A stretch of DNA of 64,000 bases from a virus (lineage: Duplodnaviria; Caudoviricetes): the IMG/VR virus record IMGVR_UViG_3300037851_000141, positions 1 to 64,000 of that record; one strand, written 5' to 3'. Of this stretch, positions 1-64,000 are shown one piece after another. The notes beneath the pieces are model-generated. The model did no database searches. It saw only the letters and a list, made by a program, of their open reading frames with translations, and had not been told where the DNA came from. How positions within the stretch are numbered: position 1 is the stretch's first letter; every line of letters begins with the position of its first letter. The translations under genes were made by a program, and so were the position numbers.

Positions 1-255
1 CTATTACTACTGCTACTTGAGCTAGAATTAGATGATGATGAACTACTATTACTACTGCTACTTGAGCTAGAATTTGATGAAGATGAACTACTTATGGCAC
101 TTGAATTAGAACTTGAAGATGATGAACTACTATTACTACTGCTACTTGAGCTAGAATTAGATGATGATGAACTACTATTACTACTGCTACTTGAGCTAGA
201 ATTTGATGAAGATGAACTACTTATGGCACTTGAATTAGAACTTGAAGATGATGAA
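1..255. repeat. 129-bp tandem repeat built from 45+45+39-bp subunits, encoding poly-Ser/Asn
   Basis: Position 1 matches position 130; subunits start with gaactac at 40, 85, 124, 169 and 214. Confidence 0.9.
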
Positions 256-989
256 CCACCGCAACAGAAACAATATTGTAAATTATATAACTTATCTGCT
301 TCTGTTGGCAATTCGCTAAAATGAGCCATTGAAAAATAATCACCAGCCACAACTCTAGCACTACAATCTCCTGGTGTACCCTCACAATCACCAGCATCAC
401 AATCACATAAAGATGCCATTGCTGGCCATGATTCGGTAAACCCTATTCCGAAATCATTACAACTATATTCATTCCAACATGTAGTTAATTCACCTTCAAA
501 TGGTTCATCGTCTTCGCTATTATTCGCTACTACGGCAGCAACGCTTTCTATAGCATCTCTAACTCTATTAATAGTATCGGCTTGTATTAATGACGATTGA
601 ACAATTTCAGCTATTGATTTATTTACTTCACTAATAGCTTCGTCAAGTATTTTTAATGCGTTTTCTTTATGTGACCACTCTTCTCCTTCGCACGCAATTG
701 ATACTGTGTTTGTACCAGAATACGATCCAGATAATTTAGAATAATTTACATTTGTAGTTGTTGTTGGGCAGTCACCAGTATTTCCACTATATTTTTTATA
801 ACTTGTTGTTCCGGTTGATGTTGATTCAGTGTATGTTTTATATGTCCATTCGTCAGTATTAGAATCATAAGTTCCAGGTACAACTTGTTTTGGACACTTA
901 TCATTAATATCGGATTTTATATTTTCAAAAACAGATTTAACGTCTTCTAAATATCCAATTATTTCAGATACACTACATGTACACGGCAT
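1..989 (-). CDS. Cys-rich virion-associated protein with Ser-rich repeat tract (partial, runs off the window edge)
   Basis: Hand translation: ATG at 989 with AGGAGA RBS; MPCTCSVSEIIGYLEDVK...CDCDAGDCEG...CFCCGG then SSSSSSNSSAISSS...; no stop before position 1. Absent from the ORF track because it is truncated. Confidence 0.8.
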   Translation of the reverse strand, partial: MPCTCSVSEIIGYLEDVKSVFENIKSDINDKCPKQVVPGTYDSNTDEWTYKTYTESTSTGTTSYKKYSGNTGDCPTTTTNVNYSKLSGSYSGTNTVSIACEGEEWSHKENALKILDEAISEVNKSIAEIVQSSLIQADTINRVRDAIESVAAVVANNSEDDEPFEGELTTCWNEYSCNDFGIGFTESWPAMASLCDCDAGDCEGTPGDCSARVVAGDYFSMAHFSELPTEADKLYNLQYCFCCGGSSSSSSNSSAISSSSSSNSSSSSSSNSSSSSSNSSSSSSSNSSSSSSSSNSSAISSSSSSNSSSSSSSNSSSSSSNSSSSSSSN

Positions 990-1007
990 TAAATATGTCT
1001 CCTATAA

Positions 1008-2996
1008 TCAAGTATACGTACAACATACATTACCTCTTGTATATTTAAATGTTATTTTTCCATCTTGCATAATAGCATCGGAATCTATATTTATTATAGC
1101 GCAACCACTTCCTTCATTGGCTTTAAATTGAAATCCAACATATTCAGGCTTTATTTCTTTTTTACCACAAGAATTACCATCGGCCAAAGTTATTAATTTC
1201 ATGACATTAGCTTCAGTTGATGATGGGGCTGCCGGCGACGACGCTATAGAATCTACAAATTTAGGCATTTTATTATATGTCGCAATATGATCACAACCTT
1301 GTAAAGAAGTTGAAACATCAATTGCGATGGTGTCACCAGCACAAACTTCATTGTTTAATATAACTTGACTTATAAAAACTGGTATTTTTACTTTTGTTTT
1401 CTTGTATGTACAATCAGCATTATCGTATGTTATATCAGATACAACAGTTGCTCCAGTATCACTTCTTTGACACTCAATATTACCGTTAATAAAAACACTA
1501 GGATATTTAACATCAACATATGAACATGTTGGGTCGCCCTCTAATGTAACTGAACCACCACCACCGCCACCCGCAACAACAATTCCAACTTTTCCAGCAA
1601 TAAGATGTCGTTTCCTTCCATCTATACATTGATCAGGATTTTCGACCATAGGAACAACTTTACCTGATATATTAGAAACATTTACTATTACTTGTGGACA
1701 TACCGCAATTTCAGTTACAACATTAATAAGTTCAGCTAAACCGCCACCACAACCCGTTCCAGTTTCACCATCCCCATTAGTATCAAAACGTAGACTAGAT
1801 GTAGAGAATATTAAATTTTTACACCCCTTTGATGTCGTCTCTGTACCTATATTATTTACAGCTACAAATGTTCCACCTGGAGAACCACCACATAATGTTG
1901 AAACTCCAACTATACCACTATTATAAAGTAGCCCGCCTTTGTCAGTAGCTTCAAGAGTTAAACCGCAACCATATTCAAGAGTTTCAACACACTCTAAGCA
2001 TATGCCATCGTTTCCTTTAGGGCCAGTAGCACCTGTAGCACCTGTAGCGCCAGCAGGACCAGTAGCTCCCGTAGCACCAGTTGATCCTGGAGGACCGGCG
2101 GGACCAACGGGGCCAGCAGCACCAGTTGGACCAATAGGACCGGGAGGGCCAGGAGGACCGGGAGGGCCAGGAGGACCAGGAATGGTTACAAATCCTGGAT
2201 TACAAGCGAAACCAAAGGCATATGTAAATCCGCGTGTATCACGAATATTCAACATATATACGGTGTTGCTTGACATTCCAGATATTTGTATTGTATGATC
2301 GTCAATAACAGTAAACGTTATATCTCCACATACGCCATATCCAAGAAGACTATCGATAGCATATGTCTGAGAGCATTGATATGTGTCAAATAATAAACAT
2401 TCTGAACCACTTAATAAGATTTGTCCACATCCAGAACAATCAATTCCGACAGTTGTATAAGATTGATTAGAAACATAGCCTAATACGGTATCATCACATT
2501 TTACAGAAATAGATTCTTGACATGTAATTTTCGGATCATATAAGAATCCATAAGGCATCTTTTTACCAACAATTAGGTTAGAACAAAGTATATTTCCACC
2601 ACTCATAGCAGGAACAAATGATAATCCACCGGGAATTGAATCGCTTAAATAAAGATCGCCACCTAATTGACCTGGAATAACTGTAGGATCTGGAGAGTCA
2701 ACTTCAACTAAACCATCACCATCAACAGTAAAATATTCTTTAGTTAATGGGAATCTATACATCATTGGGCCGGGTGTCTGTTTGAGGAAGAAATTATGTT
2801 CACCCTCAAACGACCAAACAACACCAGCAACGTTATTTTTTCCAGGTGCAGCAAGAGCTAACTGATATTTTCCATTGCAATCAAGATATACAAGTTTACC
2901 AATAGCTAACTCTGTAGAACAATTTAACTGATAAATCAATTTAGGATCAGTATGAACGTGACCTGTTGTAGCATCTCTTCTTCTGGTAATTGTCAT
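1008..2996 (-). CDS. Collagen-like, Cys-rich fibre protein (head or tail fibre)
   Basis: 19 Gly-X-Y triplets; N-terminal region resembles cement/decoration-type domains (LVYLD...YQLA...GVV...LYLSD..PG); 28 Cys. Start moved from 3029 to 2996 because of an AAGGA RBS and because the late promoter abuts 3029. Confidence 0.75.
2007..2177 (-). repeat. Collagen triple-helix repeat (Gly-X-Y)19
   Basis: [57 protein letters not shown]. Confidence 0.95.
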
Positions 2997-3029
2997 ATTT
3001 GGTCCTTTTATTATAACATGTCTCGTCAT

Positions 3030-3037
3030 TATTTATA
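3030..3037 (-). promoter_or_regulatory. T4-type late promoter TATAAATA
   Basis: Exact match to the T4 gp55 late-promoter consensus, upstream of the fibre gene. Confidence 0.75.
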
Positions 3038-3054
3038 TTTTTTTTTATGCGACT

Positions 3055-3063
3055 TGCTATAAT
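3055..3063 (+). promoter_or_regulatory. Extended -10 sigma70-type promoter (TGcTATAAT)
   Basis: TGn-TATAAT lies 27 nt upstream of the plus-strand cluster; no clear -35. Confidence 0.5.
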
Positions 3064-3090
3064 ATATATATACACTTAAAGGAACCTAAT

Positions 3091-3273
3091 ATGATTGATC
3101 TTATTTGCCCTAAATGTAAAACAATAATAACAGTAAGACACAATACTGGAAACATCTACTGTCCGAAATGTCTTGCTTCAGAGAGTTCCAATGTTATAAT
3201 GTATGAGAGCCAAGACACCAAGAAACCAAAGAACTTAGGTGGTGGCTTTTTTGAGAAACCCAAGGAGTCATAA
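3091..3273 (+). CDS. Small zinc-ribbon protein
   Basis: Two CPKC motifs; AAGGA RBS. Confidence 0.7.
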   Translation: MIDLICPKCKTIITVRHNTGNIYCPKCLASESSNVIMYESQDTKKPKNLGGGFFEKPKES

Positions 3274-3848
3274 TGTCATTTATAATAGGTTTAGCTGGTC
3301 CTGCTGGTGTTGGAAAGACGACAACAGCAAAGGGAATCGCCTACAATCTTATTTCAATTGACAAGAAATTAGATATACAGTGTGATGCTTTTGCCACTCC
3401 ACTTTATCATATTTGTTCTTATTTGACTGGAGTGCCTGTAGAGACGTTAGCATCGCAGGAATATAAGAATGTTGAGTGGACAGTAGAAACAGCGCCATTA
3501 CCTTGTTTGGTTGGCTGGACTCCGAGAAAGTTCATACAAAAGACTGGAACTGAGTGTTTTAGACATGTAATTAGTATGGATTTTTGGGTTCAAGTTTCAC
3601 GTAAGTTATTATCAAAACACGACATAGTTATAATGGCTGATGCTCGGTTTGACAATGAATATTTAGCTTGCGATTATGTTATTGAGTTAAGTAGACCTGG
3701 GGTTGATTATGCTGGGAATCATGCTTCAGCGATGCCACCAGATAAGAAATATATAAACTGTAAGATACAACTTTATCCTGAGCTTTCATTTATGTCACTT
3801 GCTCAGATAATTATGTCGTTATATAACAAGAAAAAGGAGGCTAAATGA
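3273..3848 (+). CDS. Deoxynucleoside monophosphate kinase (T4 gp1-like)
   Basis: IIGLAGPAGVGKTT P-loop, AFATPL, TPRKFIQKTGTE, DFWV and ADARFDNE motifs. Confidence 0.9.
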   Translation: MSFIIGLAGPAGVGKTTTAKGIAYNLISIDKKLDIQCDAFATPLYHICSYLTGVPVETLASQEYKNVEWTVETAPLPCLVGWTPRKFIQKTGTECFRHVISMDFWVQVSRKLLSKHDIVIMADARFDNEYLACDYVIELSRPGVDYAGNHASAMPPDKKYINCKIQLYPELSFMSLAQIIMSLYNKKKEAK

Positions 3849-4087
3849 GTTGGACCGATACCGTATTCAGACCAAAGATTCGTTGTAAAGCATGTGGAGA
3901 TATAATTATTCCTGGCGATGATCCTAAAGAATGGACTATGTGCCTATGTGAAAAAGTTGGTGTTATGGGCAAAGGTAGAGCATATTCTGTTAAAGGTAAG
4001 GATTATGATGATTTAAGTTATATTGATTTTGATAAAGTGCCGGAACATAAAGGTTGGGACGACAAAAACAAAGAAAAAGGAAACTAA
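3845..4087 (+). CDS. Small Cys-motif (Zn-binding) phage protein
   Basis: IRCKACGDII and CLC motifs; ATGA overlap with the kinase gene. Confidence 0.7.
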   Translation: MSWTDTVFRPKIRCKACGDIIIPGDDPKEWTMCLCEKVGVMGKGRAYSVKGKDYDDLSYIDFDKVPEHKGWDDKNKEKGN

Positions 4088-4705
4088 ATGTCACAAGTAG
4101 AACTACCAACAACATCTTTACCACAATTTGAGAAGTTTGAGTATCGTATCTATTTGACTGGTAATGTGACGATGCGTAAGTGTACAGAGTTGGTTGATAC
4201 TATGTATGATATGGATGACGTTAACCATCAAACACCAGAACCAAAACCAATCAGACTTGTGCTGAATACTCCTGGTGGGGATATGATGGCTGCTCAAATG
4301 GTGTGTGATGTTATTGATGAGATTCAAACTCCAGTATTCGCATCTGGTTATGGTATGGTTGGAAGTGCTGGATTATATATTTTTATGGCTTGCGAAAAAG
4401 GGTATAGAAGTTGCGCCAAGTACACTCGTTTCTTATCTCATCGGTTTTCTACAACAATGATGGGTGAACATAGTGAGTTAAAGGCATTACAAAAAGATAA
4501 TGATAAGATGTTTGAGAATATGGTTGAGCATTATATACTTTGTACTGGTTTAAGCAGAAAAAAGGTTGAATCTATATTGCTGCCAGAAAACAAGAATATA
4601 TGGATGTCTGCTGAAGAATGTATCAAGTTTGGAATAGTCGATCAAATAACAGGAAACAGATATGTCAAACGAAACAAGAGAAGTCCTAAACCCAATAAAG
4701 AATGA
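4088..4705 (+). CDS. clpP: ClpP-like serine protease subunit
   Basis: LNTPGG, GMVGSAG (nucleophile Ser), FLSH (His) and WMSAEECIKFGIVDQI motifs. Confidence 0.9.
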   Translation: MSQVELPTTSLPQFEKFEYRIYLTGNVTMRKCTELVDTMYDMDDVNHQTPEPKPIRLVLNTPGGDMMAAQMVCDVIDEIQTPVFASGYGMVGSAGLYIFMACEKGYRSCAKYTRFLSHRFSTTMMGEHSELKALQKDNDKMFENMVEHYILCTGLSRKKVESILLPENKNIWMSAEECIKFGIVDQITGNRYVKRNKRSPKPNKE

Positions 4706-5360
4706 TTTAGTAAGTAATCTCCAGAAAACTGAAATACTTACTCAACAAGATTGGTCGCATTTAGAATCAGCAAAATCTTTCATTGTTGATAATTTTGCTA
4801 AGGTTCCAATGTATCGACCTTTGCCAGTGAAATTGTTTGGTGTATTGAATGATAAGGATTTTCCAACATCTGAATCTAAATTTTGGCAATGTAAAGTTGA
4901 AGCTGAAGTCCACGCAGAACAATTGATGAACGATATACACGATCTTGAATCAATAAAAATAGCTATCGAAAAAGCTGATTATATTCTCCAAAAAATGTTA
5001 TATAAGCAATCTACATCTGAATCTCCAACTGAGAAAATGGAAATTGATTTTGATATAAGAGAACATAAAGTAAATATTTCTCGTCTTCAATTCAAGTTTA
5101 TGAAATTACAAAAGCAAATAAAGTATCGTATTGAAGAGATTTATGAATGGAAGAAAATAACCGAAGCTTTAGTAAATACAAGTCAAAAAATAGATACTGA
5201 TGATTTTGTTCAGCATTATGTAAATAAAATGAAGGTAAAAATGCTTGATGCGGCCAATACCGTAAAAGATAAGAATGCTGATGAATATGCCGAACTTACT
5301 AAACAAGCAAGCAACTTAGATAAAATAATACAGTCTATTAGGCCGAAACAAGTCCGCTGA
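4662..5360 (+). CDS. Hypothetical helical/coiled-coil protein
   Basis: 232-aa ORF closing the plus-strand cluster; no family recognised. Confidence 0.7.
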   Translation: MSNETREVLNPIKNDLVSNLQKTEILTQQDWSHLESAKSFIVDNFAKVPMYRPLPVKLFGVLNDKDFPTSESKFWQCKVEAEVHAEQLMNDIHDLESIKIAIEKADYILQKMLYKQSTSESPTEKMEIDFDIREHKVNISRLQFKFMKLQKQIKYRIEEIYEWKKITEALVNTSQKIDTDDFVQHYVNKMKVKMLDAANTVKDKNADEYAELTKQASNLDKIIQSIRPKQVR

Positions 5361-7173
5361 TTGTTATACGAACATTTCTGGCAGTTCCCAATATAAATTT
5401 GGTTGCGTTTATAGATTGTGGGAATACCTGTTGTGCTTGAATTTCTATATTATCATCTGTATCAAATATTGTATAGGTTATAGCTTGTGGTGAGATTAGG
5501 TTTAAGCTGTGTGTTATTGTATACTCATATCCACTGTACGTAACTGAATCTATTGTATATGATGTCGCAACCCAATCTGTAGATAATACAATTGTTGAAT
5601 ATCCAGTTGATGTACCCGATCCACCGCCACCACCAACAGTATGTACGATAGTGCCATCAAAATATTGTAAGTTTCCAGTAGGAGAAATCCAAAACGGGAA
5701 GCCGTAAGTTGTTGTATCATAACGAGTTAGATAGTTATCAATATCACTTTGAGTTGGTTTACCTAGCCTTAATTCATTTCTATGACCAATGCCGAACGCT
5801 ATATTTTCACCATTCCAAAATGATTTAACTGGTTTAACTATATAATTATTTGTACCGGATGTACCAGTAGTTCCAGTTGAAGATGTTGGAATTGACTGTA
5901 CATCTATATCAAATCGTTCATCAACACCACCGATAGCATTTACTTTAGCTGAATTTTCAATTAACATCCAATCGTTTAGTATAGTTGTTCCAGTAGAATC
6001 TTCATTTTGTGTATTATAGTTATTTCTGACTATTGATGGATTGAATATAGAAACTTTAGTATCCGCACTATCAGCATATAGAAGTTTAGTTACAACACCA
6101 GTTGATAAATTACCTGTCCAGAAGGCTTTTTCATCAAGAACTGGATCACAAATTATAACTTGTCCACGGAGAGCATGAATACAGGTTAATGCTGTTATTT
6201 GATTTGTTTGCGTATTATCTTCTGGATTTGGAAGTTGAGCATTAGCCATTGTTAACCCAGAAACAGTAAGAACAGATTTTGGGTTATGGTTCATATAAAC
6301 GAGTTGTATTTCATTAGTTGAAGGAGAAACGCCATTTATTGTACCAAGACGAAGACCATCAACCATGATATTACTTATTTCTGAAGTTATGACATCGTTT
6401 ATTTCAAGCAACCTATTATTATCGTTAGAGCCACCGGCAAAAGATACAGAGCAGTTGGATATACGGACACCTTGATGTTCTTTTATAGTTGCGCCGGATT
6501 GGGGAGCAGATTTTACTTTAATGAATGTTGTATATTTGCTATTATTGAACTCGAAACTTATATCTTGGAATGAAACACTAACTTTATTAATTGAGTTTTC
6601 TTTAATAAGGAATATATTTTTACGAGTTGAAGTCCCATCTGAATCTTGGACTCTGAAAATAGGATTGCCAACACCTATTATATTTAATCCATTAACATCT
6701 ATTTCAATTGTAGAACTTCCATCAAACTCATAGACCCCAACATCCTCAAGAGATTCGGCGGCAGTCGGGCGATGACAACCCATGACCATGATGTTTGTTG
6801 TATTAAATCCATTATGAAGTAAAGTTTTAGCATAATCAACAGCATCAGATAATCTATTATATATTTCACCATCAGATATCAATGAATCTGGAATAGTTGG
6901 ATCTACATAAATGAATCTGGAAGTATATTTTAGATATGCGAATTGATTTAAGTAAGTAAGAGCATCTTGAACGTTAGTAATACCAGTATAGAATGTACCA
7001 TCAGTATCTACGGTGATATTAGCGGCAATAAGACCATTTATTAGTTGAGTTAGAGTTACGCCATCTGGATTAGGTATATCTCTAAAAATAAGATTACCAT
7101 CAGCATCGGCAGTAAGAGCGCGAACTATTCTACCAATTTGATAAGCTGTAGATTGGAATGAATCAACTGGCAT
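5338..7173 (-). CDS. Putative tailspike/fibre with pectin-lyase-like beta-helix
   Basis: Fibre-type N-terminus (ANI...TNVQDAL..L), IYVDP..YNRLSDAV..LNIIG beta-helix cap, and I/V/N-rich strand repeats. Confidence 0.55.
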   Translation of the reverse strand: MPVDSFQSTAYQIGRIVRALTADADGNLIFRDIPNPDGVTLTQLINGLIAANITVDTDGTFYTGITNVQDALTYLNQFAYLKYTSRFIYVDPTIPDSLISDGEIYNRLSDAVDYAKTLLHNGFNTTNIMVMGCHRPTAAESLEDVGVYEFDGSSTIEIDVNGLNIIGVGNPIFRVQDSDGTSTRKNIFLIKENSINKVSVSFQDISFEFNNSKYTTFIKVKSAPQSGATIKEHQGVRISNCSVSFAGGSNDNNRLLEINDVITSEISNIMVDGLRLGTINGVSPSTNEIQLVYMNHNPKSVLTVSGLTMANAQLPNPEDNTQTNQITALTCIHALRGQVIICDPVLDEKAFWTGNLSTGVVTKLLYADSADTKVSIFNPSIVRNNYNTQNEDSTGTTILNDWMLIENSAKVNAIGGVDERFDIDVQSIPTSSTGTTGTSGTNNYIVKPVKSFWNGENIAFGIGHRNELRLGKPTQSDIDNYLTRYDTTTYGFPFWISPTGNLQYFDGTIVHTVGGGGGSGTSTGYSTIVLSTDWVATSYTIDSVTYSGYEYTITHSLNLISPQAITYTIFDTDDNIEIQAQQVFPQSINATKFILGTARNVRITISGLVSA

Positions 7174-7203
7174 TTTGTACCCTTATATATTTGATATCAT
7201 CCA

Positions 7204-7211
7204 TATTTATA
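7204..7211 (-). promoter_or_regulatory. T4-type late promoter TATAAATA
   Basis: Exact consensus 30 nt upstream of the ATG at 7173. Confidence 0.75.
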
Positions 7212-7230
7212 CATTTTATTTGATAAAGTT

Positions 7231-8613
7231 TCAAGCTTCACCTTCGAATATAGTTTTTGTCGCAATCCAATCAACTGAGCCGGTAAATTTCTTTTCAGCT
7301 TGTATAGTAAACCCTGTAGTCTTTTTATTACTCCAGAACACATTGATATTTTTATTACATGATAGGGAGATACTATAATCTGTACTTGAAAATGCTTTAG
7401 AGAATGATACTTTTATGAGGTCTTGATTTGCGAATGATACTTGTCCAGTTTTTCTACCTACTATATCTTTTGGAGTCGTATCGAAAATAACGCAATTGAT
7501 ATTAGAGTTGGTCATTGGTTCTGTACTTATCTTATTAGGAATACCAAAGATACGACGTTCTTTTGAATTATATTTTGGTAAAGTTGAATCTTCTAATATA
7601 GTTGTAAATCCGCCGCTAATAGTACCATCAACACATCCACTTATAATTGCTGTTTCTGGAGTTACTGAGCATACTTTATCAAATACATCGGCTGTCAAAT
7701 GATCATCAACATAAAATTGAACTTTGATTGTATGTGGCGGTTCTTCTTCTGAGTTTTCTTTTTGTTGAGTTGTTGGGCAATCACATGCAAGCTGTTCTAA
7801 AGTTGATTGATATGTTGAGAGAACTCCGTAATATTGAAGTGATGGCTGTTGTTCTACTGGTTCATTTACTTTATTCATTACTGCTATCTGGTCAAGAACT
7901 TCAGCAGTTGTTTCATCATAAAGACGCAATAATACTGGATTTTCTGCTTCAATGAGACGAACCGTAGCTTTAGCTGATAACATAACAACTTTATTTTCAT
8001 CAAGTGGCGGTACGAGTAATTGTAGATTAGGAACATCATGCCAACGAAGATTACCATCTGTATCGGTCTTATATGTACCACCAGTAAATGTAGAATCAGA
8101 TATATACTTGTCTATTGAGAATACTTTTGTACCTATGGCGTTTTCTGGATAAGTAGAATCAACTTTTTCATAAACTCTTGAGCCATCAGCATTTATAGCT
8201 AGAGCAGGATCACCATCAATATTAATCATTACATTTTCGCATTCAGCGTTTGTTATAGCAGTACGGCCAATCCAATATATTCCACCATTTGTTAATCTAT
8301 TTTTTGTATCAACATAGGCACTAACAAGTTCATGAAGACTATATGCTCTGGTTACTGTGCCATCCTTAAAATATAGTTTACCATCTTTTACATATACACC
8401 ATTTATTCTTGTCCATAGGTCTTGTAATGATACGGATTCAATCGCATTACCATCAATATCTGTCTGTTGTACTATCCAAGCATCCTTAAATCGTAAATTG
8501 CCTTCGCTGTCAAGAAATAGTACGTTATCAACCTGTTCTGACATTGTAGCATCAGTATTTGGGATACCTAAGCTTATACCCGATGCTAAGAATGGATCTG
8601 GAGTGGTAGCCAT
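7231..8613 (-). CDS. Tail fibre/baseplate-associated protein with C-terminal H-type-lectin-like beta module
   Basis: C-terminal KTGQVSF..IKVSF.K.F...DYSI.L...NINVFW..K...GFTI...G.VDWIA module, shared with three other ORFs here. Confidence 0.6.
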   Translation of the reverse strand: MATTPDPFLASGISLGIPNTDATMSEQVDNVLFLDSEGNLRFKDAWIVQQTDIDGNAIESVSLQDLWTRINGVYVKDGKLYFKDGTVTRAYSLHELVSAYVDTKNRLTNGGIYWIGRTAITNAECENVMINIDGDPALAINADGSRVYEKVDSTYPENAIGTKVFSIDKYISDSTFTGGTYKTDTDGNLRWHDVPNLQLLVPPLDENKVVMLSAKATVRLIEAENPVLLRLYDETTAEVLDQIAVMNKVNEPVEQQPSLQYYGVLSTYQSTLEQLACDCPTTQQKENSEEEPPHTIKVQFYVDDHLTADVFDKVCSVTPETAIISGCVDGTISGGFTTILEDSTLPKYNSKERRIFGIPNKISTEPMTNSNINCVIFDTTPKDIVGRKTGQVSFANQDLIKVSFSKAFSSTDYSISLSCNKNINVFWSNKKTTGFTIQAEKKFTGSVDWIATKTIFEGEA

Positions 8614-8621
8614 ATTATTCC

Positions 8622-11600
8622 TTATTTCTCGAAATTATATCCTTCAAGTGGTTCAGTATTGTTTATATCAGTTTCAGTCACTTTTACGATAGCATTTACA
8701 GAATAATCGACATAACCTCTAAAATCAGAAGTTTCTACGTTTAAGGTAAATCCACTTAGAGATTTATCAGACCACCATGCTTTTATATTCTGACTTGGTG
8801 TGAGAGCAATAGAATAACCAGTTCCTACCTCTGCTGGTAATGGTTTATCAAATACAATAGTTTGAGATACAACATTACCTTCAAAGAGAGCAGAACCTTG
8901 ACGTTCAATTAAGATATCAGATTCGGCATTAAATATTACAACATTGAGAGAAGATTTTGTATCAATGCTATCTGATGCTATTTGGCCTGGAGACTTATAG
9001 AAATTGAATAGTCTTCGACCAAGATAATGTTTAGCATAACTATCTTCTTCAGGTATGGTTGTCAAATCCCAAATAAATGTTCTCTTGGTTGTATCTGTGG
9101 AGTGATACCCCATATAACGACCAGTTGCACTTACATCATTGGTTACTTTATGCCCACCAACAACAACAGAAGCGTTTGTATCTCCGAATGCCATTTGACC
9201 AATATACCAAGTATTCATTTCAGCCCATTCATTAGGATTGCGGAGTTTTTCTGTTGTTCGATCATATATGGTATCATAATCTGGAACTTCGCCACCTAGA
9301 CCAACTCCATCCATATAACGTTTCCATGAAATATCATAAGGTAATGTATTTTTATCTGGTTCCAATCCTATTCCGTTTGAGGGTACCCACTTAGATGATG
9401 GATTATATCTTTGATCTGATTGATATTCTTGAATAAATGATGACGCCCATTCTGTATATTCATTATCGCTTTGTTGACCACTAAATGCTACTGTCATAGA
9501 ACTTGACGCTGCTACAGTCTCACATAAAGTATTTACTGCTGAAAGTGATATATTATTCATAGCAATAAATGTATGATCTTGTTTAATGCTTGTTCCGGTG
9601 ATAAGTAGACGCTCACTAAGAATAGAATTCAGTGTTGTTGCCGAAATAGATAATGTTGTTGTTTCGTGGTTTATATTGCCAGTTTGTAAATCAGTTGATG
9701 TTGTTTCTTGTCGGCGGTCGAAGCTATAGTTAAGGTTAAATGCTCCAGTATTTTCAATCAATAATTTTGACCAAATTGGAATTCCCCATTTTTGTTCTGT
9801 TATTGGGGAGAAGTTTGCTGTAAGTTGAATGATATTTGATATATTTGGGCCACAATCAGTTAATTGAGCGTTCCAATCTTGAAGTTGAGTTTTAACGCCA
9901 ACCATTACTCCATCATCTTGAGTCATATTGAAAGTTAAGATACTGATAGTTCCACTCATGATAAATGGAAGTTCTGAAGATGTTAATAATGTGTTCTTCA
10001 GTAATCTAAATGTATGTGATGTTGCTGATAATGGGGTTTGTGTTCTTATAGAATCATAAATTTCGGCCATTGAATTGAAAGTAAGAATACCGACACCACC
10101 AAAATAGAATAATGTTGGAGTTGGGTCAGAATTTGTGTTATATGTGAATGATTCTGATAATGAATAATTTATTTCTACAGTTCCGGTTGAATTTACTTTA
10201 ACATCAGTAAACTCAAATAATTGTGTATTTCCAGAAATTGATAGTATATTAGATGGATATACTGATGTTGTTTCAGAGTCAATTCTAAGATTACAGTTAT
10301 TGATGTAGAAAGTTCCATTAGTTGTATTTGTAGAATCACTTACAGTTGCTTTGACTCGGAATGTTCCCCCAATAAGTAGTGTTTTTGATATTCCGATTGA
10401 TGTAGTTCCAAGGCTATGATCAATCGAAACGTTGCTCTCATCTCCAGTTTGTGGGGCTATTGGTGCTGGATTTGTTGGCAATACTGATATAACTGTTATT
10501 GCTGGGAAGTTATCGTCAAATGAATATGCTAAAGTTTCTTGGTTATTGCGATATCTTGGATCATTGAACAATTGATTATCAGTGAATATGGTTTGCCAAG
10601 TTGGAGTTTCCCAGCAAGAACTTACGCCGGATAATATAGCAGGATAATCTTTACCAGCATATGAGACTGTGTTGCTATTATAATCTTTAGTATCATCTCC
10701 ACATATAAAATCAGATACAGATGTGGCAGTATTTATGTCGGGATTTGTATTCAATATTTCAACGTTTATAGAACCAACAGAGTTATGTATACCACCCCAG
10801 AACAGCGCATGAGATTGATCACCAACACCACAATGCCAATAAACCGCTTCTAACATATTTTGACGACGAATCCAAGTACCATCTTTTAGCTCATATACGA
10901 GGTCAAGAATTCTATCTTTTTCAAGTTCGGTTCTAACAATATCGTCTTGAACTATATGAGAATAGCCTTCACGATATTTCTCATAAAGTCTTGTTATTAC
11001 ACCATCTATGTTATTGAATTCGCAACGTCCACCAGTTGAAATACCAGCCAAATCATTTCCAACATACACCATACCATGACATCTAACTGGATATTCAAGA
11101 GCAGAATCTATAGACACATAGCTAACTGTTATTTCGTTGTTGCTAACTGTCGTTGTTGCTGTTTGTGATGATATAAGTTGAGTACAATCACAATTGCTCT
11201 CGCCCAAATATAATATCCTAACATTCTCAAATCCAATTGATGAATATGGATTTGCTATTCTCAGTGTACTATTAGGTTCAGATGAGCAGAAATCATACTG
11301 TTTACGAGATGGGCGACTTTCGAGATAGAATTCCAAATCTTCTAATGATGCGGCATTGTTATCAAATATATTATCTTGAACTTGTTCATTTATAAAGAAT
11401 ATAACTTGACTACTATAACTTCCAGATAATGATTCGGTCTGTGATGCTATTGTACCACCAGAGCAATCTTCAGTTTGACCAAGATAGTCAAGTCTAAAGT
11501 TAGCAATACTCTGAATTCCATTGGCACCAACAAGTTTTATCTTAGAATTATCATATGGAACGCAGAATTTATAATCAGAAATTTCTTCTACAGTAAATGA

Positions 11601-14507
11601 TCCCGCTGTAATATCGTTTACTAATACATTTAATACTGGAGTTGCCGATACAGCAGAGGTTCCCATATAACAAACTTCAACAACTACTGAACCATAGGAA
11701 GAATTATTATCAGACCAATTTCCAGTTGAATCGTGATATCTCAGTCGCATTACAGATTTAGCATACTCATTCGTGACTATTTGAGTATCTGATGTTGTAA
11801 AAGCTAATACATTAAAATTGTCATTTATTATTACATCAACTGCTTGTAAAGTATCAGCACATGGACAAGATTCTTTTCCACGATACGATAAACTTAATGT
11901 AACTGTTCCAGTATTATCACTATAATCATCGTCATGGATATCATAGAAAGCAACTCTTATTGATTTTGGTGAGCCTTGTGTGGCATCAACGCAGAAATCA
12001 TGATACCTCTTAATTGGATTATATGTATATCCTATATCCATATAATCTTCTAAATCTTCTTCAGTTGAAAACTCTGCGGCCCAAATAGTATCAGTTAAAA
12101 CACCATCTATATAAATCTTAAAACAAGCTGAATATATATCTGGAGTTGTGTTTGTCATAACTGAACCAGAAACATAAGTTATTCTATAAGTACCACAAGT
12201 TTCAACAACAACAGTTTGTCCAATATCATTAGTTCCAGGTATATTTAAGGTTGATACTATTGTTGGATCCGTGCCACCAGTTCCAGGATCTTCAACTTGT
12301 CCTTCCAAGAATCTTATTTGATAATTACCAACATATGGAAGTTCTATTTCTGTACCAGCATCTTCCCAACCAGGAATAGTTAAAGCTGTTGATAATATTT
12401 CTTGACAAGGGACGTTTGCCATTGTAGATAAATGTACCAGATTATATTTGCCAGCATTTTCTACATCAATTTCTTTGCCGGTTGAATCTCCAGTATTTAT
12501 GGTTATTACATCTTTTATTATTTGTCCACCGCTACTAAATCCACCATCAATATATTCTATTCTATATTTACCGCAGGATGGCAGTGATACAGATGATCCA
12601 GTTTCAGATGTACCGTCAATCGTTAATACATCTTTTATGACAGATTGAACAGAATCTTCAATAATAGTTGATGTCGTAGAACCAGAATTTGTACTTGAAA
12701 TTATGTTTGTGGTATTTATTTTTTCGTATGTTGATATTATTTCATCATATACAGTTGAACCATATGAAATATAAGATTCTTCGGCTCTCGTAATTAGGTG
12801 TGATCTTCCAGATGTATTTCCACCATAAACAAATCCAGTTATATTAGATACCGCATACCGAACTGTATTATCCGTATTTTGTGTAGCTTCTGATTTTTCA
12901 CGAACGAAGTCAAGAACAATTTGGTCATCATCTTCAGTTAATGCGAAATTTTGTATTAGTGATTCTACGCCAAACTTATCTTGACGAGCATAAGTTTGAG
13001 CAGCAAGATAACCAGCACCATCACCACGCGAAACGTTTAGTTGTAAGTTTGATATTGTCTTGAAATATGATAATGCTGGGTCATCACCACGAACAAATAT
13101 TTCAGCAGTATTGAGTACGCCAGATTTACTATATTCTGAGAATTCTTTATTATTTTCGGTATTGAATTGAGAATAACCACCAATAACAGCACAAGAACTT
13201 CCACCAACACCACCTTGAACGTGGAAGCATCTTGGTGTGTTTAGACTAATAAGAGTGTTTTTTAGAAATCCATCTGTTTGCCATATTTCAGTTGTTGATA
13301 GTATTTCTGTCTTTTTACTTTGAGTTGAATCAGTTTTGATGCCACCAGTTACTATACCATTGTCTCTGGTTCCCGATGATCTACCGAATGAACGTGGGAT
13401 ATTAAGGACTCCGATGTTATGTGCGTTAGTATCTGATTCGGCGCTTCTCCAGTTTATAGAATCAATGGTACCAAGAAAATCCGGCTTAGAAATATCATAA
13501 TTTGGGTTTAATGATAGTTGTCCACTTATCTTGTGTGAAATTTCTAATGGGCCGGCTGTAGTTTCAGTATAATTTATTTCATTTGATTTTTGTTCACATG
13601 TATCTGATGTATATGACCCAAGTTCACCAAATGTTCCAATATTTGATGTATTTATTAATCCGCCAACCCAATGAGCAATAGCAGTATCAGAATATGTTCC
13701 AGTATTTTGAGAATTTCTTATTTGTGATTCATCTAATATTGTTGTTGACGTTTCATCTTTTATACGAACACCTAATGTACTCTTGGTGTCATAATAGTGT
13801 CCAAAGAATGATGGGTCGTATGTTATATTAAGATTGAGAAGGACATCTGCTATCTTTAGTTTATCAAATGGTTTTGTGCTTATTACTAAATCTGGAGCAG
13901 TAAACCAACCACCATTAATAAAATCTGTTGATGTAATAAATCCAGTATATGCTGCCGGATTTGATAAATATTTCTTATATTCGTCATTAACCCATTTATC
14001 CGGCGACCAAAATTCTATAAACTCATTTCCTGATGTTGATACTGAAACATTCTCATATCTTGTATTTTCATTTATTGTATCTGTTGAAACTCGTTTAGTC
14101 CACCACACATCACCAAATTTTGATAACTTATGTATAACCATGAAACTATCAATATTTTTGACGAAATCATATAATGCTATTTCTTCAACTTCTATATCTT
14201 GGAATGATAGTTGTTGTTTGTATTCATCCCATAGAATATTTGATGTTGCGTATTCCCACAATTGCCGCAATAAAATTTTATCTATTTTATCTGTAGAACC
14301 ATCAATCAAAAAGGACTGAGACGACCACTCATCCTTGAATGTCATCTCAGTCCCTTGAGCAGACGTTTCGGCAGTTAGACTAAAGAACGCATTTCTATAA
14401 GTCGGTACGAATACTCGACAATCATTCTCTTTATGAATGCTAAACTTCAAGCCAGTATAGGCATTGTAAAAATCATTCCAATTAATAGGCTCGTCATTTA
14501 GCGCCAT
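8622..14507 (-). CDS. Giant virion protein with an interrupted Kelch-type propeller and lectin-like inserts
   Basis: Kelch-like blades (LNTPRCFH..AVIGG..LNTAEIF; YWHCGVGDQSHALFWGG; AFGDTNASVVVGG), internal repeats and the shared C-terminal beta module. Confidence 0.65.
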   Translation of the reverse strand: MALNDEPINWNDFYNAYTGLKFSIHKENDCRVFVPTYRNAFFSLTAETSAQGTEMTFKDEWSSQSFLIDGSTDKIDKILLRQLWEYATSNILWDEYKQQLSFQDIEVEEIALYDFVKNIDSFMVIHKLSKFGDVWWTKRVSTDTINENTRYENVSVSTSGNEFIEFWSPDKWVNDEYKKYLSNPAAYTGFITSTDFINGGWFTAPDLVISTKPFDKLKIADVLLNLNITYDPSFFGHYYDTKSTLGVRIKDETSTTILDESQIRNSQNTGTYSDTAIAHWVGGLINTSNIGTFGELGSYTSDTCEQKSNEINYTETTAGPLEISHKISGQLSLNPNYDISKPDFLGTIDSINWRSAESDTNAHNIGVLNIPRSFGRSSGTRDNGIVTGGIKTDSTQSKKTEILSTTEIWQTDGFLKNTLISLNTPRCFHVQGGVGGSSCAVIGGYSQFNTENNKEFSEYSKSGVLNTAEIFVRGDDPALSYFKTISNLQLNVSRGDGAGYLAAQTYARQDKFGVESLIQNFALTEDDDQIVLDFVREKSEATQNTDNTVRYAVSNITGFVYGGNTSGRSHLITRAEESYISYGSTVYDEIISTYEKINTTNIISSTNSGSTTSTIIEDSVQSVIKDVLTIDGTSETGSSVSLPSCGKYRIEYIDGGFSSGGQIIKDVITINTGDSTGKEIDVENAGKYNLVHLSTMANVPCQEILSTALTIPGWEDAGTEIELPYVGNYQIRFLEGQVEDPGTGGTDPTIVSTLNIPGTNDIGQTVVVETCGTYRITYVSGSVMTNTTPDIYSACFKIYIDGVLTDTIWAAEFSTEEDLEDYMDIGYTYNPIKRYHDFCVDATQGSPKSIRVAFYDIHDDDYSDNTGTVTLSLSYRGKESCPCADTLQAVDVIINDNFNVLAFTTSDTQIVTNEYAKSVMRLRYHDSTGNWSDNNSSYGSVVVEVCYMGTSAVSATPVLNVLVNDITAGSFTVEEISDYKFCVPYDNSKIKLVGANGIQSIANFRLDYLGQTEDCSGGTIASQTESLSGSYSSQVIFFINEQVQDNIFDNNAASLEDLEFYLESRPSRKQYDFCSSEPNSTLRIANPYSSIGFENVRILYLGESNCDCTQLISSQTATTTVSNNEITVSYVSIDSALEYPVRCHGMVYVGNDLAGISTGGRCEFNNIDGVITRLYEKYREGYSHIVQDDIVRTELEKDRILDLVYELKDGTWIRRQNMLEAVYWHCGVGDQSHALFWGGIHNSVGSINVEILNTNPDINTATSVSDFICGDDTKDYNSNTVSYAGKDYPAILSGVSSCWETPTWQTIFTDNQLFNDPRYRNNQETLAYSFDDNFPAITVISVLPTNPAPIAPQTGDESNVSIDHSLGTTSIGISKTLLIGGTFRVKATVSDSTNTTNGTFYINNCNLRIDSETTSVYPSNILSISGNTQLFEFTDVKVNSTGTVEINYSLSESFTYNTNSDPTPTLFYFGGVGILTFNSMAEIYDSIRTQTPLSATSHTFRLLKNTLLTSSELPFIMSGTISILTFNMTQDDGVMVGVKTQLQDWNAQLTDCGPNISNIIQLTANFSPITEQKWGIPIWSKLLIENTGAFNLNYSFDRRQETTSTDLQTGNINHETTTLSISATTLNSILSERLLITGTSIKQDHTFIAMNNISLSAVNTLCETVAASSSMTVAFSGQQSDNEYTEWASSFIQEYQSDQRYNPSSKWVPSNGIGLEPDKNTLPYDISWKRYMDGVGLGGEVPDYDTIYDRTTEKLRNPNEWAEMNTWYIGQMAFGDTNASVVVGGHKVTNDVSATGRYMGYHSTDTTKRTFIWDLTTIPEEDSYAKHYLGRRLFNFYKSPGQIASDSIDTKSSLNVVIFNAESDILIERQGSALFEGNVVSQTIVFDKPLPAEVGTGYSIALTPSQNIKAWWSDKSLSGFTLNVETSDFRGYVDYSVNAIVKVTETDINNTEPLEGYNFEK

Positions 14508-14516
14508 TGCTGTCCT

Positions 14517-15008
14517 TTATGCTTTAGGCTTGACCTCTGCTGGAACCTCATCGCTACGCAACAAGGCTTCAATTTTGGCATCAAGCTTGTCCACAGCATA
14601 TTTATTCACTACCTTGAGTACAGTTTCATTTTTTCCAGCAAGTTCAAGAGCTACACGAACTGCTTCAGCTTTCTTATTTTCGCTGGCTGGTTTAGCTGCT
14701 TGTTTCTTGGCCCATTCTTCAGCAGCAACAATACCCTTCTTAGCATATTCAGCGATAAGTTGTTGAGCAGTTTCACTTAATTCAAGTCCTGCTTTCTTGG
14801 CAACTTTCTTGGCAACAACGACAACACCAAGAACAATGGTTCCACCAAATAATGAAATGATCAGAACGAGAGCGTCATATCCAACACCAAGCCAAGCATT
14901 TTGAGCCTTAACTTCGGTTGTGGTTGGATCAATTGGAGCAGTTTCTTCCGCAATTGATGCTGATGAAATGCCCAAGGCGAGGGTTATAGCAAGTATGAGT
15001 TTCCACAT
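14517..15008 (-). CDS. LL-H-family-like holin/membrane protein
   Basis: Transmembrane segment followed by AKK.G and AKKGIVAAEEW..ENKKAEAV, typical of LL-H holins; N-terminal signal peptide. Confidence 0.55.
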   Translation of the reverse strand: MWKLILAITLALGISSASIAEETAPIDPTTTEVKAQNAWLGVGYDALVLIISLFGGTIVLGVVVVAKKVAKKAGLELSETAQQLIAEYAKKGIVAAEEWAKKQAAKPASENKKAEAVRVALELAGKNETVLKVVNKYAVDKLDAKIEALLRSDEVPAEVKPKA

Positions 15009-15047
15009 GGTTATCTCCTTATGATAGTGGTTCCAATATTATATCAC

Positions 15048-16760
15048 TTAGCAGTCATTATTACTTCCAACGAATAGATTGATGTACGTTCCGGCATTAG
15101 GCATATCATCTGGAGGTACAGCAATTCCAGTCTTACACCCAGCTAATAAGAAATTACCTTGTAATGTATCAGTTGCGTCAGAACCATCACGGGATAGAAC
15201 GAAGTAAACTATTGCGCCTCTTTGGTTTAGGAGGTCTTGATAGAAGTCTCCATAAACCTCAAAATAACCCATCTTACCATCTACAGCATCAGCCGGAATA
15301 GGTACAAGATAAGAGAATTTGCGATATTGAGTGTCTGATGGATTGCCAAAATCATTAGTATTTACAACAGCAACCCACACATCAAACTTAACAGTACCAC
15401 ATGAACCACTACATGCTGGAGTTTCGGAGAAATCATTACTATTGATGAAATAAGATATACCAAGTGAACATAAACCAGGATTTGGACCATCAACTCTCAT
15501 ATCAAAATAACAATAACGAGTGAAATCAGGGTCAAATTCAAGAACATGAGTTTGTGGAGTAATGCCGGGTGGACCTGATGGAATTTCAAGTTCATTTGGT
15601 CGAGGTCCGGTTTCTTGGTCCCAATCAAACTCTTCTATATTACGATTGAACTGTTGTAAACATAACCATTGTTCTTTAGTCATCAGATTTGACAACTTGG
15701 AATTACCACATACTTCTGATACATGGCGACCATTTACAGTAGATACATTCCATTTTGTTATACCATAAGTAAAATTATATAACTCATTGATATCAGCATT
15801 GAATAAATCATAATCAGTAAATGGTTGTGGTAATCCGCCTAAGAACATTTGAGATATAGCAATAGCACCATCTTCTCTGGTTCTACGGATACGAATCTTA
15901 ATTGAACTTGTATTTTTACCTACCTTAAAGATAACATATTTTGTTCTGTATTCTGGTAGCCATTCATTTTGTTCGGCATATTGTTTATGATGTGGCCATG
16001 GACCTATAGTTTCAATCTCTTGTATCGTTGCGGTAGCGCCTATAATCTCAATTCCAATATCTTCATAACGAGCATGACATCCGGTTGATAAATCATAAAC
16101 AAATCCTGATGTTCCAGATGTGCCAACTCCAGATGTACCTGACGTTCCAGACGTTCCAATTCCGGTCGTTCCAGTTGTTCCGAATGTTATAACAGGTGGA
16201 GTTCCAACAGCACTTATATTAGGAACGGTTGATGAATTACAATACGGAATATTATAATCAAAAGGAACAAGTTCAGATTGAGATGACAAATAAACGCCAG
16301 TTCCCTTGATTCCAAATATAAGTTCTGAACCACGAAGGAATTGAGGAATAAAAAACTCTCTTTGGATATATTTACCATGCTCAATACCACCAGCATCTAT
16401 AAATGATACGCCACCTTTATATACTAAGAGTTTGGCTGCTCCAGAATTTTGTATTTCAGTATCATTAGCAACGGCACCATCATTTACCGCAATCCACGAA
16501 TGTTTCTTCTCAAAGCAGTCAAGATTGCCACCATTGAAGAAAATCTTTTTACCTGTTGAATCATAATCTAATAGGTTGCCATAAATAAGAGATAAGAGAT
16601 TTGGGCTACTTGCTGTTGATAACGATAAAAGATTCATCAAGAAGTCAGAATTATGCTTTAACTCCATAAGAGGCAAGTTTATATTCTCATCCGTTACGTT
16701 TGTACTCGGATTAGTCAAGGATATATCATCTATGTACTCTTCGTTGAAAATGTCAGTCAT
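15048..16760 (-). CDS. Tail fibre/baseplate protein with a carbohydrate-binding-like jelly-roll
   Basis: Fibre-anchor-like N-terminus (ENINLPLMELKHN), beta-rich body and a GTSGT repeat loop. Confidence 0.55.
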   Translation of the reverse strand: MTDIFNEEYIDDISLTNPSTNVTDENINLPLMELKHNSDFLMNLLSLSTASSPNLLSLIYGNLLDYDSTGKKIFFNGGNLDCFEKKHSWIAVNDGAVANDTEIQNSGAAKLLVYKGGVSFIDAGGIEHGKYIQREFFIPQFLRGSELIFGIKGTGVYLSSQSELVPFDYNIPYCNSSTVPNISAVGTPPVITFGTTGTTGIGTSGTSGTSGVGTSGTSGFVYDLSTGCHARYEDIGIEIIGATATIQEIETIGPWPHHKQYAEQNEWLPEYRTKYVIFKVGKNTSSIKIRIRRTREDGAIAISQMFLGGLPQPFTDYDLFNADINELYNFTYGITKWNVSTVNGRHVSEVCGNSKLSNLMTKEQWLCLQQFNRNIEEFDWDQETGPRPNELEIPSGPPGITPQTHVLEFDPDFTRYCYFDMRVDGPNPGLCSLGISYFINSNDFSETPACSGSCGTVKFDVWVAVVNTNDFGNPSDTQYRKFSYLVPIPADAVDGKMGYFEVYGDFYQDLLNQRGAIVYFVLSRDGSDATDTLQGNFLLAGCKTGIAVPPDDMPNAGTYINLFVGSNNDC

Positions 16761-16770
16761 TCTTTATTCC

Positions 16771-19700
16771 TTAGATAATCTCTTTCCACCATTCAATTCC
16801 ATTCTTTATAGCAAGGTAATGGACGGTGCATGCGGTTGGTGAACTTGTCCTTACTCTAAACTGATTTATACTCTTTTCAGCCCAATAAATATTTATATTT
16901 TCATTAGCAGAAAGAATTAATGAATAGCCAGGATTTGTCGGATCTATACTCATGGAACCTGGATCGCCTTCAACACCATATTCTGGTTTTATTATCAATT
17001 CGTTATTATACCAAGACCCGAGATTGGCTGTGGTTGGTTGTGGAAACACGATATTTAGATCATCACCCGGCCATTGCGCATATGAAGTACCATTTTCATC
17101 GATAAATACACCATTTGATAACGTGCGTTTACCTACAAACATACTATTTGCGGTAAATACACCACCAAATACATCTCTGTGGAACGCCATCCAAGATACT
17201 TCACGTTGGAGATAATAACTTGACGAAATTGTAAACCTATCTGGACATAAAATATTCCAATATAGTTTCTGATTTACGGGATTAGAAATAAATACAAAGT
17301 AATCGCTATTTCTAAAAGGCTTGTCAAATTTGATTACTTCACTCTTAACTTTACCATTTATTTTAAGAACGCCAGACTTGAACACGCTACTATCTGTTTG
17401 TTGAGCTATAACCCAATCTATAATTTGACTAAACCCGTTGAATGAAGATAGCATATTGAACTTGCTATTATCACTTCGTTCATAGTATGTATTTACGTTT
17501 GAGCTTGGAGTCATGGCGATTAAGCCAGTTACTCGTCTGTTATTTGTTGTTCCCATATTACCCTCTCCTGATTCCAGAACAGAAATATTGAATGGTTTGA
17601 TTTCATTGATTTCAGTATAACTTGGTTTAAAGATTTGAGCCGCATCACGAATAAATTTCTCAAAATCTTCTTTATTTTCTGTATCTAAGAATAGTTCTGG
17701 TTCCTCCAAGTTTTCAACATCGAAGTTTAGATTGAATTTTTGAGACTTGAATATTTTAGCAATTCCGAACATATATTCTTTTTCAATTTGAGTCAATCTA
17801 ATTTCGTTATCTAAGGTTTTTTCATATACAACTGGTTCGCCAGCATTGAATATTTTACCATCATTGAAAGCTAAACGAGAATCATCTAATATTTTATCAC
17901 AATGCCATACGCCGATTGCTGCTGTTGGATATATTGATGATTTGATGAAGGTATAGTTATTGTATATGTTTTTAGTATCTTCAGTTGTATCAATTTTATT
18001 ATAGTACATAAACAATTTAATATTATTTTGTACCGAATCTTGTAATCTAACCCAAATAACTATGAAATCTTTATCGTAATCATAATAAGCGATCTTAAAT
18101 TTCAATGGAATCTTGCTATTATTTTCGCTGAAGATTCTTATTGAACGATCATTTATGGATATCTTACTAAAATCAAATGGATGCTCAACTTCAAGAAATG
18201 GGTTATATGAATTTGATTCCGCTTTATATCCGTTTCCGTAGATTATTATGGGAACAGTAATATCGCTACTCATTTCATAATTAGATGTTGTTGGAGTTTT
18301 CAATCCACGGAATTTTATGATACGATAGTTTCTAAACTCAGCTTGAACTGGATTGAGTTGTGGATTGACCGTAAATTCAGGACCGACATCAGCTATAGTT
18401 TTATTTAATAATGAATTATGTAGATTTAATATTCTGTAAAGATTACCAGTTTCAGTACGAACATTATATAAATCGCAGTAATTTGTTCTATAACTTATTG
18501 AATTATCTGGATTTACAATAACATAACTAAGGTCTGTAATGTTATCGGAGTAGGTAATAACATCAGCAAGAGGTATTTCATTGCCTTTATAATAGACTTT
18601 TATATTGATAACGTATTTACTCTTCTTAAAGGAACGAGAGAATATTTGATTTGCTGATATTTGTATTGTTATAGGTTGGAATACATCAGGTTCAATTACC
18701 CATGACACATCTCGTATATCCAGATTTTGGTAGAGTTTACAAGCGCCATCAGTTCCAGAGGATCCTGTTGTTTCGGTGGATGAACTTGGAACGAGATTAT
18801 TATGTTCAGTGATTATAACTTCTTCATTTTTATTTAAGTAAACGGAACGCCACATATTACAGTAGAAATTATATTGAAGAGAATAAACTGGAGGCTTGGT
18901 TGAGTCTGTTCTATGTGTAGCTAATATAGTCTTCCATTCATTCTTATAATTTCTATCGGCCCATTCAATAGGTATAGACAATGACCCATAATTATTGCTA
19001 TCAATTATATTTTGTTGAAATAACGGTTTCTCATAAATAGTACCATCAACATTATTATTTATTGTATATGTTGTTTGATATGATTGTTTCAATGTCGAAT
19101 ATATATTAGTGTCATTATTTACTGAAAGTGATGCCGTAAATGAGATATTAGTCAATCCATCTACATCAGTTGGCAATTCGTATGTTATTTCTCTTGTACC
19201 AATTGAGAAAGCGTGTCCGTGAACTGAATTCATATCAACATAACGAGTTCCATCAAGGAGATATTTTATTCTTCTATGTGCGTCAACGTTTGTAGAAATT
19301 TCATTGGAGTCTGTTATAAGAAGAGTTGAATCTGATTTTTTGGTATTATTTATTGATGTCTTATATGAAACAGATGGTAATGATGATGGATATAATCTTT
19401 GAGAGAATACCGTAGAATTGGTGCCTGGATAATGTTTATAACCACTATATTTTTCTGGATCTTGTATATCTTTCTCAAAAATGTAGATTAACTCATTCTT
19501 ATTTAATACGATATCTTCAATGTTATTCAATGCTTGATTTCTCATATCTTTGGTGAAAATAATAAACAAATCATCAAACATTTCAACATTTATTGCTTGT
19601 ACTTTTTCTCTTATTATTTTGTAATCTAATACTTCATATGATTCAATTCTACGATTATCATATCCAGCAACTATAGAATCGAATAATTTATCATCAGTCC

Positions 19701-20853
19701 ATATATAAGTTGCCAATTCATCTACTGCGAGTCTCTTATAATTTTCATATGAACCGAAGAACTGTATACGACAAGGATCTACGGTTGTGATATCCTCATT
19801 CCAGAATATGTAAAATTTGTTTGAGTCATAATAAGATTTTTGTATTGATATTATTGATTGTCCAGTAAATTCCTCACCAGATGCTAATATAGGATTGAAA
19901 TTTAGTTGAACTTGAGTATATTTATTTTTTGTTGGGTCATCATCTGGTTTCACACTTAAAACAAAGTAATTTCTTGAAGATCCAACATTTACATAATAGA
20001 AAATAAGGACTTTATCTCCAACAACAAACGTATTAACGATATTAAAGTATTCAATATTAACATCTTTTGGCAACAATTCTTTCATTATAATTGGTGTGGA
20101 ATAACCAGTTGTAATTGTATAATCGTACCAGTTTGCTAATGGAACTCGACCTTTATTTTTATCATAGGTTATGTCTATACTTGTTATATTACCGTTTCCA
20201 TATTCTTCAACTATCAATTGGAATGATTCAGTTATTTCATCATCCGGCATCATAAGTTTATCAACAACAATTTCTCGTTTAATCCATAACTTAAGCACAC
20301 ATTCTGGTGGAAGTTCTATTGGTAAATCTATAGCGTCTAATGATTTCTTGAATGTATAAGATAACAATTTTTTCGTACTATCATATTCATCATCAATTAC
20401 TAAAGATGGGTTTATAGCTCTACCAAACGGTGCTGGTATAGTTCTCTTTGCTTCACTAATAGTATAAACACCTTCTATAGCTATACTTATGTCTGATATA
20501 GCAAATGCGCCAGATGCTCCAGGGACAATTGAGGTTCTTGGATCTGGAACAACATCTGATACTAAAATTTTATTAAGTGGTATTGATATAGTACTACTTC
20601 TATTTGTTATGTATACGGCTCTATAATTAACTTGAGACTTTATAACATCTGTTGGAACTATAGAATCAAAAACTTCGTTTGTATTATTTTGGAGATTGAA
20701 CTTAATAACTTCTTGATTTGCTATTATCTCAGTATCAAAAAACATACCACCAAGAGACTTGCCAAAAACCTGACGGTCTAATCCAATACCAACTGGATCG
20801 TTGTTGGCATTACCTCTTGTAAGATTAAAGGTTATTTGGTTATTAGATGACAT
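16771..20853 (-). CDS. Large baseplate/fibre protein with a DUF2341-like domain and two C-terminal beta modules
   Basis: SIRIF..KFKIAYYD..IVIWVRL..KLFMYY (DUF2341-like), IGVWH, N-terminal SLGG..VFD..NYRAVYITN motif. Its ATG overlaps the stop codon of the 2342-aa gene (TGATG). Confidence 0.6.
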   Translation of the reverse strand: MSSNNQITFNLTRGNANNDPVGIGLDRQVFGKSLGGMFFDTEIIANQEVIKFNLQNNTNEVFDSIVPTDVIKSQVNYRAVYITNRSSTISIPLNKILVSDVVPDPRTSIVPGASGAFAISDISIAIEGVYTISEAKRTIPAPFGRAINPSLVIDDEYDSTKKLLSYTFKKSLDAIDLPIELPPECVLKLWIKREIVVDKLMMPDDEITESFQLIVEEYGNGNITSIDITYDKNKGRVPLANWYDYTITTGYSTPIIMKELLPKDVNIEYFNIVNTFVVGDKVLIFYYVNVGSSRNYFVLSVKPDDDPTKNKYTQVQLNFNPILASGEEFTGQSIISIQKSYYDSNKFYIFWNEDITTVDPCRIQFFGSYENYKRLAVDELATYIWTDDKLFDSIVAGYDNRRIESYEVLDYKIIREKVQAINVEMFDDLFIIFTKDMRNQALNNIEDIVLNKNELIYIFEKDIQDPEKYSGYKHYPGTNSTVFSQRLYPSSLPSVSYKTSINNTKKSDSTLLITDSNEISTNVDAHRRIKYLLDGTRYVDMNSVHGHAFSIGTREITYELPTDVDGLTNISFTASLSVNNDTNIYSTLKQSYQTTYTINNNVDGTIYEKPLFQQNIIDSNNYGSLSIPIEWADRNYKNEWKTILATHRTDSTKPPVYSLQYNFYCNMWRSVYLNKNEEVIITEHNNLVPSSSTETTGSSGTDGACKLYQNLDIRDVSWVIEPDVFQPITIQISANQIFSRSFKKSKYVINIKVYYKGNEIPLADVITYSDNITDLSYVIVNPDNSISYRTNYCDLYNVRTETGNLYRILNLHNSLLNKTIADVGPEFTVNPQLNPVQAEFRNYRIIKFRGLKTPTTSNYEMSSDITVPIIIYGNGYKAESNSYNPFLEVEHPFDFSKISINDRSIRIFSENNSKIPLKFKIAYYDYDKDFIVIWVRLQDSVQNNIKLFMYYNKIDTTEDTKNIYNNYTFIKSSIYPTAAIGVWHCDKILDDSRLAFNDGKIFNAGEPVVYEKTLDNEIRLTQIEKEYMFGIAKIFKSQKFNLNFDVENLEEPELFLDTENKEDFEKFIRDAAQIFKPSYTEINEIKPFNISVLESGEGNMGTTNNRRVTGLIAMTPSSNVNTYYERSDNSKFNMLSSFNGFSQIIDWVIAQQTDSSVFKSGVLKINGKVKSEVIKFDKPFRNSDYFVFISNPVNQKLYWNILCPDRFTISSSYYLQREVSWMAFHRDVFGGVFTANSMFVGKRTLSNGVFIDENGTSYAQWPGDDLNIVFPQPTTANLGSWYNNELIIKPEYGVEGDPGSMSIDPTNPGYSLILSANENINIYWAEKSINQFRVRTSSPTACTVHYLAIKNGIEWWKEII

Positions 20854-23800
20854 CAGATATCCTCGAATATAAGGTTGAATCTATTATCATTTATATATAT
20901 TTCTTTTACCTTTTTCTGAGCAAAATCCATATAGGTATCTAATGTATCATGATAGAATGTGTTGTCTTTGATTAAAATAGGCAACTCTTCATTAAGGTTA
21001 AGGTTGAATACTCGTACTATTATATCATATCTCATTGGTTTACCATCTAATGAGAATACTGATACACACTCTGCTACTGGATCAATTGGTAGCGCATCCA
21101 ATTCTCTTATAGTCAATTCATCATTAAGTTGATCCGTAGTTAAAGTTTGTAATGCTAAGAGAGTACAATCAATAGTAAATGTTATCTCGTCTTCAATCTT
21201 AAGGGCAATCTTACTTCCTATTACATTGCCTTCTTCATCCAATTCAGCAACATATTCGGCACCATTTCTGACTAATACAACGCGAGATAAACCATCAATT
21301 ATATCAAAAAAGTCAGACAGTCTAACTATTCCATATGAATCTGAACCTGCTTCAATTGACCAAATTATAGTGTGATCACCAGCACCCCAATAATTTACAC
21401 CAATACCAGAGTCAGTCTTATATTGTTTCTGTAATATGAATACCTTATCTTGAACAACATAGAATGATTCAACATCCCAACCAAATACATTGGGGTCTTT
21501 ACCTTCTATAGAATAATATAACTTACTATCTAATTGTACATACTCAACGAAAGTTCTTGACTTATCATATTTCTGAACATCCACACTATCGGTTGTATTA
21601 AACTTAACTTTTACCTTATTTAATAAACCATTTAATGATTTTTCGTCTGTGGTCGTTGAGAATGTATATTGTTTAGGTGTATTAACTGTGATTTTGGCAG
21701 TTCCTACATAAGTATTTGGGTTGAATACTCGGAACCCAGAATAGAATCCGTTAACTGGTAATGTAGCGGCAAATTCATTCTTAAAGTTTTCTAATGTGTA
21801 TTCTGAACTGACTTTATTACCTAACTTGGCTGGATATGTGACTCCAAGTTCTTCAAGACCAATGAGAACCGCTTGAAGAGTTTCATATTCACCCTTAAGA
21901 TAACGTTCAGATAATTTCTCATATTTCTTATTTGTATTATAATTTAATATAAGTCTGCGATCTTCACCACGTTCATTGAAATAAATCTTTATACTATCTG
22001 TAGTGACTCTGGCAGATATTGTATACCATGTATCGACTTTTATGCTTCTTGTATTATATTCACCCCAAGATGCCAGATAAGTCTCATTTAAAGCCTTCGT
22101 TTCTTGGTCATAACTTCTCATACCAAGACCAATATCAAAGTTATAAGTACCAAATCCAACAAAATAGAAATCCGAAATACCCCAATCAAAATCAGACTTA
22201 TTATAATTGTTCTCGGCTTTTAAGATAAGCTCAAATTTCTTCTGATACCCATTGTCTATAATATCTTTATCAAATATAACATCACAAGAAACTTCATAAT
22301 CATAAGATTCAACATCTGATAATACTATAACATCTCTATATCCATAATCATTGTTTATTCCAACCGTTTTATTTACATCAGCTTCACCAGAGAATTGATT
22401 TGGATTGGTATTCTCAAACTTATCAGAAGCTTTATAACATTCTTTGCCTTTATAAGTTGTTATTTCATAAGGAGTTGAATCCGTTGTAAATTTAAGAGTT
22501 GTATCTGGTGTACGTTTACCTATTACATAATTGTCATTTTCATCTTGTATAAACGAAACCCACTTCATATCTCTTGTCTGGTTGAAATCATCAACTAATA
22601 CTTTTGATTCGGTATTCTTGAAGATGTTATCAAAATAGAATTCAACAATAATAGAAGAATCTCCAAGGAATCTGCTAAAGTCAAATTGTTGGTTATTTAG
22701 AACTAATGTTGGAGTATTCGTTACTGTTGATGATGATATATAGTAGTAATCGTTTGGCAGGATATAATGGTCAACAAACACGCCATCAACAAATCTACGC
22801 CACTTATTATATGGTTGAACAATTGGTGGAACTTGATAGAACGCAATCAATCCATCAGATACTCCAAGAGTAATGGAAGTGTTGAATGATTCTGGATAGT
22901 TTTCTGGATCGCATGCTTGGGCTGCTTTAGAATTACTATAACTTATTTTTGGAATAGCAGCAAATGGAGGGACATAATTTTGATAGAATGCCCAATATTT
23001 GTTTATTTCTATGACTGAGCTTGGAACTGATACAAAAGCCGACTTCATGGTAAAGCAACTCATGAATTCTTCGTTCCAATCTTCATTCGTCCATTCCGCT
23101 CTATTATTAGCATCATTTAGATAATCGTTATTAGCGTGCGTATTAAACCAATTGAATAACCCAACTGGCATTATTGAACGTTCTTCCGTTGAATCAGCAT
23201 TTATATATGAGCCGACAGTTAATGTTGTTTCTCCATTTACCTTTTTTGTTTCAAGAGGAATAAAGGCATTCATCTTGACATCAATTGGAATAAGTTGTTC
23301 AGTATCTATGGTAAATCTGGTTTCTGATGCTTCAAATCCAATATTAGAATAGGTTCCAGAAGGAGAGAATGTACCAATTCCAAATGTGTTTCTTTCAGCT
23401 ACAGCAAAATCATGATCCCAAGATGTACTCGAAACACACCATTCAGACTCAAGTAAATAATCACCACTCAAAGATACTGTTGTTCCAGTTAATACAACCT
23501 TTGTTCCACTATTAGAATCAGAAGTCAATCCAGAGAATATTGATGCTGATTTATCTGATGAATATCTAACTTCAACATCTCTCTTCATCCAAACTTTCTT
23601 AGGAACCCACCAGTTATATTCATTAGTAAAAAGTGTATCAGAATCAGCATCATCTTTGGTAGGATATTTAGCTTCAATAGTTTTTATAATATTGACTATA
23701 GTTTCAGGCACATAGAATGCGTTTGGTAGATTAGCTTTATCACATGAGGTATTGATATTATCTGCTTTTTCTATAAATTCGCCGGGTTCACATGATGTTG

Positions 23801-26800
23801 GTGTGTGGACTTTGATTGGTATAATATTATTGCTTGTAAATTTTTCAGCGAATCCAGTTTGTACATCAAGATAATAATTACAACGAATACGACGACTATA
23901 CTTATCTTCCCAATAGTTATATTTTTGTATACTTATTTCAACGTCTGCGGAATCTGCGAAAGTAAATCCATCAAATGATTTATTAGCATATACACCCAAT
24001 AGATTGACAGTACCGCCACCTTTAAGAATTTCTGCTGGAGGTAAGAATATATACGTATCTTTTTGTAATTTACCAATTGGAATAAAATATCTTATTGTAG
24101 TTAAATTGATAGTTTCGTCAGTATATTTTGGATAGTTGGATGTTGCTGTAGACGGGAGAGTTATATCAAATAAACCCCAAACCGTTGATTGGTCGCAATA
24201 TCTACAAATAAGTTTATCCATTGTGTCAGAATTGATAACACGAACACCAATAACTTCTGCTGATGATGTTCCAGCTAAAGATTTGTTTCTATATATTGGT
24301 GCGAATACTTCATTATCTCTTAGTCCAACTCTTGGGATATTCCATTTTTCTGAAACTGAGAACGGACATACTTCTTCCCAAAGACCATTGAATACCTTAT
24401 TTGATGATGATTTTAATATTGTATTTAGTGTTGTTTCAAGAGTTAATGATGCGAAATCTGATGATCTGGTTAATTGAGATATATATTCAAGAACTTGTCC
24501 ACCACTTATAGCAACGGTATGCGGCATTATTGTAAATGTATCTGATAATATAGGAGACATACCAGCTTGAGCCGATGATTCATATACATTCCCAATACGA
24601 GTCCAATTTATAAACGGCTCATAGAAGCTACCATAAGAAATATAAAGAGAGTTCAATATATCTTCTTGTTTTGTAAATGTTGATTTAATAAATGTTTCAT
24701 CTATAATTACATTGAATCTACTACCCCAGGCATCAGCAGATATATTATCAACAAATACCTTATTTACTGAATTATCTGTTATTTCACCAAGAGTGCTGCC
24801 CAAGTCATAAACAGTTTGCCCATTATAATTTTCGGTTACTGTGTATCTAAATGTTGATGATGTTGGTTTATCTACGTTTGAGAGTCCATATGAGTTGGCT
24901 TGAAGAACCTTATCATCTCTCGAATCCAACCATTTTGGCTTAATTTCTTTCCACTTATCAACGGTTTCATTCAATTTTTCATCAACTAAATCAAGTGGTT
25001 GTACAAAGAAACGATTTATTTTTATTGAAGCTGATTGAACAGCAAAACCACAATAACCAGATTCATCAATTGGTTCATATTTATCTGATATTTCAACAAT
25101 CTTACCTTCTACATCAAGTATATCAGTCTGAGCATCATCTTGTATAAGCGAAACTTCAGATATTATTGTTTCATATTCAACATTATCAACATATTTATCA
25201 ATTTCTATTTCTTCTGTATTTTTTATGGCATTATATGTATTAGTATATGTTGTATTGGTTCTAAACTTAATAGATACTTTATTATCTTGAACAGTTAAAT
25301 CAATATCATAGAAAGTTCCAGCATTTAATTCAATAAGATGCCCAAATGAATCAAGTATTGGAGTTGAGAATATTCTTTGGTCTAAATCAGTTGCGTCTGG
25401 ATTTAGATTAAGATAGCGATAATAAGGAATTTCTAAGTTAGCATCATACCCAACATAGGCAAGACTAAATTCACTTGTTTTACCGTTGAACATTAGAGCA
25501 TAATAAGAGTCAACGTCTGCGTATAAATCTTTACCACGGTTTAGTCCACGGAATAATATTTGGAATGAATTTAGTGGTCTTTGAGATAATAACACTTCAT
25601 CAGCTATACGAACGTTATCTGGAGTAAACCTAACTTTTATTTGTACGTCTTTATATTTTTGTTTCTTTGATAGAATACCGGAGACTATATCACGATTGGG
25701 GTTTGGAGTCTCGTAAGCTATTTTAACTATCTCACCAACTTCTAATACAGTTGTTGGTACATAGAGAATGCCCTTACCTAATGTATCCTCAATAGTTTTT
25801 TCTTTTTTGATTAAAGTATATAATGAACTTGTTGGTATAACTTGTTTAATTATATAGTTTATAAATCTGGTGTCTGATGCTGTTGTTCCAATTAGTTCTT
25901 CCCACATTTGCCAAGAAAGTTTAATTTTCTTTATAGCTGATGAACCATATGTTGTTTTAACTTCAAATGGATAATAACCGGCAGTCAGATACTTCCAATC
26001 GCTTGTCTTTTCACTCTCATTTTGTTTGATTTCAATAAGTCCATATTCGGTATTAGCTATAGTAAGTGGAATTGAAACCCCATTATCAATAACACCAGCC
26101 AAAGTTGTACCAGATATACGAGCGAATTGAATGTTATCAATAGATTGTAATGCTTTTATTTGAGTAAGGGTATATTTAGTTTCAGACAGACTAAATAATC
26201 CAACATGTTGCTGACTTAAATCTGTTGGATTGCCAGTATTACCAACATCAAGGCTGAATTTATAATAACCAGCTTGAGATACTTTAACAAATCCACGAAC
26301 ACAAACAAACACATCCGAATCTGTAGCAAATGTAATTTCATCTAATTGGAATAGATTTGGATTTGTTGATGTTGATACATAGTTTATTGCTGGAAGAATG
26401 TCGTTATATTCTGGATTGGTTAATTGACTTTGAGATACACCAACGATCTGTGGAGGAACAGTAACACCAGAATTCCAATTAGCCCATAGATAATCATCAT
26501 TCGGATCACCATATGTACCTTCTTCGCTTTCTAATGGTGAAGTTGGTAAATATCCAAAAGTTGTTATTATACGCTGAACATAATTATCGGGAGCCTTCCA
26601 TATTTTATAATTTCCACCAAAAGATGTTTCAATATTACCTACATATGATGGATTGTTTTCTATTGAGAACCCTTCAATTCTACATGCTAAATCAACAGGA
26701 GAGAAACATAAAGATGATAATGATTCGCTTCCGCAAGTCTTTATTTCTTCTTCAATAAATGACCTTCCATCATCTCGTTGAACATTATGTATATTTGGTG

Positions 26801-27881
26801 GTATTTCATGAACTTCAAACGCAGCTAAACAATTGTTGGATTCAGAATCAATAATATCAGCAGGATAAGAGTGTCTTGAAACATAACGGTAATTATCTAT
26901 AGTCAAATCATTTACACCACCAACGAATTGAGCTAAACTATTATCCCACCCAATGACATTAATTCCCTTGAACTTAAATTCGTTATTGGTTTTCTCTAAC
27001 GTTGGATCGACAAAGAAATAATCAATAATAGGACTTCCAACAGTTATTCCAAATGTCTGAGTCCACATATCTTTAACATCAGTTGTAAAATCGTATAACT
27101 TAAAGAACTCATTTATTGATTCTGCTGACCCTTTTTGCTTGAATAAATCAGACGTTTCAATAATAAAGAGTCTGAACTTATCTATTTCTGATTCTGTTGC
27201 TGTACCATTTTCTATTTTCTGAAAGATATCATAATCTAAGAATGGAGTAAAATCCGATGAATCTTGTTCTGAATAACCTATTTTCTTAGCGTAGAATTCT
27301 TTATGATTAAGTGTATCGCTGAATAACTTTAAGAATTCTGAAGGGGTATGCTCAACGTCATATATATTTGATACATCGTAAATCTTTTTATACATGTTAT
27401 CAAATAACTTAGATGTTGCGAATAATAAATCTCTAAAGCCTTGACTTGTCTCGTATGCTTTAAGATGAGGGGTTGTCATGTGAGATTTAAGCCACGCGAC
27501 AACCATTGAATTGATTGTTATTATTTGTGGTGCCGAAGATTTTACACGATAGAATTGACCAGTTGTTTCATCGTACAATTTCTCGGATATAGCACTTAAT
27601 GAAACGTTATAATCACCATAAAATTGATAAAGTTTGGTTGGACTTGTTTCATTTGAGTAAGTTTTATCACCAAAATCCCAAGAATAAAAATCTACTTTAT
27701 TTACATAAGTCGTTGAATAGTCTATAGTTATATCAAGAGGATTTAGCCCATCTTCATCCATTATAACAGTAAACTCAGACTCTTGTAAATACCCTATTGA
27801 TGTAGTATTAGTAAATTCTACTTTTTGTGGAGCGAATATAAGAGTTGGATCGTAAGTAAATCCGGCAGCAAAATAAGTCAT
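20853..27881 (-). CDS. gp7/P2-gpI-like baseplate wedge protein with PKD, PA14-like and ConA-like domains
   Basis: PKD (YSWDFGD..SP..Y..YG.YNVSL), DVEHTPSEFLKLF..FKQKGSAESINEFF (gpI/gp7 motif), RGFVKVSQAGYYKF..LTAGYYPF (PA14-like); lies directly after gp6. Confidence 0.7.
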   Translation of the reverse strand: MTYFAAGFTYDPTLIFAPQKVEFTNTTSIGYLQESEFTVIMDEDGLNPLDITIDYSTTYVNKVDFYSWDFGDKTYSNETSPTKLYQFYGDYNVSLSAISEKLYDETTGQFYRVKSSAPQIITINSMVVAWLKSHMTTPHLKAYETSQGFRDLLFATSKLFDNMYKKIYDVSNIYDVEHTPSEFLKLFSDTLNHKEFYAKKIGYSEQDSSDFTPFLDYDIFQKIENGTATESEIDKFRLFIIETSDLFKQKGSAESINEFFKLYDFTTDVKDMWTQTFGITVGSPIIDYFFVDPTLEKTNNEFKFKGINVIGWDNSLAQFVGGVNDLTIDNYRYVSRHSYPADIIDSESNNCLAAFEVHEIPPNIHNVQRDDGRSFIEEEIKTCGSESLSSLCFSPVDLACRIEGFSIENNPSYVGNIETSFGGNYKIWKAPDNYVQRIITTFGYLPTSPLESEEGTYGDPNDDYLWANWNSGVTVPPQIVGVSQSQLTNPEYNDILPAINYVSTSTNPNLFQLDEITFATDSDVFVCVRGFVKVSQAGYYKFSLDVGNTGNPTDLSQQHVGLFSLSETKYTLTQIKALQSIDNIQFARISGTTLAGVIDNGVSIPLTIANTEYGLIEIKQNESEKTSDWKYLTAGYYPFEVKTTYGSSAIKKIKLSWQMWEELIGTTASDTRFINYIIKQVIPTSSLYTLIKKEKTIEDTLGKGILYVPTTVLEVGEIVKIAYETPNPNRDIVSGILSKKQKYKDVQIKVRFTPDNVRIADEVLLSQRPLNSFQILFRGLNRGKDLYADVDSYYALMFNGKTSEFSLAYVGYDANLEIPYYRYLNLNPDATDLDQRIFSTPILDSFGHLIELNAGTFYDIDLTVQDNKVSIKFRTNTTYTNTYNAIKNTEEIEIDKYVDNVEYETIISEVSLIQDDAQTDILDVEGKIVEISDKYEPIDESGYCGFAVQSASIKINRFFVQPLDLVDEKLNETVDKWKEIKPKWLDSRDDKVLQANSYGLSNVDKPTSSTFRYTVTENYNGQTVYDLGSTLGEITDNSVNKVFVDNISADAWGSRFNVIIDETFIKSTFTKQEDILNSLYISYGSFYEPFINWTRIGNVYESSAQAGMSPILSDTFTIMPHTVAISGGQVLEYISQLTRSSDFASLTLETTLNTILKSSSNKVFNGLWEEVCPFSVSEKWNIPRVGLRDNEVFAPIYRNKSLAGTSSAEVIGVRVINSDTMDKLICRYCDQSTVWGLFDITLPSTATSNYPKYTDETINLTTIRYFIPIGKLQKDTYIFLPPAEILKGGGTVNLLGVYANKSFDGFTFADSADVEISIQKYNYWEDKYSRRIRCNYYLDVQTGFAEKFTSNNIIPIKVHTPTSCEPGEFIEKADNINTSCDKANLPNAFYVPETIVNIIKTIEAKYPTKDDADSDTLFTNEYNWWVPKKVWMKRDVEVRYSSDKSASIFSGLTSDSNSGTKVVLTGTTVSLSGDYLLESEWCVSSTSWDHDFAVAERNTFGIGTFSPSGTYSNIGFEASETRFTIDTEQLIPIDVKMNAFIPLETKKVNGETTLTVGSYINADSTEERSIMPVGLFNWFNTHANNDYLNDANNRAEWTNEDWNEEFMSCFTMKSAFVSVPSSVIEINKYWAFYQNYVPPFAAIPKISYSNSKAAQACDPENYPESFNTSITLGVSDGLIAFYQVPPIVQPYNKWRRFVDGVFVDHYILPNDYYYISSSTVTNTPTLVLNNQQFDFSRFLGDSSIIVEFYFDNIFKNTESKVLVDDFNQTRDMKWVSFIQDENDNYVIGKRTPDTTLKFTTDSTPYEITTYKGKECYKASDKFENTNPNQFSGEADVNKTVGINNDYGYRDVIVLSDVESYDYEVSCDVIFDKDIIDNGYQKKFELILKAENNYNKSDFDWGISDFYFVGFGTYNFDIGLGMRSYDQETKALNETYLASWGEYNTRSIKVDTWYTISARVTTDSIKIYFNERGEDRRLILNYNTNKKYEKLSERYLKGEYETLQAVLIGLEELGVTYPAKLGNKVSSEYTLENFKNEFAATLPVNGFYSGFRVFNPNTYVGTAKITVNTPKQYTFSTTTDEKSLNGLLNKVKVKFNTTDSVDVQKYDKSRTFVEYVQLDSKLYYSIEGKDPNVFGWDVESFYVVQDKVFILQKQYKTDSGIGVNYWGAGDHTIIWSIEAGSDSYGIVRLSDFFDIIDGLSRVVLVRNGAEYVAELDEEGNVIGSKIALKIEDEITFTIDCTLLALQTLTTDQLNDELTIRELDALPIDPVAECVSVFSLDGKPMRYDIIVRVFNLNLNEELPILIKDNTFYHDTLDTYMDFAQKKVKEIYINDNRFNLIFEDI

Positions 27882-30800
27882 CCATTAGCTCCTGGGTCAA
27901 GTTCTATTATTATATCGCCTAATATTGGGAACTCAAAGTCGTTCATCTGTATATTTAGACTGAACACCCATTCCCGCTCATTAGTTTTTGAGTTCTTGAC
28001 ATCCAGTAGTGGTTCGACTATAGTAAGGAGTGTCGCGTCTTTTGCCAACAATTCGAGAATCTTTTTACGTTTAACTTCAGCAACAGTTTCATTTACACCA
28101 GTAACAGCATCAATATCATAATCAACCTTCTTAAGTTTATCACCTTCATCTTTATTCATGGCTATTTCTATATAATCAATACCAGAAACTTCCTCAAATA
28201 CTTTCTGAACAATATCTGATGGTTGAAGTTCTTCTCCTAATTCATGATTGTTTCTATCAAAATAGTCTCTGATAACTTTTTGTATACTGGTTTCAATTGA
28301 TGTTGTATTACCAAATTTCAATGGACGGAATCTTACTCTGACATCAATTGGAATCAACTTAGCATTCACCAATTCATGTTCAACTGTCGCCATTGATTTA
28401 TAATTTTCTTTTAATGTCTCAAGAATATAATCACGCTGACGCTTAGTTATCTCATTTCCAGATTTAGGTAGAATAACAAGGAATATTGTGTTAAAGAAGT
28501 ATTTTTCAATTTCAGTTTCAGGTAAAAGACCAGATTCTTGTAATTCACGATATGACAAGGGTTTAGAACGAAGAACAATATCATTAAAAGCTGAATCGAC
28601 AAATGAAGAGTAATCATCCAGAGAAACTATGCGATCTTGTCTTAAATTAGCTGATGCCGCATTATAACGGAGTTCTTCGGTATTCTCTGGGAAGGCACCA
28701 CCAATAGCAGAACTTGGTTGTTGAATACTTAAAATAGTTGAGTTAATAGCTGTACCGTCTGAATCGTATATAGCTGTTGTATTGGTTCGTTCATCCGCAG
28801 CAAAATAAGTGGATGATTTGAGTCCAAGTAATTGTATAAACTGGTCCTCAAATTGTAATGTTATATTGTCATCACCAAGAATTTGTCGAGATAATACTAT
28901 ACTGTCAGCAAGACTATTTGGAGGGATATTACCATCTTGACCAACTGTAAGTAAACCAAATATTATTATCTCATTACCAAACGGATCTGTACCAAAATCA
29001 ACACCATTACCGAAACTTATTTCAATATATTTGGTGTCCTCAACTCTACTGAAAAATACCTTAGACCCAATTTTTATATTTGTACTTAATGTCATATCGG
29101 AAGCATTTAACCATTCTTCCCAATCTCCAGCAGAATTCTTTACAAACACTCTTAAATCAGAATATGAAATGTCTTCTTGTTCAATTTGGAATTTTATTTC
29201 TTGAGTTGATTTACGATCTGCTGAGAATTTTATACCAAGATTATTGTTTGCTCTATCAATAACTCCATTAGAATTGATAAATGAGAATTTTATAGTACCT
29301 TGAGTTAAGTCATTTATTGCGAATGTTTCTGGAATATTAGTAAATCTTAATCCAGGGAGAGTACCAGCACTTGTTATTTGTCCACTAAAATTTACCATTC
29401 CGTGTTTTTGATAGTCATAAGAATCAGAGTAATCAGCAAACCAATCAATATTTACTTTTTCATCAGATTCTTCAATGTTTATAGTAAATCCATTAATAGT
29501 TTTATTTGTATACCAAACATTGACATTCTTATTTGCTATCATATGTAAACCGTATTCATTTGTCGTGAATTCTTTATCAAATACAATATCTTTAGAAGTT
29601 GAACCAGCACCTAAAGTTATTGTTCCACGTTTCTGTGTTGAAGAATTGGTTTCAGCTACAACATCTTCATCATTGGAGAATACGAAGGTTGAATAAGATA
29701 CTGTACCTGAGAATGACTTTTCGGCTTTAAGCTTGAATCCATTAACAGTTTTATCTTCAAACCAAACTCTTATGTTGTCTGATGGCGTTAAGAATATTGT
29801 ATAATCTGGAGTCTGACCAGCTATCTCGGGTATTGGGGTGTTAAATGAAACTTCTATTTCTCTGGTTTCTTCAGTATTTATCTTTGTTGCTACCCAATTA
29901 ACATCACCATCAAACCCGGTATTAGCTTCAACATTGATACTAAAGCCATCTTCATTTTTATCAGAGTACCAAACTTGAACGTTTTGAGACGGTGTGAGAG
30001 AAATAGCATATTCAACATCACCACTTGTCCCAGGTGTAAATGGTTTATCAAATGCTACGAATACCTTATTGATGCCTTCTGAGAAACTGACAGATCCAGT
30101 CTTTTGTTCAGTTGTTTCTACCGTAATATTTGGCACAACTTGGAAGTCCCCGAATCTTTGACCAACAGTTCTTTGTACAGTTGGAGTGCCAGTTTCTTGA
30201 TCGACATATGATGGGAATATTCTGGCAATCGTGACTTCATTAGTTCCAGGTTCTTTTGAGGTAACGTCCAATTTAGCATCATAATTGTAATCTGGACTAT
30301 CTGGACTGAGAATACAGAGGTTGACGTTGTAATATGATTGATTTACATCCCATATATTAGACTCAAAAATCTGGGAACTTATACGACCTTGATTAAATGA
30401 ATATATCTGGCCGTTTATCAGTACTTCTAATTCTGACTTATCTCCACTCTTATTGATGTCCATATGAATTTGTTTGATGCCATTGGTTGTAGATTCCAAT
30501 TTATCAAACTCAAAAGATACAGACTCAAGATTATTCATACCAAGAACACCAAGATAGAACTTATATTTGGCGTTATTTTGTATTTCTTTTAATGTCCAGA
30601 AATTACCATCAGCATCTTCAGACATTAAACGTATGGTTGATATAATGTTATCTTTTTTATCTTCAGTTATATTTGTTTCGTCATATATTTCAAGATATGG
30701 TTTGGCTTGTTGAGCATCATAAGTAAAGACAATACAGTACGTTGTGTCTTTACGAATTGTCAAACTGGTATTCTTCGTTTCAATATTACGAGTAAATGGC

Positions 30801-31501
30801 TGACCAACTGATGATGAGTCTGATGGGTTGAAAATAGGGACATTTGTTGAATCATATGGACGCAAGTTTGTTGAAGCTAATCTATCCAAGACAGATAACG
30901 GCATTGTGTCCGATACATTAAGAACTATATCTGTTGCTGTAAATGTCTCACGCACACCAGAAGTACTTGCGGTCCAGAAACTCTTAGGAGCAGTATATGG
31001 AAGTTGAAACCCTTTATATGTAAAATCACTTTGTTGAACTGAGCGAGTACCAAATCCTTTTACCATATAAATTATGCTGTAAGGATTGGTAAAAGAGAAT
31101 TCATCTCCGTTTGGTGTAGACTTATTTGATGGGAATATTGAATAGGCCGGAATCTCAAAATAAGACCCCTCCTTACCTAAACAATACTCTGGATCTAATG
31201 AACCTATAACATCAATTGTAGCTGAACGATATCCTCTTGGGTTATATGATAAAAGTTTGGCAATTCTATTTAAGTTCTTATATCTCTTGGCTGTTGGAAG
31301 AAAAGGTTCATTGGCGGCAGCATTGATATAAAATCCCATATTTGCGCCAAGCCAAGAATATAAACCAGTTAACGTATTAATGTTGGATGACTCAAAATCT
31401 ACATCTTTAAACGTTCCAGTTTCACGTAAATAATTAATAAGTTCATTCTTTATAGCATCAAAGTCCGTAGCTGTATAATTGATGGTGATTGGGTTTGCCA
31501 T
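27878..31501 (-). CDS. gp6: Baseplate wedge subunit (T4 gp6-like) with an inserted triple beta module
   Basis: YTATDFDAIKNEL..FKD.DFESS..AANE.FL.TA..AKLLSYNP and GGAFPENTEELRYNA..QDRIVSLDDY. Confidence 0.9.
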   Translation of the reverse strand: MANPITINYTATDFDAIKNELINYLRETGTFKDVDFESSNINTLTGLYSWLGANMGFYINAAANEPFLPTAKRYKNLNRIAKLLSYNPRGYRSATIDVIGSLDPEYCLGKEGSYFEIPAYSIFPSNKSTPNGDEFSFTNPYSIIYMVKGFGTRSVQQSDFTYKGFQLPYTAPKSFWTASTSGVRETFTATDIVLNVSDTMPLSVLDRLASTNLRPYDSTNVPIFNPSDSSSVGQPFTRNIETKNTSLTIRKDTTYCIVFTYDAQQAKPYLEIYDETNITEDKKDNIISTIRLMSEDADGNFWTLKEIQNNAKYKFYLGVLGMNNLESVSFEFDKLESTTNGIKQIHMDINKSGDKSELEVLINGQIYSFNQGRISSQIFESNIWDVNQSYYNVNLCILSPDSPDYNYDAKLDVTSKEPGTNEVTIARIFPSYVDQETGTPTVQRTVGQRFGDFQVVPNITVETTEQKTGSVSFSEGINKVFVAFDKPFTPGTSGDVEYAISLTPSQNVQVWYSDKNEDGFSINVEANTGFDGDVNWVATKINTEETREIEVSFNTPIPEIAGQTPDYTIFLTPSDNIRVWFEDKTVNGFKLKAEKSFSGTVSYSTFVFSNDEDVVAETNSSTQKRGTITLGAGSTSKDIVFDKEFTTNEYGLHMIANKNVNVWYTNKTINGFTINIEESDEKVNIDWFADYSDSYDYQKHGMVNFSGQITSAGTLPGLRFTNIPETFAINDLTQGTIKFSFINSNGVIDRANNNLGIKFSADRKSTQEIKFQIEQEDISYSDLRVFVKNSAGDWEEWLNASDMTLSTNIKIGSKVFFSRVEDTKYIEISFGNGVDFGTDPFGNEIIIFGLLTVGQDGNIPPNSLADSIVLSRQILGDDNITLQFEDQFIQLLGLKSSTYFAADERTNTTAIYDSDGTAINSTILSIQQPSSAIGGAFPENTEELRYNAASANLRQDRIVSLDDYSSFVDSAFNDIVLRSKPLSYRELQESGLLPETEIEKYFFNTIFLVILPKSGNEITKRQRDYILETLKENYKSMATVEHELVNAKLIPIDVRVRFRPLKFGNTTSIETSIQKVIRDYFDRNNHELGEELQPSDIVQKVFEEVSGIDYIEIAMNKDEGDKLKKVDYDIDAVTGVNETVAEVKRKKILELLAKDATLLTIVEPLLDVKNSKTNEREWVFSLNIQMNDFEFPILGDIIIELDPGANG

Positions 31502-31504
31502 AGT

Positions 31505-31888
31505 TTATAATCGCTCCAGCGTTACATCAAGATTTTCTATCTGATTTGTTGCTATAATCTTATATATAACATTTATTTCGTACGCACTTGAACTAAAATC
31601 CATTTGTACTTGAAGGTTGAGTAATTGAATTCTCTTCTCATAATTCTTGATGGTATTTTGTAATTCTTCACCAATACGACGAGCAGTATCTTCATCAAAT
31701 GGCTCAAATAAGAATGATCGGATTCTACATCCATAATCAGGTAAAAATATACGAGATCCGCGAGCAGTATCAACCATCATCCGAAGACCTTGTTTGATAG
31801 AATCTGCGTTTACAACTTCAGATATATCACCTTGAGAATTTACACCTAAATCTAATGGTAGGTCTTTGAAGAATATAAGGTCAGCCAT
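31505..31888 (-). CDS. gp25: Baseplate wedge/sheath initiator (gp25/GPW)
   Basis: SIKQGL..T.RGSRIFLPDYGC..LFEP..I..YEKRI. Confidence 0.92.
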   Translation of the reverse strand: MADLIFFKDLPLDLGVNSQGDISEVVNADSIKQGLRMMVDTARGSRIFLPDYGCRIRSFLFEPFDEDTARRIGEELQNTIKNYEKRIQLLNLQVQMDFSSSAYEINVIYKIIATNQIENLDVTLERL

Positions 31889-31908
31889 GGTATTCCTTGG
31901 TCAACCTA

Positions 31909-31916
31909 TATTTATA
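31909..31916 (-). promoter_or_regulatory. T4-type late promoter TATAAATA
   Basis: Exact consensus 20 nt upstream of the gp25 ATG. Confidence 0.75.
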
Positions 31917-31923
31917 TATTTTA

Positions 31924-33609
31924 TCAGCGAGGACGATTATAAACTAAATCTGATAGCTTATATGGATCTGGGTCGCCATCTGGTTTACCACTATAAGGTT
32001 TTTGTACCGTTATACCGTCAACACGCTCCGCTCTTGTGGCATTATCAGCACTATCAGGATTTTCGCCCCTACGAGCAGATGCCGCTGTACCTGTTCCATT
32101 ACCACCAACAACCTGTAATCCGTGAGCTATAACCGGAGAACCAAGATTAGCCTCTCCACGATTTCTTAAATATCCACCACATTCTATTCCAGTAGATACT
32201 ATTAATTGATTAGCTATTCGAGTTCTACCACTTATATCTGTTTGGTTGTTTATGAAAAGATTGTTTGTTATATGTACGTTATCAGATATCTTCATTGTAG
32301 TTGTATCAACATTTACATTTTGTCCCGTTGTTATTGATAAATTGGATGTAGCGACCATATCAATGTTTCTGGCAGATAACTTAAAGTCTTTTTCAACTAA
32401 AGTATCCATATTACCACCAACAGTCATCTTACAATCACCATCAACTTTTATATTGGAATTCTTTTTTATATGTGCGTTTAAGTTATAACCTATTTCAGCA
32501 TCAACGTTTCCAGCAATATCAGCATTTACGTTGCCTTTTTGTACAATAAGATCAACATCACCTTCTCGTACAGTAATACCAACACTATTCATAACATCTA
32601 TTTGAGCATGAGAGTCACATTGAATATGTACTCGACCTTTAGCATATACATCATAATTGCCTAATACATGTAATTCGTGATTCCCCTCAACACCAACTTC
32701 ATAATGGCAAGGTTCATCCAAGTCAGAATTAGTAGGAAGATAATCAACTTCTCGCTTTTTACCAACATATATTTTTCTATTGCCAAATTTATCGGTGTAT
32801 TCCATGTAATTTTTATGAATAACAAATATCTGTTCAGCACCATTACGTTGATCTATTATAATTGTTGTTCCATTCGCACTTGTCATACATTGAATATCAC
32901 GGTTTGTTGTATCTTCACCCCCAGCAGCATTAGGAACTTCAATAGCTAAATCTGGCTTGGCAACAAGAGTGTTCACAACGGCATTCTTAGCCCAACTATC
33001 ATCTGTCGCTTTTACTCCCTCTCTTGGTGTAAATTCCTTCTTAAACTCAGTTATCTGCTGTACTTTAGCGTCCAATTCCATCGTTCGCCATGATTTTGTT
33101 GCTATCCAATCCCGAGCATTTGGAGCCATAGCGAAATATATTGGTTTATCGTGATTACCACCTTCGAAAAATAAGAATACCCAATTACCACGTTTAGGTA
33201 CAACAAAGTTACCACCAGTTCCACAAGCATTAGAAACAGCATCTTTACGTGAATCTATAAACTCTGTTTCTGGTAAAATAGGGAAGGACTCAACTGTTTT
33301 GGATGTACCATTTACAAGAACATCACTTCCAACATTATATCTACCATCCTTTATAGCATTTCTTTGGTCTTCTGGCTTATAGTCCTTATTATAAACGTTA
33401 TGTCCACCACTCCAAGCTAATGACAAGGCCGGCTCTGCCCAAGGTAATTGTTCAACCGGAGTTACCTTACCATCAAAATTGTGTATACTAAAAATTCTTA
33501 CTCGTACTCTTCCAGCATCAAGCGGATCAACGTTATCTTCAACAACTCCACGAAATATACCAGCAAATGAATAGTCTATCTTACTAAAAAACTCTGGATT
33601 AAGTGCCAT
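31924..33609 (-). CDS. gp5: Central spike (gp5/VgrG-like OB-fold plus beta-helix), no lysozyme domain
   Basis: FRGVVED.VDPL.AGRVRVR, VPKRG.WV.LFF.GG..D.P, and octapeptide repeats (VLGNYDVY, IAGNVDAE, VGGNMDTL). Confidence 0.88.
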   Translation of the reverse strand: MALNPEFFSKIDYSFAGIFRGVVEDNVDPLDAGRVRVRIFSIHNFDGKVTPVEQLPWAEPALSLAWSGGHNVYNKDYKPEDQRNAIKDGRYNVGSDVLVNGTSKTVESFPILPETEFIDSRKDAVSNACGTGGNFVVPKRGNWVFLFFEGGNHDKPIYFAMAPNARDWIATKSWRTMELDAKVQQITEFKKEFTPREGVKATDDSWAKNAVVNTLVAKPDLAIEVPNAAGGEDTTNRDIQCMTSANGTTIIIDQRNGAEQIFVIHKNYMEYTDKFGNRKIYVGKKREVDYLPTNSDLDEPCHYEVGVEGNHELHVLGNYDVYAKGRVHIQCDSHAQIDVMNSVGITVREGDVDLIVQKGNVNADIAGNVDAEIGYNLNAHIKKNSNIKVDGDCKMTVGGNMDTLVEKDFKLSARNIDMVATSNLSITTGQNVNVDTTTMKISDNVHITNNLFINNQTDISGRTRIANQLIVSTGIECGGYLRNRGEANLGSPVIAHGLQVVGGNGTGTAASARRGENPDSADNATRAERVDGITVQKPYSGKPDGDPDPYKLSDLVYNRPR

Positions 33610-33619
33610 ATCTCAGTCC

Positions 33620-34240
33620 TTAACAGAAGGGGTCAAAGATACTTATACGTCCAGTTATCGTTTTTTTATCATATTTTCCTTTTACAACACCACTTAAAAA
33701 CGCTAACGTACTCTTAAGAAAATCACATGCTCTCTTTATTTGAGTTGGACAAAGATATGGTTTATTTTCTATATGGTAATATCTGACTATTCCAACCATG
33801 GCTAAATTTATGATTCTGGCTCGGGCGGCGGCTTTATTCTCTTTATTAGTTGATTTATGAGCCATATTATTTATTTGTATCAATTCTTTTACTTCTTCTG
33901 GTATTTTTTCTCCCTGCTGCCAAGACCACTTATAAAGATACTTAAATATCTTAGTAGCTAACTTATCCTTAAGACATATACTATCAATATTGACTTCATA
34001 TAAATCCTCAAATTTTCCAGTTTCAACTTCAACTTGTAAACTATCGGGGGGAGGATCTTGAAACCACCATTTTATATCATTCTTATCAGGTAAATCATCA
34101 ACTGATAAATTATTCTTAGAAACAAAATCCCAATTATCTACCAATTCTTCAGCCAAATCTTCAATAGCAGGTAATTCTAATTTCTTGTTCTTCTTCTTTA
34201 ATCTCTCAACTATGATTTTTCTGGCAACATCTTTATTCAT
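33620..34240 (-). CDS. Hypothetical protein
   Basis: 206-aa ORF in a tightly packed operon; no family recognised. Confidence 0.7.
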   Translation of the reverse strand: MNKDVARKIIVERLKKKNKKLELPAIEDLAEELVDNWDFVSKNNLSVDDLPDKNDIKWWFQDPPPDSLQVEVETGKFEDLYEVNIDSICLKDKLATKIFKYLYKWSWQQGEKIPEEVKELIQINNMAHKSTNKENKAAARARIINLAMVGIVRYYHIENKPYLCPTQIKRACDFLKSTLAFLSGVVKGKYDKKTITGRISIFDPFC

Positions 34241-34755
34241 TATATTAGTATTAGAGCCTTGACTGCTGTTGCTGCTGCTCTAACTCCTATATCAGTAGCC
34301 ACTTCTAATACTTTTTTAACAGCATCACCAAAATCATTCCAAAAAGTATTAATTTCAGTAGTAACAACAATTCCAAGTTCAATTGTTTTAGACGCAACTT
34401 CTCTATAATCCTTAAGTTCAGAAAATGATAATGAATCTAAATTTTCAATAGATTTTAGGAGGCCAACATAAATCACATATTCTTTTTGAGCTTCTGTCAT
34501 TCCTAAAAGATTTTGACCATGCTTTAATAATAATTTGGCCGATTCTGCTATAACAACTTCCTTCGCTTCAGTTTTCATATCTTTTAGTGTTAAATTAGCA
34601 AGATCAGTTAAATATTTTTTTACGTCTTTTTCTTTACCCGATTCTGATTGTCTAATTACTGTAGTTGTTATCGTAGATTGATCAGTTGATGATGAACCGA
34701 ACAATTTTTTCAGAAATTCTATGATAATATCCCATATAGATTTGTTATTACTCAT
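34240..34755 (-). CDS. Hypothetical protein with amphipathic termini
   Basis: IWDIIIEFLKKLFG N-terminus; hydrophobic/amphipathic C-terminus. Confidence 0.7.
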   Translation of the reverse strand: MSNNKSIWDIIIEFLKKLFGSSSTDQSTITTTVIRQSESGKEKDVKKYLTDLANLTLKDMKTEAKEVVIAESAKLLLKHGQNLLGMTEAQKEYVIYVGLLKSIENLDSLSFSELKDYREVASKTIELGIVVTTEINTFWNDFGDAVKKVLEVATDIGVRAAATAVKALILI

Positions 34756-34997
34756 TTGCCACTCTCCACGGTTTTAGCCGCATTTCTGAAATCTTTATTA
34801 TCCTTAATTACAATCTCAAGCAATTCTTTATGTTGTTGCTCAATTGTCATTTTCTTAAATTCTGGATGGTTGATCATGGTTTCATTGGTATCTGCTATGC
34901 GAGTTAGATTATATGAAAAGTCTTCTGGTAAACGATAACAACCTGATGCTACAGCTATTACTGTTACGAGGATACACGCAGGTAAATATTTAATCAT
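34752..34997 (-). CDS. Putative lipoprotein
   Basis: MIK, hydrophobic core, then a lipobox-like VASG-C. Confidence 0.6.
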   Translation of the reverse strand: MIKYLPACILVTVIAVASGCYRLPEDFSYNLTRIADTNETMINHPEFKKMTIEQQHKELLEIVIKDNKDFRNAAKTVESGK

Positions 34998-35007
34998 AGT
35001 ATATTCC

Positions 35008-35436
35008 TTATTTTGTATAAGTTTTACATCTTTGACAATAAGCTAAAGATACCGTACCATACATTTTACAAAGAGCCTGTTTTTCATTAACTTGAATTGT
35101 TGCTGGAGGAATTGGTGCGGTTTGTTCTATTACGGGAATATCCTCTTCAACCCATACTTCAATCGTGTCTGGAACTTGCTTTGTTTCTGTTGTAATTGTT
35201 TGTTTATTAGCTTTACAGCCGCAACCCTTTTTATGTTCAATAGTTATAGTCTTCATTAATGGATTGCCTTGTTCATCAACTCTTTGTATTATTTTTCTTA
35301 CTTTTCTTTTACCTGGAGTTTCACTTGCCTGAATGTTTGTATTTGCCTCTGGATTAGGAATAGTGGTTTGTTTAGCAGGCAATAACTTTAACATGAAACG
35401 GCAGGGTTGTGTCTCAAGTTCTCTTATAGTAGCCAT
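35008..35436 (-). CDS. Hypothetical Cys-motif protein
   Basis: GCGC and LC..YCQRC motifs; AAGGA RBS. Confidence 0.65.
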   Translation of the reverse strand: MATIRELETQPCRFMLKLLPAKQTTIPNPEANTNIQASETPGKRKVRKIIQRVDEQGNPLMKTITIEHKKGCGCKANKQTITTETKQVPDTIEVWVEEDIPVIEQTAPIPPATIQVNEKQALCKMYGTVSLAYCQRCKTYTK

Positions 35437-35487
35437 AATTCGTGTTCCTTATTATATTATATCAAACTTTAATCATTATTCTTACTT

Positions 35488-36240
35488 TTATACGAACCTC
35501 AGTACATAGTTATTTGCCGGAACCATGCCAGAATGCGCCCAACCAACAGACATACTTAATTCATCTGCTGTACGATGTGTAAAATTCAATGGAGATAAAC
35601 TTATTGGAAATGCGTCAATAAACTTATATTCCATTATTTTCTCACGATGGTTATTTGTTATTATAAGGTGTATATCCTGGAAGAATGTATCAATCATCCC
35701 TCGACCACTCATGTTGTTAAACTCTTCTGGATTGTGGAGAGCATACATCCAATATAACATAATATTATAGTTTAATAGATTCTCGCTAACAACCATTTTT
35801 GTATTAAGATCAGAAAAATGAATCTTGCTTGCTCTTGAAACATCAGCAAACATAGTTCCCAACGTTACCTTATCAATATTAACAGACGGTAAATCAACAT
35901 CTTGAATATACAACATGAAATTTCTTAAATCTAAGTTAAGTTCTCTCATTATTTTAGATTGTCTTTGAGCTTCAGTCTGATTACATGGAGAACCTGATGT
36001 ACCAGTAGTTCCTGATGTTCCCGTAGATAATCCTGGGTTTGTTGGATCAAATTCTGGACCATCACCACATTCTGAGCCACTTGTGCTTGGTGTTGTTGAA
36101 ACAAATACCGTTGGACGAGTAGCTTCAGCAAAGGCACTACCAATAAACGCTGCGGTTGGCAAATTAGGTATTACGAGAATGTAATTGTCCGCATGTGCTT
36201 CGTTTATTTCAAGAATGGTATTTGGTTCACTTGATGCCAT
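35488..36240 (-). CDS. gp3: Tail tube terminator (T4 gp3-like, tube fold)
   Basis: FMLYIQDVDLPSVNI..FSDL..VSENL.NY..WM..KF.DAFPISLS.LNF. Confidence 0.75.
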   Translation of the reverse strand: MASSEPNTILEINEAHADNYILVIPNLPTAAFIGSAFAEATRPTVFVSTTPSTSGSECGDGPEFDPTNPGLSTGTSGTTGTSGSPCNQTEAQRQSKIMRELNLDLRNFMLYIQDVDLPSVNIDKVTLGTMFADVSRASKIHFSDLNTKMVVSENLLNYNIMLYWMYALHNPEEFNNMSGRGMIDTFFQDIHLIITNNHREKIMEYKFIDAFPISLSPLNFTHRTADELSMSVGWAHSGMVPANNYVLRFV

Positions 36241-36242
36241 TG

Positions 36243-38006
36243 TTAATCCCTAAATAGACTTATAATCTTTTGTTGAAATGACTCATTGACGGTTTGCGGT
36301 TGTTGGTCTGGTATTACTGTAGCATTGGATGGTGGATCCTTATATTTTTTAGCAGAATCATATATAGATTGAGGAATGTCTAACCAGCGTTTAACATTGG
36401 ACGAATATTTATAAGCTATAGCTGGTTCTTTACATATTTGTACAATGATTTCTGGAGGGACATTTTCCCAATTAAGTATGAATCGAACAAGTTTGCCGGG
36501 ATCATTAGGTCGGTTAAGTAGTCCTTCAATCGTTTCTTGAGGGACATTTTGCCATTTAAGTACGTTCGAAGCATATTTGTAAGCATAATCTGGATCTTTA
36601 CTTATACCAGTTATAATTTCTTGAGGGACATTTTGCCATTTAAGTACGTTCGAAGCATATTTGTAAGCATAATCTGGATCTTTACTTATACCAGTTATAA
36701 TTTCTTGAGGGACATTTTGCCATTTAAGTATATTTTCAGCATAATTGTAAGCAGTATTTGGAGATTTACTTATACCAGTTATTATTTCTTCAGGGACATT
36801 TTGCCATTTAAGGACTTGGGAAGCATACTGATGGGCCAATAATGGTAGTCTGGTCATAACATAAAGTGGTTCTAAATAAACCTTTTCAGAATAAACTATA
36901 TTAGAACCAATTTGTTCAATATCATCTATAGACATATTATTCACAGTTTCTTTTTCTATTATAGACGGATTATCTTTGAATAATTTTGATTCATCATCAG
37001 TTAATGATTTAATCATTCTATTTGATAGTTTTATATTTACACGTTGTTTTAGTTTTTCAATATAACGTTTCCAGAGTTTAGGATATTTTTGTTCAAACTC
37101 ATGTGGAATATCATAATTTCCAACTTCAATATATTTAGCTAAGATTTGTTCTTGAGTATTACCTAACGTATTCCAATCTTCATCATTTATCTTTCTTCCA
37201 ACTTCAACGAATAGTAATTTATCATCAAGAGTTTTTAGTTCAGTAATGCTTTTTACTTTTTCAATATATTCATAGATATGTTTTTCTTTATCGGAATGAG
37301 GAATGAATTTAATAACTTTATCAAATATAGGTTCTAAAGCTGGGAATTGTTTGAGTATTTCTTCTTTAGTTATATTATCATCTCTATTTGGAGTAGCATA
37401 ATTGATTTGATATCGATCATTTGGATAAGCATGAATTACAACAAGATTCTCTGGAGCATTCCCTTGTGCTTCCTTATTCTTAAAGTAAATAAAGTAGAAC
37501 GTAGCAGGACTGCCAGTTGTAACACCACTACGATACCCATGATATAGATTACCACTATCAGAACGAGAGATACAGAAGCCATATTTGCGACCTTGACCAT
37601 ATTTAATACACTTTTCTTTAGAATCTCCAAGGAAGATTTTCACATTATCATCTTCGTATATAGGTTTATCATCAATTTCTTTATTATCTATGTCTAATTT
37701 AGTAGCAGTTGAATCTACAAGTTGCTCAAAGTCCTTAAATTCCATTTTATCTATAGGTTTATTATGTATAGCATCATTCTTTATAAATCTTACATAATAA
37801 TCTTGGATAGTATTTAACGGTATTCCAGAGAGATAGAATTCAACTAATTTAGGAAGGTGTTTGTTGTTCTTTCCTTGAGTTGTACCTTTGAATGGTTCAG
37901 TTATAGATAGTAATTTCTCGTAATCTTCCTCTTTGCCAGCTTTTTTCAATTTAGCTTTGGCGTTGTTTTCGTTTTGACCTTCTAATATAAATTGACTAAA
38001 ACTCAT
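36243..38006 (-). CDS. Putative internal head protein with 28-aa helical repeats
   Basis: MSFSQFILE N-terminus; KCIKYG..YGFCISR..TFYFIY region; KWQNVPQEIITGISKDPDYAYKYASNVL repeats. Confidence 0.55.
   Translation of the reverse strand: MSFSQFILEGQNENNAKAKLKKAGKEEDYEKLLSITEPFKGTTQGKNNKHLPKLVEFYLSGIPLNTIQDYYVRFIKNDAIHNKPIDKMEFKDFEQLVDSTATKLDIDNKEIDDKPIYEDDNVKIFLGDSKEKCIKYGQGRKYGFCISRSDSGNLYHGYRSGVTTGSPATFYFIYFKNKEAQGNAPENLVVIHAYPNDRYQINYATPNRDDNITKEEILKQFPALEPIFDKVIKFIPHSDKEKHIYEYIEKVKSITELKTLDDKLLFVEVGRKINDEDWNTLGNTQEQILAKYIEVGNYDIPHEFEQKYPKLWKRYIEKLKQRVNIKLSNRMIKSLTDDESKLFKDNPSIIEKETVNNMSIDDIEQIGSNIVYSEKVYLEPLYVMTRLPLLAHQYASQVLKWQNVPEEIITGISKSPNTAYNYAENILKWQNVPQEIITGISKDPDYAYKYASNVLKWQNVPQEIITGISKDPDYAYKYASNVLKWQNVPQETIEGLLNRPNDPGKLVRFILNWENVPPEIIVQICKEPAIAYKYSSNVKRWLDIPQSIYDSAKKYKDPPSNATVIPDQQPQTVNESFQQKIISLFRD
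36457..36830. repeat. 84-bp coding tandem repeat (about 5 copies)
   Basis: gggacattt occurs at 36457, 36541, 36625, 36709 and 36793; 36533-36730 is a perfect period-84 duplication. Confidence 0.92.
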
Positions 38007-38015
38007 ATATTTGCC

Positions 38016-38369
38016 CTATTGTATTCCATCATCTACAAGTCTAAATTCTTGAACGTTTCTTGTTGTATAATCAATTCCATCAATAGTTGTAATTGAAGTA
38101 ATAATAGCAGTATAAAGTCCAGCTACCATTGATGTTGATGTCTGATAACGATAATAATACCATCCAGGACGATTTGGAACTGGTGTCATACTTGTACTTC
38201 TTAGTAATTCCTCAGTCTGAGTTTCATCATAGATAGAAATATTCATACAAGTTGCTGGACGATAATCATTAGCACTTGGAGGAATACTTAAATCAATAAA
38301 TGGCTTATGCTTAACAACAAAAGTTATAGCATTACCTCTGCGATATACTTGATCAAAACGTTCAACCAT
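38016..38369 (-). CDS. Small beta-sandwich (Ig/BppU-like) structural protein
   Basis: ISIYD..M..GWYYY.Y..GLYTA.I pattern; has its own late promoter. Confidence 0.55.
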   Translation of the reverse strand: MVERFDQVYRRGNAITFVVKHKPFIDLSIPPSANDYRPATCMNISIYDETQTEELLRSTSMTPVPNRPGWYYYRYQTSTSMVAGLYTAIITSITTIDGIDYTTRNVQEFRLVDDGIQ

Positions 38370-38386
38370 ATTGTGTTCCTCATCGT

Positions 38387-38394
38387 TATTTATA
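38387..38394 (-). promoter_or_regulatory. T4-type late promoter TATAAATA
   Basis: Exact consensus 17 nt upstream of the ATG at 38369. Confidence 0.75.
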
Positions 38395-38482
38395 TATAAT
38401 CCATCAGAAACTCAATTTGCTTTATCCGAAATGATGAACGATGAACTACTAAAAGAATCTTTTACAAAAACCAGATTTCGAG

Positions 38483-38490
38483 TATAAATA
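38483..38490 (+). promoter_or_regulatory. T4-type late promoter TATAAATA upstream of tnpB
   Basis: Exact consensus 26 nt upstream of the tnpB ATG, followed by an AGAGGA RBS-like sequence. Confidence 0.7.
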
Positions 38491-38516
38491 CTGTTAGAGG
38501 ATGATATAATATAATC

Positions 38517-39695
38517 ATGATAAAGGCTTTTAAGTTCCAACTCTTACCTACGAAAGAACAAGAAGTTCTACTAGCAAAACACTTTGGTTGTAAGAGATTT
38601 GTTTGGAATTACTTCCTCAATAGAAGAAAAGAAGAATATCTAAAAGACAAAAAGACACTTAATTACTATGAATGTGCTTCCGAATTAGTCAATCTAAAGA
38701 AACAAGAAGAAACATCTTGGCTCAAAGAAATAAACTCACAGACACTCCAATCCACTTTACGAGATTTAGATGGAGCATATAATAGATTCTTCCGTAAACA
38801 AAGTAAGTTTCCAAAGTTTAAGAGTAAGTGGGATAGACAATCCTTCAGAGTTCCACAACATATATCAGTAAAAAATAATAAGATATTTTTCCCAAAATTC
38901 AATGAAGGTATAAAAATAAATATCCACAGAGAAATTAACGGCGAAATATGCTTCATTGCCGTTTCTAAAACTCCAACTGGAAAATATTTTGTTTCTATTA
39001 CTTGTGAAGTTGGAGAAATACCTAAACTTCCAATAAGTAATAAGTCAATTGGTGTTGATTTAGGTATTAAAGATTTCGCAGTTTGTTCTAATGGAGAAAA
39101 GTTTGATAACCCAAAACATTATCAAAAACTAGAAAAGAAACTCAAGTTTAGACAAAGACAATTAAGTAAAAAACAAAAAGGAAGCAAATCAAGAGATAAA
39201 CAAAGAAAACAAGTAGCCAGAATCCACGAAAAGATTACTAATAGCAGACAAGACTTCTTACATAAACTTTCAACAAAGTTAATTCACGAAAACCAAGTGA
39301 TATGTATTGAAGACTTAGATGTTAAAGGTATGATGGCAGATAGAAATGTTGCTAAATCAATTGGTACGTGTGGTTGGGGTGAATTTGTCCGACAACTCAA
39401 TTACAAAGCAGAATGGTATGGAAGAGAAATCATTAAAGTTGATAGATTCTTCCCAAGTTCTAAAACTTGTAATCACTGTGGTTGGATTAACGAAGGATTA
39501 ACATTGAGTGATAGAGAATGGACTTGTTGTTGTGGAAAAGTAATAGATAGAGACTTAAATGCGGCTCTAAATATATTACAACAAGGGGTAAATCTCAAAA
39601 AGTCTGGTTTAGGAATTAAATCGGACTCTAAACAAAAACAGGTGGAGGCGTCTACATTAGTAGAGTCTACGAAACCTGAAATTCAACATCTTTAG
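38517..39695 (+). CDS. tnpB: TnpB RNA-guided endonuclease (IS605 OrfB family)
   Basis: N-terminal HTH (AFKFQLLPT..HFG..RFVWN), RuvC-I GVDLG, RuvC-II IEDL, Zn ribbon SSKTCNHC..WTCCC, RuvC-III DRDLNAALN; all three acidic catalytic residues present. Confidence 0.95.
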   Translation: MIKAFKFQLLPTKEQEVLLAKHFGCKRFVWNYFLNRRKEEYLKDKKTLNYYECASELVNLKKQEETSWLKEINSQTLQSTLRDLDGAYNRFFRKQSKFPKFKSKWDRQSFRVPQHISVKNNKIFFPKFNEGIKINIHREINGEICFIAVSKTPTGKYFVSITCEVGEIPKLPISNKSIGVDLGIKDFAVCSNGEKFDNPKHYQKLEKKLKFRQRQLSKKQKGSKSRDKQRKQVARIHEKITNSRQDFLHKLSTKLIHENQVICIEDLDVKGMMADRNVAKSIGTCGWGEFVRQLNYKAEWYGREIIKVDRFFPSSKTCNHCGWINEGLTLSDREWTCCCGKVIDRDLNAALNILQQGVNLKKSGLGIKSDSKQKQVEASTLVESTKPEIQHL

Positions 39696-39731
39696 GATGC
39701 TGGGTAGTTCATATAAGAACAGTTTCAATTT
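39580..39731 (+). ncRNA. Predicted TnpB reRNA/omegaRNA scaffold plus guide
   Basis: Inferred from the known TnpB architecture: the scaffold overlaps the tnpB 3' end and right end, and the guide is the flank (tataagaacagtttcaattt). The 5' boundary is a guess. Confidence 0.45.
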
Positions 39732-39837
39732 CTTCGTCGGACAACATAACTGTAGAGAATTCGGCTGTACTATATAATACAACTTCAAGTTCACACGCCT
39801 CAAATATCTGACAGGTTAAATCAACATCCATATTCAT
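39709..39837 (-). CDS. 42-aa ORF whose TGA stop is supplied by the tnpB right end (possibly truncated)
   Basis: ATGA overlap with the hub gene, AAGGAG RBS; MNMDVDLTCQIFEACELEVVLYSTAEFSTVMLSDEEIETVLI. Below the ORF-track cutoff. Confidence 0.5.
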   Translation of the reverse strand: MNMDVDLTCQIFEACELEVVLYSTAEFSTVMLSDEEIETVLI

Positions 39838-41255
39838 CCCTCCTTAGTGACACTCGTAGCTTGAGGAAGATTGTTTTTCTTATTACCAACATCAGGCTCA
39901 TAGATATTGAAGAATGAATCCTTAACTAATACATATTTACGATAACCTTTACCATAATTTACAACATCAACAACGTCCTCAACTAACCATCCACCACTCA
40001 TTTGTTCATCTAATAAATGCTGTTGACCTTGTAAAAATGAAGTCATACCAGACATAAATGATATAAACACAACATCTCCAACCTCAATTTCTTCATTTAT
40101 CATAGTCATTGCCATACAGCGTACTTGATTTTGATGTTCAGTTATTCTATTATTTAAGTAATTTCTACCAACTGTTTCTGGTAATGAACCCAAATAATAT
40201 GCTTTTGACTTCCAATCTGAAATAGAATCTGACCATATAGCAAAGTTTGTAAAATACTTATTATTCTTATTTGAGTTTGTATAAGTGTCATGTAATGTAT
40301 AATATCCGTTAGAATAATCATAGTTGTATAAGGTTCCACCAGCAAGACCAGATGAAACCGTTGTCAGATCATATGTCAAGAACTTATAGTAATATATTGT
40401 GTTTATATTTCTGGTTGAGAATGGTAGAGATACGCCAGCCTCATATTGTTTAAGCGTAGATTCATCAACTAAAGAATACTCAAATATCTTGTCTCTATTA
40501 GGTTTTTTATACATACCTAATATACTCTTCAAGTTGATATTGATTAGCCCTGTTTCTGGATTGCTACTGGTAAATAACTTCACATTACCATTATTTTCAG
40601 AGTCACGGGCATATTCCAACAAGTACTTAAAGAATTGCTGTGGTCGCCAATTAGGACATGATACACGGAATACATTTTTAGTCATCTCATGAAAATCTAT
40701 ATTGAATATCTTTTCATTTATCTTTACATCATCTAACAACACTGATTCTATTATTTCATTTATCTTTGGCGCTTCTATAACACCATTACCTAAATCTTTA
40801 CCGAAGACTCTCTGAATATTGAACTTATTATATTTAAGAAAGAATGGTGCCTCAATTATATGAAACTTTAGACCTTTATATGTAAATCGTTCGTCTTTTG
40901 ATGATGCTGGTTTAAGTTGTATTTCTTCTATGTTTACGATATTGAAATGAATAAGTCTACCAGTAATTGAAGTTTCGGATCCTGTTATAGTATTCTTATA
41001 TAAAACAGTTAATATTTCATTACCAGTTAAGGGCAGGGTTTCGCGTATACCTATATTATCTTGGAATGTTATTGTTCCATATCTATACATTGAATTGATT
41101 GATGAATACACTTCCATTGATATTGGTTTACCCATGGAGTTTGAAGCACTAAATAAGTCTTCTGGAGATTTCTTATCATCAAAATCTGGACCATGATTGA
41201 GATATACAGAGATGTTTACTTCATCAACATGTGGGCTGCCATCGGTATTTGCCAT
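39834..41255 (-). CDS. Baseplate hub protein (gp27/VgrG-N-like)
   Basis: MEVYSSI..GTITFQD.IG.RETLPLTGNE; IEVGDVV..SGGWLV..V..LVKDS; follows gp53. Confidence 0.7.
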   Translation of the reverse strand: MANTDGSPHVDEVNISVYLNHGPDFDDKKSPEDLFSASNSMGKPISMEVYSSINSMYRYGTITFQDNIGIRETLPLTGNEILTVLYKNTITGSETSITGRLIHFNIVNIEEIQLKPASSKDERFTYKGLKFHIIEAPFFLKYNKFNIQRVFGKDLGNGVIEAPKINEIIESVLLDDVKINEKIFNIDFHEMTKNVFRVSCPNWRPQQFFKYLLEYARDSENNGNVKLFTSSNPETGLININLKSILGMYKKPNRDKIFEYSLVDESTLKQYEAGVSLPFSTRNINTIYYYKFLTYDLTTVSSGLAGGTLYNYDYSNGYYTLHDTYTNSNKNNKYFTNFAIWSDSISDWKSKAYYLGSLPETVGRNYLNNRITEHQNQVRCMAMTMINEEIEVGDVVFISFMSGMTSFLQGQQHLLDEQMSGGWLVEDVVDVVNYGKGYRKYVLVKDSFFNIYEPDVGNKKNNLPQATSVTKEG

Positions 41256-41671
41256 TATTCACCCTCGAATCTGTCTATCTGTTGATCCTTTTGCCTATCG
41301 TTGATTATCTTTTGTTGACGCGCCAATAATAAGAGTTGGTTTATATATTCTGGTTTAAGAACTTGTAATTGCGATATGCCAGAGTTTTGTAGTTCATTTT
41401 CAAGACCAAGGAATGGATCTTCTAAGTCATTGAAAAGAGGTATAACCCACCATAAACGATCATCACCATAATAATCTCTTGCTAATCCAACCCAGGTATC
41501 GCCAACTGAAACCTTGTGCATCTGAAAATATCTTAACTCGTTTTTCTTAAATTGACCAATAACAACAGCATCCCATATATCTAATGAATAGTTTGGATTT
41601 TGAGGTTTATCGTAAACTATTTCCTTGAACAGATTTATGAAACTCGTTGGAGGTACGTTTGAGAATGGCAT
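41255..41671 (-). CDS. gp53: Baseplate wedge LysM protein (T4 gp53-like)
   Basis: HKVSVGDTW..LARDYYGD.RLWWVI.LFN.L.DPF. Confidence 0.85.
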   Translation of the reverse strand: MPFSNVPPTSFINLFKEIVYDKPQNPNYSLDIWDAVVIGQFKKNELRYFQMHKVSVGDTWVGLARDYYGDDRLWWVIPLFNDLEDPFLGLENELQNSGISQLQVLKPEYINQLLLLARQQKIINDRQKDQQIDRFEGE

Positions 41672-41673
41672 TG

Positions 41674-44600
41674 CTATAACCTCTTACCTGTTACCGGGTC
41701 ATATCTGCCAGTGACATTATCTTTGGCGAACAATGGAGGATTTACGCTTGATTCAGTTGCTTCGGCGGCGGTTGATGCTTTTACATTAGGATTGGTATAG
41801 CTTGTTGATTGAGAAATAGAAGTTATATCACCAGCATTTAATCCAACTGGTGTTCTTAATATACTACCATTTGGCGTTATGAGTCTACCTTGACCAGTTT
41901 GCTTGACTGAAACATTAATAAGGTCTTGAGGATTTGTTGCGCCGTTAAACATCTGCATCCAGTCATCTCGGAAGAATGGTAATGCGTTTCTAACAGTAAT
42001 TGAACATTCTGCTATAGACGGGTATGCCGCAATTTGTTTAAGAGATGGGTCGTTTACGGCAGCATCGAGTTTAGGATTAGCTGAATATCCATTTGATGAA
42101 TTGCTTGATTCTGTTGGTAGACTAAATATTTTCTTAATATCGTCTAATGCCGCACCCCAAGTTTGTAATCCTCGACTTATAGAAGAACCGACCACTTTTT
42201 CTAATTGACCGCTTGTTGAAAAGTTATTGAACGGTTTACCATCATAATTATACCATGGACCCTTGAACTCATATTTTATATTTTTTATAAAGCACATAGG
42301 GAAGTATATTATACCAGAAGCGTGTCTCATACTCATATATTCTGGACGTTTGGTTACGAAGTATCTTAATGGCCCATATCCACCTAAACGACCTGCTTTA
42401 TTTTCAATTTCATTTATTTTAGCATCAGGAAAATTTTCTTTAGCTTTATCTAATAAATTCAAGGCATTAGACCTAAACACACCTTCTGGTAATGATTTTG
42501 TTATTTTCTCCAATTGTCCAATAGAGTTCTTAATATCAGTAGCAATATTGCCTCCAAGTAGTCGTTTTGGATATGTCATAGCAGTCAATAACATAAGCGG
42601 CCGATATATGTCTTCCAGGAATCCACTCTTTGTAAATAACACGAATGGAATTGTTATTTCAAGTTTATCTGTACTTTGGTATGTATCTATTGTATCAATT
42701 CTGCGATTAATACCTTGAGCAAAAGACTGTTCTGATCCAGCAGTAAATGAATCACCCACGTTATTAAATAAAGAAGTTAAAGCTTGGACCGTATCAACAA
42801 CACCAAGTACACTATCCGCCATATTAGCAATTTTAGAAAGATTATCGCTACCCCAAGAGTGATTATGAGCTAAATTTAACCAGTCAGAATTATTAGGATA
42901 TACAGTAAACGTTCCTAAAAGATTTGTGCCTTGATCTTGGACTACGTTAGTAACCAAAGTACCATCTTGACTTTGTACTGCTTTGGTTGCTGGTGGATTC
43001 AACTCAAATAGGTTAAAGTGGACGGCATCTCTGGCAATGGAATCTGATGATCTTGGACCATACGGGCTATAACCATTACGAATATGAAAATCGGATATTG
43101 CCTTCAATGATGGTAATTGGAAGTAGAATGGAGCATGATTATTTAGTCCCTCAAATCCGGTTGTTCTTCTTCCAACATTAGCATCAACTGAGGATACAGC
43201 AGCATTTCCACCTTGACTTGGAGATGGACCAGCACCCTGTAATGTTATTGCTTTGGCTGCGTCAAGTTCTTCATCGGTCATTCCGGCCGCTCTCAACATT
43301 TCTTCGCCATTTGGAGAGTCATTTGCCATTTCATATATTCTTTGATTTGATTGTTGTAACTCATCCCGCGCCGATTTCCATTCTGTATTGGCAACATTAA
43401 CTGCTTCTTGGTCAGCGGAATCCCAATTAGCCGGTACGGAACAGTCTTTATCCCCACCAGAAGCAGCACAACGAGAAATTGCGTTATCTCTTGCCCAATT
43501 AAGTCTATCTCTTGCCAAATCTTCTTTTTCTTGGGATACATATTGTTGTTGTAAACTTACTTGAGCCTCTTCAAACGTAACTGGTTCTGAAACTGGTCGA
43601 GCCTCAATTTGGAAGTTGGTTGTTGCTGTATTTATTTCGGCTTGTTTTTGAGCTTCCAGAGTGCTAAGAGTTCTTTGATATTCGCTATCTATTTGGGACA
43701 ATTCTTCGTTACTATCTTTTAATAATTCTTCTTGTTCTTTTTTAGCTGATTCTAATAGTTGTATATCTTCTTGATTTTGTTTTTTTGCTCTATATTTTTC
43801 TAAGGGGGTTTTAGTTTCATCCTCGTCAATTTTAGCATTGGCTGCGTTTAGGGCATCAATATTAGCTTGAATAGAATCAATTTCATTTTGTCTTTCTGTA
43901 TTGTAGGCATATATTTCATATTCTTTAGCTGCTCTGGCAGATTGATATGCTATTCCTGCGTCTGTTTGTTTTTGCTGATACTCGGAATCAATACCAGCTA
44001 TTTGTTGTTGATAGTCAGCTTGCTCGGTTGATAAATCATATACTGGACGAACATATGAATATCTTTGATTTCTTAAGCCTTCTTGGTCAAGCGCATCTGA
44101 ATCAACCCAGGTTCCGGTATAAGTATCAAATAATTGGCCTGGATCGTCTTTAGCACCAGATTTCCATTGGTTATACTCATTTTCATCAACTACACCATAA
44201 TCTATATGAGAGTTTGATGGTGATGGGTTAGTTTCATTAATAATAGTTGTAGAAGAATCGGTTTGGATGACATCTTGTTTGGTGTTTATTGATTTTTGTT
44301 CTTCTATCCATTGACGTTCTTTTGTTTTAACGACAGTATCAGCTTGGGAGTATGACTGATAAGCTGAGTTTCTTGCTTGAGTATATTCATATATTTTTGC
44401 TGGATCTGGAGTTGGTCTATTTTGTTCTTGAGTTATGAGGTTATTATATGTTTGATATTGTGTTATTGCCGTGGAACGCTGTGATTTAGCTGTATTGAGT
44501 TCTGATCTTGTTTTAGTAGCTCTGGCGACGTTTATTTGTTCCAGTTCTTGACGATCTAGTTCTTGGAGGGTTTGTTTTCTTATATTTCTATCATCTATTT

Positions 44601-45498
44601 CTTTTTGATTTGTATTTAATTGATTTTGTAATTCTGCTATACGTTGTTGACGAAGTGATATTGATTGTGGTGTTGAATCTTGGTATGCTTCGGCATTTTC
44701 TCTTTCTATGTCATTTTGTAAAGTTTTATTAGTATTTTGATACTCCAATATCTCACTATCTATAATATTATACGTTTGTTGACGTTGATTTTTTCGTTCT
44801 TCAAGGGTCAACAAAGCTATAGCCGATTCATTTTGTGTTATATTATCTTGTCTATAACTTCCTTGTATATTATCTGGCCATTCATCGGGAGTTTTGACTA
44901 ATCCAGACTCAAGAACTAATGTACCGTCATCTATTAATGGTGTTTTACTTTGAGAGCGGAGGGTTGTATTATAAGAATTGAGTTTAATAGTTTCTAATTG
45001 ATATTCTGAGCGTTTTGAGAGGATATTAGTTGTTAAAGTTTCATTATCAGCAATTAGTAGATTTAGTTCAGTGGTTTCTTCTGGAGTGAGTGTTTCTTTA
45101 GATTGTAATATATCTATTTGTATTTGATTATTTTGTTTTTCAGTAGTTAGGATTACTATTTCTTGTTTTAATGTGAATCGATTTTGTACTGATAAGACGG
45201 CATATGCTTCGGGAGTATCTGTTTCTACTGGAGTTGAATAAACTGGAAGTGGTTCATCTTCTGGTGGTACAGTTGCGAGATATTGAGTTCTATATTCTTG
45301 ATAATAGGTATTGGCATCTTCTGGTCTTGATCCTGGAGAATTTAAGGTATTCCATTCTCTGATTTCGGAAGATGTAAGTGGCGTATTATTGCTTAGTTTA
45401 CTTCTCAATTCGTTATATCTAGCTTGACGAGTCTCATAAACAGACTGCCAGTATATCATTTGATCTGCTAAGGTTGGATCGCCAGTAAGTGCCGTCAT
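41674..45498 (-). CDS. Long coiled-coil protein with a C-terminal tube-initiator (gp48/gp54-like) domain
   Basis: About 750 aa of Q/E/K-rich heptads, then TYQS..EITIPFVL..YP..F.MCFIKNIKY..GPW..AECSITV (tube fold). Confidence 0.6.
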   Translation of the reverse strand: MTALTGDPTLADQMIYWQSVYETRQARYNELRSKLSNNTPLTSSEIREWNTLNSPGSRPEDANTYYQEYRTQYLATVPPEDEPLPVYSTPVETDTPEAYAVLSVQNRFTLKQEIVILTTEKQNNQIQIDILQSKETLTPEETTELNLLIADNETLTTNILSKRSEYQLETIKLNSYNTTLRSQSKTPLIDDGTLVLESGLVKTPDEWPDNIQGSYRQDNITQNESAIALLTLEERKNQRQQTYNIIDSEILEYQNTNKTLQNDIERENAEAYQDSTPQSISLRQQRIAELQNQLNTNQKEIDDRNIRKQTLQELDRQELEQINVARATKTRSELNTAKSQRSTAITQYQTYNNLITQEQNRPTPDPAKIYEYTQARNSAYQSYSQADTVVKTKERQWIEEQKSINTKQDVIQTDSSTTIINETNPSPSNSHIDYGVVDENEYNQWKSGAKDDPGQLFDTYTGTWVDSDALDQEGLRNQRYSYVRPVYDLSTEQADYQQQIAGIDSEYQQKQTDAGIAYQSARAAKEYEIYAYNTERQNEIDSIQANIDALNAANAKIDEDETKTPLEKYRAKKQNQEDIQLLESAKKEQEELLKDSNEELSQIDSEYQRTLSTLEAQKQAEINTATTNFQIEARPVSEPVTFEEAQVSLQQQYVSQEKEDLARDRLNWARDNAISRCAASGGDKDCSVPANWDSADQEAVNVANTEWKSARDELQQSNQRIYEMANDSPNGEEMLRAAGMTDEELDAAKAITLQGAGPSPSQGGNAAVSSVDANVGRRTTGFEGLNNHAPFYFQLPSLKAISDFHIRNGYSPYGPRSSDSIARDAVHFNLFELNPPATKAVQSQDGTLVTNVVQDQGTNLLGTFTVYPNNSDWLNLAHNHSWGSDNLSKIANMADSVLGVVDTVQALTSLFNNVGDSFTAGSEQSFAQGINRRIDTIDTYQSTDKLEITIPFVLFTKSGFLEDIYRPLMLLTAMTYPKRLLGGNIATDIKNSIGQLEKITKSLPEGVFRSNALNLLDKAKENFPDAKINEIENKAGRLGGYGPLRYFVTKRPEYMSMRHASGIIYFPMCFIKNIKYEFKGPWYNYDGKPFNNFSTSGQLEKVVGSSISRGLQTWGAALDDIKKIFSLPTESSNSSNGYSANPKLDAAVNDPSLKQIAAYPSIAECSITVRNALPFFRDDWMQMFNGATNPQDLINVSVKQTGQGRLITPNGSILRTPVGLNAGDITSISQSTSYTNPNVKASTAAEATESSVNPPLFAKDNVTGRYDPVTGKRL

Positions 45499-45516
45499 TT
45501 TATAGTGTCCCTATGT

Positions 45517-45524
45517 TATTTATA
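45517..45524 (-). promoter_or_regulatory. T4-type late promoter TATAAATA
   Basis: Exact consensus overlapping the TAA stop of the upstream gene, 18 nt from the ATG at 45498. Confidence 0.75.
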
Positions 45525-47805
45525 GTGTTAAAAGCGATTTTGATAGCTGTTTCATGGTATATAATTCGCACGTTTCGCTTTGTATCTTATTTGGAGTTAT
45601 GTTGATGATATTTTGTTTTATTTTCTTATTTTCTCTCCGTTTCTTTAAGGCATCTAAGTCAATATCTATATTTTTTAGGTTTTCTTTTATAAACTTAGAC
45701 GACTCATCATTAAGTTTAGACACGAAGTTATCTGCTGGATTGACGACGCCCCCCATTTCTAATTTTGGTATTGATTGAGTTTCATATATATTATCTGATG
45801 GGTCGAATTGTAAAGCAGCATCCCATTCTTTTCTATCTCTTAACCCGGCACCAGTATAATAACCAGATGGATCGAACAATCTGGCAGTTTCATTAGCTGA
45901 TTTGATAAGAATATCCATAAATACGGTTTTGGTATCATGTTCCATTTGTGGAGTAAAATCAATTATCTGTTTAGAACGCTCAATACTATCTTTAAGATTA
46001 TTCAAGTATTTGTTTAATGAGTACTGAGTCAACACCTTATTTTTATTCATATTTTTTATTTGAGATGTTCTTAATGTTGTCAATTGTTCTTTAAACCGAT
46101 CTTGATTATTTTTTATTTCTAATTCAATATCTTTAAACGCTTCGGTGTTAACATCTATTGCGCCTGAATCTATTGTAAACTTTGCCACTTGTAATTGTTT
46201 TAATCTATCTTGATATAAATTAAGAGCGACTATATTTATTGGATCAAGTTTACCTTTTTTAATATCTTTACCCATAGATATGCCAATTAAAATATTTTCA
46301 TTAAGTTCTTTTTCAGTTAAATTCATAAATACAGACTTAAACTTTTCTCTCATTGATTCTCTTATTTGTTCTCTTGAGAATTTAGTTGTATCTATTAATG
46401 TATATTGTTGAGCTATTAGTTGTCGAGATAATGATGTTTCAGTCTCTTTAATATAAACATCAATTTTTTTGCTAATCTCTTCCGGTCTTAAACTTTCATT
46501 GAGTCTAGCTATTAGTTGTTTGCGGATCCAGTCGCCTATATCTGTATTTTTAAGTAATGGTGATGATTCTATAACATCAATAAGATATCTTTTTACACCC
46601 TTTTCTCCAACCGTCTTCGAGAAATCAAATATAGATTGTAAAATATTTTTAGTTACATCTATGGCGCTGCTCCCGTTTGTTTTAATCCAATTGTATGTTC
46701 CAATGATTATATTTTTTGTTTTTTCAATATTTTCTTTACCAAATATATCATTAAGCGTATTTTTTGTAAACGCTCCTAATGTTTCTAATAACCCTGAAAA
46801 ATCAAATAAGTTGGTGTTTACAATATTTTTATTAACCCAATCCAGAACATATTCAACACCACTCCAAATATATTTTTTAATCAAGATAACTGGTTTATGT
46901 ATCTCATTGATAGATTTTACAAATATATTTAATGATGTTGATATAAACTTAGTCAGACCATTAAGAATCGGTTCCATTAACATAAGTAATGCTGGAACCA
47001 TAATAAGTAATGATAATGGGTTTGTTAATGTGTTTATAAAAAGTTTAGTCATCCAACGCCCGAATACCATTACACCAGAACCTAATATATCAACGGCACT
47101 CTTTATAACAGTCCAACCAACTCCAAATATGGTTTTAATGCCTTTCCAAACATATGATAATGCTGCTGTACCTACACTCCAAAACCATTTTAACGGAGTT
47201 ATAATACTATAGTTAAGAATAAATCCAAGAGTTTTTATTGATGCCGAAATAACTTGTATTGGTATAGATAAAAGAATATTAGTAATTTTAGTGCCGTAGA
47301 TTTTAATAGTTGATAACACATTTTTGGTTATAACTAAAGAAGCATTTATGACTTTGGCGACCATTTTAAACGAGAAGTTGGTTAATATTCTTCCAAGCCC
47401 CATAGTCCAAGTTGTTATTAATTTTAGTCCCGTTTTAATCTCTCTTGCGTATTTAAGACAACTCGAACTTTTAATAATTGTTTCTTGTTTTTCTTTTATT
47501 CTAATAGATATTTGTTCTAATTCATTTTTTATCTTTGGCAATGTAAAAATTTGATTTATAATAAAATTGTTTTCTTGGAGTTGTTTTTCATTTTTCTTTT
47601 GTTCAACTGTTATATTTGGTGTTGATATATTTTGTTCAGCAGATTTAGCTATTTCAGAATTTTCTTTATCCATATTTTGTAATTGACTATATACGTCAGT
47701 TACTTTTTTCTCAACATTGGTATTTGATTCTTTCATTTTAGAATCAACCAGTTCTCGTATCTCTTCTGAAAAAGTCTTAACTAAGGAAGTATAGTCAGTT
47801 GCCAT
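45520..47805 (-). CDS. Tape-measure-like protein B
   Basis: Helical, with an amphipathic W/F-periodic segment and a C-terminal PKLEMGGVV motif; follows the tail chaperones. Confidence 0.6.
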   Translation of the reverse strand: MATDYTSLVKTFSEEIRELVDSKMKESNTNVEKKVTDVYSQLQNMDKENSEIAKSAEQNISTPNITVEQKKNEKQLQENNFIINQIFTLPKIKNELEQISIRIKEKQETIIKSSSCLKYAREIKTGLKLITTWTMGLGRILTNFSFKMVAKVINASLVITKNVLSTIKIYGTKITNILLSIPIQVISASIKTLGFILNYSIITPLKWFWSVGTAALSYVWKGIKTIFGVGWTVIKSAVDILGSGVMVFGRWMTKLFINTLTNPLSLLIMVPALLMLMEPILNGLTKFISTSLNIFVKSINEIHKPVILIKKYIWSGVEYVLDWVNKNIVNTNLFDFSGLLETLGAFTKNTLNDIFGKENIEKTKNIIIGTYNWIKTNGSSAIDVTKNILQSIFDFSKTVGEKGVKRYLIDVIESSPLLKNTDIGDWIRKQLIARLNESLRPEEISKKIDVYIKETETSLSRQLIAQQYTLIDTTKFSREQIRESMREKFKSVFMNLTEKELNENILIGISMGKDIKKGKLDPINIVALNLYQDRLKQLQVAKFTIDSGAIDVNTEAFKDIELEIKNNQDRFKEQLTTLRTSQIKNMNKNKVLTQYSLNKYLNNLKDSIERSKQIIDFTPQMEHDTKTVFMDILIKSANETARLFDPSGYYTGAGLRDRKEWDAALQFDPSDNIYETQSIPKLEMGGVVNPADNFVSKLNDESSKFIKENLKNIDIDLDALKKRRENKKIKQNIINITPNKIQSETCELYTMKQLSKSLLTL

Positions 47806-47808
47806 ATA

Positions 47809-50271
47809 TTATCCAAGTACCAGGAGTCCTTTAGAAATATTACTTAAATCAAACAGAGTATCATCTGCTTGCTGGATACTGATGCCTCCCATTGTATTTA
47901 TCACATTTGGAGTTTCTTGTTCAATTTCGCTTTCATATTCATCAAATTTCTCAATCATAGAATTATATACAAATGAGATGCCATCTTTATTAATAGGAAT
48001 AACAACTTCTGGGTCTGGGCCTTCACCAATAACCGCTAATGTTGCTCCAAAAACAACCCCACCGTCAGCCATTCCAGGTGTACTATTATTTACCATAGTC
48101 TTTATTATTGATTGGTTATACATCGTTAGTAATGTGCTAGGAACTTTACCACCTTTATTTTCAATCTCGGTTATTATATTTTTTAGATATTCTTGTCGTT
48201 TTTTATTATCAAATGAACTATAATATCCAATCATATTTGATGTAAACGTTTGTCTTAAATAATTTATATCTGCCATATTTGAACCAACAGTTAGTGCTGT
48301 GTTAAATAAAGTTTTATTCAAATCAGATATGTTCTGTAAATAGTCAATATCAAAATTTTTCAAATCCATCTGAACATAGCCAAAAATCAAATTACTCAAT
48401 CTATTTGATTCCGATTTGTGATCTTTTAATATTTCATCTCTATTTTTATCAGACGTAACTAATAATTTTTTTATGTTTATTTTTGATATTCTGACCATAT
48501 CCTCTGTTATATTATCCGCTTTTAAATCATCCATAATCTTTTTTATATTAGTTATTTCATGATTAATTGCGGCTTGATCAACTTGTATATCTAATTTCAT
48601 TGTCTTTAATTTATCTGATCTTATGTCCAATATAGCATCTATAAAATCACCAGCATCACGTTTAATTTCACCTATAACATTATCGTCTTTAATTTTATCC
48701 TTTTTAGCTTGTATATATGAATCAGTAAATCTGTTTAAATCAATTCTAATGTTATCTTTATTATCTTTTGTTATTGTGTTATTATATTTTGCTTCTACAA
48801 TATCGAGTATTTCTATTTGTAAATTTCTATTAAAAAAATCTATTTCTTTATCGTTAAGTAATGATTGTGCTGATTTCATTGTTCTTTGACGTTCTCTTTC
48901 TACACCATAACCAGTACCGTATTTAAAAATGTTATAAAATATTTGTATAAAAGAAAAAGCATCTGATACAAAACTCTTAATCTTATCTATTGGTAATAAT
49001 TTTATAATATCATTCTTAATATATGAAATAAAATCTGTTATCTTAGGTAAAAATTCAACAATAACATCACGAATAGAACTATATGACACACCAATTATAT
49101 TAACAAACTCCTGAGTAAACCAATTATTTATTATAGGTGAACTTTTTATGATGTCAAATGTTGATTGTAATGATGCTTTGATGAAATCCCATTTTTCATT
49201 ACCCCAACCCATTACAGATGAAAATGTCTTGCCTGTGAAATCGAAAGCCTTCTTAATCGGTTCCATAAATAATTGAAATGCTGGTGATATAACATCATTC
49301 ATAAACTTATCAAAAATATTCTCTTTATCTTTATTAAACCAATACTTCAAAGCAAAAATACCAACACCAACAAGTATAGGATTAGAAATAATATCCAAAA
49401 ATATATCAAGTAAAAACGACCCAGCCTTTTTACCAATGTCTAAAATAGTTGTAAATACCCCAGCTACAACATTCCATCCAATCTGAGCCAACCCTTTAAA
49501 CGTCTTCCACATAAAATCAATGGCAAAAAATCCAACTTTGGCAACCCACTCAAATATCTTCCATCCAATTGTACCTAAGAACTTCAACCCACTAAATAAT
49601 ACACCACCAAATGAACCAAAAAACCACATAACTCGACCAAAGGTGTTGTCCATAAAATCAGAAACTTTATCACCTAAACTTGATAATAATCCTGATAATG
49701 ACTTATATACTTTTCCTTTATCAGCTAAAAAATGAATTATACTATTTACAACTTTACCATCTCCAGAAAACCATTTACCAAAAGATTTAATACTCTTAAC
49801 TGTAAAAGAAATCGTTATACACGCTAATTCCATCTTAGAAATAGCAACATCAAACACCGATTTATTCTTTTCTTCAGCCTTTTCTATTTTGTCAACAATT
49901 TCGGTTTCGGCTTTTTCAGCATTATCCTTTATAGACTCTCTTTGTTGCTTTAATCTTTTAGTTGTACGAGTATATAATGAGAATAATTTTTTAGAAACAT
50001 CTCCTGTCTTTTTTACAATAACCGCTAAATGTTCAACCAAATTAGTCGTCTTAATACTCGTATCTATTGTTTTAGTAGTTAATATTCGAAAAGCATTATT
50101 GACCTTATCTAAATTGTTCTTAAATGAATTATCAACATATGTTCTTAATTTACCTAAAGTCAACTCAATATCCGGTCCTAAAGTCTGATTAGAATCATTC
50201 AATCCAGGTATCGGAGTTGCCGTCCCTTTTATTAGTCGTTCATATGGTGATAAGGTTTCTTCGCCTGCCAT
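47809..50271 (-). CDS. Tape-measure-like protein A
   Basis: Helical amphipathic repeats; MADGGVV..TLAVIGEG..PEVVIPI motif typical of tape-measure proteins. Confidence 0.7.
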   Translation of the reverse strand: MAGEETLSPYERLIKGTATPIPGLNDSNQTLGPDIELTLGKLRTYVDNSFKNNLDKVNNAFRILTTKTIDTSIKTTNLVEHLAVIVKKTGDVSKKLFSLYTRTTKRLKQQRESIKDNAEKAETEIVDKIEKAEEKNKSVFDVAISKMELACITISFTVKSIKSFGKWFSGDGKVVNSIIHFLADKGKVYKSLSGLLSSLGDKVSDFMDNTFGRVMWFFGSFGGVLFSGLKFLGTIGWKIFEWVAKVGFFAIDFMWKTFKGLAQIGWNVVAGVFTTILDIGKKAGSFLLDIFLDIISNPILVGVGIFALKYWFNKDKENIFDKFMNDVISPAFQLFMEPIKKAFDFTGKTFSSVMGWGNEKWDFIKASLQSTFDIIKSSPIINNWFTQEFVNIIGVSYSSIRDVIVEFLPKITDFISYIKNDIIKLLPIDKIKSFVSDAFSFIQIFYNIFKYGTGYGVERERQRTMKSAQSLLNDKEIDFFNRNLQIEILDIVEAKYNNTITKDNKDNIRIDLNRFTDSYIQAKKDKIKDDNVIGEIKRDAGDFIDAILDIRSDKLKTMKLDIQVDQAAINHEITNIKKIMDDLKADNITEDMVRISKINIKKLLVTSDKNRDEILKDHKSESNRLSNLIFGYVQMDLKNFDIDYLQNISDLNKTLFNTALTVGSNMADINYLRQTFTSNMIGYYSSFDNKKRQEYLKNIITEIENKGGKVPSTLLTMYNQSIIKTMVNNSTPGMADGGVVFGATLAVIGEGPDPEVVIPINKDGISFVYNSMIEKFDEYESEIEQETPNVINTMGGISIQQADDTLFDLSNISKGLLVLG

Positions 50272-50273
50272 GG

Positions 50274-50522
50274 TTATTTACGACCAGTGAGAATCTTAAA
50301 GAGTTGTTCTATATGTACTCTGGCAAATTCAATCAAACTCTTTGTCATCTCTTGTTTCTGGGTCTGTTTCTCCGTATATATCTTCTTAAAGTTATATATA
50401 AAGAAAGGTAGCTCATCTGCTGACATATTTTCTACATCGGATAGCTGAATCCCACCTTCGGAGTAAACAACAAGTTCGATGGCATTGTTCATTAAGTTCG
50501 CATAATGAGTCGATGCCATCAC
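50274..50522 (-). CDS. Tail assembly chaperone (gp51-like)
   Basis: Short ORF after gp26: LSDVENMS.DEL.FFI. Confidence 0.6.
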   Translation of the reverse strand: MMASTHYANLMNNAIELVVYSEGGIQLSDVENMSADELPFFIYNFKKIYTEKQTQKQEMTKSLIEFARVHIEQLFKILTGRK

Positions 50523-51307
50523 ATTATAAAAAAACTTAGTAAATTAGCCTCTTCTTCTTCATTTTCATAATCATCAGTCTTGAAATGAAATAATACCTTA
50601 ATACCAAACGTTAATGACTTAAGATACGTATCAAATATCTCCAAATGCTTAGGTTGACATAAATCAGTAATCAATTGAATCTTATTTTCAAGTGTCAAAT
50701 CCGATACTTCCTCATATTCATTTTTATCGTTCTTCATCTCAATCTTATCAATAATAGCACCATAAGCAGCAAATCTACGGTCAGTTAATGTATCCTTCTT
50801 CTTGGTAAACTTTTCAATCTCTTTCTCCATTTTTCTCGTTATAGGCGATAAAATAAATCTAATTGATGGGGTGATGTCCCGAATAGCTTTTATGTCTGTA
50901 CCATCAAAAAACTCAAGTTTCATACACTTCTCTAAGTCAATCTCAATACCATTTACAATATCACCAGTTTTAGGATTTACATGACTAATTTTGGCAACAT
51001 TACCGTTAGTCAATTGATGTATCTTTAATAACAAATAAATGCGATCCTGAGTAAAAAGAACATCATTATTAAACGGTTTATCGTCTAATTTTACAACACA
51101 ATGGTCTAAAATCGCATCAAATGCTTGGTTAATAAGATATTCATCGCGCTTTTCCATCGCTTTAAGAACTTCTCTCTGCTCTTTAACTGTCATTGGTCGA
51201 ATTGTGGCTTTTATATTCTTAGATGATAATAATGGCACAGCAGCCTGAGGAATACTTGATAAGGTTTCTTTTACAAACTCTGTTCTTAAATCTTTGATGG
51301 ATGGCAT
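50519..51307 (-). CDS. gp26: Baseplate hub assembly chaperone (T4 gp26-like)
   Basis: IRPMTVKEQ..L..DRIYLLLKI..T.G. Start placed at 51307 (AAAGGAG RBS) rather than 51340. Confidence 0.8.
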   Translation of the reverse strand: MPSIKDLRTEFVKETLSSIPQAAVPLLSSKNIKATIRPMTVKEQREVLKAMEKRDEYLINQAFDAILDHCVVKLDDKPFNNDVLFTQDRIYLLLKIHQLTNGNVAKISHVNPKTGDIVNGIEIDLEKCMKLEFFDGTDIKAIRDITPSIRFILSPITRKMEKEIEKFTKKKDTLTDRRFAAYGAIIDKIEMKNDKNEYEEVSDLTLENKIQLITDLCQPKHLEIFDTYLKSLTFGIKVLFHFKTDDYENEEEEANLLSFFIM

Positions 51308-51321
51308 GGGAACTCCTTTAT

Positions 51322-51359
51322 AAACAAAAATCCCCGACATAGTATATTATATCGGGGAT
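51322..51359 (-). terminator. Putative intrinsic terminator after the tail tube gene
   Basis: 8-bp stem atccccga/tcggggat followed by TTTTGTTT on the minus strand. Confidence 0.5.
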
Positions 51360-51383
51360 CTAACAAATCTAATAACTATTTTA

Positions 51384-52019
51384 TCATTGAGGATTGAAAG
51401 GTGTCGTCCAATTACCGGCTGGAGGAGGAGCGCCACGTTCGATTCTTGGAGAACGATCAGCACGAACAAATGGATTAACGCCAATCTGATCATCGCCAAA
51501 TTGATTGATGATTACATAATAGTCATAACGGAAGGTTACATCAAAGGTTTCTACACCTGAAGTTTGATCTTGTCCAACTGAAATTGGACCAACTGTCTTT
51601 GGGAATGCTCCGACAAATCCATAAACCGCAACTTTTTGTCCTTGACGAGCCATCTGAGCTACACCAAGTTGATCTGATTTATAACTATCAGAATGTCCGA
51701 GAAGCATTGTTCCAGCATCATAAACAAGAGATTGCCAACGAAGCATGATACGACGTAATTCATGGGCTTCATCACATAAGAAGTTTACAGTCCAAGGTCC
51801 ATATGTAGGAGGCGTGCCAAGATTGATCTGCATGCCTTGAAAGTGAACGCCAACCTCGCCAAGATCGTATCCCGGTAATTCTGTTGACCTAGCCATACAA
51901 GTCATTACTTTATCGGTGCCTATTTCTGGAATATGTACCAAGAATAAGTATGGGCGGGCTGGATCACCGACTATCTTTCTGAAATCATGAAGGTTGAATG
52001 GTTCGTCTGCTATGGGCAT
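51384..52019 (-). CDS. gp19: Tail tube protein
   Basis: ARPYLF..CMARSTELPG..WTVNF..DE..R..W..YGFVGAFPK.VG.I..FDVTFRYDY. Confidence 0.93.
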   Translation of the reverse strand: MPIADEPFNLHDFRKIVGDPARPYLFLVHIPEIGTDKVMTCMARSTELPGYDLGEVGVHFQGMQINLGTPPTYGPWTVNFLCDEAHELRRIMLRWQSLVYDAGTMLLGHSDSYKSDQLGVAQMARQGQKVAVYGFVGAFPKTVGPISVGQDQTSGVETFDVTFRYDYYVIINQFGDDQIGVNPFVRADRSPRIERGAPPPAGNWTTPFNPQ

Positions 52020-52055
52020 TTTGTTTCTCCTATATTAATATATATCATCTGTTTG

Positions 52056-52063
52056 TATTTATA
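52056..52063 (-). promoter_or_regulatory. T4-type late promoter TATAAATA
   Basis: Exact consensus 36 nt upstream of the tube ATG. Confidence 0.75.
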
Positions 52064-52095
52064 TCAAAAAAATTTTTATTTTATTAATTTCTATA

Positions 52096-52103
52096 TATAA
52101 ATA
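52096..52103 (+). promoter_or_regulatory. T4-type late promoter TATAAATA upstream of the free-standing endonuclease
   Basis: Exact consensus 32 nt upstream of the ATG at 52136; GGGAG RBS. Confidence 0.7.
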
Positions 52104-52135
52104 CTGCTGTAAACATCGTATGGGAGATACCGTTC

Positions 52136-53350
52136 ATGTGGAAAAAACTAACTAACAAAGAAATCGATAAAAGACTCGAAGGTAGACCAATTTTAAGAAT
52201 AGATGATTATGATAATATGCCACCTAAAACAAAAAAAATTAGATTCCAATGTCTAAAAAATAAAGAACATATTTTTTGTTCTTTAATTGATGGAGTAATT
52301 AACAGGAAATGGGGATGTCCTCTATGTTTAGGTGTAAGAAAATGGACAAACGAATTAATTGATGAAGAAATATTAAAAAAAGGATATCAAATTAAGAGAA
52401 TATCCGATGTTGGAAAAAATGGACATGAAAAAATTAAATTCCAGTGTCTAAAAAATAAAGAACATATATTTGATAACACACCAATAAACGCATTATCCGG
52501 TCAATGTGCCGGTATTTGTAGAATTTGTTCTGAGCGCGAAAAATTTTCTAACATTATGATAAGAGAGAAGCTTGAACAAAACAATAACACAATTGAATTA
52601 TTAGATAATATAGATTATAATAAAATTAAAACATTTCGTTGTAAAAAATGTGATTATTCTTGGAGTGTAAAAAATTTTAAGATGATCATATATGGAAAAA
52701 CTGGATGCCCAAAATGCGCTAAACATATAAAGTTGACTAACGAGGAAATTGATGTTCGTTTATTGAATAGAAATTCTCCAACTAAAAGACTTGGTGATTA
52801 TATTAGTGGACATAATGAAATGTTATGGAAATGTGAAATTTGTCAACATGAGTGGCATCAAAAACCTGGAAAAATTTTATATTATGAACAAGATTGTCCG
52901 ATATGTTTTCGACAACAATCATCATATATAGAATTATATGTTGGTCAGTGTTTATATAAAAATTTCGAAATATTTAAACCTCATTTTAGAATAAAGAATA
53001 TTGAGATATTTGATGATAATCATATATTAATAAGACAATCAGTTGAAATTGATTTTAGAATAATATACAATAATATTATTTATTTCATAGAGTATAATGG
53101 AAGACAGCACTATGAACCTGTTCCATACAGATTTTTAACAAAGGAACAGGCTATTCGAAACTTAAAAGAACAACAAATAAGAGATAGTTGGGTTAAAAAT
53201 TATTGTAAAACAAATAATATAAAACTAATAGTAATTGATGGTCGGACATTTAATAATAAACCATCTGTTAGAACTATAATAGATTATATTTCTTATCAAA
53301 TAAAATCACCCAAATATTACTATTCGGGTGATTATTTTTTATATTGCTAA
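52136..53350 (+). CDS. Free-standing putative homing endonuclease (four Zn-binding repeats plus a Vsr/PD-(D/E)xK-like domain)
   Basis: Four ~60-aa units (K.TN.EI..R..FQC..H/W..GCP.C); C-terminal IDF..IEYNGRQHY..RD..K..YC..NNIKLI.I. Confidence 0.8.
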   Translation: MWKKLTNKEIDKRLEGRPILRIDDYDNMPPKTKKIRFQCLKNKEHIFCSLIDGVINRKWGCPLCLGVRKWTNELIDEEILKKGYQIKRISDVGKNGHEKIKFQCLKNKEHIFDNTPINALSGQCAGICRICSEREKFSNIMIREKLEQNNNTIELLDNIDYNKIKTFRCKKCDYSWSVKNFKMIIYGKTGCPKCAKHIKLTNEEIDVRLLNRNSPTKRLGDYISGHNEMLWKCEICQHEWHQKPGKILYYEQDCPICFRQQSSYIELYVGQCLYKNFEIFKPHFRIKNIEIFDDNHILIRQSVEIDFRIIYNNIIYFIEYNGRQHYEPVPYRFLTKEQAIRNLKEQQIRDSWVKNYCKTNNIKLIVIDGRTFNNKPSVRTIIDYISYQIKSPKYYYSGDYFLYC

Positions 53351-53356
53351 ATTATT

Positions 53357-55351
53357 TTATACTTTCTCAGTAACTTCACTAAACTCAACCCCTTGCGCGA
53401 CGGCAGTAAATGTAAGTTTAAGAAATTCTGAAACTCTTGTTGGCTTGACAAGGATTTCAGCGCGGAACTCATTGGCGTTGATTACTGCTGAAGTGTTGTT
53501 AGATTCGTCGCAAACTGTGAGGTAATCATACACACCACGTTTAGCTTTAACACTTGCTAAGAATGGATTTACGATACCACGGAAGCGAGACCGGCCGAAG
53601 TCATCATTAAGTTCAAACACGAAGTAGCGAGCCATCTTCTTAATGCTCTTTTCAAGGTATAAGAAGAGACGACGAACATTAATACGATCAAACGCACTTG
53701 CGGTAGATTGTAATGTCTTTTGACCCCAGATTACGATACCTTCACCGACAAAGTTTACAACAGGGTTGATTCTATTGTAGTAAAGAATATCACGTTGAGC
53801 CTTATTTGGGTTGACAGCTACATCGATAACATTGCTAATGATACCACGGTTTAGGCCAGCAGGAGCATACCATTGGGCATCATTGAAATCAGTATATGCC
53901 ATTACAGCAGCAGCAAATCCAGAGACAGGAACCCAACGTTCTTTTTCAGCAAAGCGATCAAAAATCTTGAAGTAGTTGCCGTAAATCGCAGAGTATGAAC
54001 TATTGATCTTAAGTGTATTGGCAACGTAGTTCTTCATAGTTGTATAAACGTTGGCAATAGCTTTATATGTGGTTGTATTCTGGATTTGATCTTGACGAAC
54101 GTTGAGGATAGCCATACAATCTTTACGTATTTCACGGCAGATTTGGTCAAGATAACGCTTAATTTCATCAACATAGTCTGGGTCAAGGAGTAAATCAACT
54201 TCCAGTTCTTCTGGGTTGGTGAAGTTCTCTTGCCAAGCAGTCATAATTTCGCCAGTAAGATCACCAAGACCAGTTCCAACTGTATCACCAGTCAACTTAT
54301 CATACCCACTAGCAACGTCATAATCAGTAAAGCCAAGGAATGTACGACGAGTTGTTAGTAATTGAGCAGTTGCGGCATTTGTTTCACTGTTTGATATGTA
54401 GAAATAGATATATTCAGACTTACCATTTACAAGAGTTGGACCAAACATGATATTGCCTTGTTCGTCCTTCTTGTCTTTATTTGTTGAGAATACATAAGTT
54501 TCAATTGGAGTGTTGAACTCATTGAATACGATTAGAACACCTTCATCGTCTTCATCTGGACCATACTCAAATCCAGTAATAGTTGAAAGCATATCATAAT
54601 CGATAGTCCAATCTTCACCAACAACAGTAGGAGGAACTAATAGATCATACTTAGCTAATGAGTTTGACAGATATTCAACTTCTGGAGTGGCTGATGTTGC
54701 TGGAGTACCATTATAGTATTTTTCAGCAATTGTATTTTGTTCAGTAGTTGTTAATGCTTCAGCAAGTTCATCACGAAGATTTACGGTCTGAACAAAGTCA
54801 TTATAATTGACTGTCATTACAGACACTTGTTGATAGAATGTTCCAGGACCAACCGCATAGAAGTGATATGATTCATTAGCAAGTAAATTATTTCCAACAT
54901 AATCTAATGAGTTGGGATCTGAAGCAGGAAGGTTGGGATCTTTAGAATAATCTATTTTAGCTTCATGTTCTTTTATGACTGAATAAGACAGAGGAAATTG
55001 ATCAGCTTTCTTACTGGTATTTTCTAATATTACAACGTTACCAGCAGATGAAGCAGATGTACCTACAGTTAATCCAGGAACAGCTTTAGTGCTATCTTCA
55101 ATACGGACAGCCCAAAGTTGATTAGATTGTTTTAAGAAGGCTTCAGCAGTAAACCAATGTGTATAGTTCGTATCATTTGGACGACCCATTTTTTGTTCAA
55201 GATCAGTAGGATTTGTCAATAAAACTTTCTTATTCAAAGCACCTTTAGTACTGTGAATAACTATAGCACCAACAGAACTTGTAACTGCTGGTATTGTTTG
55301 ACTTACATCGCGCTCTCTTATACTTACGTCTGGAGATAGATTTTGAGCCAT
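53357..55351 (-). CDS. gp18: Tail sheath protein
   Basis: LSPDVSIRERDVS, KG, WFTAEAFL, WYAPAGLNRG, NRINPV, WGQKTL..FDRINVRRLF. Start at 55351 (AAGGAG RBS). Confidence 0.96.
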   Translation of the reverse strand: MAQNLSPDVSIRERDVSQTIPAVTSSVGAIVIHSTKGALNKKVLLTNPTDLEQKMGRPNDTNYTHWFTAEAFLKQSNQLWAVRIEDSTKAVPGLTVGTSASSAGNVVILENTSKKADQFPLSYSVIKEHEAKIDYSKDPNLPASDPNSLDYVGNNLLANESYHFYAVGPGTFYQQVSVMTVNYNDFVQTVNLRDELAEALTTTEQNTIAEKYYNGTPATSATPEVEYLSNSLAKYDLLVPPTVVGEDWTIDYDMLSTITGFEYGPDEDDEGVLIVFNEFNTPIETYVFSTNKDKKDEQGNIMFGPTLVNGKSEYIYFYISNSETNAATAQLLTTRRTFLGFTDYDVASGYDKLTGDTVGTGLGDLTGEIMTAWQENFTNPEELEVDLLLDPDYVDEIKRYLDQICREIRKDCMAILNVRQDQIQNTTTYKAIANVYTTMKNYVANTLKINSSYSAIYGNYFKIFDRFAEKERWVPVSGFAAAVMAYTDFNDAQWYAPAGLNRGIISNVIDVAVNPNKAQRDILYYNRINPVVNFVGEGIVIWGQKTLQSTASAFDRINVRRLFLYLEKSIKKMARYFVFELNDDFGRSRFRGIVNPFLASVKAKRGVYDYLTVCDESNNTSAVINANEFRAEILVKPTRVSEFLKLTFTAVAQGVEFSEVTEKV

Positions 55352-55390
55352 GCCGTACTCCTTTGTCGAGTCATAATAATCTTCAATCAT

Positions 55391-55398
55391 TATTTATA
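55391..55398 (-). promoter_or_regulatory. T4-type late promoter TATAAATA
   Basis: Exact consensus 39 nt upstream of the sheath ATG at 55351. Confidence 0.75.
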
Positions 55399-55436
55399 TC
55401 GGATAACGTAATAATTCGGGAACTAAATATAACGCT

Positions 55437-57656
55437 TTATTTCGGGTTTCTTAAATTTCTGGCCCGACGCATCTCTGAATTAAATAACCAGTTGTCGGGA
55501 TCATTTTCAGCCTCAACATCAGCTATCATTATTTCAAGAGCATCCTGTAATAATTGGTCCTCTTCGGTCATCATATCTTCAACCGTTACTTCCTCTGGTG
55601 CCATATCATGTTGTCGTACCCATTCCTCTAAATTACTCTTCTTCGTATCTTTATTCACAGCATCATACTTCTCGCCATCAAAGAACTGAGAATGTAAGAA
55701 ATAAGCAAACCAAATACAAGACATTACACAATCATCAGTTAAATTGCGACCAGCCTTAGCCTTAAATACATTCTCCCGTATCTCCTCAAAATAACCAATC
55801 TCATCAATAGTCTGCTTATCATATAATATAATCCGACCACCCTCCAAATCATCCTTAAACCATTGGGCTGCCTTGGGCTTAGTCGCCTTAGTAGCTAATA
55901 CACCATATTCCTTCCGGTCTATATCATAAAATAAGTTCTCGTAAGCATACTCGTCAAATAAACTCTTAACAACATCATCACCATAACCACCAGGATTAAC
56001 TTCAACTATTACATATGCCTTATTCCAATAATTAGCCGACTTGAAAATATAATCAGCCATCTTAGTCGGAGGTAAAGTATTACAACGCCATATAGCAACC
56101 TGTTCCGCAGCAATACCTTTATGAACATGTGTAATATCAAATACGTTCATAATAGTATAATCAGAACCAATACCACCACCAATATCACATGAAATAGCAT
56201 ACTTGTGTCCAGGTTCAGATTGCTTCCACATATTCGTAAACTCGTCTGGCGTCATAATTGGATCAACTTTTTTCAATTTCTCAATAATAAATGTCGGATC
56301 AATAAGTGTAATCGTTGAACCTTGGAATTGACAGTTGTGTGTTAATATGCCATTACAATAAAAGTTATGGGTTTCATTATTTACTTCAAGAACGTCATAT
56401 ACAAAGTCAGTATCAACTACATTAACTGATTTTACAACTTTGGAACCACTTGATGTTAATAAAATGGTCTGGTTTACAATAATATCTTTACATTTTATAA
56501 CTTCAGATTCATTTATAAAAAACTCATGATCTGGAGTACATTTTATTTTTTGATTATTTTCTAACTCTATTTCTAAACAAGTTTCTGGTAATAAAGACTT
56601 TTTGATTCCTAAAAGTGATACCCACCCATCTTTTGTTTTTATTTTAGCAGATTCCCAAAGTGGAGTTAATATATGTAATTCGGCTAATGTAATCTTTTTT
56701 ATCTGATTTTGATGATAAAGTTCAACAATAGAATCTCCAGTTAAACAGTTAAACTCCTGATTAAACCGCATATCACCAATCATCATTCGCATTTCACGTT
56801 CCCATTTTTCATCACGACCAGGAACTTCTCGCCAATTTACCATGAACGGCTTGAATGGGAAACTGGCATTACCATCATTCGCATCTTTCCAAAGTTGATA
56901 GAAAAGATTACCAGTACCATTTGGGGTCGATACAATAATACATCTGCCACCTTCTGCGAGTGTAGGCATGTTACTTGCGAAGAATGCGTCTGCTAACTGT
57001 ACAGGGACGAACGCGAATTCATCTAAAAACAAGCATGATACAGACTCGCCACGTAGCGCATCTTTAGAAGTAGCACGGGCAATTATTTTACATCCATTAT
57101 CAAATTCTATTGAGTGTGCGTTATATTCTTTTACTCCAGGTTTAAGCCATTCTGGTAATTTTTCATAAGCGAATTTTATTTCTTCAAGAATACTTTTAGC
57201 TGTAGACGCTTTGTTAGCAAGAATCGCAATAGTTTTATCTTTCTGGAAACAAGAATACCATAACAAATATATAGCAGAACAAGTTGTATTATGCGAAACA
57301 ATGTTATTAGCAAAATATTCATGTTCATCAGACTCAAGTTCAACATCATACATGTTTTCGCTTGGTATATCTAATTTCTCAAGTTTTGTACATTTATGGA
57401 ATCCAGTATCAGTTTCTATCATTTGACCTACTTGAACATCTTTTACATATATTTCGGTATGATTATCGGTATACACTATATGAGTATCAGCACATTTTAG
57501 ATTATCACCGTTCTCAAGTTCTAAATACCAAACATCATACGGCACAGTCTCCATTATCTTATTTATTGAGGTCCACCCTTGAGGAGTTTTTATCTCATAG
57601 TCAGATACGTCCAATACTGATGTGAATTTTTTATATGGTTGGAATTCTTGATTCAT
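55437..57656 (-). CDS. terL: Terminase large subunit, C-terminal fragment (IntC, ATPase remainder, mini-intein, nuclease)
   Basis: ILANK..TA, RGESVSCLFLDEFAF (Walker B), IVSTPNG, CDIGGG.GSDY, DDCVM (gp17 motifs). Confidence 0.93.
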   Translation of the reverse strand: MNQEFQPYKKFTSVLDVSDYEIKTPQGWTSINKIMETVPYDVWYLELENGDNLKCADTHIVYTDNHTEIYVKDVQVGQMIETDTGFHKCTKLEKLDIPSENMYDVELESDEHEYFANNIVSHNTTCSAIYLLWYSCFQKDKTIAILANKASTAKSILEEIKFAYEKLPEWLKPGVKEYNAHSIEFDNGCKIIARATSKDALRGESVSCLFLDEFAFVPVQLADAFFASNMPTLAEGGRCIIVSTPNGTGNLFYQLWKDANDGNASFPFKPFMVNWREVPGRDEKWEREMRMMIGDMRFNQEFNCLTGDSIVELYHQNQIKKITLAELHILTPLWESAKIKTKDGWVSLLGIKKSLLPETCLEIELENNQKIKCTPDHEFFINESEVIKCKDIIVNQTILLTSSGSKVVKSVNVVDTDFVYDVLEVNNETHNFYCNGILTHNCQFQGSTITLIDPTFIIEKLKKVDPIMTPDEFTNMWKQSEPGHKYAISCDIGGGIGSDYTIMNVFDITHVHKGIAAEQVAIWRCNTLPPTKMADYIFKSANYWNKAYVIVEVNPGGYGDDVVKSLFDEYAYENLFYDIDRKEYGVLATKATKPKAAQWFKDDLEGGRIILYDKQTIDEIGYFEEIRENVFKAKAGRNLTDDCVMSCIWFAYFLHSQFFDGEKYDAVNKDTKKSNLEEWVRQHDMAPEEVTVEDMMTEEDQLLQDALEIMIADVEAENDPDNWLFNSEMRRARNLRNPK
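56334..56747 (-). other. Contiguous mini-intein (138 aa) in TerL
   Basis: QEFN|CLTGDS..KCTPDH..VYDV..FYCNGILTHN|CQF; blocks A, B, F and G are present with no endonuclease domain. Confidence 0.92.
57288..57656 (-). other. Split-intein C-part (IntC, 123 aa)
   Basis: IKTPQGW..LKCADTH..V.VG..MYDV..YFANNIVSHN|T; no block A Cys1. Confidence 0.9.
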
Positions 57657-58803
57657 ATTTTTCCAGTATTTTTTTAATTAGATTATTCGTTATAATATCT
57701 TTATCCGATTTATATTCGTGTTCTTTAACGTGAATAAATTCGATATTTGGATTAAAATTTACTATATTTTGTTCTCTATTTTGGTTTCTCGTTTTGTTAA
57801 CATCCGCCCTAGATAAATGTTTACCGTGCCAATAATCTCCATCAAACTCTATACACAAATCAATACCTTTTATATAAAAATCCAATTTAGCATATGAGTC
57901 AACTGTTTCTATTTTATATTCATGATTTTTTCCAGACTCATCTTTTTGACCATTATTATTCTGAGCAAAATATGTTGAAGATTTTAATTCTATTGGAAGT
58001 TTATCAAAAATATTCCAAAATAACTCTTGCGATATTTTAGAAAAATTTCTTTTTTTATAATTGGTAATCCATTTATCTTGCCGTTGTTTCCAACGTAATC
58101 TACCATCAATTTCACCATATTTCTGAATACATTTTTCTAATGTAAATGTTTGTTGACGTTCTCTGACTTTTAATCTTGCTTGTTCTTCAGTTAATCCCTT
58201 GTTAGTCCAATATTTTAAGTGATTTGGCATTAGTTGGAGATTTGGGTCTTTTTTCTTTCTTTCTTTTAATGTAGACATTGCGGTTTCAATTCTATTTGTA
58301 TTTTTAGCATACCAACTTGTTGAACATGAAAAAGAACAAAAGTTAGCAATACCCTTTCCAAGACCTCTAAATCGTAATGGTTGTCCACATTCTAAACACT
58401 TCATACTAGGATTTTCGGGATTCATATATTTTATATAATAATCTAATAATGACATTTCGGGATGACATTTTTTAATATGTTTGGCAAGTGATGATTTATT
58501 AGGAACTCCAAAATTACAAATCTGACAAGAATATTCCATTTTCATATTGTTTTTGTGTGTTTCTCGTTCAATATGTTTCAGCGACTTAAATCCATGGTTA
58601 AATTGTTTGTGCCTTATCATTTTTTCTTCACTTGGAAACAATTCTCCACAAACATCACACGGAATGATCCACCCTAAATATTTTTGTTTATATTCGTTTA
58701 ACGTAATGTCTGGGTGTTCTTTTGTTATATGCCCATATATATTATATTTACTAATGGGCTTTCCACATAAAGGGCAGTTATTTATATCAGGGTGCCGCAT
58801 CAT
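57631..58803 (-). CDS. Free-standing endonuclease inside the fractured terL (C2H2 fingers plus a Vsr-like domain)
   Basis: Three C2H2-type motifs (CPLC..H..H, CDVC..H..H, CQIC..H..H), CLEC/FCSFSC and LDFYI..IEFDGDYWHG. Confidence 0.8.
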   Translation of the reverse strand: MMRHPDINNCPLCGKPISKYNIYGHITKEHPDITLNEYKQKYLGWIIPCDVCGELFPSEEKMIRHKQFNHGFKSLKHIERETHKNNMKMEYSCQICNFGVPNKSSLAKHIKKCHPEMSLLDYYIKYMNPENPSMKCLECGQPLRFRGLGKGIANFCSFSCSTSWYAKNTNRIETAMSTLKERKKKDPNLQLMPNHLKYWTNKGLTEEQARLKVRERQQTFTLEKCIQKYGEIDGRLRWKQRQDKWITNYKKRNFSKISQELFWNIFDKLPIELKSSTYFAQNNNGQKDESGKNHEYKIETVDSYAKLDFYIKGIDLCIEFDGDYWHGKHLSRADVNKTRNQNREQNIVNFNPNIEFIHVKEHEYKSDKDIITNNLIKKILEKYESRIPTI

Positions 58804-58822
58804 ATTATATTCTCCACATTTC

Positions 58823-58830
58823 TATTTATA
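58823..58830 (-). promoter_or_regulatory. T4-type late promoter TATAAATA for the endonuclease/terL-C unit
   Basis: Exact consensus 19 nt upstream of the ATG at 58803; GGAG RBS. Confidence 0.75.
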
Positions 58831-58863
58831 TTGCGTAGACTGAATATTTTTTATGATTCTTGG

Positions 58864-59232
58864 TTATTCGGGAAACGTTTGAAGGTTTGATATTGCTTTA
58901 AACAACTCATATATACTAATTTCTTGAATTTTCCCTGTGTTTTTATTTCTTATAGTAATTAACATATCTTTGTGTAAACATTTTCCAATTTGTCGGGCGC
59001 TATTTATTAATGAGAACCTATGATTTTGGAATATATCGACCATATTTTTTTGATAAGGTCGGAGAACTATTTTTTGAGAACCTTGAGTGGGGTGGACGAC
59101 ATAGTAATAATTTTCAGCGAAGTAAATTACACTTTGTATACATTGCGCCCATTCAACTATCATTTCTTGTGTATAGTTGATTTTTTTATCTGGTCTTTTT
59201 ATTAATCCTTTATCATCATATTTAATAGGCAT
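58864..59232 (-). CDS. terL: Terminase large subunit, N-terminal fragment plus IntN
   Basis: EW..C..YFAENY..LRPYQK..RQIGK (Q motif and Walker A), then CLHKDMLITI..EISI.EL and a stop. Confidence 0.9.
   Translation of the reverse strand: MPIKYDDKGLIKRPDKKINYTQEMIVEWAQCIQSVIYFAENYYYVVHPTQGSQKIVLRPYQKNMVDIFQNHRFSLINSARQIGKCLHKDMLITIRNKNTGKIQEISIYELFKAISNLQTFPE
58867..58980 (-). other. Split-intein N-part (IntN, 38 aa)
   Basis: GK|CLHKDMLITIRNKNTGKIQEISIYELFKAISNLQTFPE-stop; block A only. Confidence 0.88.
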
Positions 59233-59240
59233 AGAAGAGA

Positions 59241-59858
59241 TTATACCTTATTTTCTTCAGTTTTTATTACATCAGCAGTTGTTTCTTTTACTTCTTTTTT
59301 ATATGATCCTGGTGGTGTAATTCCTTTAGCAGCAAGCATGTCAAGAATATCTGAGTTTGTACCGATGAGTATATTTGTTGTACCACCAGCCATTCCAATA
59401 CCAGCATTCATACTTTGATTTTGTAAGACTAGCTTTTTTTGTTCAAACTGTTCTCTTGCGAGTTGTTGTTTAGAAATATTGATAAGTATTTTATTATAGC
59501 TATCCATTATTCCATTTATAGCTGAAACCATTGCTGCTGCTGTTTCTACTGCTCTCCCGCTTGGATTATCTTCGATTTCAGTTTGTATAGCCGCGAGCAT
59601 AACCATGGCACGTTCAGTGAGATTTTTTAGTATTGTTTTTGAGAATTCTGTATCTGGTAGGTCTTTTATTTTATTGAATTCCTCTTTCATTTTATTTACT
59701 TCTTGACGAGCGACATCTATTTTGGCTTGAAGTTCTTCGGTTTCTTCGGAGTTAAAGTCAAGATTATCTGAGTTACCATCAATATTTAAGATATCTTCGA
59801 TGGATTTGAACGATTTTGATTTTTTCTTTTTTTCTTTTGATTCGTCATTATTTTCCAT
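59241..59858 (-). CDS. gp16: Terminase small subunit (T4 gp16-like)
   Basis: PSGRAVE.AA.M..NILIGTNSDILDML resembles gp16; lies between gp15 and gp17. Confidence 0.7.
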   Translation of the reverse strand: MENNDESKEKKKKSKSFKSIEDILNIDGNSDNLDFNSEETEELQAKIDVARQEVNKMKEEFNKIKDLPDTEFSKTILKNLTERAMVMLAAIQTEIEDNPSGRAVETAAAMVSAINGIMDSYNKILINISKQQLAREQFEQKKLVLQNQSMNAGIGMAGGTTNILIGTNSDILDMLAAKGITPPGSYKKEVKETTADVIKTEENKV

Positions 59859-59866
59859 GGTTTATC

Positions 59867-61054
59867 CTAATCTTGAAGGTGAGGTAAATTGGTTGGCGCA
59901 TCTGGATAATCATCATTTGGTATAACAGTTGGCCCTTCTATTATATCACCAGTTGGGCTTAATTTCTTATAATATGATACAATGATGATACGTGCGCCTT
60001 GAGTTGGAGAGTCTATTACTTCTTGGACTTCCTGATAATATATGGTTATTTGTTGAGTAGTAGAATCGACAAATACAATAGGTTTACGCGGCAATAAGGT
60101 ACAAGGTGATGGTTGTTCTGGATCTATTGTACCATCTGAATTAAGATCCCAACCCGGTCTTGGAGGTATTGGTTCTTGACAGTTATCAGATACACAACCA
60201 GAAAAAGAGGGTGGATTCATGACGTTATTAGCGAATCTCCATCTATTTACCATCAAGTCATATTTTTCACCAGCATCTAAATCGCGGATAGACAGTGAAA
60301 TAATACGATCTTCTATAGCTTCTGGAGTTGCGTCTGATGAATCTGCTGCTATTATCTTTTCACCTTGGAATGGAATTCGTTTACATGGAACATCTGATAT
60401 ACTAATGATTGAACATAAGATTTCTTTAGATAAGTTCATTGGTTGATATAAAACAGCCTGCATCGTAAAAGCCATATTTGTTAACAGTACGCGACGATCT
60501 TCTTCTTTAAGTTCTATTGTATTATTGAATGTTGTTGAGTTATGGATGACTTTACATTTACGTTCTATACCGAAGTTACGTTCTTTGATTGATACATATA
60601 TTTCTGGAGCGAAGAATGGTAAAATATTTTCTATAAGTTGTTTCATATCTATATCATATTTTGCCCACACCGTAACTTCGAAACTTAAGTCATATGGTGT
60701 TGGTTGAACGTCGGTTTGGATACTTCTACGTTGACCAGTTGTAGCGTCAAGATATTCAATATTCATCAGACGTTTCTCAAATTTACCACGCATTCTTTCA
60801 GGAACCCAAGTTATGCCAGCCCAATTTATAGATATTCTTGGAAGGTAATTATCAACTTGTGGGTCTACATCATTAATATCAGTTTTTAGTAATATTGATG
60901 CGATTTTTTCTTTAGATGCCAGAGATATAGGAACTGGTTTAATACCTACAATTCTTCCATCATTATCAAATACACGAACCGACATATTATTGAAGATATC
61001 AGCAAATGCCAGTATGTGTGTATATAGGGATTTGGGGTAAAAATAGTCTTTCAC
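59867..61054 (-). CDS. gp15: Tail sheath stabiliser/terminator
   Basis: FADIFNN..VPISLA.KEK..LPRIS..PTPYDL.FEV..D..Q..E.ILPFFAP. Confidence 0.92.
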   Translation of the reverse strand: MKDYFYPKSLYTHILAFADIFNNMSVRVFDNDGRIVGIKPVPISLASKEKIASILLKTDINDVDPQVDNYLPRISINWAGITWVPERMRGKFEKRLMNIEYLDATTGQRRSIQTDVQPTPYDLSFEVTVWAKYDIDMKQLIENILPFFAPEIYVSIKERNFGIERKCKVIHNSTTFNNTIELKEEDRRVLLTNMAFTMQAVLYQPMNLSKEILCSIISISDVPCKRIPFQGEKIIAADSSDATPEAIEDRIISLSIRDLDAGEKYDLMVNRWRFANNVMNPPSFSGCVSDNCQEPIPPRPGWDLNSDGTIDPEQPSPCTLLPRKPIVFVDSTTQQITIYYQEVQEVIDSPTQGARIIIVSYYKKLSPTGDIIEGPTVIPNDDYPDAPTNLPHLQD

Positions 61055-61078
61055 AACATACCCCCCTTAAATCTCTTC

Positions 61079-61615
61079 TTATGACATGTATTGTTTAAAT
61101 GATTTTGGAGATTTTTTCTCTTCAATTTCTTGTGGCTTTTCAACTTTATTTTCTTCAGGTACGGCTGGTGGAGTATTGGCATCAGGCTTTATACCAGGAT
61201 TGCCTTCTTCTTTTTCAGCGGCTTTAAAGTCTTCACCAGCTTTATTGAGTTCTTCTTTGGCAGTATCAAGTTTTTCTACTGCTTTTGCTTCTATTTTCTC
61301 ATGTTCATCTTTAGTAATGGTGCCATCATGTTCAAGTTCTTCTGATGCTTTGATTACGGAGACAGCATCTTGAACTTTAGTAGCAGCATCAGCAAGAGCA
61401 TCTACAGATTTATGTTCTTTTTCTTCAACTTCATCAGACTCTTTCTCACCCTTTTCATCTGATACATCTTTAGGAGGTTCATCGGTTGTAGTCGCGGGTA
61501 AAGTCTCTTCCTTTTCTTCATCCTTCCACTCGTCTTCCTTAAAAGTTCCTTCAAAGAGAGCGTGGAGTTTTTGACCAAAGCGACCTGGGTTGAACTTATA
61601 TTCTTTATCTGACAT
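61079..61615 (-). CDS. Acidic helical/disordered late protein
   Basis: E/D/K-rich 178-aa ORF with its own late promoter and AGGAG RBS. Confidence 0.7.
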   Translation of the reverse strand: MSDKEYKFNPGRFGQKLHALFEGTFKEDEWKDEEKEETLPATTTDEPPKDVSDEKGEKESDEVEEKEHKSVDALADAATKVQDAVSVIKASEELEHDGTITKDEHEKIEAKAVEKLDTAKEELNKAGEDFKAAEKEEGNPGIKPDANTPPAVPEENKVEKPQEIEEKKSPKSFKQYMS

Positions 61616-61648
61616 GATTTGGCTCCTAATGTGTATCCTATTATATTG

Positions 61649-61656
61649 TATTTATA
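61649..61656 (-). promoter_or_regulatory. T4-type late promoter TATAAATA
   Basis: Exact consensus 33 nt upstream of the ATG at 61615. Confidence 0.75.
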
Positions 61657-61663
61657 ATCTTTT

Positions 61664-62833
61664 TTACCAATCAGACCAAAGTTCTCTGTTATGTCTGATT
61701 ACTCTTCCAGATGGACCATATTTATTATACCCTATGAAACTTCTATAGTCCTCGGAATCTGGCGGAATAACCGTGCCATCATCTACATAAACTGGTATGC
61801 TTTGTTCGTTAAATGTACCTTGACGACCAGATGGTAAGTCCTTATAAACATTGAGGTTAGATTGTGGATCGACAACTTGATCTGCTGCTGCTTGGACCTC
61901 TTCATTATCACCTTTAGCAGAGAATGATTTTGGTCCTTGAACTCGGTATTTTTCAGCAATTCGTCCATCTGGTAAATAATAATCTTCGGGAACCTGAGTT
62001 AAATCTACAGGACCAGCAGGACCACCCGTTGTTTGATAGGCAATACGTCCACACGAATCTGGTGAGTCTGTTGATGTTGGTTGCGTTCCGACAAGTTCTG
62101 GATCTGGGAATGGTTGTGTCATATCATCGCAATCTGGTGTTGGAACAACGAATTGAGTATTACCTTGATAATAATCTGCTGGTAATCCTTTACTCGTTGC
62201 TAATTGTTCTAATGTCATACCCTGAGCAACTGGACCATATTGTTCGCCAAGTCCAATAACAGGAGCCGAAGCTTCCCGAGATTTAAGAGTCAATTTATAC
62301 CAGAACTTATGTCCAAAATGTTGTGAATTTGATTCTAAAAAGTGTAAACCACCAGTAACAACTTCATAAAATAAACCATTGTGTAAGGTTCCAATTATGT
62401 CTTTTGCTACTGGACCATAACCGCCTCGTCTTGATGGTCTTGGTGTCAGATTTGGGGCTTGTACTGGTGTTTCTCCTGATCGCCAACCAACTAATCCATC
62501 AAAAGTTGACCTATGAATGTACAAGATAAGAGTATCTATATTTTCAAGGCCAAATTGTGTGAAATTCTGTGGTTCTTGTGATAATTGGTCTGTTAATGCC
62601 GTTAATTGAATTGAGCGATCCCATACTGGAGTTGACGATTCTCCATGAATAACATCTAAATCGTTCTTATAATCATCAACGTGTAAAGTATAATAAACAA
62701 CTGGAATGCCATATATACCAGCATACTCAGCCATCATATTATCATAGGTTTCAATTTCTCGACGGTTATCATAGTCACCCGAGAATTGACCCCAATAACG
62801 CTTCCAACGAAAAGGATCTGGTGCGCCTGCCAT
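61664..62833 (-). CDS. gp14: Neck protein (head closure)
   Basis: E...IYG..V.Y..GE..FTQFGL...D...L.I....F..D.I...YEV..FG..FWYKL; long C-terminal extension. Confidence 0.8.
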   Translation of the reverse strand: MAGAPDPFRWKRYWGQFSGDYDNRREIETYDNMMAEYAGIYGIPVVYYTLHVDDYKNDLDVIHGESSTPVWDRSIQLTALTDQLSQEPQNFTQFGLENIDTLILYIHRSTFDGLVGWRSGETPVQAPNLTPRPSRRGGYGPVAKDIIGTLHNGLFYEVVTGGLHFLESNSQHFGHKFWYKLTLKSREASAPVIGLGEQYGPVAQGMTLEQLATSKGLPADYYQGNTQFVVPTPDCDDMTQPFPDPELVGTQPTSTDSPDSCGRIAYQTTGGPAGPVDLTQVPEDYYLPDGRIAEKYRVQGPKSFSAKGDNEEVQAAADQVVDPQSNLNVYKDLPSGRQGTFNEQSIPVYVDDGTVIPPDSEDYRSFIGYNKYGPSGRVIRHNRELWSDW

Positions 62834-62849
62834 TAAAGTACCTCATCCA

Positions 62850-62857
62850 TATTTATA
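62850..62857 (-). promoter_or_regulatory. T4-type late promoter TATAAATA
   Basis: Exact consensus 16 nt upstream of the gp14 ATG. Confidence 0.75.
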
Positions 62858-62863
62858 TATTTT

Positions 62864-63850
62864 TTAGACAACGCCAGATATAACTTGATTTAATGCCTTC
62901 TTAAGTTCTGGTGATATTGATTTTATATTATCAGCAGCATACGCAACAGTCTCAGCCCATAACTCGAAAGCATTTGATGCCGCATATTCGCTAGGAACTA
63001 AACCTTTTTTATGGGCTATCTCTCTTAATTGGTCACTCTCATAATCTGGTAAATCAAGCGCATCATATTTCTTCTGTGGTATTGAAATTCTCTTAAGTAT
63101 ATTTGTTAGCTTAGAGTTATCATATAAAACTGTCTTATCTCTCTTAACTGCTGATTTTATATTGTCTCTTATATGATTTTTTATCTGTACATCATCCATT
63201 AATATTGAGGCTGGTAATATAACATCCAAATCATGAGATAACTTATTTGTCTTGTTCTTATTGAAGTTATATAAAATGTCAGATATTTGATTGTCAGTAA
63301 GTTTGTTTGGTCTTGGATTTTCTGACTGATGTTGTTTGATTACTGGAGATAATACATTATGCTTATACCAATCAATAAACCATTCTTTAGTTTCTTTGTT
63401 TAGTTGTATCCATATTAAATGAGCAACTTCGTGTATCAATGTATGTTGGATTGGTATTACACTATGTTTAGCTGGATTAGTATCAACAAATATACTTCTT
63501 ATACCTGGATCAACAAAAGCCGAATAAGTAATATCAGTGGCAAACATTTTAGGATATTTCTGCTTCAATTCTTCCTTGTTATGATCAAAATCAATAAAGA
63601 TAACAGGAATCGTCTGACTTCCAAATCCTAAAGAACCTAACTTATAATCTACATCAGTTAATATTTTAATCTTATCAGAATCCAATTGGCCGGGCTTAAT
63701 CTCAGTTGTTGGCTCTGAACTTGGTTGTAAAATAAAAGGCTTAAATTGCCCAATCTTAGGAACTTGGACAATCTCATTCTTTAACATCCAATCCTTAGCT
63801 TGTCTAAAGTTTTCGTTGAGAGATTGAGTAGTAAAATAGTGAGAAAACAT
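62864..63850 (-). CDS. Zincin-like metallopeptidase (HEXXH)
   Basis: TLIHEVAH plus downstream SEYAASN..ELWAE (third-ligand motif of anthrax-lethal-factor-like zincins). Confidence 0.7.
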   Translation of the reverse strand: MFSHYFTTQSLNENFRQAKDWMLKNEIVQVPKIGQFKPFILQPSSEPTTEIKPGQLDSDKIKILTDVDYKLGSLGFGSQTIPVIFIDFDHNKEELKQKYPKMFATDITYSAFVDPGIRSIFVDTNPAKHSVIPIQHTLIHEVAHLIWIQLNKETKEWFIDWYKHNVLSPVIKQHQSENPRPNKLTDNQISDILYNFNKNKTNKLSHDLDVILPASILMDDVQIKNHIRDNIKSAVKRDKTVLYDNSKLTNILKRISIPQKKYDALDLPDYESDQLREIAHKKGLVPSEYAASNAFELWAETVAYAADNIKSISPELKKALNQVISGVV

Positions 63851-63857
63851 TGGAAAA

Positions 63858-64000
63858 TCACCCTAAATAGAAATCCGGCGGTTGACTGTAGCATCCATCG
63901 TTTATTTGTTGTTCAAGCTTCTCTCTTAAAGCATCTCCACGACTTAAATACATCTCAAAATTTACTGAGCCGCCGCCGGGCAAATTTATTCCAGTGTATT
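63858..64000 (-). CDS. gp13: Neck protein gp13, C-terminus (partial)
   Basis: Hand translation YTGINLPGGGSVNFEMYLSRGDALREKLEQQINDGCYSQPPDFYLG-stop matches the gp13 C-terminal pattern. Confidence 0.8.
   Translation of the reverse strand, partial: YTGINLPGGGSVNFEMYLSRGDALREKLEQQINDGCYSQPPDFYLG

Follow-up and report, generated by a model that had tools for sequence, protein, structure and literature searches.

A tail-module protein of a jumbo myovirus very probably holds four copies of one small beta-sandwich, each inside another

Recursive nesting of protein domains is already known. The published case that we found is Si3, part of the cyanobacterial RNA polymerase subunit beta' (RpoC2). In its crystal structure, SBHM-2 to -5 are each assembled from sequence segments that lie far apart (PMC10895346), and an ECOD-based survey describes recursive insertion six levels deep (PMC13114784). 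Domains rarely nest deeply within copies of themselves, and our literature searches returned no phage-fibre case of nested or recursive domain insertion. Insertions at a single level are exemplified by the domain at residues 82-207 of lambda gpJ, and by the projection domain of birnavirus VP2, which lies inside the shell jelly roll. To our knowledge, each of these two cases consists of one insertion level, not four levels of one domain. Here we characterize P0001, a phage protein that very probably contains four copies of one small beta-sandwich, one inside another.

The window—the whole stretch of DNA analysed, 64,000 nucleotides—carries the P0001 gene on its minus strand, at positions 8622..14507 (1961 aa; from the ORF list and translation); full-length homologues share a common start position. 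P0001 is a tail/baseplate-region protein of a contractile-tailed jumbo myovirus, a 332-kb phage, and this assignment is strongly supported: matches to sheath, hub and a gp6-like wedge within the window mark the tail module, and a T4-type terminase lies in the window as well. On the same strand, the genes for sheath, hub and gp6-like wedge and two giant ORFs all precede the P0001 gene, which lies downstream, and the gene order around it is kept in a homologue locus (L001). By gene position, P0001 thus falls in the tail/baseplate gene block, one of the marks by which host-recognition proteins of tailed phages are recognized. Comparison with characterized fibre and receptor-binding proteins gave no PHROG family (E<=0.01) and, using the family profile, no PDB sequence match.

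The region of interest, residues 622-1104, consists of four three-stranded N-halves followed by four five-stranded C-halves, all encoded on the minus strand. The N-halves are N1 (12534..12644, residues 622-658), N2 (12417..12524, residues 662-697), N3 (12294..12401, residues 703-738) and N4 (12153..12263, residues 749-785). They are proposed to supply the first three strands of domains D1 (the outermost, basal domain), D2, D3 and D4 (the innermost domain, at the tip), respectively. The C-halves, which would supply the last five strands, follow in the opposite order: C1 (11877..12140, residues 790-877; strands plus a helix, D4), C2 (11661..11846, residues 888-949; D3), C3 (11472..11636, residues 958-1012; D2) and C4 (11196..11423, residues 1029-1104; strands plus helices, D1). 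A preliminary description of this DNA had pointed out these repeats by short motifs; all 21 of the motifs that it quoted were found in the order given, in one ORF, at residues 626-1102 (window positions 11202-12632). Its observation that the innermost pair alone is contiguous is likewise borne out, with N4 ending near residue 785 and C1 beginning near residue 790.

A self-BLAST of the stack region returned the identity match only, and internal repeats were scored by pairwise local alignment against 300 shuffles in its place. The N-halves resemble one another far above chance (z = 4.4 to 14.0). The C-halves are more diverged (z of 10.2 for C1 with C4 and 6.1 for C3 with C4, and at most 2.4 for C2 with the others), while a generic C-half HMM detects all four, also in homologues outside its training set. 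No likeness was seen between N-halves and C-halves (z <=3.1). Asp/Asn-rich loops lie in C1 (residues 856-867) and C2 (residues 926-939), and C3 is without an acidic loop. C4 holds a DFC motif that is invariant among the first eight homologues aligned, as are both cysteines of a CxC motif (11184..11192, minus strand; Cys1106 and Cys1108) located in the returning linker directly after D1. This CxC is present in all 13 stack-bearing homologues.

The proposed unit is an eight-stranded jelly-roll-type beta-sandwich, in which the next copy would be spliced between strands 3 and 4. Under this scheme D1 would be formed by N1 and C4, D2 by N2 and C3, D3 by N3 and C2, and D4 by N4 and C1, giving the arrangement D1[D2[D3[D4]]]. 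Structure models were obtained from two AlphaFold2 runs, one covering residues 612-1118 (run 1) and the other residues 340-1262 (run 2). Since both come from one method and one 8-sequence alignment, they are not fully independent. Run 1, with a mean pLDDT of 75, places three strands in each N-half and five in each C-half. The models were compared with 48,161 PDB chains by VIA-align, the best 50 matches of each search being retained, and domain make-up was read from the first and last aligned model residues together with the aligned length; single-domain matches in run 1 align 81-108 residues.

The ranges (in model numbering) of these matches correspond to all four nested pairs: N1+C4 at 10..493 in run 1 and 279..765 in run 2; N2+C3 at 49..402 and 322..690; N3+C2 at 89..340 and 92..337 in run 1, and 362..611 and 358..615 in run 2; and N4+C1 at 136..266 and 407..538. 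Among the best 50 matches per run, no parallel-type range was obtained, save for one odd match to 6i5o_A (98..266 in run 1, 391..538 in run 2).

Natural variation points the same way. The number of N-halves equals the number of C-halves in each of 15 homologues: four of each in five proteins, three in seven, one in a single protein, and none in two. In the seven depth-3 homologues, N2 and C3 are jointly missing. Type-specific HMMs demonstrate that P0004 (depth 3) retains N1, N3 and N4 together with C1, C2 and C4, without N2 and C3, and that P0008 (depth 1) retains N1 and C4 only; P0006 and P0007 are not clearly typed by these HMMs, and for them the absence of N2 and C3 is taken from the multiple alignment. 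Among depth-4 proteins, conservation ranks run N1>N3>N2>N4 and C4>C2>C3>C1; these agree perfectly if the pairs are nested (1 chance in 24) and run in opposite order if they are parallel. By similarity, N1 stands at the centre of the N-halves and C4 at that of the C-halves; the correlation of centrality is r = +0.44 to +0.64 for every pairing that contains N1-C4, and r = -0.75 to -0.87 for every pairing that contains N1-C1. The nearest relative of N2 is N1, and that of C3 is C4. Nested pairing is thus the common outcome of five independent lines: structure prediction, equal counts, joint loss, conservation ranks, and the likeness of N2 to N1 and of C3 to C4. A mirrored (last-in-first-out) segment order is found in (i) the two models, (ii) the co-loss of N2 and C3, (iii) the co-retention of N1 and C4, and (iv) the conservation ranks.

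The nesting put forward in the preliminary description (N1-C4, N2-C3, N3-C2, N4-C1) is thus supported by the VIA ranges of both runs and by the variation in 15 homologues, and neither of the contrary outcomes named beforehand—N-halves folding among themselves, or parallel pairing—appears in those ranges. One further remark in that description, namely that halves 1 and 4 carry a Cys matched by a DFC in the mirror-image C-half, is true as an observation but does not discriminate between pairings. Cysteines occur in N1, N4, C1 and C4 (C3 also has one, while N2 has Ala), and so nested and parallel schemes fit equally well; the Cys/DFC pattern was rejected as evidence of pairing.

The stack is bounded by two modelled strands of a host domain, one before the insert (12696..12722, minus strand, residues 596-604) and one after it (11106..11135, minus strand, residues 1125-1134). 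In the depth-0 homologues P0014 and P0015, the pre-insert strand joins the post-insert strand directly, via one Gly. The direct joining of these flanks indicates that the stack as a whole interrupts a host-domain hairpin, at the tip of which it would sit. The host domain itself may be a Kelch-like propeller, as weakly hinted by the match of model residues 4-167 (protein residues 343-506, a stretch with pLDDT <50) to the Kelch domains of KLHL7, Keap1 and Kelch13 (Z 8.9-9.3). Neither flank (residues 330-620 and 1110-1330) has a Pfam match at E<=10, and a propeller closing across the insert is not seen in run 2, where the flanks have pLDDT <50.

With three strands leading out and five leading back, the insertion site of each unit should lie at the pole opposite the domain termini, and end-to-end stacking of the domains as a rod, some 14-16 nm long by our estimate for four domains, is then to be expected. 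Each junction would be secured by a double instead of a single passage of the chain, and the rod would return to the host hairpin at both ends. The relative placement of domains, and with it rod shape and rigidity, is predicted without confidence (pTM 0.35). The rod would hold D4, the most variable domain, farthest from the host domain; mean identity is 0.33 for D4, 0.47 for D1 and 0.61 for the flanks, the tip being the least conserved domain.

What might such a stack bind? The top VIA matches of D4 (N4+C1) are EclA-N (6ygq_A, Z 9.1-9.3), PllA (5odu_A, Z 8.7-9.0) and PA-IL (3zyb_A, Z 7.6-7.7), with 99-104 of 121 residues aligned at an rmsd of 2.8-3.3 and 12-16% identity. These lie only about 1-2 Z from unrelated jelly rolls, and Z 7-8 is common for this tool; since values of 7-9 are common for beta-sandwiches, the PA-IL likeness may be a mere shared jelly-roll arrangement. 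That D4 is closest by fold to the calcium-dependent PA-IL/PllA lectins is therefore a borderline assignment, drawn from the models. A cluster that contains PA-IL came out of a protein-language-model search, though only as a weak lead (score 0.86), and D2 (N2+C3) matches jelly rolls of the CBM29/35/36/51 type at Z 6.5-7.5.

There was no Pfam match for the whole protein (E<=1), nor for residues 748-885 and other sub-segments (E<=10), including CBM families and PF07828, and PF07828 has no match anywhere in the whole phage record and no usable one in the control genomes. PHROG gave no usable match to the whole protein or its sub-segments, and no PDB sequence matched either residues 748-955 or the family profile. 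The term "lectin-like" used in the preliminary description hence stands at the level of fold, where PA-IL, PllA and EclA are the best matches for D4, and is without support in sequence.

Whole-model Foldseek searches of PDB and BFVD returned E-values of 1e-5 to 1e-7, yet TM values of 0.06-0.15, so that none of these is a global look-alike of the stack; an ESM Atlas shape search gave TM <=0.30.

The Asp/Asn-rich loops of D4 and D3 lie before the last strand, as does the calcium loop of LecA; this likeness is a lead only, and calcium binding by the D..DN.G loop, raised in the preliminary description, is putative. Conservation of the loop is loose, and several homologues lack it. Together, these loops and the fold-level likeness of D4 to PA-IL-type lectins suggest binding of a host surface glycan as the candidate job of the stack. 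The stack would reach from the baseplate or fibre to that glycan, with the number of layers (0, 1, 3 or 4) setting the length of the stalk. We put forward a glycan-binding stalk as a tentative functional assignment. A more elaborate version, which we regard as doubtful, would be a "telescopic" receptor arm: a rod borne on one hairpin of a propeller domain, with two chain crossings at every joint, a calcium-dependent lectin tip and layer-wise reach, in which D2 is the newest layer, gained by two-site duplication. In this version D2 would arise from duplication of both D1 halves at two separate sites (N1 giving N2, and C4 giving C3).

A middle layer can be gained only through two sequence changes made in concert, a requirement that is hard to explain. 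We know of no simple mechanism for a coordinated two-site duplication.

Three other explanations were weighed against a nested, glycan-binding stack. In the least probable of these, which we give very little credence, the N-halves build a domain or beta-solenoid by themselves, or pair in parallel with the C-halves (N1-C1 to N4-C4), and the nested ranges are an AlphaFold2 artefact. The Cys pattern is as compatible with parallel as with nested pairing, the alignment behind the models is shallow (eight sequences), and domain make-up was read indirectly. The VIA ranges are against it, however, 6i5o_A being the sole exception per run, and so is the loss of N2 with C3 rather than C2, the retention in P0008 of N1 with C4 rather than C1, and the anti-correlation of conservation ranks and similarity centrality under parallel pairing; an independent N-domain is further at odds with equal N and C counts in every homologue. 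Equal counts and the co-loss of N2 and C3 hold just as well if the nested pairs form between subunits, by 3D domain swapping in an oligomeric fibre. Intertwined trimers are common among phage fibre proteins, and the predictions made here are of a monomer. Nevertheless, we consider an intertwined multimer improbable: the monomer models complete all four domains within one chain (pLDDT 70-90), and the very short linkers between successive N-halves (3-4 residues between strands in AlphaFold2) suit a continuous intrachain ladder. A weaker point is that the host resembles a globular domain of the propeller type, not a trimeric shaft.

The third alternative accepts the nesting and questions the ligand. 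Here the stack would be a passive spacer or decoration, serving baseplate distances or shielding the host domain, and its acidic loops would be structural or decayed. No lectin or CBM signal is found in the sequence, D1 and D2 of P0001, like several homologues, have lost the Asp/Asn loop, and two homologues have no stack at all, so that the protein can evidently fill its core role without one. On the other hand, sugar-binding modules (PA-IL/PllA/EclA and CBM29/35/36/51) head the fold matches, the fastest-evolving domain is the tip, as expected of a host-contact surface, and variable depth is also expected from tuning of receptor reach. We judge a ligand-free stack to be unlikely, though a serious contender. 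Taken whole, the best explanation of the data is a D1[D2[D3[D4]]] stack on a host hairpin, forming a candidate glycan-binding stalk; as such, we hold it to be a probable account.

The P0001 family adds to the known cases of nesting what looks like a different fold, the setting of a putative virion tail protein, and a graded natural series. Close orthologues at the same position have zero, one, three or four layers, which indicates that layers come and go as matched N/C pairs; the depth series is direct material on the folding of discontinuous domains and on the origin of insertion tolerance at one loop. The stack also illustrates how a stalk could be built as an insert, both ends of which return to one point. 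For phage biology, it suggests that the reach of a putative receptor-binding module could be tuned while the anchoring domain is unchanged. For annotation, it represents a new domain family that lacks sequence matches in Pfam, PHROG and PDB; ordinary domain callers miss it, since all but one of its four copies are interrupted. Should the telescopic reading be true, the family would provide a test bed for the birth of discontinuous domains and for the tuning of phage receptor reach.

How, then, does the stack compare with described systems? D4 is, at borderline scores, alike in fold to PA-IL (LecA), PllA and EclA-N, the calcium-dependent galactose lectins (PF07828; 3zyb, 5odu, 6ygq), and its Asp/Asn-rich loop before the last strand resembles the lectin calcium loop, as a resemblance only. 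PA-IL-type lectins are single, continuous, oligomer-forming domains, whereas the P0001 units would be split hosts of insertions. The lambda gpJ domain, a beta-sandwich on a virion surface protein, matches D1 (N1+C4) at Z 7.7-7.9, within the common-fold range, and VP2 of IBDV and IPNV is among the top whole-model Foldseek matches, with no overall likeness by TM (0.08-0.15). Si3 is alike in architecture: in both, copies of a small all-beta domain lie within each other, domains are assembled from distant parts of the chain, and the array, elongated in Si3 and presumably so in P0001, is inserted in a host element. The two would differ in unit, that of Si3 being SBHM and that of P0001 a jelly-roll-type sandwich of 3+5 strands, matched best by lectins and CBMs; the best 50 matches of either VIA search include no SBHM or RNA polymerase chain, those listed being jelly-roll lectins, CBMs and capsid domains. 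They differ also in setting (the polymerase trigger loop for Si3, a phage tail-module protein for P0001), and the nesting proposed for P0001 is strictly serial, four in four, with close orthologues at depths 0, 1, 3 and 4.

The stack of repeats described here lies within P0001, a 1961-aa protein encoded on the minus strand (window 8622..14507) of a 331,849 bp virus record. The window's minus strand also carries a contractile-tail gene set, coding for sheath and baseplate hub proteins, a gp6-like wedge, a large terminase of the T4 type, and a fibre protein resembling collagen. P0001 itself returned no matches in Pfam or PHROG; it is encoded beyond the wedge genes and a pair of giant ORFs, which indicates a protein of the tail/baseplate region. 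This pair (window 16771-27881, minus strand) consists of a 2342-aa ORF that has a weak PKD match and one of 1360 aa, and it separates P0001 from the gp6-like wedge gene. The same gene order surrounds one homologue of P0001, including an equivalent giant-ORF pair (2327 and 1354 aa). A 673-aa protein (window 1008-3029, minus strand) with a collagen triple-helix repeat at residues 285-342 matches many tail-fibre PHROGs, and is likely a second fibre of the phage. The terminase gene (window 55437-57656, minus strand) contains an intein (Pfam Intein_splicing, E 2.8e-11) whose splicing domain separates the N-terminal ATPase from the C-terminal nuclease; the adjoining ORF (window 57631-58803, minus strand) matches homing-endonuclease PHROG phrog_3339 (E 2.4e-8).

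All of the motifs quoted in the preliminary description were found in P0001 at residues 626-1102, in the order claimed: four first-half repeats (N1-N4), followed by four second-half repeats (C1-C4). The N-halves, of ~36 aa each, are mutually similar (z 4.4 to 14.0 over shuffled controls), while the C-halves are further apart (against shuffles, z 10.2 for C1 and C4, z 6.1 for C3 and C4, and weak for C2). No similarity between N-halves and C-halves was seen among the P0001 repeats compared. A generic HMM for each half recovers four N and four C units in P0001, and also detects units in homologues outside the building set.

The preliminary description proposed that the halves pair in nested order, N1-C4, N2-C3, N3-C2 and N4-C1 (layers D1 to D4, outermost to innermost), and the ranges of structural matches to two AlphaFold2 models agree. 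The first model (residues 612-1118, 8-sequence alignment) has a mean pLDDT of 75 and a pTM of 0.35, with three strands per N-half, five per C-half, and an extra helix in C1 and C4. It was compared with 48,161 PDB chains, and domain make-up was read from the first and last model residues of single-domain alignments (81-108 aligned residues) rather than from coordinates. Matches span model residues 136..266 (N4 + C1), 89..340 and 92..337 (N3 + C2), 49..402 (N2 + C3) and 10..493 (N1 + C4); ranges corresponding to parallel pairing are absent among the matches to this model. The second model (residues 340-1262; stack pLDDT 70-90) repeats all four nested ranges: 407..538, 362..611, 322..690 and 279..765.

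Natural variation supports the same pairing independently of AlphaFold. Two large protein searches yielded 14 relatives of P0001 (1404-2097 aa, all metagenomic), which share 34-51% identity in end-to-end alignments. N- and C-halves are equally numerous in all 15 proteins: four of each in five, three in seven, one in one, and none in two. According to type-specific HMMs, depth-3 homologue P0004 has N1, N3, N4 and C1, C2, C4, lacking both N2 and C3, while depth-1 homologue P0008 retains N1 and C4. The remaining depth-3 proteins show equivalent mirrored gaps in a multiple alignment, on which the N2/C3 gaps of P0006 and P0007 (too diverged for clean HMM typing) are also based. Conservation among the depth-4 proteins ranks N1>N3>N2>N4 and C4>C2>C3>C1, in perfect agreement if the halves are paired nested and reversed if paired parallel. 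By similarity, the most central halves within their respective sets are N1 and C4; all N1-C4 schemes correlate positively, and all N1-C1 schemes at -0.75 or below.

A midpoint-rooted tree of the sequences flanking the stack places the depth-4 proteins in a single clade with depth-3 P0004 as sister, and splits the remainder into a second depth-3 clade and one of depth 1/0. This layout implies at least three changes of depth, in either direction. The nearest relative of N2 is N1, and that of C3 is C4: both halves of the extra layer in the depth-4 clade resemble the outer domain. In P0008, N1 and C4 are separated by ~70 residues of Gly/Pro/Leu-rich filler (residues about 643-715); this filler may represent either the decayed remains of inner layers or a small, unrelated insertion.

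The two depth-0 proteins link the strands before and after the stack position via a single Gly, which places the entire stack at the tip of a host-domain hairpin, one further level of nesting. The host domain is plausibly a Kelch-like propeller: in the second model, residues 343-506 resemble Kelch domains (Z 8.9-9.3, in a region of pLDDT <50), and blade-like motifs containing GG occur on both sides of the stack and return after a second large insert of ~500 aa (residues about 343-600, 1126-1262 and 1765-1815; window 9060-13420). The flanks have no Pfam Kelch match.

By predicted fold, the stack domain is a jelly-roll-type sandwich. The nearest matches of D4 are the calcium-dependent lectins EclA-N, PllA and PA-IL (Z 7.6-9.3; ~100 of their 121 residues aligned at 12-16% identity), while the remaining layers resemble CBM29/35/36/51, a lambda gpJ domain, BclA-C and capsid jelly rolls (Z 6.5-8). 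Such Z values are common, as the alignment tool itself warns, and so show the fold class but not family membership. The earlier term "lectin-like" holds for fold resemblance, but no sequence match to solved structures was obtained; a PA-IL-bearing cluster came up as a weak lead in a language-model search. Asp/Asn-rich loops, which may resemble the LecA calcium loop, precede the last strand in C1 (residues 856-867) and C2 (residues 926-939); they are missing from C3 and C4 of P0001, while C4 of the large depth-3 clade has one. CxC motifs occur in the returning linkers right after C4 (Cys1106/Cys1108, window 11184-11192; conserved without exception across the eight homologues aligned first) and C1 (Cys881/Cys883, window 11856-11876), and single Cys residues after C2, after C3 and in the N2-N3 linker. 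Inter-linker disulfides or metal sites formed by these residues could tie the two chain crossings together.

With three strands running outward and five back in each domain, the insertion loop would lie at the pole opposite the termini, and the domains should therefore form an end-on row in which the chain crosses each joint twice, as suggested by the AlphaFold2 strand counts and general beta-sandwich topology. The pTM of 0.35 gives low confidence in how the domains are placed relative to one another, and so in any rigidity of the row. The likeliest role of the stack is that of an outward arm binding a host surface glycan, with its reach presumably set by the number of layers. This role is proposed because D4 is the least conserved part (mean identity 0.33; D1 reaches 0.47 and the flanks 0.61), the fold is lectin/CBM-like, and the protein is located in the tail module. 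That the stack is a passive spacer is a serious alternative to the glycan-binding arm.

A literature search found no published account of recursive self-insertion in phage tail proteins. In cyanobacterial RNA polymerase, the Si3 insert likewise consists of one domain type recursively inserted into itself (PMC10895346, PMC13114784); the P0001 stack differs from it in fold. P0001 thus adds a new domain family, of a different fold, to known recursive insertion, and the depth series among its orthologues is unusually informative.

Follow-up and report, generated by a model that had tools for sequence, protein, structure and literature searches.

A solo tnpB gene inserted among the tail genes of a T4-like phage may represent a late-expressed, RNA-guided TnpB homing element, or one that eliminates rivals, originating from a tnpB-only IS1341-like lineage in T4-like phages. 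We regard the case for and against this reading as evenly balanced. The phage is a freshwater virus with a 332-kb genome, represented by an IMG/VR virus record of 331,849 bp that is approximately 92% complete; the stretch analyzed in detail, referred to as the window, comprises its first 64 kb. Sequence comparison established the identity of the element, its borders, the layout of the empty site, the catalytic residues, the covariation of the RNA, selection, decay of the left end, and the conservation and recurrence of the promoter. Late transcription, RNA processing, cleavage, and homing are what we infer from these features. Homing into co-infecting relatives appears to be the best reading of the locus and a plausible one. 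The coordinates of all features are collected in Table 1.

Table 1. The TnpB element and its flanks, with positions given in the window
Feature	Position	Strand	Basis
Left neighbor of the element, a late tail-module gene of 117 aa	38016..38369	-	ORF; L007 and L181, which have the empty site, encode orthologues (69-75% identical) directly after the small ORF
TATAAATA late promoter of the 117-aa gene	38387..38394	-	Same motif at the same place in L007 and L181
TAM TTTAT, just outside the left end	38389..38393	+	Constant spacing to the left-end anchor (21-25 of 29 unique left ends of the family); also before 7 of 9 close copies
Solo IS200/IS605-type (IS1341-like) element, 1,319 bp, no target-site duplication	38394..39712	+	Homology with L004, L005, and others ends there; removal gives a gap-free alignment to the L007 empty site
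Decayed remnant of the nested left-end hairpin (TnpA recognition type)	38401..38445	+	-1.1 kcal/mol, z +0.97
TTTACA	38461..38466	+	16 nt upstream of TATAAATA; 8 of 9 copies, nearly invariant
TATAAATA, T4-type late promoter motif in the left end, 26 nt before the tnpB ATG	38483..38490	+	Invariant in the six-lineage subclade; spacing within the 15-30 nt mode of the genome
tnpB, 392 aa, RuvC D181/E265/D346, CxxC...CxC zinc finger	38517..39695	+	Pfam, PHROG, ISDra2 alignment
Guide-RNA (omegaRNA/reRNA) scaffold	39600..39712	+	Stem-loops 39601-39627, 39639-39678, and 39681-39705 (right-end hairpin), then tail GTAGTTCAT
TTCAT, final right-end bases, transposon-encoded motif differing from the TAM	39708..39712	+	TTCAC or TTCAT closes each of the nine copies
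42-aa ORF of the tail module	39709..39837	-	TGA stop (39709-39711) contributed by the element right end
Predicted guide/target segment ATAAGAACAGTTTCAATTTC	39713..39732	+	First flank base past the conserved right end; would directly follow TTTAT in the empty allele
473-aa tail protein, right neighbor of the element	39834..41255	-	PHROG 350 tail protein; L007 orthologue 52% identical

A full-length TnpB within a tail module

The region from approximately 38 to 41 kb is a minus-strand tail/baseplate module with PHROG matches to a tail tube, a tail protein, a baseplate wedge, and a hub. The tnpB gene lies on the opposite strand. A megablast search of the region against 50,697 phage records returned no match.

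By its domain content and alignments, the product encoded at 38517 to 39695 is a full-length IS200/IS605 TnpB and a predicted RNA-guided nuclease. It scored 68, 115, and 88 bits against the Pfam families HTH_OrfB_IS605, OrfB_IS605 (RuvC), and Cas12f1-like TNB, respectively, exceeding all three gathering cutoffs (21, 30.5, and 26.3 bits), and matched PHROG 506 with an E value of 7e-138. Residues 3 to 357 aligned to solved ISDra2 TnpB structures (E=5e-85). A preliminary description of this DNA had proposed an intact RuvC D-E-D triad, and this was borne out by the alignment of D181, E265, and D346 with the catalytic residues D191, E278, and D361 of ISDra2 TnpB; the three columns were invariant or nearly so across 28 homologues. 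A zinc finger is located between RuvC-II and RuvC-III (C318, C321, C337, and C339), with its second pair in the CxC spacing that is common to most of the clade. TnpB is under purifying selection, judging from a clade-wide dN/dS of 0.10 to 0.18 at a dS of 0.5 to 1.3. The protein was also considered as a TldR, i.e., a nuclease-dead TnpB repressor. This was rejected because neither the triad nor the zinc finger is damaged and the protein retains its full length.

Element borders and the reconstructed insertion site

The borders were drawn from relatives at three IMG/VR loci and five assembly loci, the TnpB proteins of which are 69 to 85% identical to that of the window. DNA similarity between the window and these relatives broke off at defined points. 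The left flank of close copies reads TTTAT, except for ATTAT in one and TTTAC in another. Across 29 unique left ends from the wider family, tnpA-carrying copies included, the five bases at a fixed distance from an AGAAAAC anchor were T in 25, T in 25, T in 23, A in 23, and T in 21 cases. Since TTTAT is fixed before the left ends, we assigned it as the TAM and the element to 38394 to 39712. The preliminary description had placed the element at 38442 to 39731; the presence of a solo TnpB element was upheld, whereas its borders had to be moved.

Right ends of the copies read GGGTAGTTCAC or GGGTAGTTCAT, and the sequences diverge immediately thereafter; the exceptions are L008, whose end has decayed to ACTTCAT, and L009 and L013, which differ slightly. 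In the window, the element closes with the tail GTAGTTCAT, the last base of which is 39712. A transposon-encoded motif of this kind should protect the occupied site against self-cleavage, a concept taken from PMC10055086. The occupied junction differs from the TAM by a single base (TTCAT versus TTTAT), and at this distance some self-cutting of the occupied allele may occur.

We also noted that TATTTAT precedes three of nine close copies and approximately one-fifth of the wider-family left ends, where about 10% would be expected. A preference for landing in late promoters is suggestive only, and we do not claim one.

Two distant relatives (L007 and L181) are free of the element and exhibit the same order of a tail gene, a 42-aa ORF, TATAAATA, and a 117-aa gene. 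Deleting 38394 to 39712 in silico yielded the minus-strand junction ...CTTAT-ATAAATAACG..., which aligned to L007 without gaps. The insertion therefore took place inside a late promoter and without target duplication. The same deletion re-created the TAA stop codon of the small ORF, which lies within the TATAAATA promoter that precedes the 117-aa gene. With the element in place, the first T of this promoter on the minus strand is the first base of the element, and the A at 38394 thereby restores the late promoter. Likewise, a TCA in the element right end is read by the small ORF as a TGA stop, and the stop keeps its codon position. Homologues of the 42-aa ORF in L007 and L181 are of equal length and end within or beside the late promoter.

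The flanking proteins of L007 and L181 are 52 to 75% identical to those of the window, and their junctions do not match the guide. An exact site combining TAM and guide was not found in IMG/VR. Scanning metagenome contigs with the flanking tail protein retrieved distant relatives only and no closer relative with an empty allele, so that no comparison of occupied with empty alleles could be made inside one population.

Guide RNA at the right end

The last 113 nt of the element (39600 to 39712) are predicted to fold into three stem-loops (z -3.3). This scaffold overlaps the 3' end of tnpB and stops at the right-end boundary. The preliminary description had reported a right-end hairpin, which corresponds to the third of these stem-loops and is followed by GTAGTTCAT. 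Among nine copies, compensatory changes were found in 21 of the 41 pairs predicted. We used these copies to construct a covariance model, which gave one match, at the tnpB 3' end, in 57 viral loci; its single match in the window scored 118 bits. In the model-based alignment, which was fitted to the model and thus somewhat favors structure, 96% of cells were paired, compared with 73% for shuffles and 25 to 43% for slid controls. In the same fitted alignment, double (compensatory) changes occurred in 26 of 31 pairs, and none of 500 shuffles performed equally well. A search of 36 to 42 kb against Rfam (E<=1) gave no match; the guide RNA is therefore not a curated family.

The coding sequence carries a trace of the same RNA. 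Synonymous divergence decreased from 0.8 to 1.6 in codons 1 to 330 to 0.1 to 0.4 in the last 60 codons, where dN/dS rose to approximately 1. This pattern indicates selection on the RNA, not on the protein tail. As had been proposed, the predicted guide derives from the right flank, but it starts at 39713 (ATAAGAAC...), one base later than previously suggested. The guide segment is unique within the window, and no genomic site has fewer than three mismatches to its first 16 nt.

A late promoter motif in the left end

In the genome as a whole, TATAAATA is present in 80 copies and is not over-represented (82 to 107 expected). Sixty of the 80 copies lie 0 to 60 nt upstream of a same-strand ORF start, mostly at 15 to 30 nt, compared with a mean of approximately 7 (7.3) of 58 for composition-matched 8-mers of shuffled order. 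The phage also encodes a gp55-like late sigma factor (PHROG 234, E=2e-25). By its placement, TATAAATA behaves as a promoter genome-wide. It should be noted that a single TATAAATA before tnpB is not significant alone, with 14% of the genes of this phage having one. Its weight is due to its conservation in relatives and its recurrence in the genome.

The motif was present in every copy with at least 71.5% identity. These represent six independent lineages in one monophyletic subclade, within which synonymous divergence approaches saturation. The sister subclade carries TATAAATT, CATAAGAA, or CATAACTG at this position. Upstream of 79 bacterial homologues, TATAAATA was absent, and among 78 other viral loci it occurred in one lineage only (two rows) and at a different position. 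The preliminary description had noted the motif between the left flank and the ATG, where its presence was confirmed, and had suggested a comparison of phage with bacterial tnpB as a check. On this distribution, the left-end TATAAATA is a single gain within the clade that was subsequently retained. The motif overlaps an older -10-like position at a 16-nt spacing from TTTACA, which is a possible ancestral -35-like box. Reading TTTACA-N16-TATAAA as a sigma-70 promoter was not adopted; a consensus scan made no call because the -10 box misses its last T, and we consider it a possible ancestral promoter only.

Recurrence was evident from the other TnpB genes of the phage. The genome encodes four TnpB-family genes from at least two IS families (IS605 and IS607), and all four cassettes have a same-strand TATAAATA that starts 28 to 34 nt before the first gene. 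It starts at -34 for the tnpB studied here, for the IS607 tnpB (inside the tnpA-tnpB gap), and for a 52-aa gene coupled to a 536-aa TnpB, and at -28 for a 59-aa gene coupled to a 438-aa TnpB. Of the genes preceded by a gap of 45 nt or more, 23.8% have the motif; against this background, the probability of finding it on four of four cassettes is about 0.003. It decreases to 0.0008 when an HNH endonuclease gene of the window (at 52136) is added. The TATAAATA of the latter is located at -40, within the same 11-mer (TATAAATACTG). The closest relative of the IS607 tnpB (68% identity) is without TATAAATA, so the IS607 copy gained it independently. Taken as predictions from sequence, these observations make late wiring of selfish nucleases in this phage well supported. 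The earlier suggestion that the element adapted to the late transcription program of the phage is likewise well supported by subclade invariance, by the four cassettes, and by the sigma factor.

Absence of a Y1 transposase and decay of the left end

Neither Pfam PF01797 nor a custom HMM built from the tnpA genes of related loci identified a Y1 tnpA in the 332-kb genome. A weak Y1 HMM match (E=0.003) was rejected as a low-complexity antisense frame inside tnpB. The serine-recombinase tnpA of the IS607 element is non-cognate and lies approximately 200 kb away. The element itself is present in a single copy. The genome-wide search for tnpA and further copies that the preliminary description had called for therefore agrees with its observation that tnpA is missing. 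A solo tnpB alone is unremarkable, because approximately 75% of tnpB genes lack a nearby tnpA, making this the common state (PMC10055086). Within 2.5 kb, a Y1 tnpA was found at 43 of 78 other viral loci, 19 of 79 bacterial loci, and none of 14 close-clade loci. The solo copies group in the tree as a clade of 11 rows (support 100/99).

The left end had previously been called degenerate or unclear, and folding confirmed this. In its intact form, it consists of an outer stem around a GC-rich hairpin with a CTTTAG loop. Six relatives retain a hairpin of -8 to -15.5 kcal/mol with compensatory changes, compared with -1.1 kcal/mol (z +0.97) in the window. The hairpin is also missing from L005 and L008. 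Because of this decay, the left end in the window is probably no longer a TnpA substrate. The window copy is probably an IS200/IS605 descendant that has lost mobilization.

Close-clade copies reside at unrelated sites with the element alone in common, and no two phages of the clade share an insertion site. We conclude that this lineage once transposed, presumably with TnpA acting in trans. Shared flanks were considered as possible homing tracts and discarded, as pairs that share flanks are the same phage and all others share the element only. The preliminary description had stated that the element persists by means other than transposition. This holds at most for the present decayed copy, which lacks tnpA and an intact left end, but not for the lineage, which moved between unrelated sites and includes six covarying left-end hairpins.

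These observations bear directly on the view that the locus is an ordinary non-autonomous IS. In that case, a Y1 TnpA acting in trans, from the host or from an IS605 of a co-infecting phage, would mobilize it now or would have done so until recently. TnpB would have only its known restorative role, in which the donor site is cut again once the element has been excised, and the late promoter would be no more than the usual route of gene expression in this phage. The abundance of tnpB genes without a nearby tnpA, thought to be mobilized in trans (PMC10055086), fits this well. So do the unrelated insertion sites of close-clade copies sharing the element alone, the 90% DNA identity of L010 and L019, the compensated hairpins in six relatives, and the frequency of Y1 tnpA at related viral loci. 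However, the hairpin is unfolded in this copy and lost in L005 and L008, neither the genome nor the 14 close-clade loci have a Y1 tnpA, and the late promoter is found on all four TnpB cassettes at a rate above that of random genes. We consider this explanation unlikely, if a serious contender.

The decayed left end and the single copy could also be taken to suggest an inert remnant, i.e., a recently immobilized IS that is functionless and in which disabling mutations are still to come; the absence of a matching empty target from IMG/VR, the public data searched, points the same way. Such a remnant would have to be reconciled, however, with a full-length ORF in which all catalytic and zinc-binding residues are present, with a clade dN/dS of 0.10 to 0.18 at near-saturated dS, with guide-RNA stems that are intact in this very copy (z -3.3; 118 bits), and with an intact promoter. 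It appears highly improbable to us.

Proposed mechanism

For the preferred reading of a late-expressed homing element, we envisage the following course. The element inserted 3' of a TTTAT that is the complement of the core of the tail-gene TATAAATA late promoter. Its first base rebuilds this promoter, and its last bases give the 42-aa ORF a stop; the insertion would therefore be nearly harmless to the phage. The late promoter in the left end of the element would then drive tnpB late in infection, and the 3' end of the transcript would be processed to a guide RNA, the guide being the first 16 to 20 nt of the right flank from 39713. The complex of TnpB and RNA would cut co-infecting relatives that have an uninterrupted TTTAT+ATAAGAACAG... 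junction. Recombination-dependent phage repair would copy the element into the break, which would constitute homing, or the rival genome would be eliminated. Having TTCAT instead of TTTAT before the target, the occupied allele would escape cutting.

Points in favor of homing are the absence of tnpA, the decay of the left end, purifying selection on TnpB and its guide RNA, and an empty site that can be cleanly reconstructed.

Elimination of the rival genome might also be the principal benefit. In this alternative, TnpB and its guide RNA would be a domesticated phage weapon kept mainly to destroy closely related, element-free competitors, and spread of the element would be secondary. Long-term purifying selection in the absence of tnpA and a target between conserved, essential tail genes are compatible with such a role, and homing endonucleases are able to serve competing phages in this manner (PMC13565253, section 3.2). 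Yet the guide is set by the flank and not chosen, and the insertion site differs in each phage of the clade, which looks selfish rather than adaptive; weapon and homing element are not separated by sequence alone. We judge a domesticated weapon to be improbable.

Comparison with known systems

ISDra2 TnpB (PDB 8BF8, 8EXA, and 8H1J) is the same three-domain protein with a D-E-D triad. In both systems, the scaffold overlaps the 3' end of the gene, the guide comes from the right flank, and the left end is preceded by a T-rich TAM of 5 nt. In contrast to ISDra2, the phage element has TTTAT instead of TTGAT as its TAM, CxC instead of CxxC in the second half of the TnpB zinc finger, and a predicted late promoter of its own. 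It resides in a lytic T4-like phage, and tnpA is missing from both the element and the genome.

The IS1341 group/ISGst elements of Geobacillus (Meers et al., PMC10055086) likewise contain tnpB alone between ends with subterminal hairpins, and they share the pairing of TAM and transposon-encoded motif as well as the scarless donor joint. Their TnpB cuts the empty site and thereby biases inheritance, and by analogy we propose that the same may apply here. Unlike the phage element, they have a cognate TnpA in the same cell, and restorative homing has been shown for them. In the phage, the left-end hairpin is decayed, the genome is without TnpA, and any homing would take place between co-infecting phage genomes.

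The homing endonuclease genes of T4 (I-TevI/II/III, Seg, and Mob; Edgell et al., PMC2988022) offer a further comparison. In both cases, a selfish nuclease gene is situated between conserved phage genes, and a host promoter is preserved at the junction, which would favor retention. The T4 intron-encoded endonucleases are under late-promoter control (PMC2988022), as is predicted here, and segD, between genes 23 and 24, is antisense to structural genes like the tnpB of the window. The target, however, would be recognized by an RNA guide and a TAM rather than by a protein, and the cassette has transposon ends and a history of transposition.

The principle of TnpA-independent homing by TnpB has already been proposed in the literature, under the term "transposon non-restorative homing," including homing into co-resident or co-infecting phages or plasmids (PMC13565253). 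The spread predicted there, of an IS605 insertion through TnpB cleavage of the orthologous empty site, is the same as that predicted here. That review cites evidence from plasmid populations and considers phages in theory, whereas the present locus is a natural phage candidate known from sequence.

Implications for phage TnpB elements

TnpB is the ancestor of Cas12. To our knowledge, the only setting in which its natural role has been established is the bacterial chromosome that also carries TnpA, where this role is restorative homing, and we know of no demonstration of TnpA-independent homing between co-infecting phages, which has so far been proposed only. The locus described here offers a fully specified test case, with exact borders, the TAM TTTAT, a guide, and the reconstructed target TTTAT+ATAAGAACAGTTTCAA. 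Its decayed left end argues against TnpA mobility of this copy. As reconstructed from the empty-site relatives, it also presents a transposon that appears to have inserted inside a promoter and a stop codon and left both working.

A more far-reaching reading would be that a TnpB lineage of T4-like phages dropped TnpA-dependent transposition and adopted late RNA-guided homing, a natural gene drive, between co-infecting phages. The TTTAT TAM complements the late-promoter core, so that late promoters would be natural landing and cutting sites, and every TnpB cassette would have been rewired independently to a late promoter. We put this forward tentatively, with the doubts somewhat outweighing the arguments for it. 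The convergent late wiring of four TnpB cassettes suggests that late timing may be selected for, as in the intron endonucleases of T4.

Late promoter motifs upstream of TnpB-family and homing endonuclease genes

The T4-type late promoter motif TATAAATA was found upstream of both divergent TnpB-family cassettes of the phage genome, at -34 for the pair encoding 52 and 536 aa and at -28 for the pair encoding 59 and 438 aa. In each cassette, the small upstream gene is translationally coupled to its TnpB-family gene. The IS607-type element of the same genome encodes a 202-aa TnpA, a serine recombinase with a MerR-type HTH, and a 403-aa TnpB that shares 38% identity with the TnpB of the window. The two genes are separated by a 65-bp gap that holds a separate TATAAATA for tnpB, beginning at -34 relative to that gene, and an extended -10-like sequence, TGTGTATAAT, lies upstream of tnpA. 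These separate promoter sequences suggest split timing for this element, with tnpB expressed late and tnpA expressed from a host-type promoter.

An 11-mer containing the late motif, TATAAATACTG, is identical upstream of the window's tnpB and upstream of the gene for an HNH endonuclease. Both genes are among the few plus-strand genes within the minus-strand structural block.

Features of the phage genome (G000), the window and two loci carrying close-clade copies of the element (L009 and L013)
Feature	Location	Strand	Remarks
Divergent TnpB-family gene, 536 aa, with coupled 52-aa gene upstream	G000 181191-182956	+	
Divergent TnpB-family gene, 438 aa, with coupled 59-aa gene upstream	G000 199027-200519	-	
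IS607-type element, apparently complete	G000 239237-241122	-	Loci L002/L003
Free-standing HNH-type homing endonuclease	Window 52136-53350	+	PHROG 559; DUF4379 zinc-finger domain
Left junction, close-clade copy	L013, about 2880-2890		After TATTTAT, upstream of divergent minus-strand gene
Left junction, close-clade copy	L009, about 3855-3865		After TATTTAT, upstream of divergent minus-strand gene

Insertion sites and flanking genes

At the L013 junction, the first base of the element converts a 7/8 match on the opposite strand into a perfect TATAAATA. Another close-clade TnpB, P0006 (83% identity to that of the window), is flanked by DNA cytosine methylase gene fragments of 99, 196, and 346 aa, each matching PF00145; insertion of its element may have split the methylase gene or displaced part of it.

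In the window, the predicted guide (39713-39732, plus strand) is the exact antisense of the final codons of a 42-aa late ORF (39709-39837, minus strand). Given this complementarity, late sense-antisense RNA pairing between the predicted guide and the ORF transcript is possible.

Follow-up and report, generated by a model that had tools for sequence, protein, structure and literature searches.

A T4-like jumbo phage terminase gene fractured at Walker A by an atypically split intein, with a free-standing homing endonuclease gene between the halves: a probable case of protein trans-splicing

The large terminase gene (terL) of a freshwater T4-like jumbo phage with a genome of 331,849 bp (~332 kb) is fractured at its Walker A motif, between the Lys and the Thr codon, by an atypically split intein. 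Judging from the sequence and from structural models, trans-splicing is very probably the best explanation of this locus. In the proposed mechanism, a selfish cassette of 1693 nt interrupts the sole terL, which is of the T4 gp17 type, and a free-standing homing-endonuclease gene would have broken the intein past its first helix, which is the atypical S2 position. Three products would be made, namely TerL(1-84)-IntN with an IntN of 38 aa, the nuclease, and IntC-TerL-C with an IntC of 123 aa. IntN would then dock on IntC to complete a HINT fold, in which Cys1, the block B His, the block F Asp, the His-Asn pair and Thr+1 would operate class-1 trans-splicing and restore RQIGK-TT. A second, contiguous and paralogous intein in the same gene would have to splice in cis as well, and an active TerL of ~562 aa would result once both reactions have taken place. 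The presumed target of the nuclease is the conserved sequence coding for Walker A in intein-free terL of co-infecting relatives, and repair after the cut would copy the cassette into the gene (homing). A preliminary description of the locus had proposed the Walker A fracture, the atypical split and the free-standing endonuclease between the halves, and this reading is now supported by recurrence, alleles, conserved residues, dN/dS and predicted docking.

The window, that is, the whole stretch of 64,000 nt that was analysed, carries the locus on its minus strand (Table 1). The TerL-N ORF (58864-59232; 122 aa) comprises extein residues 1-84 followed by IntN and ends with a TAA at 58866-58864; TAG at 58824-58822 is a further stop in this frame. 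The nuclease ORF shares the frame of TerL-N and starts 8 nt past the GGAG (58815-58812). The ORF for IntC and TerL-C (55437-57656; 739 aa) is in a different frame, with its ATG inside the nuclease ORF and an overlap of 26 nt (57631-57656); its first 123 aa end in SHN and continue as TTCSAIY. All the elements listed in the preliminary description thus proved correct: RQIGK/C (the slash marks the insertion point) plus 37 aa, a second half opening with 123 aa that end in HN/T, two in-frame stops between them, and a 390-aa C2H2/Vsr-like ORF overlapping IntC in another frame. The middle extein matches Pfam Terminase_6N (E 4e-16) and T4 gp17 structures (E 2e-50).

Table 1. Features of the fractured terL locus (positions in the window)
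Feature	Position	Strand	Basis
TerL N-extein, 84 aa, ends ARQIGK (Walker A residues)	58981..59232	-	ORF translation; boundaries by sequence
IntN, 38 aa: Cys1 + 37 aa (strand, strand, helix), then TAA	58864..58980	-	profile match and docking model
Spacer: second in-frame stop, TATAAATA motif, GGAG	58804..58863	-	sequence; putative function
Free-standing homing endonuclease gene, 390 aa	57631..58803	-	Pfam, profile, Foldseek
IntC, 123 aa; blocks B (CADTH), F (NMYDV), G (SHN)	57288..57656	-	sequence, PDB matches
Mobile cassette: IntN, nuclease gene and IntC, 1693 nt	57288..58980	-	absent in empty-site relatives
TerL middle extein, ORF residues 124-303, remaining ATPase domain including Walker B (LFLDEFAF)	56748..57287	-	Pfam, structures
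Second, contiguous mini-intein, 138 aa, QEFN/C...THN/CQF	56334..56747	-	CatC/CatN alignment
TerL C-extein, RNaseH-like nuclease domain	55437..56333	-	Pfam Terminase_6C; T4/RB49 gp17 C-domain structures

Conceptual ligation of the exteins gives RQIGK-TTCSAIY, which aligns without gaps to SRQSGKTTSVG, the uninterrupted Walker A of a relative that lacks the intein. Specifically, the spliced product is colinear with the intein-less TerL of relative L003, with no gap at either junction, and the N-extein aligns both to residues 1-83 of this protein and to the empty-site relative L007. No other terL was found in the genome, estimated to be 92% complete, which holds one Terminase_6N locus and gives no further tblastn match. 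An intact copy elsewhere, which the preliminary description had named as the finding that would make this gene redundant, is therefore absent from the sequence at hand, and its absence supports the proposal that DNA packaging depends on trans-splicing.

The two intein halves belong to one family. In a profile built from contiguous relatives, IntN aligns to positions 1-36 (i-E 7.6e-9) and IntC to positions 45-170. The contiguous relatives (n=10; 152-188 aa) have their variable linker precisely where the present intein is split, a point that falls in the variable loop after strand, strand and helix (S2, as defined in PMC13014065). Cys85 of TerL-N (Cys1) directly follows the Walker A Lys, and Thr124 (+1) directly follows the terminal Asn. 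Among the relatives, split and contiguous, Cys1, the block B His, the Met and Asp of NMYD and the Ser-His-Asn triplet are invariant, and at least 90% of these relatives have Thr+1. Most inteins carry Thr in block B at a position that is taken here by Ala; VidaL has the same Ala (AFNH), so that this residue is probably tolerated. The dN/dS of IntC, 0.12-0.23, points to constraint like that on the extein, these values being rough because dS is saturated. The best PDB sequence matches of IntC are VidaL, gp41-1 and CatC. The Cys1/Thr+1 pair, the His of block B, the Asp of block F, the His-Asn of block G and the predicted HINT fold would assign the element to the class 1 inteins.

Structural modelling is consistent with this assignment. 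A contiguous relative (P0229) was modelled as a HINT domain of strand, strand, helix and loop (pLDDT 88, pTM 0.83), and its top 50 Foldseek matches were all intein or HINT-type (BIL), with 67 matches at E <= 0.001 and 6vgv as the best. The model of the IntN-IntC complex reached an ipSAE of 0.82 against 0.23 for the best control, a mark that 51 of the 78 solved complexes attain, as do 2 of the 108 mismatched pairs, although the model may have passed partly through memory of solved split inteins. Partner pLDDT was at least 77, the runs agreed in at least 78% of contacts, and in the modelled interface IntN residues 85-98 face blocks B, F and G of IntC.

The second intein, a homologue of AceL/GOS-TerL (Cat), matches CatC (E 8e-7), aligns also with CatN and shares 30% identity with IntC (E 4e-12). 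L003 lacks it and has FAQEFAVEFLGS at this site. CatN starts EFE/A(C)LSGDTM and CatC ends SHA/CE, and both align to the second intein, not to the Walker A site. The statement in the preliminary description that short-IntN TerL inteins use an EF./C site rather than Walker A agrees with this alignment.

The nuclease encoded between the halves is composed of three C2H2 fingers, a Cys4 knuckle, a helical region and a C-terminal catalytic domain of the Vsr-like, I-Bth0305I type. The zf-C2H2 match in Pfam is over the cut-off (27.3 bits), the single sequence matches Pfam Vsr at only E 0.068, and homologues carry PF04480/PF18741. The family profile matches 3r3p at E 1.2e-4, and the AF2 model (pLDDT 90.9) retrieves the same structure in Foldseek with a probability of 0.96-0.98 and a TM(target) of 0.55-0.58. 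D307, E318 and H325 are invariant and D320 is nearly so; a homologous core with conserved acidic and His residues, as in the Vsr-like / I-Bth0305I family, is therefore present. The gene is single-copy in the genome.

The order TerS, TerL-N, nuclease, IntC-TerL-C recurs in at least five diverged assemblies, namely L004, L005, L009 and two ENA contigs, whose nucleases share 44-60% identity. Nuclease and IntC overlap by 20 nt (L004) or 26 nt (L005), and not at all in L009. Empty-site alleles with exact boundaries were found in L007, where blastn colinearity breaks exactly at the cassette ends, and in contigs of run X3; in related contigs from a groundwater run, homology stops at 57287 and returns within the N-extein. 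An exhaustive search for the intein family gave 446 clusters at 50% identity.

In fractured genes of the kind described by Dassa 2009 (see below), the nuclease gene would bring expression signals of its own. In the spacer, an TATAAATA late-promoter-like motif lies at 58830-58823, 20 nt 5′ of the nuclease ATG. The late promoter of the preliminary description amounts to this motif match: of the copies in the window, 13 are on the minus and 2 on the plus strand, the frequency across the genome does not exceed that expected from base composition, and the motif is exact in one of three relatives, L005. In L004 and L009 an GGAGAATA...ATG stretch is kept. No terminator-like site was found, sigma-70-like sites are no commoner than in shuffles, and comparison of the spacer with relatives revealed no stable conserved hairpin. 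No RNA runs containing the phage were found.

A joining of the TerL pieces without any peptide bond, the intein halves serving as dimerisation domains only, is very improbable. For such an arrangement there are precedents in the nuclease-split NrdA of phage Aeh1, which is reported to be functional without splicing (PMC3045599), and in an SbcD-like locus, likewise without splicing (PMC2677866), and the complex model shows docking only. However, a pure docking module would not need catalytic residues, so that the invariance or near-invariance of nucleophiles and catalytic residues in split and contiguous members counts against it; moreover, ATP binding would in all likelihood be disrupted by a HINT domain of ~160 aa left between Lys and Thr of the P-loop. 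It is very improbable that terL is a decaying pseudogene, invaded by a nuclease in a defective or satellite-dependent genome. Two stops and a change of frame do interrupt the gene, in a metagenomic assembly of unproven viability, but the three ORFs are all intact in a genome with no second terL, the layout is maintained under purifying selection in relatives with strongly diverged nucleases and is common to hundreds of clusters, and the split form occurs in a cultured, viable phage, Delftia phage PhiW-14.

Removal of the interruption at the RNA level by an unrecognised intron, or a translational bypass, would produce a contiguous intein-containing TerL. TerL-N and the nuclease do lie in one frame, and Vsr-like nucleases occur also in group I introns (PMC2677866, PMC3239194). 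This explanation is nonetheless highly unlikely, given that no Rfam intron or other RNA family was detected in 55000-59900 at E up to 1, that IntC, read in a different frame, begins at an ATG of its own, which together with the N-terminal segment is conserved in more than 100 separately called proteins, and that the halves of a gp46-like homologue are parted by a stop and 3 nt only. An assembly or sequencing artefact is almost certainly not the cause. The locus does come from a metagenome assembly, for which the only full-coverage run is probably the source, but independent assemblies from other samples repeat the three-ORF layout with diverged sequence, which argues against an assembly error.

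The fractured terL has close parallels. Fractured genes were described by Dassa, London, Stoddard, Schueler-Furman and Pietrokovski in 2009 (PMC2677866), including a gp17 'Terminase' locus from Lake Gatun. In the layout described there, as in the present locus and in L004, L005 and L009, adjacent same-strand extein ORFs with intein halves flank a free-standing Vsr-like endonuclease gene. In the loci of that report the 3′ end of the endonuclease gene overlaps the IntC ORF by 6-69 bp (26 here). Their terminase was 'fractured at an unusual point', with a C-part of 122 residues that lacks motif N1 only, compared with 123 aa here; the main text of that report gives no insertion site, so that identity of the two alleles is unproven. 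In addition, their locus was a partial assembly, whereas here the complete locus is available within a 332-kb genome, and the gene carries a second intein. The characterised atypically split inteins AceL-TerL, GOS-TerL and their consensus Cat (PDB 6DSL) occur in the same type of host protein and are likewise split at S2, past helix 1; their IntN is short too, at 25-37 aa as against 38 aa, and the IntC family profile is homologous to CatC (E 2.2e-9). Those inteins, however, occupy the downstream EFE/CE site with Cys+1, whereas the split intein lies at GK/TT with Lys-1/Thr+1 and the EF(N)/C site is taken by the other intein; the Walker A element is therefore a relative of AceL, GOS and Cat and not the same allele. 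VidaL (PDB 6VGV), the closest solved structure and sequence (profile E 9.3e-13; Foldseek E 1.7e-9, TM 0.82), is split after strand 2 (S1, 16-aa IntN; PMC13014065), in contrast to S2 and 38 aa here.

The identical insertion point is used in Salmonella phage Marshall (NC_022772, Ackermannviridae), annotated as 'intein from Cys110 to Asn268', which reads ARQSGK/C...LSHN/TTVVAAF and belongs to the same intein family (tblastn of IntC, 95% query cover, E 6e-13); the intein of Vibrio phage Kuja resembles this type, and matches covering at least 80% of IntC were obtained in 309 records of cultured phages. The mini-inteins of the Marshall type are contiguous, have a short linker and lack a nuclease gene, whereas here a nuclease gene sits at the linker and two polypeptides result. 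In PhiW-14 gp17 (GQ357915) the Walker A intein is split at the identical position: an unannotated 155-aa TerL-N ORF ends in GK/C plus ~41 aa, and the annotated gp17 starts with an IntC ending SHN/TTT. The halves are separated by a 48-nt spacer with no nuclease between them, and GenBank annotates neither the N piece nor the intein. By insertion site, the element can also be likened to the TerL1-a P-loop inteins of mycobacteriophages (Kelley et al. 2016, PMC5050341), which lie between the invariant Walker A Lys and the Thr nucleophile, the 'classic' P-loop site, but are contiguous and in Terminase_1 family proteins, as opposed to the split gp17-type protein here.

The preliminary description went too far in claiming novelty, since a fractured terminase with a 122-residue IntC had already been reported (PMC2677866), the same Walker A insertion is annotated in contiguous form in Marshall, the family counts hundreds of clusters, and orthogonality to other inteins, as proposed there, goes beyond what sequence and models show. 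The locus adds one member to a known and very common kind of element; its novelty is modest and it changes no concept, fractured genes, atypical splits and P-loop insertion having been known before. A broader reading, which we hold only tentatively and consider rather doubtful, is that the locus is one instance of a very large P-loop (GK/T) intein family of T4-like and jumbo phages, for which no formal description was found. Most of its members would be split at S2, with an IntN of 31-41 aa and Cys1/Thr+1, and the family would move between unrelated ATPases (TerL, gp46/SbcC-like) and show every stage of the Dassa gene-breaking model. If this were true, the family would be a rich source of natural split inteins that combine a short IntN, mutual orthogonality and a +1 residue other than Cys, and PhiW-14 would be a tractable phage for asking whether trans-splicing gates DNA packaging.

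The PolB16 intein has Ser+1, and AceL, GOS and Cat have Cys+1. With its 38-aa IntN and Lys-1/Thr+1, the present intein has a junction chemistry unlike that of characterised short-IntN inteins and could extend the protein-labelling toolbox. The relatives provide a whole evolutionary series for the splitting of an intein by a free-standing nuclease, from the empty site and the contiguous intein to split inteins that have the nuclease gene or lack it. The locus itself would represent a clean and complete natural case of an essential phage motor protein that, according to sequence and models, may be made only through two splicing events, one in trans and one in cis.

The terminase locus belongs to a genome record of 331,849 bp (completeness estimated at 92%), whose first 64 kb form the window. 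The window genes examined, between 53 and 62 kb, are carried by the minus strand and follow a T4-like order, namely gp13-gp15, a small-terminase-like ORF, the terL pieces and the sheath gene. The three ORFs of the preliminary description, namely two terL pieces, separated by two stops and a change of frame and carrying IntN and IntC segments at Walker A, and the nuclease ORF between them, are present in the ORF map (see table; slashes mark insertion points), and the overlap of the nuclease ORF with IntC in another frame is likewise confirmed. IntC corresponds to the first 123 residues of the 739-aa ORF, ending in SHN and followed by TTCSAIY. Pfam assigns Terminase_6N, Terminase_6C and an intein splicing domain to this ORF, and C2H2 fingers to the nuclease ORF, while the exteins match T4 gp17 structures (E 2e-50). 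An intact terL elsewhere, which would have made this copy redundant, was searched for in the 331,849-bp genome (92% complete by estimate) and none was found. The locus is confirmed as a genuine fractured terminase gene.

Coordinates of the features of the terL locus
Feature	Position	Strand	Description
Sheath gene	53357-55390	-	
IntC-TerL-C	55437-57656	-	739 aa; other frame; 26-nt overlap with nuclease ORF
Second, contiguous mini-intein	56334-56747	-	138 aa; residues 304-441 of the 739-aa ORF; QEFN/C...THN/CQF(QG)
Nuclease ORF	57631-58803	-	390 aa; TerL-N frame; preceded by GGAG
Second stop (TAG), TerL-N frame	58824-58822	-	
TerL-N	58864-59232	-	84 extein residues to ARQIGK, then Cys and 37 residues, TAA
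Small-terminase-like ORF	59241-59858	-	so named for lying between the gp15-like gene and terL

Conceptual removal of both inteins yields a 562-aa protein, colinear with the uninterrupted 516-aa TerL of an intein-less relative (L003) and free of gaps at both junctions, the corresponding sites of the relative being SRQSGKTTSVG at Walker A and FAQEFAVEFLGS at the site of the second intein. In addition, the Walker A intein is found unbroken (GK/C...SHN/TT, 152-188 aa) in ten relatives, and the exact point of the break in the window intein is occupied in them by a variable, low-complexity linker. On a profile of the contiguous form, IntN covers positions 1-36 (i-E 7.6e-9) and IntC positions 45-170 (2e-47). 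The shortest contiguous relative (P0229) is modelled as a HINT domain (pLDDT 88, pTM 0.83) in which two strands and a helix are followed by a loop of lower confidence, and its best solved match in Foldseek is the VidaL intein (E 1.7e-9, TM 0.82). Taken together, the linker site, the profile match and the model of the contiguous forms place the break of the window intein at the S2 position, after helix 1, which has been assigned to AceL-TerL and GOS-TerL (PMC13014065). Conservation in the family is complete for Cys1, the His of block B, the block F (NMYD) Met and Asp and the terminal Ser-His-Asn, and nearly complete for Thr+1; block B carries an Ala in place of the usual Thr, as does VidaL.

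With regard to the association of the two halves, the complex prediction for IntC(1-130) and TerL-N(78-122) scored 0.82, against 0.23 for the best control, a score that measures likeness and is not proof of binding, because similar split inteins are among the solved structures; in its benchmark, 51 of the 78 solved complexes attain the mark, as do two of the 108 mismatched pairs. The model, with a partner pLDDT of at least 77 and a contact agreement between runs of at least 78%, lays IntN residues 85-98 against blocks B, F and G. IntN and IntC are accordingly predicted to dock. IntN alone gave no match in the PDB. Relative to two contigs of the same layout (L004 and L005), dN/dS amounts to 0.12-0.23 for IntC, 0.42-0.51 for IntN and 0.28-0.52 for the nuclease, values that are rough because dS is saturated but that indicate selection on the pieces. 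Removal of the intervening sequence as an intron, at the RNA level, finds no support, the Rfam scan of the locus having given no intron. The proposal that terL is split by an atypically split intein is supported by the contiguous forms, the invariant residues and the predicted docking.

The split intein is accompanied by a second, contiguous one, which matches CatC, the C-part of the consensus of the AceL/GOS-TerL inteins, with an E-value of 8e-7, and whose N end is matched by CatN (a chain starting with EFE). These matches assign the characterised AceL/GOS/Cat inteins to the downstream site rather than to Walker A, in agreement with the EF./C location that the preliminary description gives for AceL-TerL and GOS-TerL. 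The second intein shares 30% identity over 106 residues with the C-piece of the split one (E 4e-12), and the two inteins of terL are paralogues. Since terL holds a contiguous intein in addition to the split one, mature TerL would need two splicing events. Outside the window, the same genome carries a mini-intein in a family B DNA polymerase (126420-129608, plus strand) and a LAGLIDADG-bearing intein in the T4-like portal protein gp20 (98069-101065, minus strand).

The order TerS, TerL-N, nuclease, IntC-TerL-C recurs in L004, L005, a 133-kb JGI contig (L009) and two ENA contigs, the nucleases of L004 (a JGI contig) and L005 (a Logan contig) being 60% and 49% identical to that of the window. According to its gene table, one of these ENA contigs (ERZ1426824, 45 kb) has terL as three genes (116, 334 and 387 aa) with a different free-standing ORF in each of the two gaps, the C2H2/Vsr-like nuclease in one and a DUF7487 protein in the other, so that the gene is fractured twice. 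The Walker A site is empty in L007, a relative of 72-82% nucleotide identity, where it reads ARQTGK/TVCAAIF, and blastn colinearity of L007 with the window delimits the cassette exactly to 57288-58980 (1693 nt). At L007 5001-5615, TerL-N ends just before Walker B with ALIF/C, 32 aa and a stop, which reads as a further split intein with a short IntN, occupying a third site in terL. In groundwater contigs of related phages (run X3), mostly under 95% and in many cases under 90% identical over 55300-59400, homology ends exactly at 57287 and resumes at window positions 59047 and 59191, within the N-extein, which ends at 58981; past the breakpoint, one contig has about 170 bases left, too few for the cassette. 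Some of these contigs have no Walker A cassette, so that both occupied and empty alleles are in circulation among related populations. A perfect copy of the locus occurs in a run of a freshwater metagenome, which is probably the source of the record; run X2 contains scattered short pieces only, and none of the RNA runs in the run search contains the locus.

The nuclease gene is present in a single copy in the genome, and its homologues carry PF04480 and PF18741. A profile built from 55 nuclease sequences reaches E 1.2e-4 against 3r3p, the catalytic domain of I-Bth0305I, and E 2e-8 against C2H2 finger arrays. The AF2 model (pLDDT 90.9) has three fingers of the beta-beta-alpha type and, at its C terminus, an alpha/beta domain resembling 3r3p with a Foldseek probability of 0.96-0.98. 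For the whole model Foldseek gives weak rows (best E 4e-3), and it is chiefly the sequence profile that places the nuclease in the I-Bth0305I family. In Dassa et al. 2009 (PMC2677866), Vsr-like nucleases of this same family are present in half of the fractured genes.

As for expression signals, sigma-70-like sites at the locus are fewer than the shuffled expectation, the terminator scan of the locus found none, and no stable or conserved hairpin was found upstream of the nuclease gene. Copies of the T4 late-promoter consensus TATAAATA number 13 on the minus strand of the window and two on its plus strand, and one of them immediately precedes the sheath gene (55398-55391). Over the whole genome, the counts on the two strands (50 and 30) are near the 42 per strand expected from composition.

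The intein family is widely represented. Among the best 120 metagenomic matches to IntC with the first extein residues, 102 lie at the extreme N terminus, as in the split form, 12 are internal and six were unparsed; about a dozen of these proteins are gp46/SbcC-like ATPases. One such ATPase (L008 1757-4024) is split at the P-loop by the same family (GTGK/C...SHN/TT), its halves being separated by a stop and 3 nt with no nuclease gene, and adjoins a putative gp47/SbcD-like gene (337 aa) with no recorded Pfam match. With E-value thresholds of 0.001, 1e-10 and 1e-30, an exhaustive profile search of metagenomes returned 3673, 1267 and 446 representatives, respectively, and the match is at the N terminus in about 127 of the best 150. 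In a protein-mode search of the phage collection, 309 cultured-phage records match IntC, whereas the whole locus as DNA, in distant mode, gave no match there. The word-index search with TerL-N found three proteins and hence provides no census of N-pieces. A 554-aa IntC-TerL fragment (P0152) carries, in the region of Walker B, a second IntN-like segment that starts with Cys and continues in-frame into a GIY-YIG/NUMOD nuclease, an apparent fusion of an IntN with its nuclease.

The split intein of the window differs in several respects from those characterised. Whereas the characterised examples are inserted at EFE/C, the window intein lies at Walker A GK/T with a Lys-1/Thr+1 junction, its nuclease is C2H2-fingered, and its terL holds split and contiguous paralogous inteins together; the literature search found no paper joining a naturally split intein, TerL and Walker A. 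The kind itself is known. K/T counts as the classic site of P-loop inteins according to Kelley 2016 (PMC5050341), and Vibrio phage Kuja and Salmonella phage Marshall carry a contiguous intein at the identical Walker A site, annotated in the Marshall record as 'intein from Cys110 to Asn268'. In Dassa 2009 (PMC2677866), the fractured genes already include a gp17 terminase broken 'at an unusual point', with a C-part of 122 residues against the 123 of IntC here. The same intein is split, with no nuclease, in the cultured Delftia phage PhiW-14 (GQ357915), where a 155-aa ORF left unannotated between gp16 and gp17 (L013 2479-2946) is a TerL N-piece with an IntN of roughly 41 aa and the annotated gp17 begins with IntC, which points to an unrecognised split-intein terminase in a cultured phage.

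The interest for specialists is moderate to low; protein engineering, together with the evolutionary series supplied by the relatives, is where the practical value is to be found. For the phage itself, an active packaging ATPase would almost certainly require trans-splicing of the split intein together with cis-splicing of the second one.
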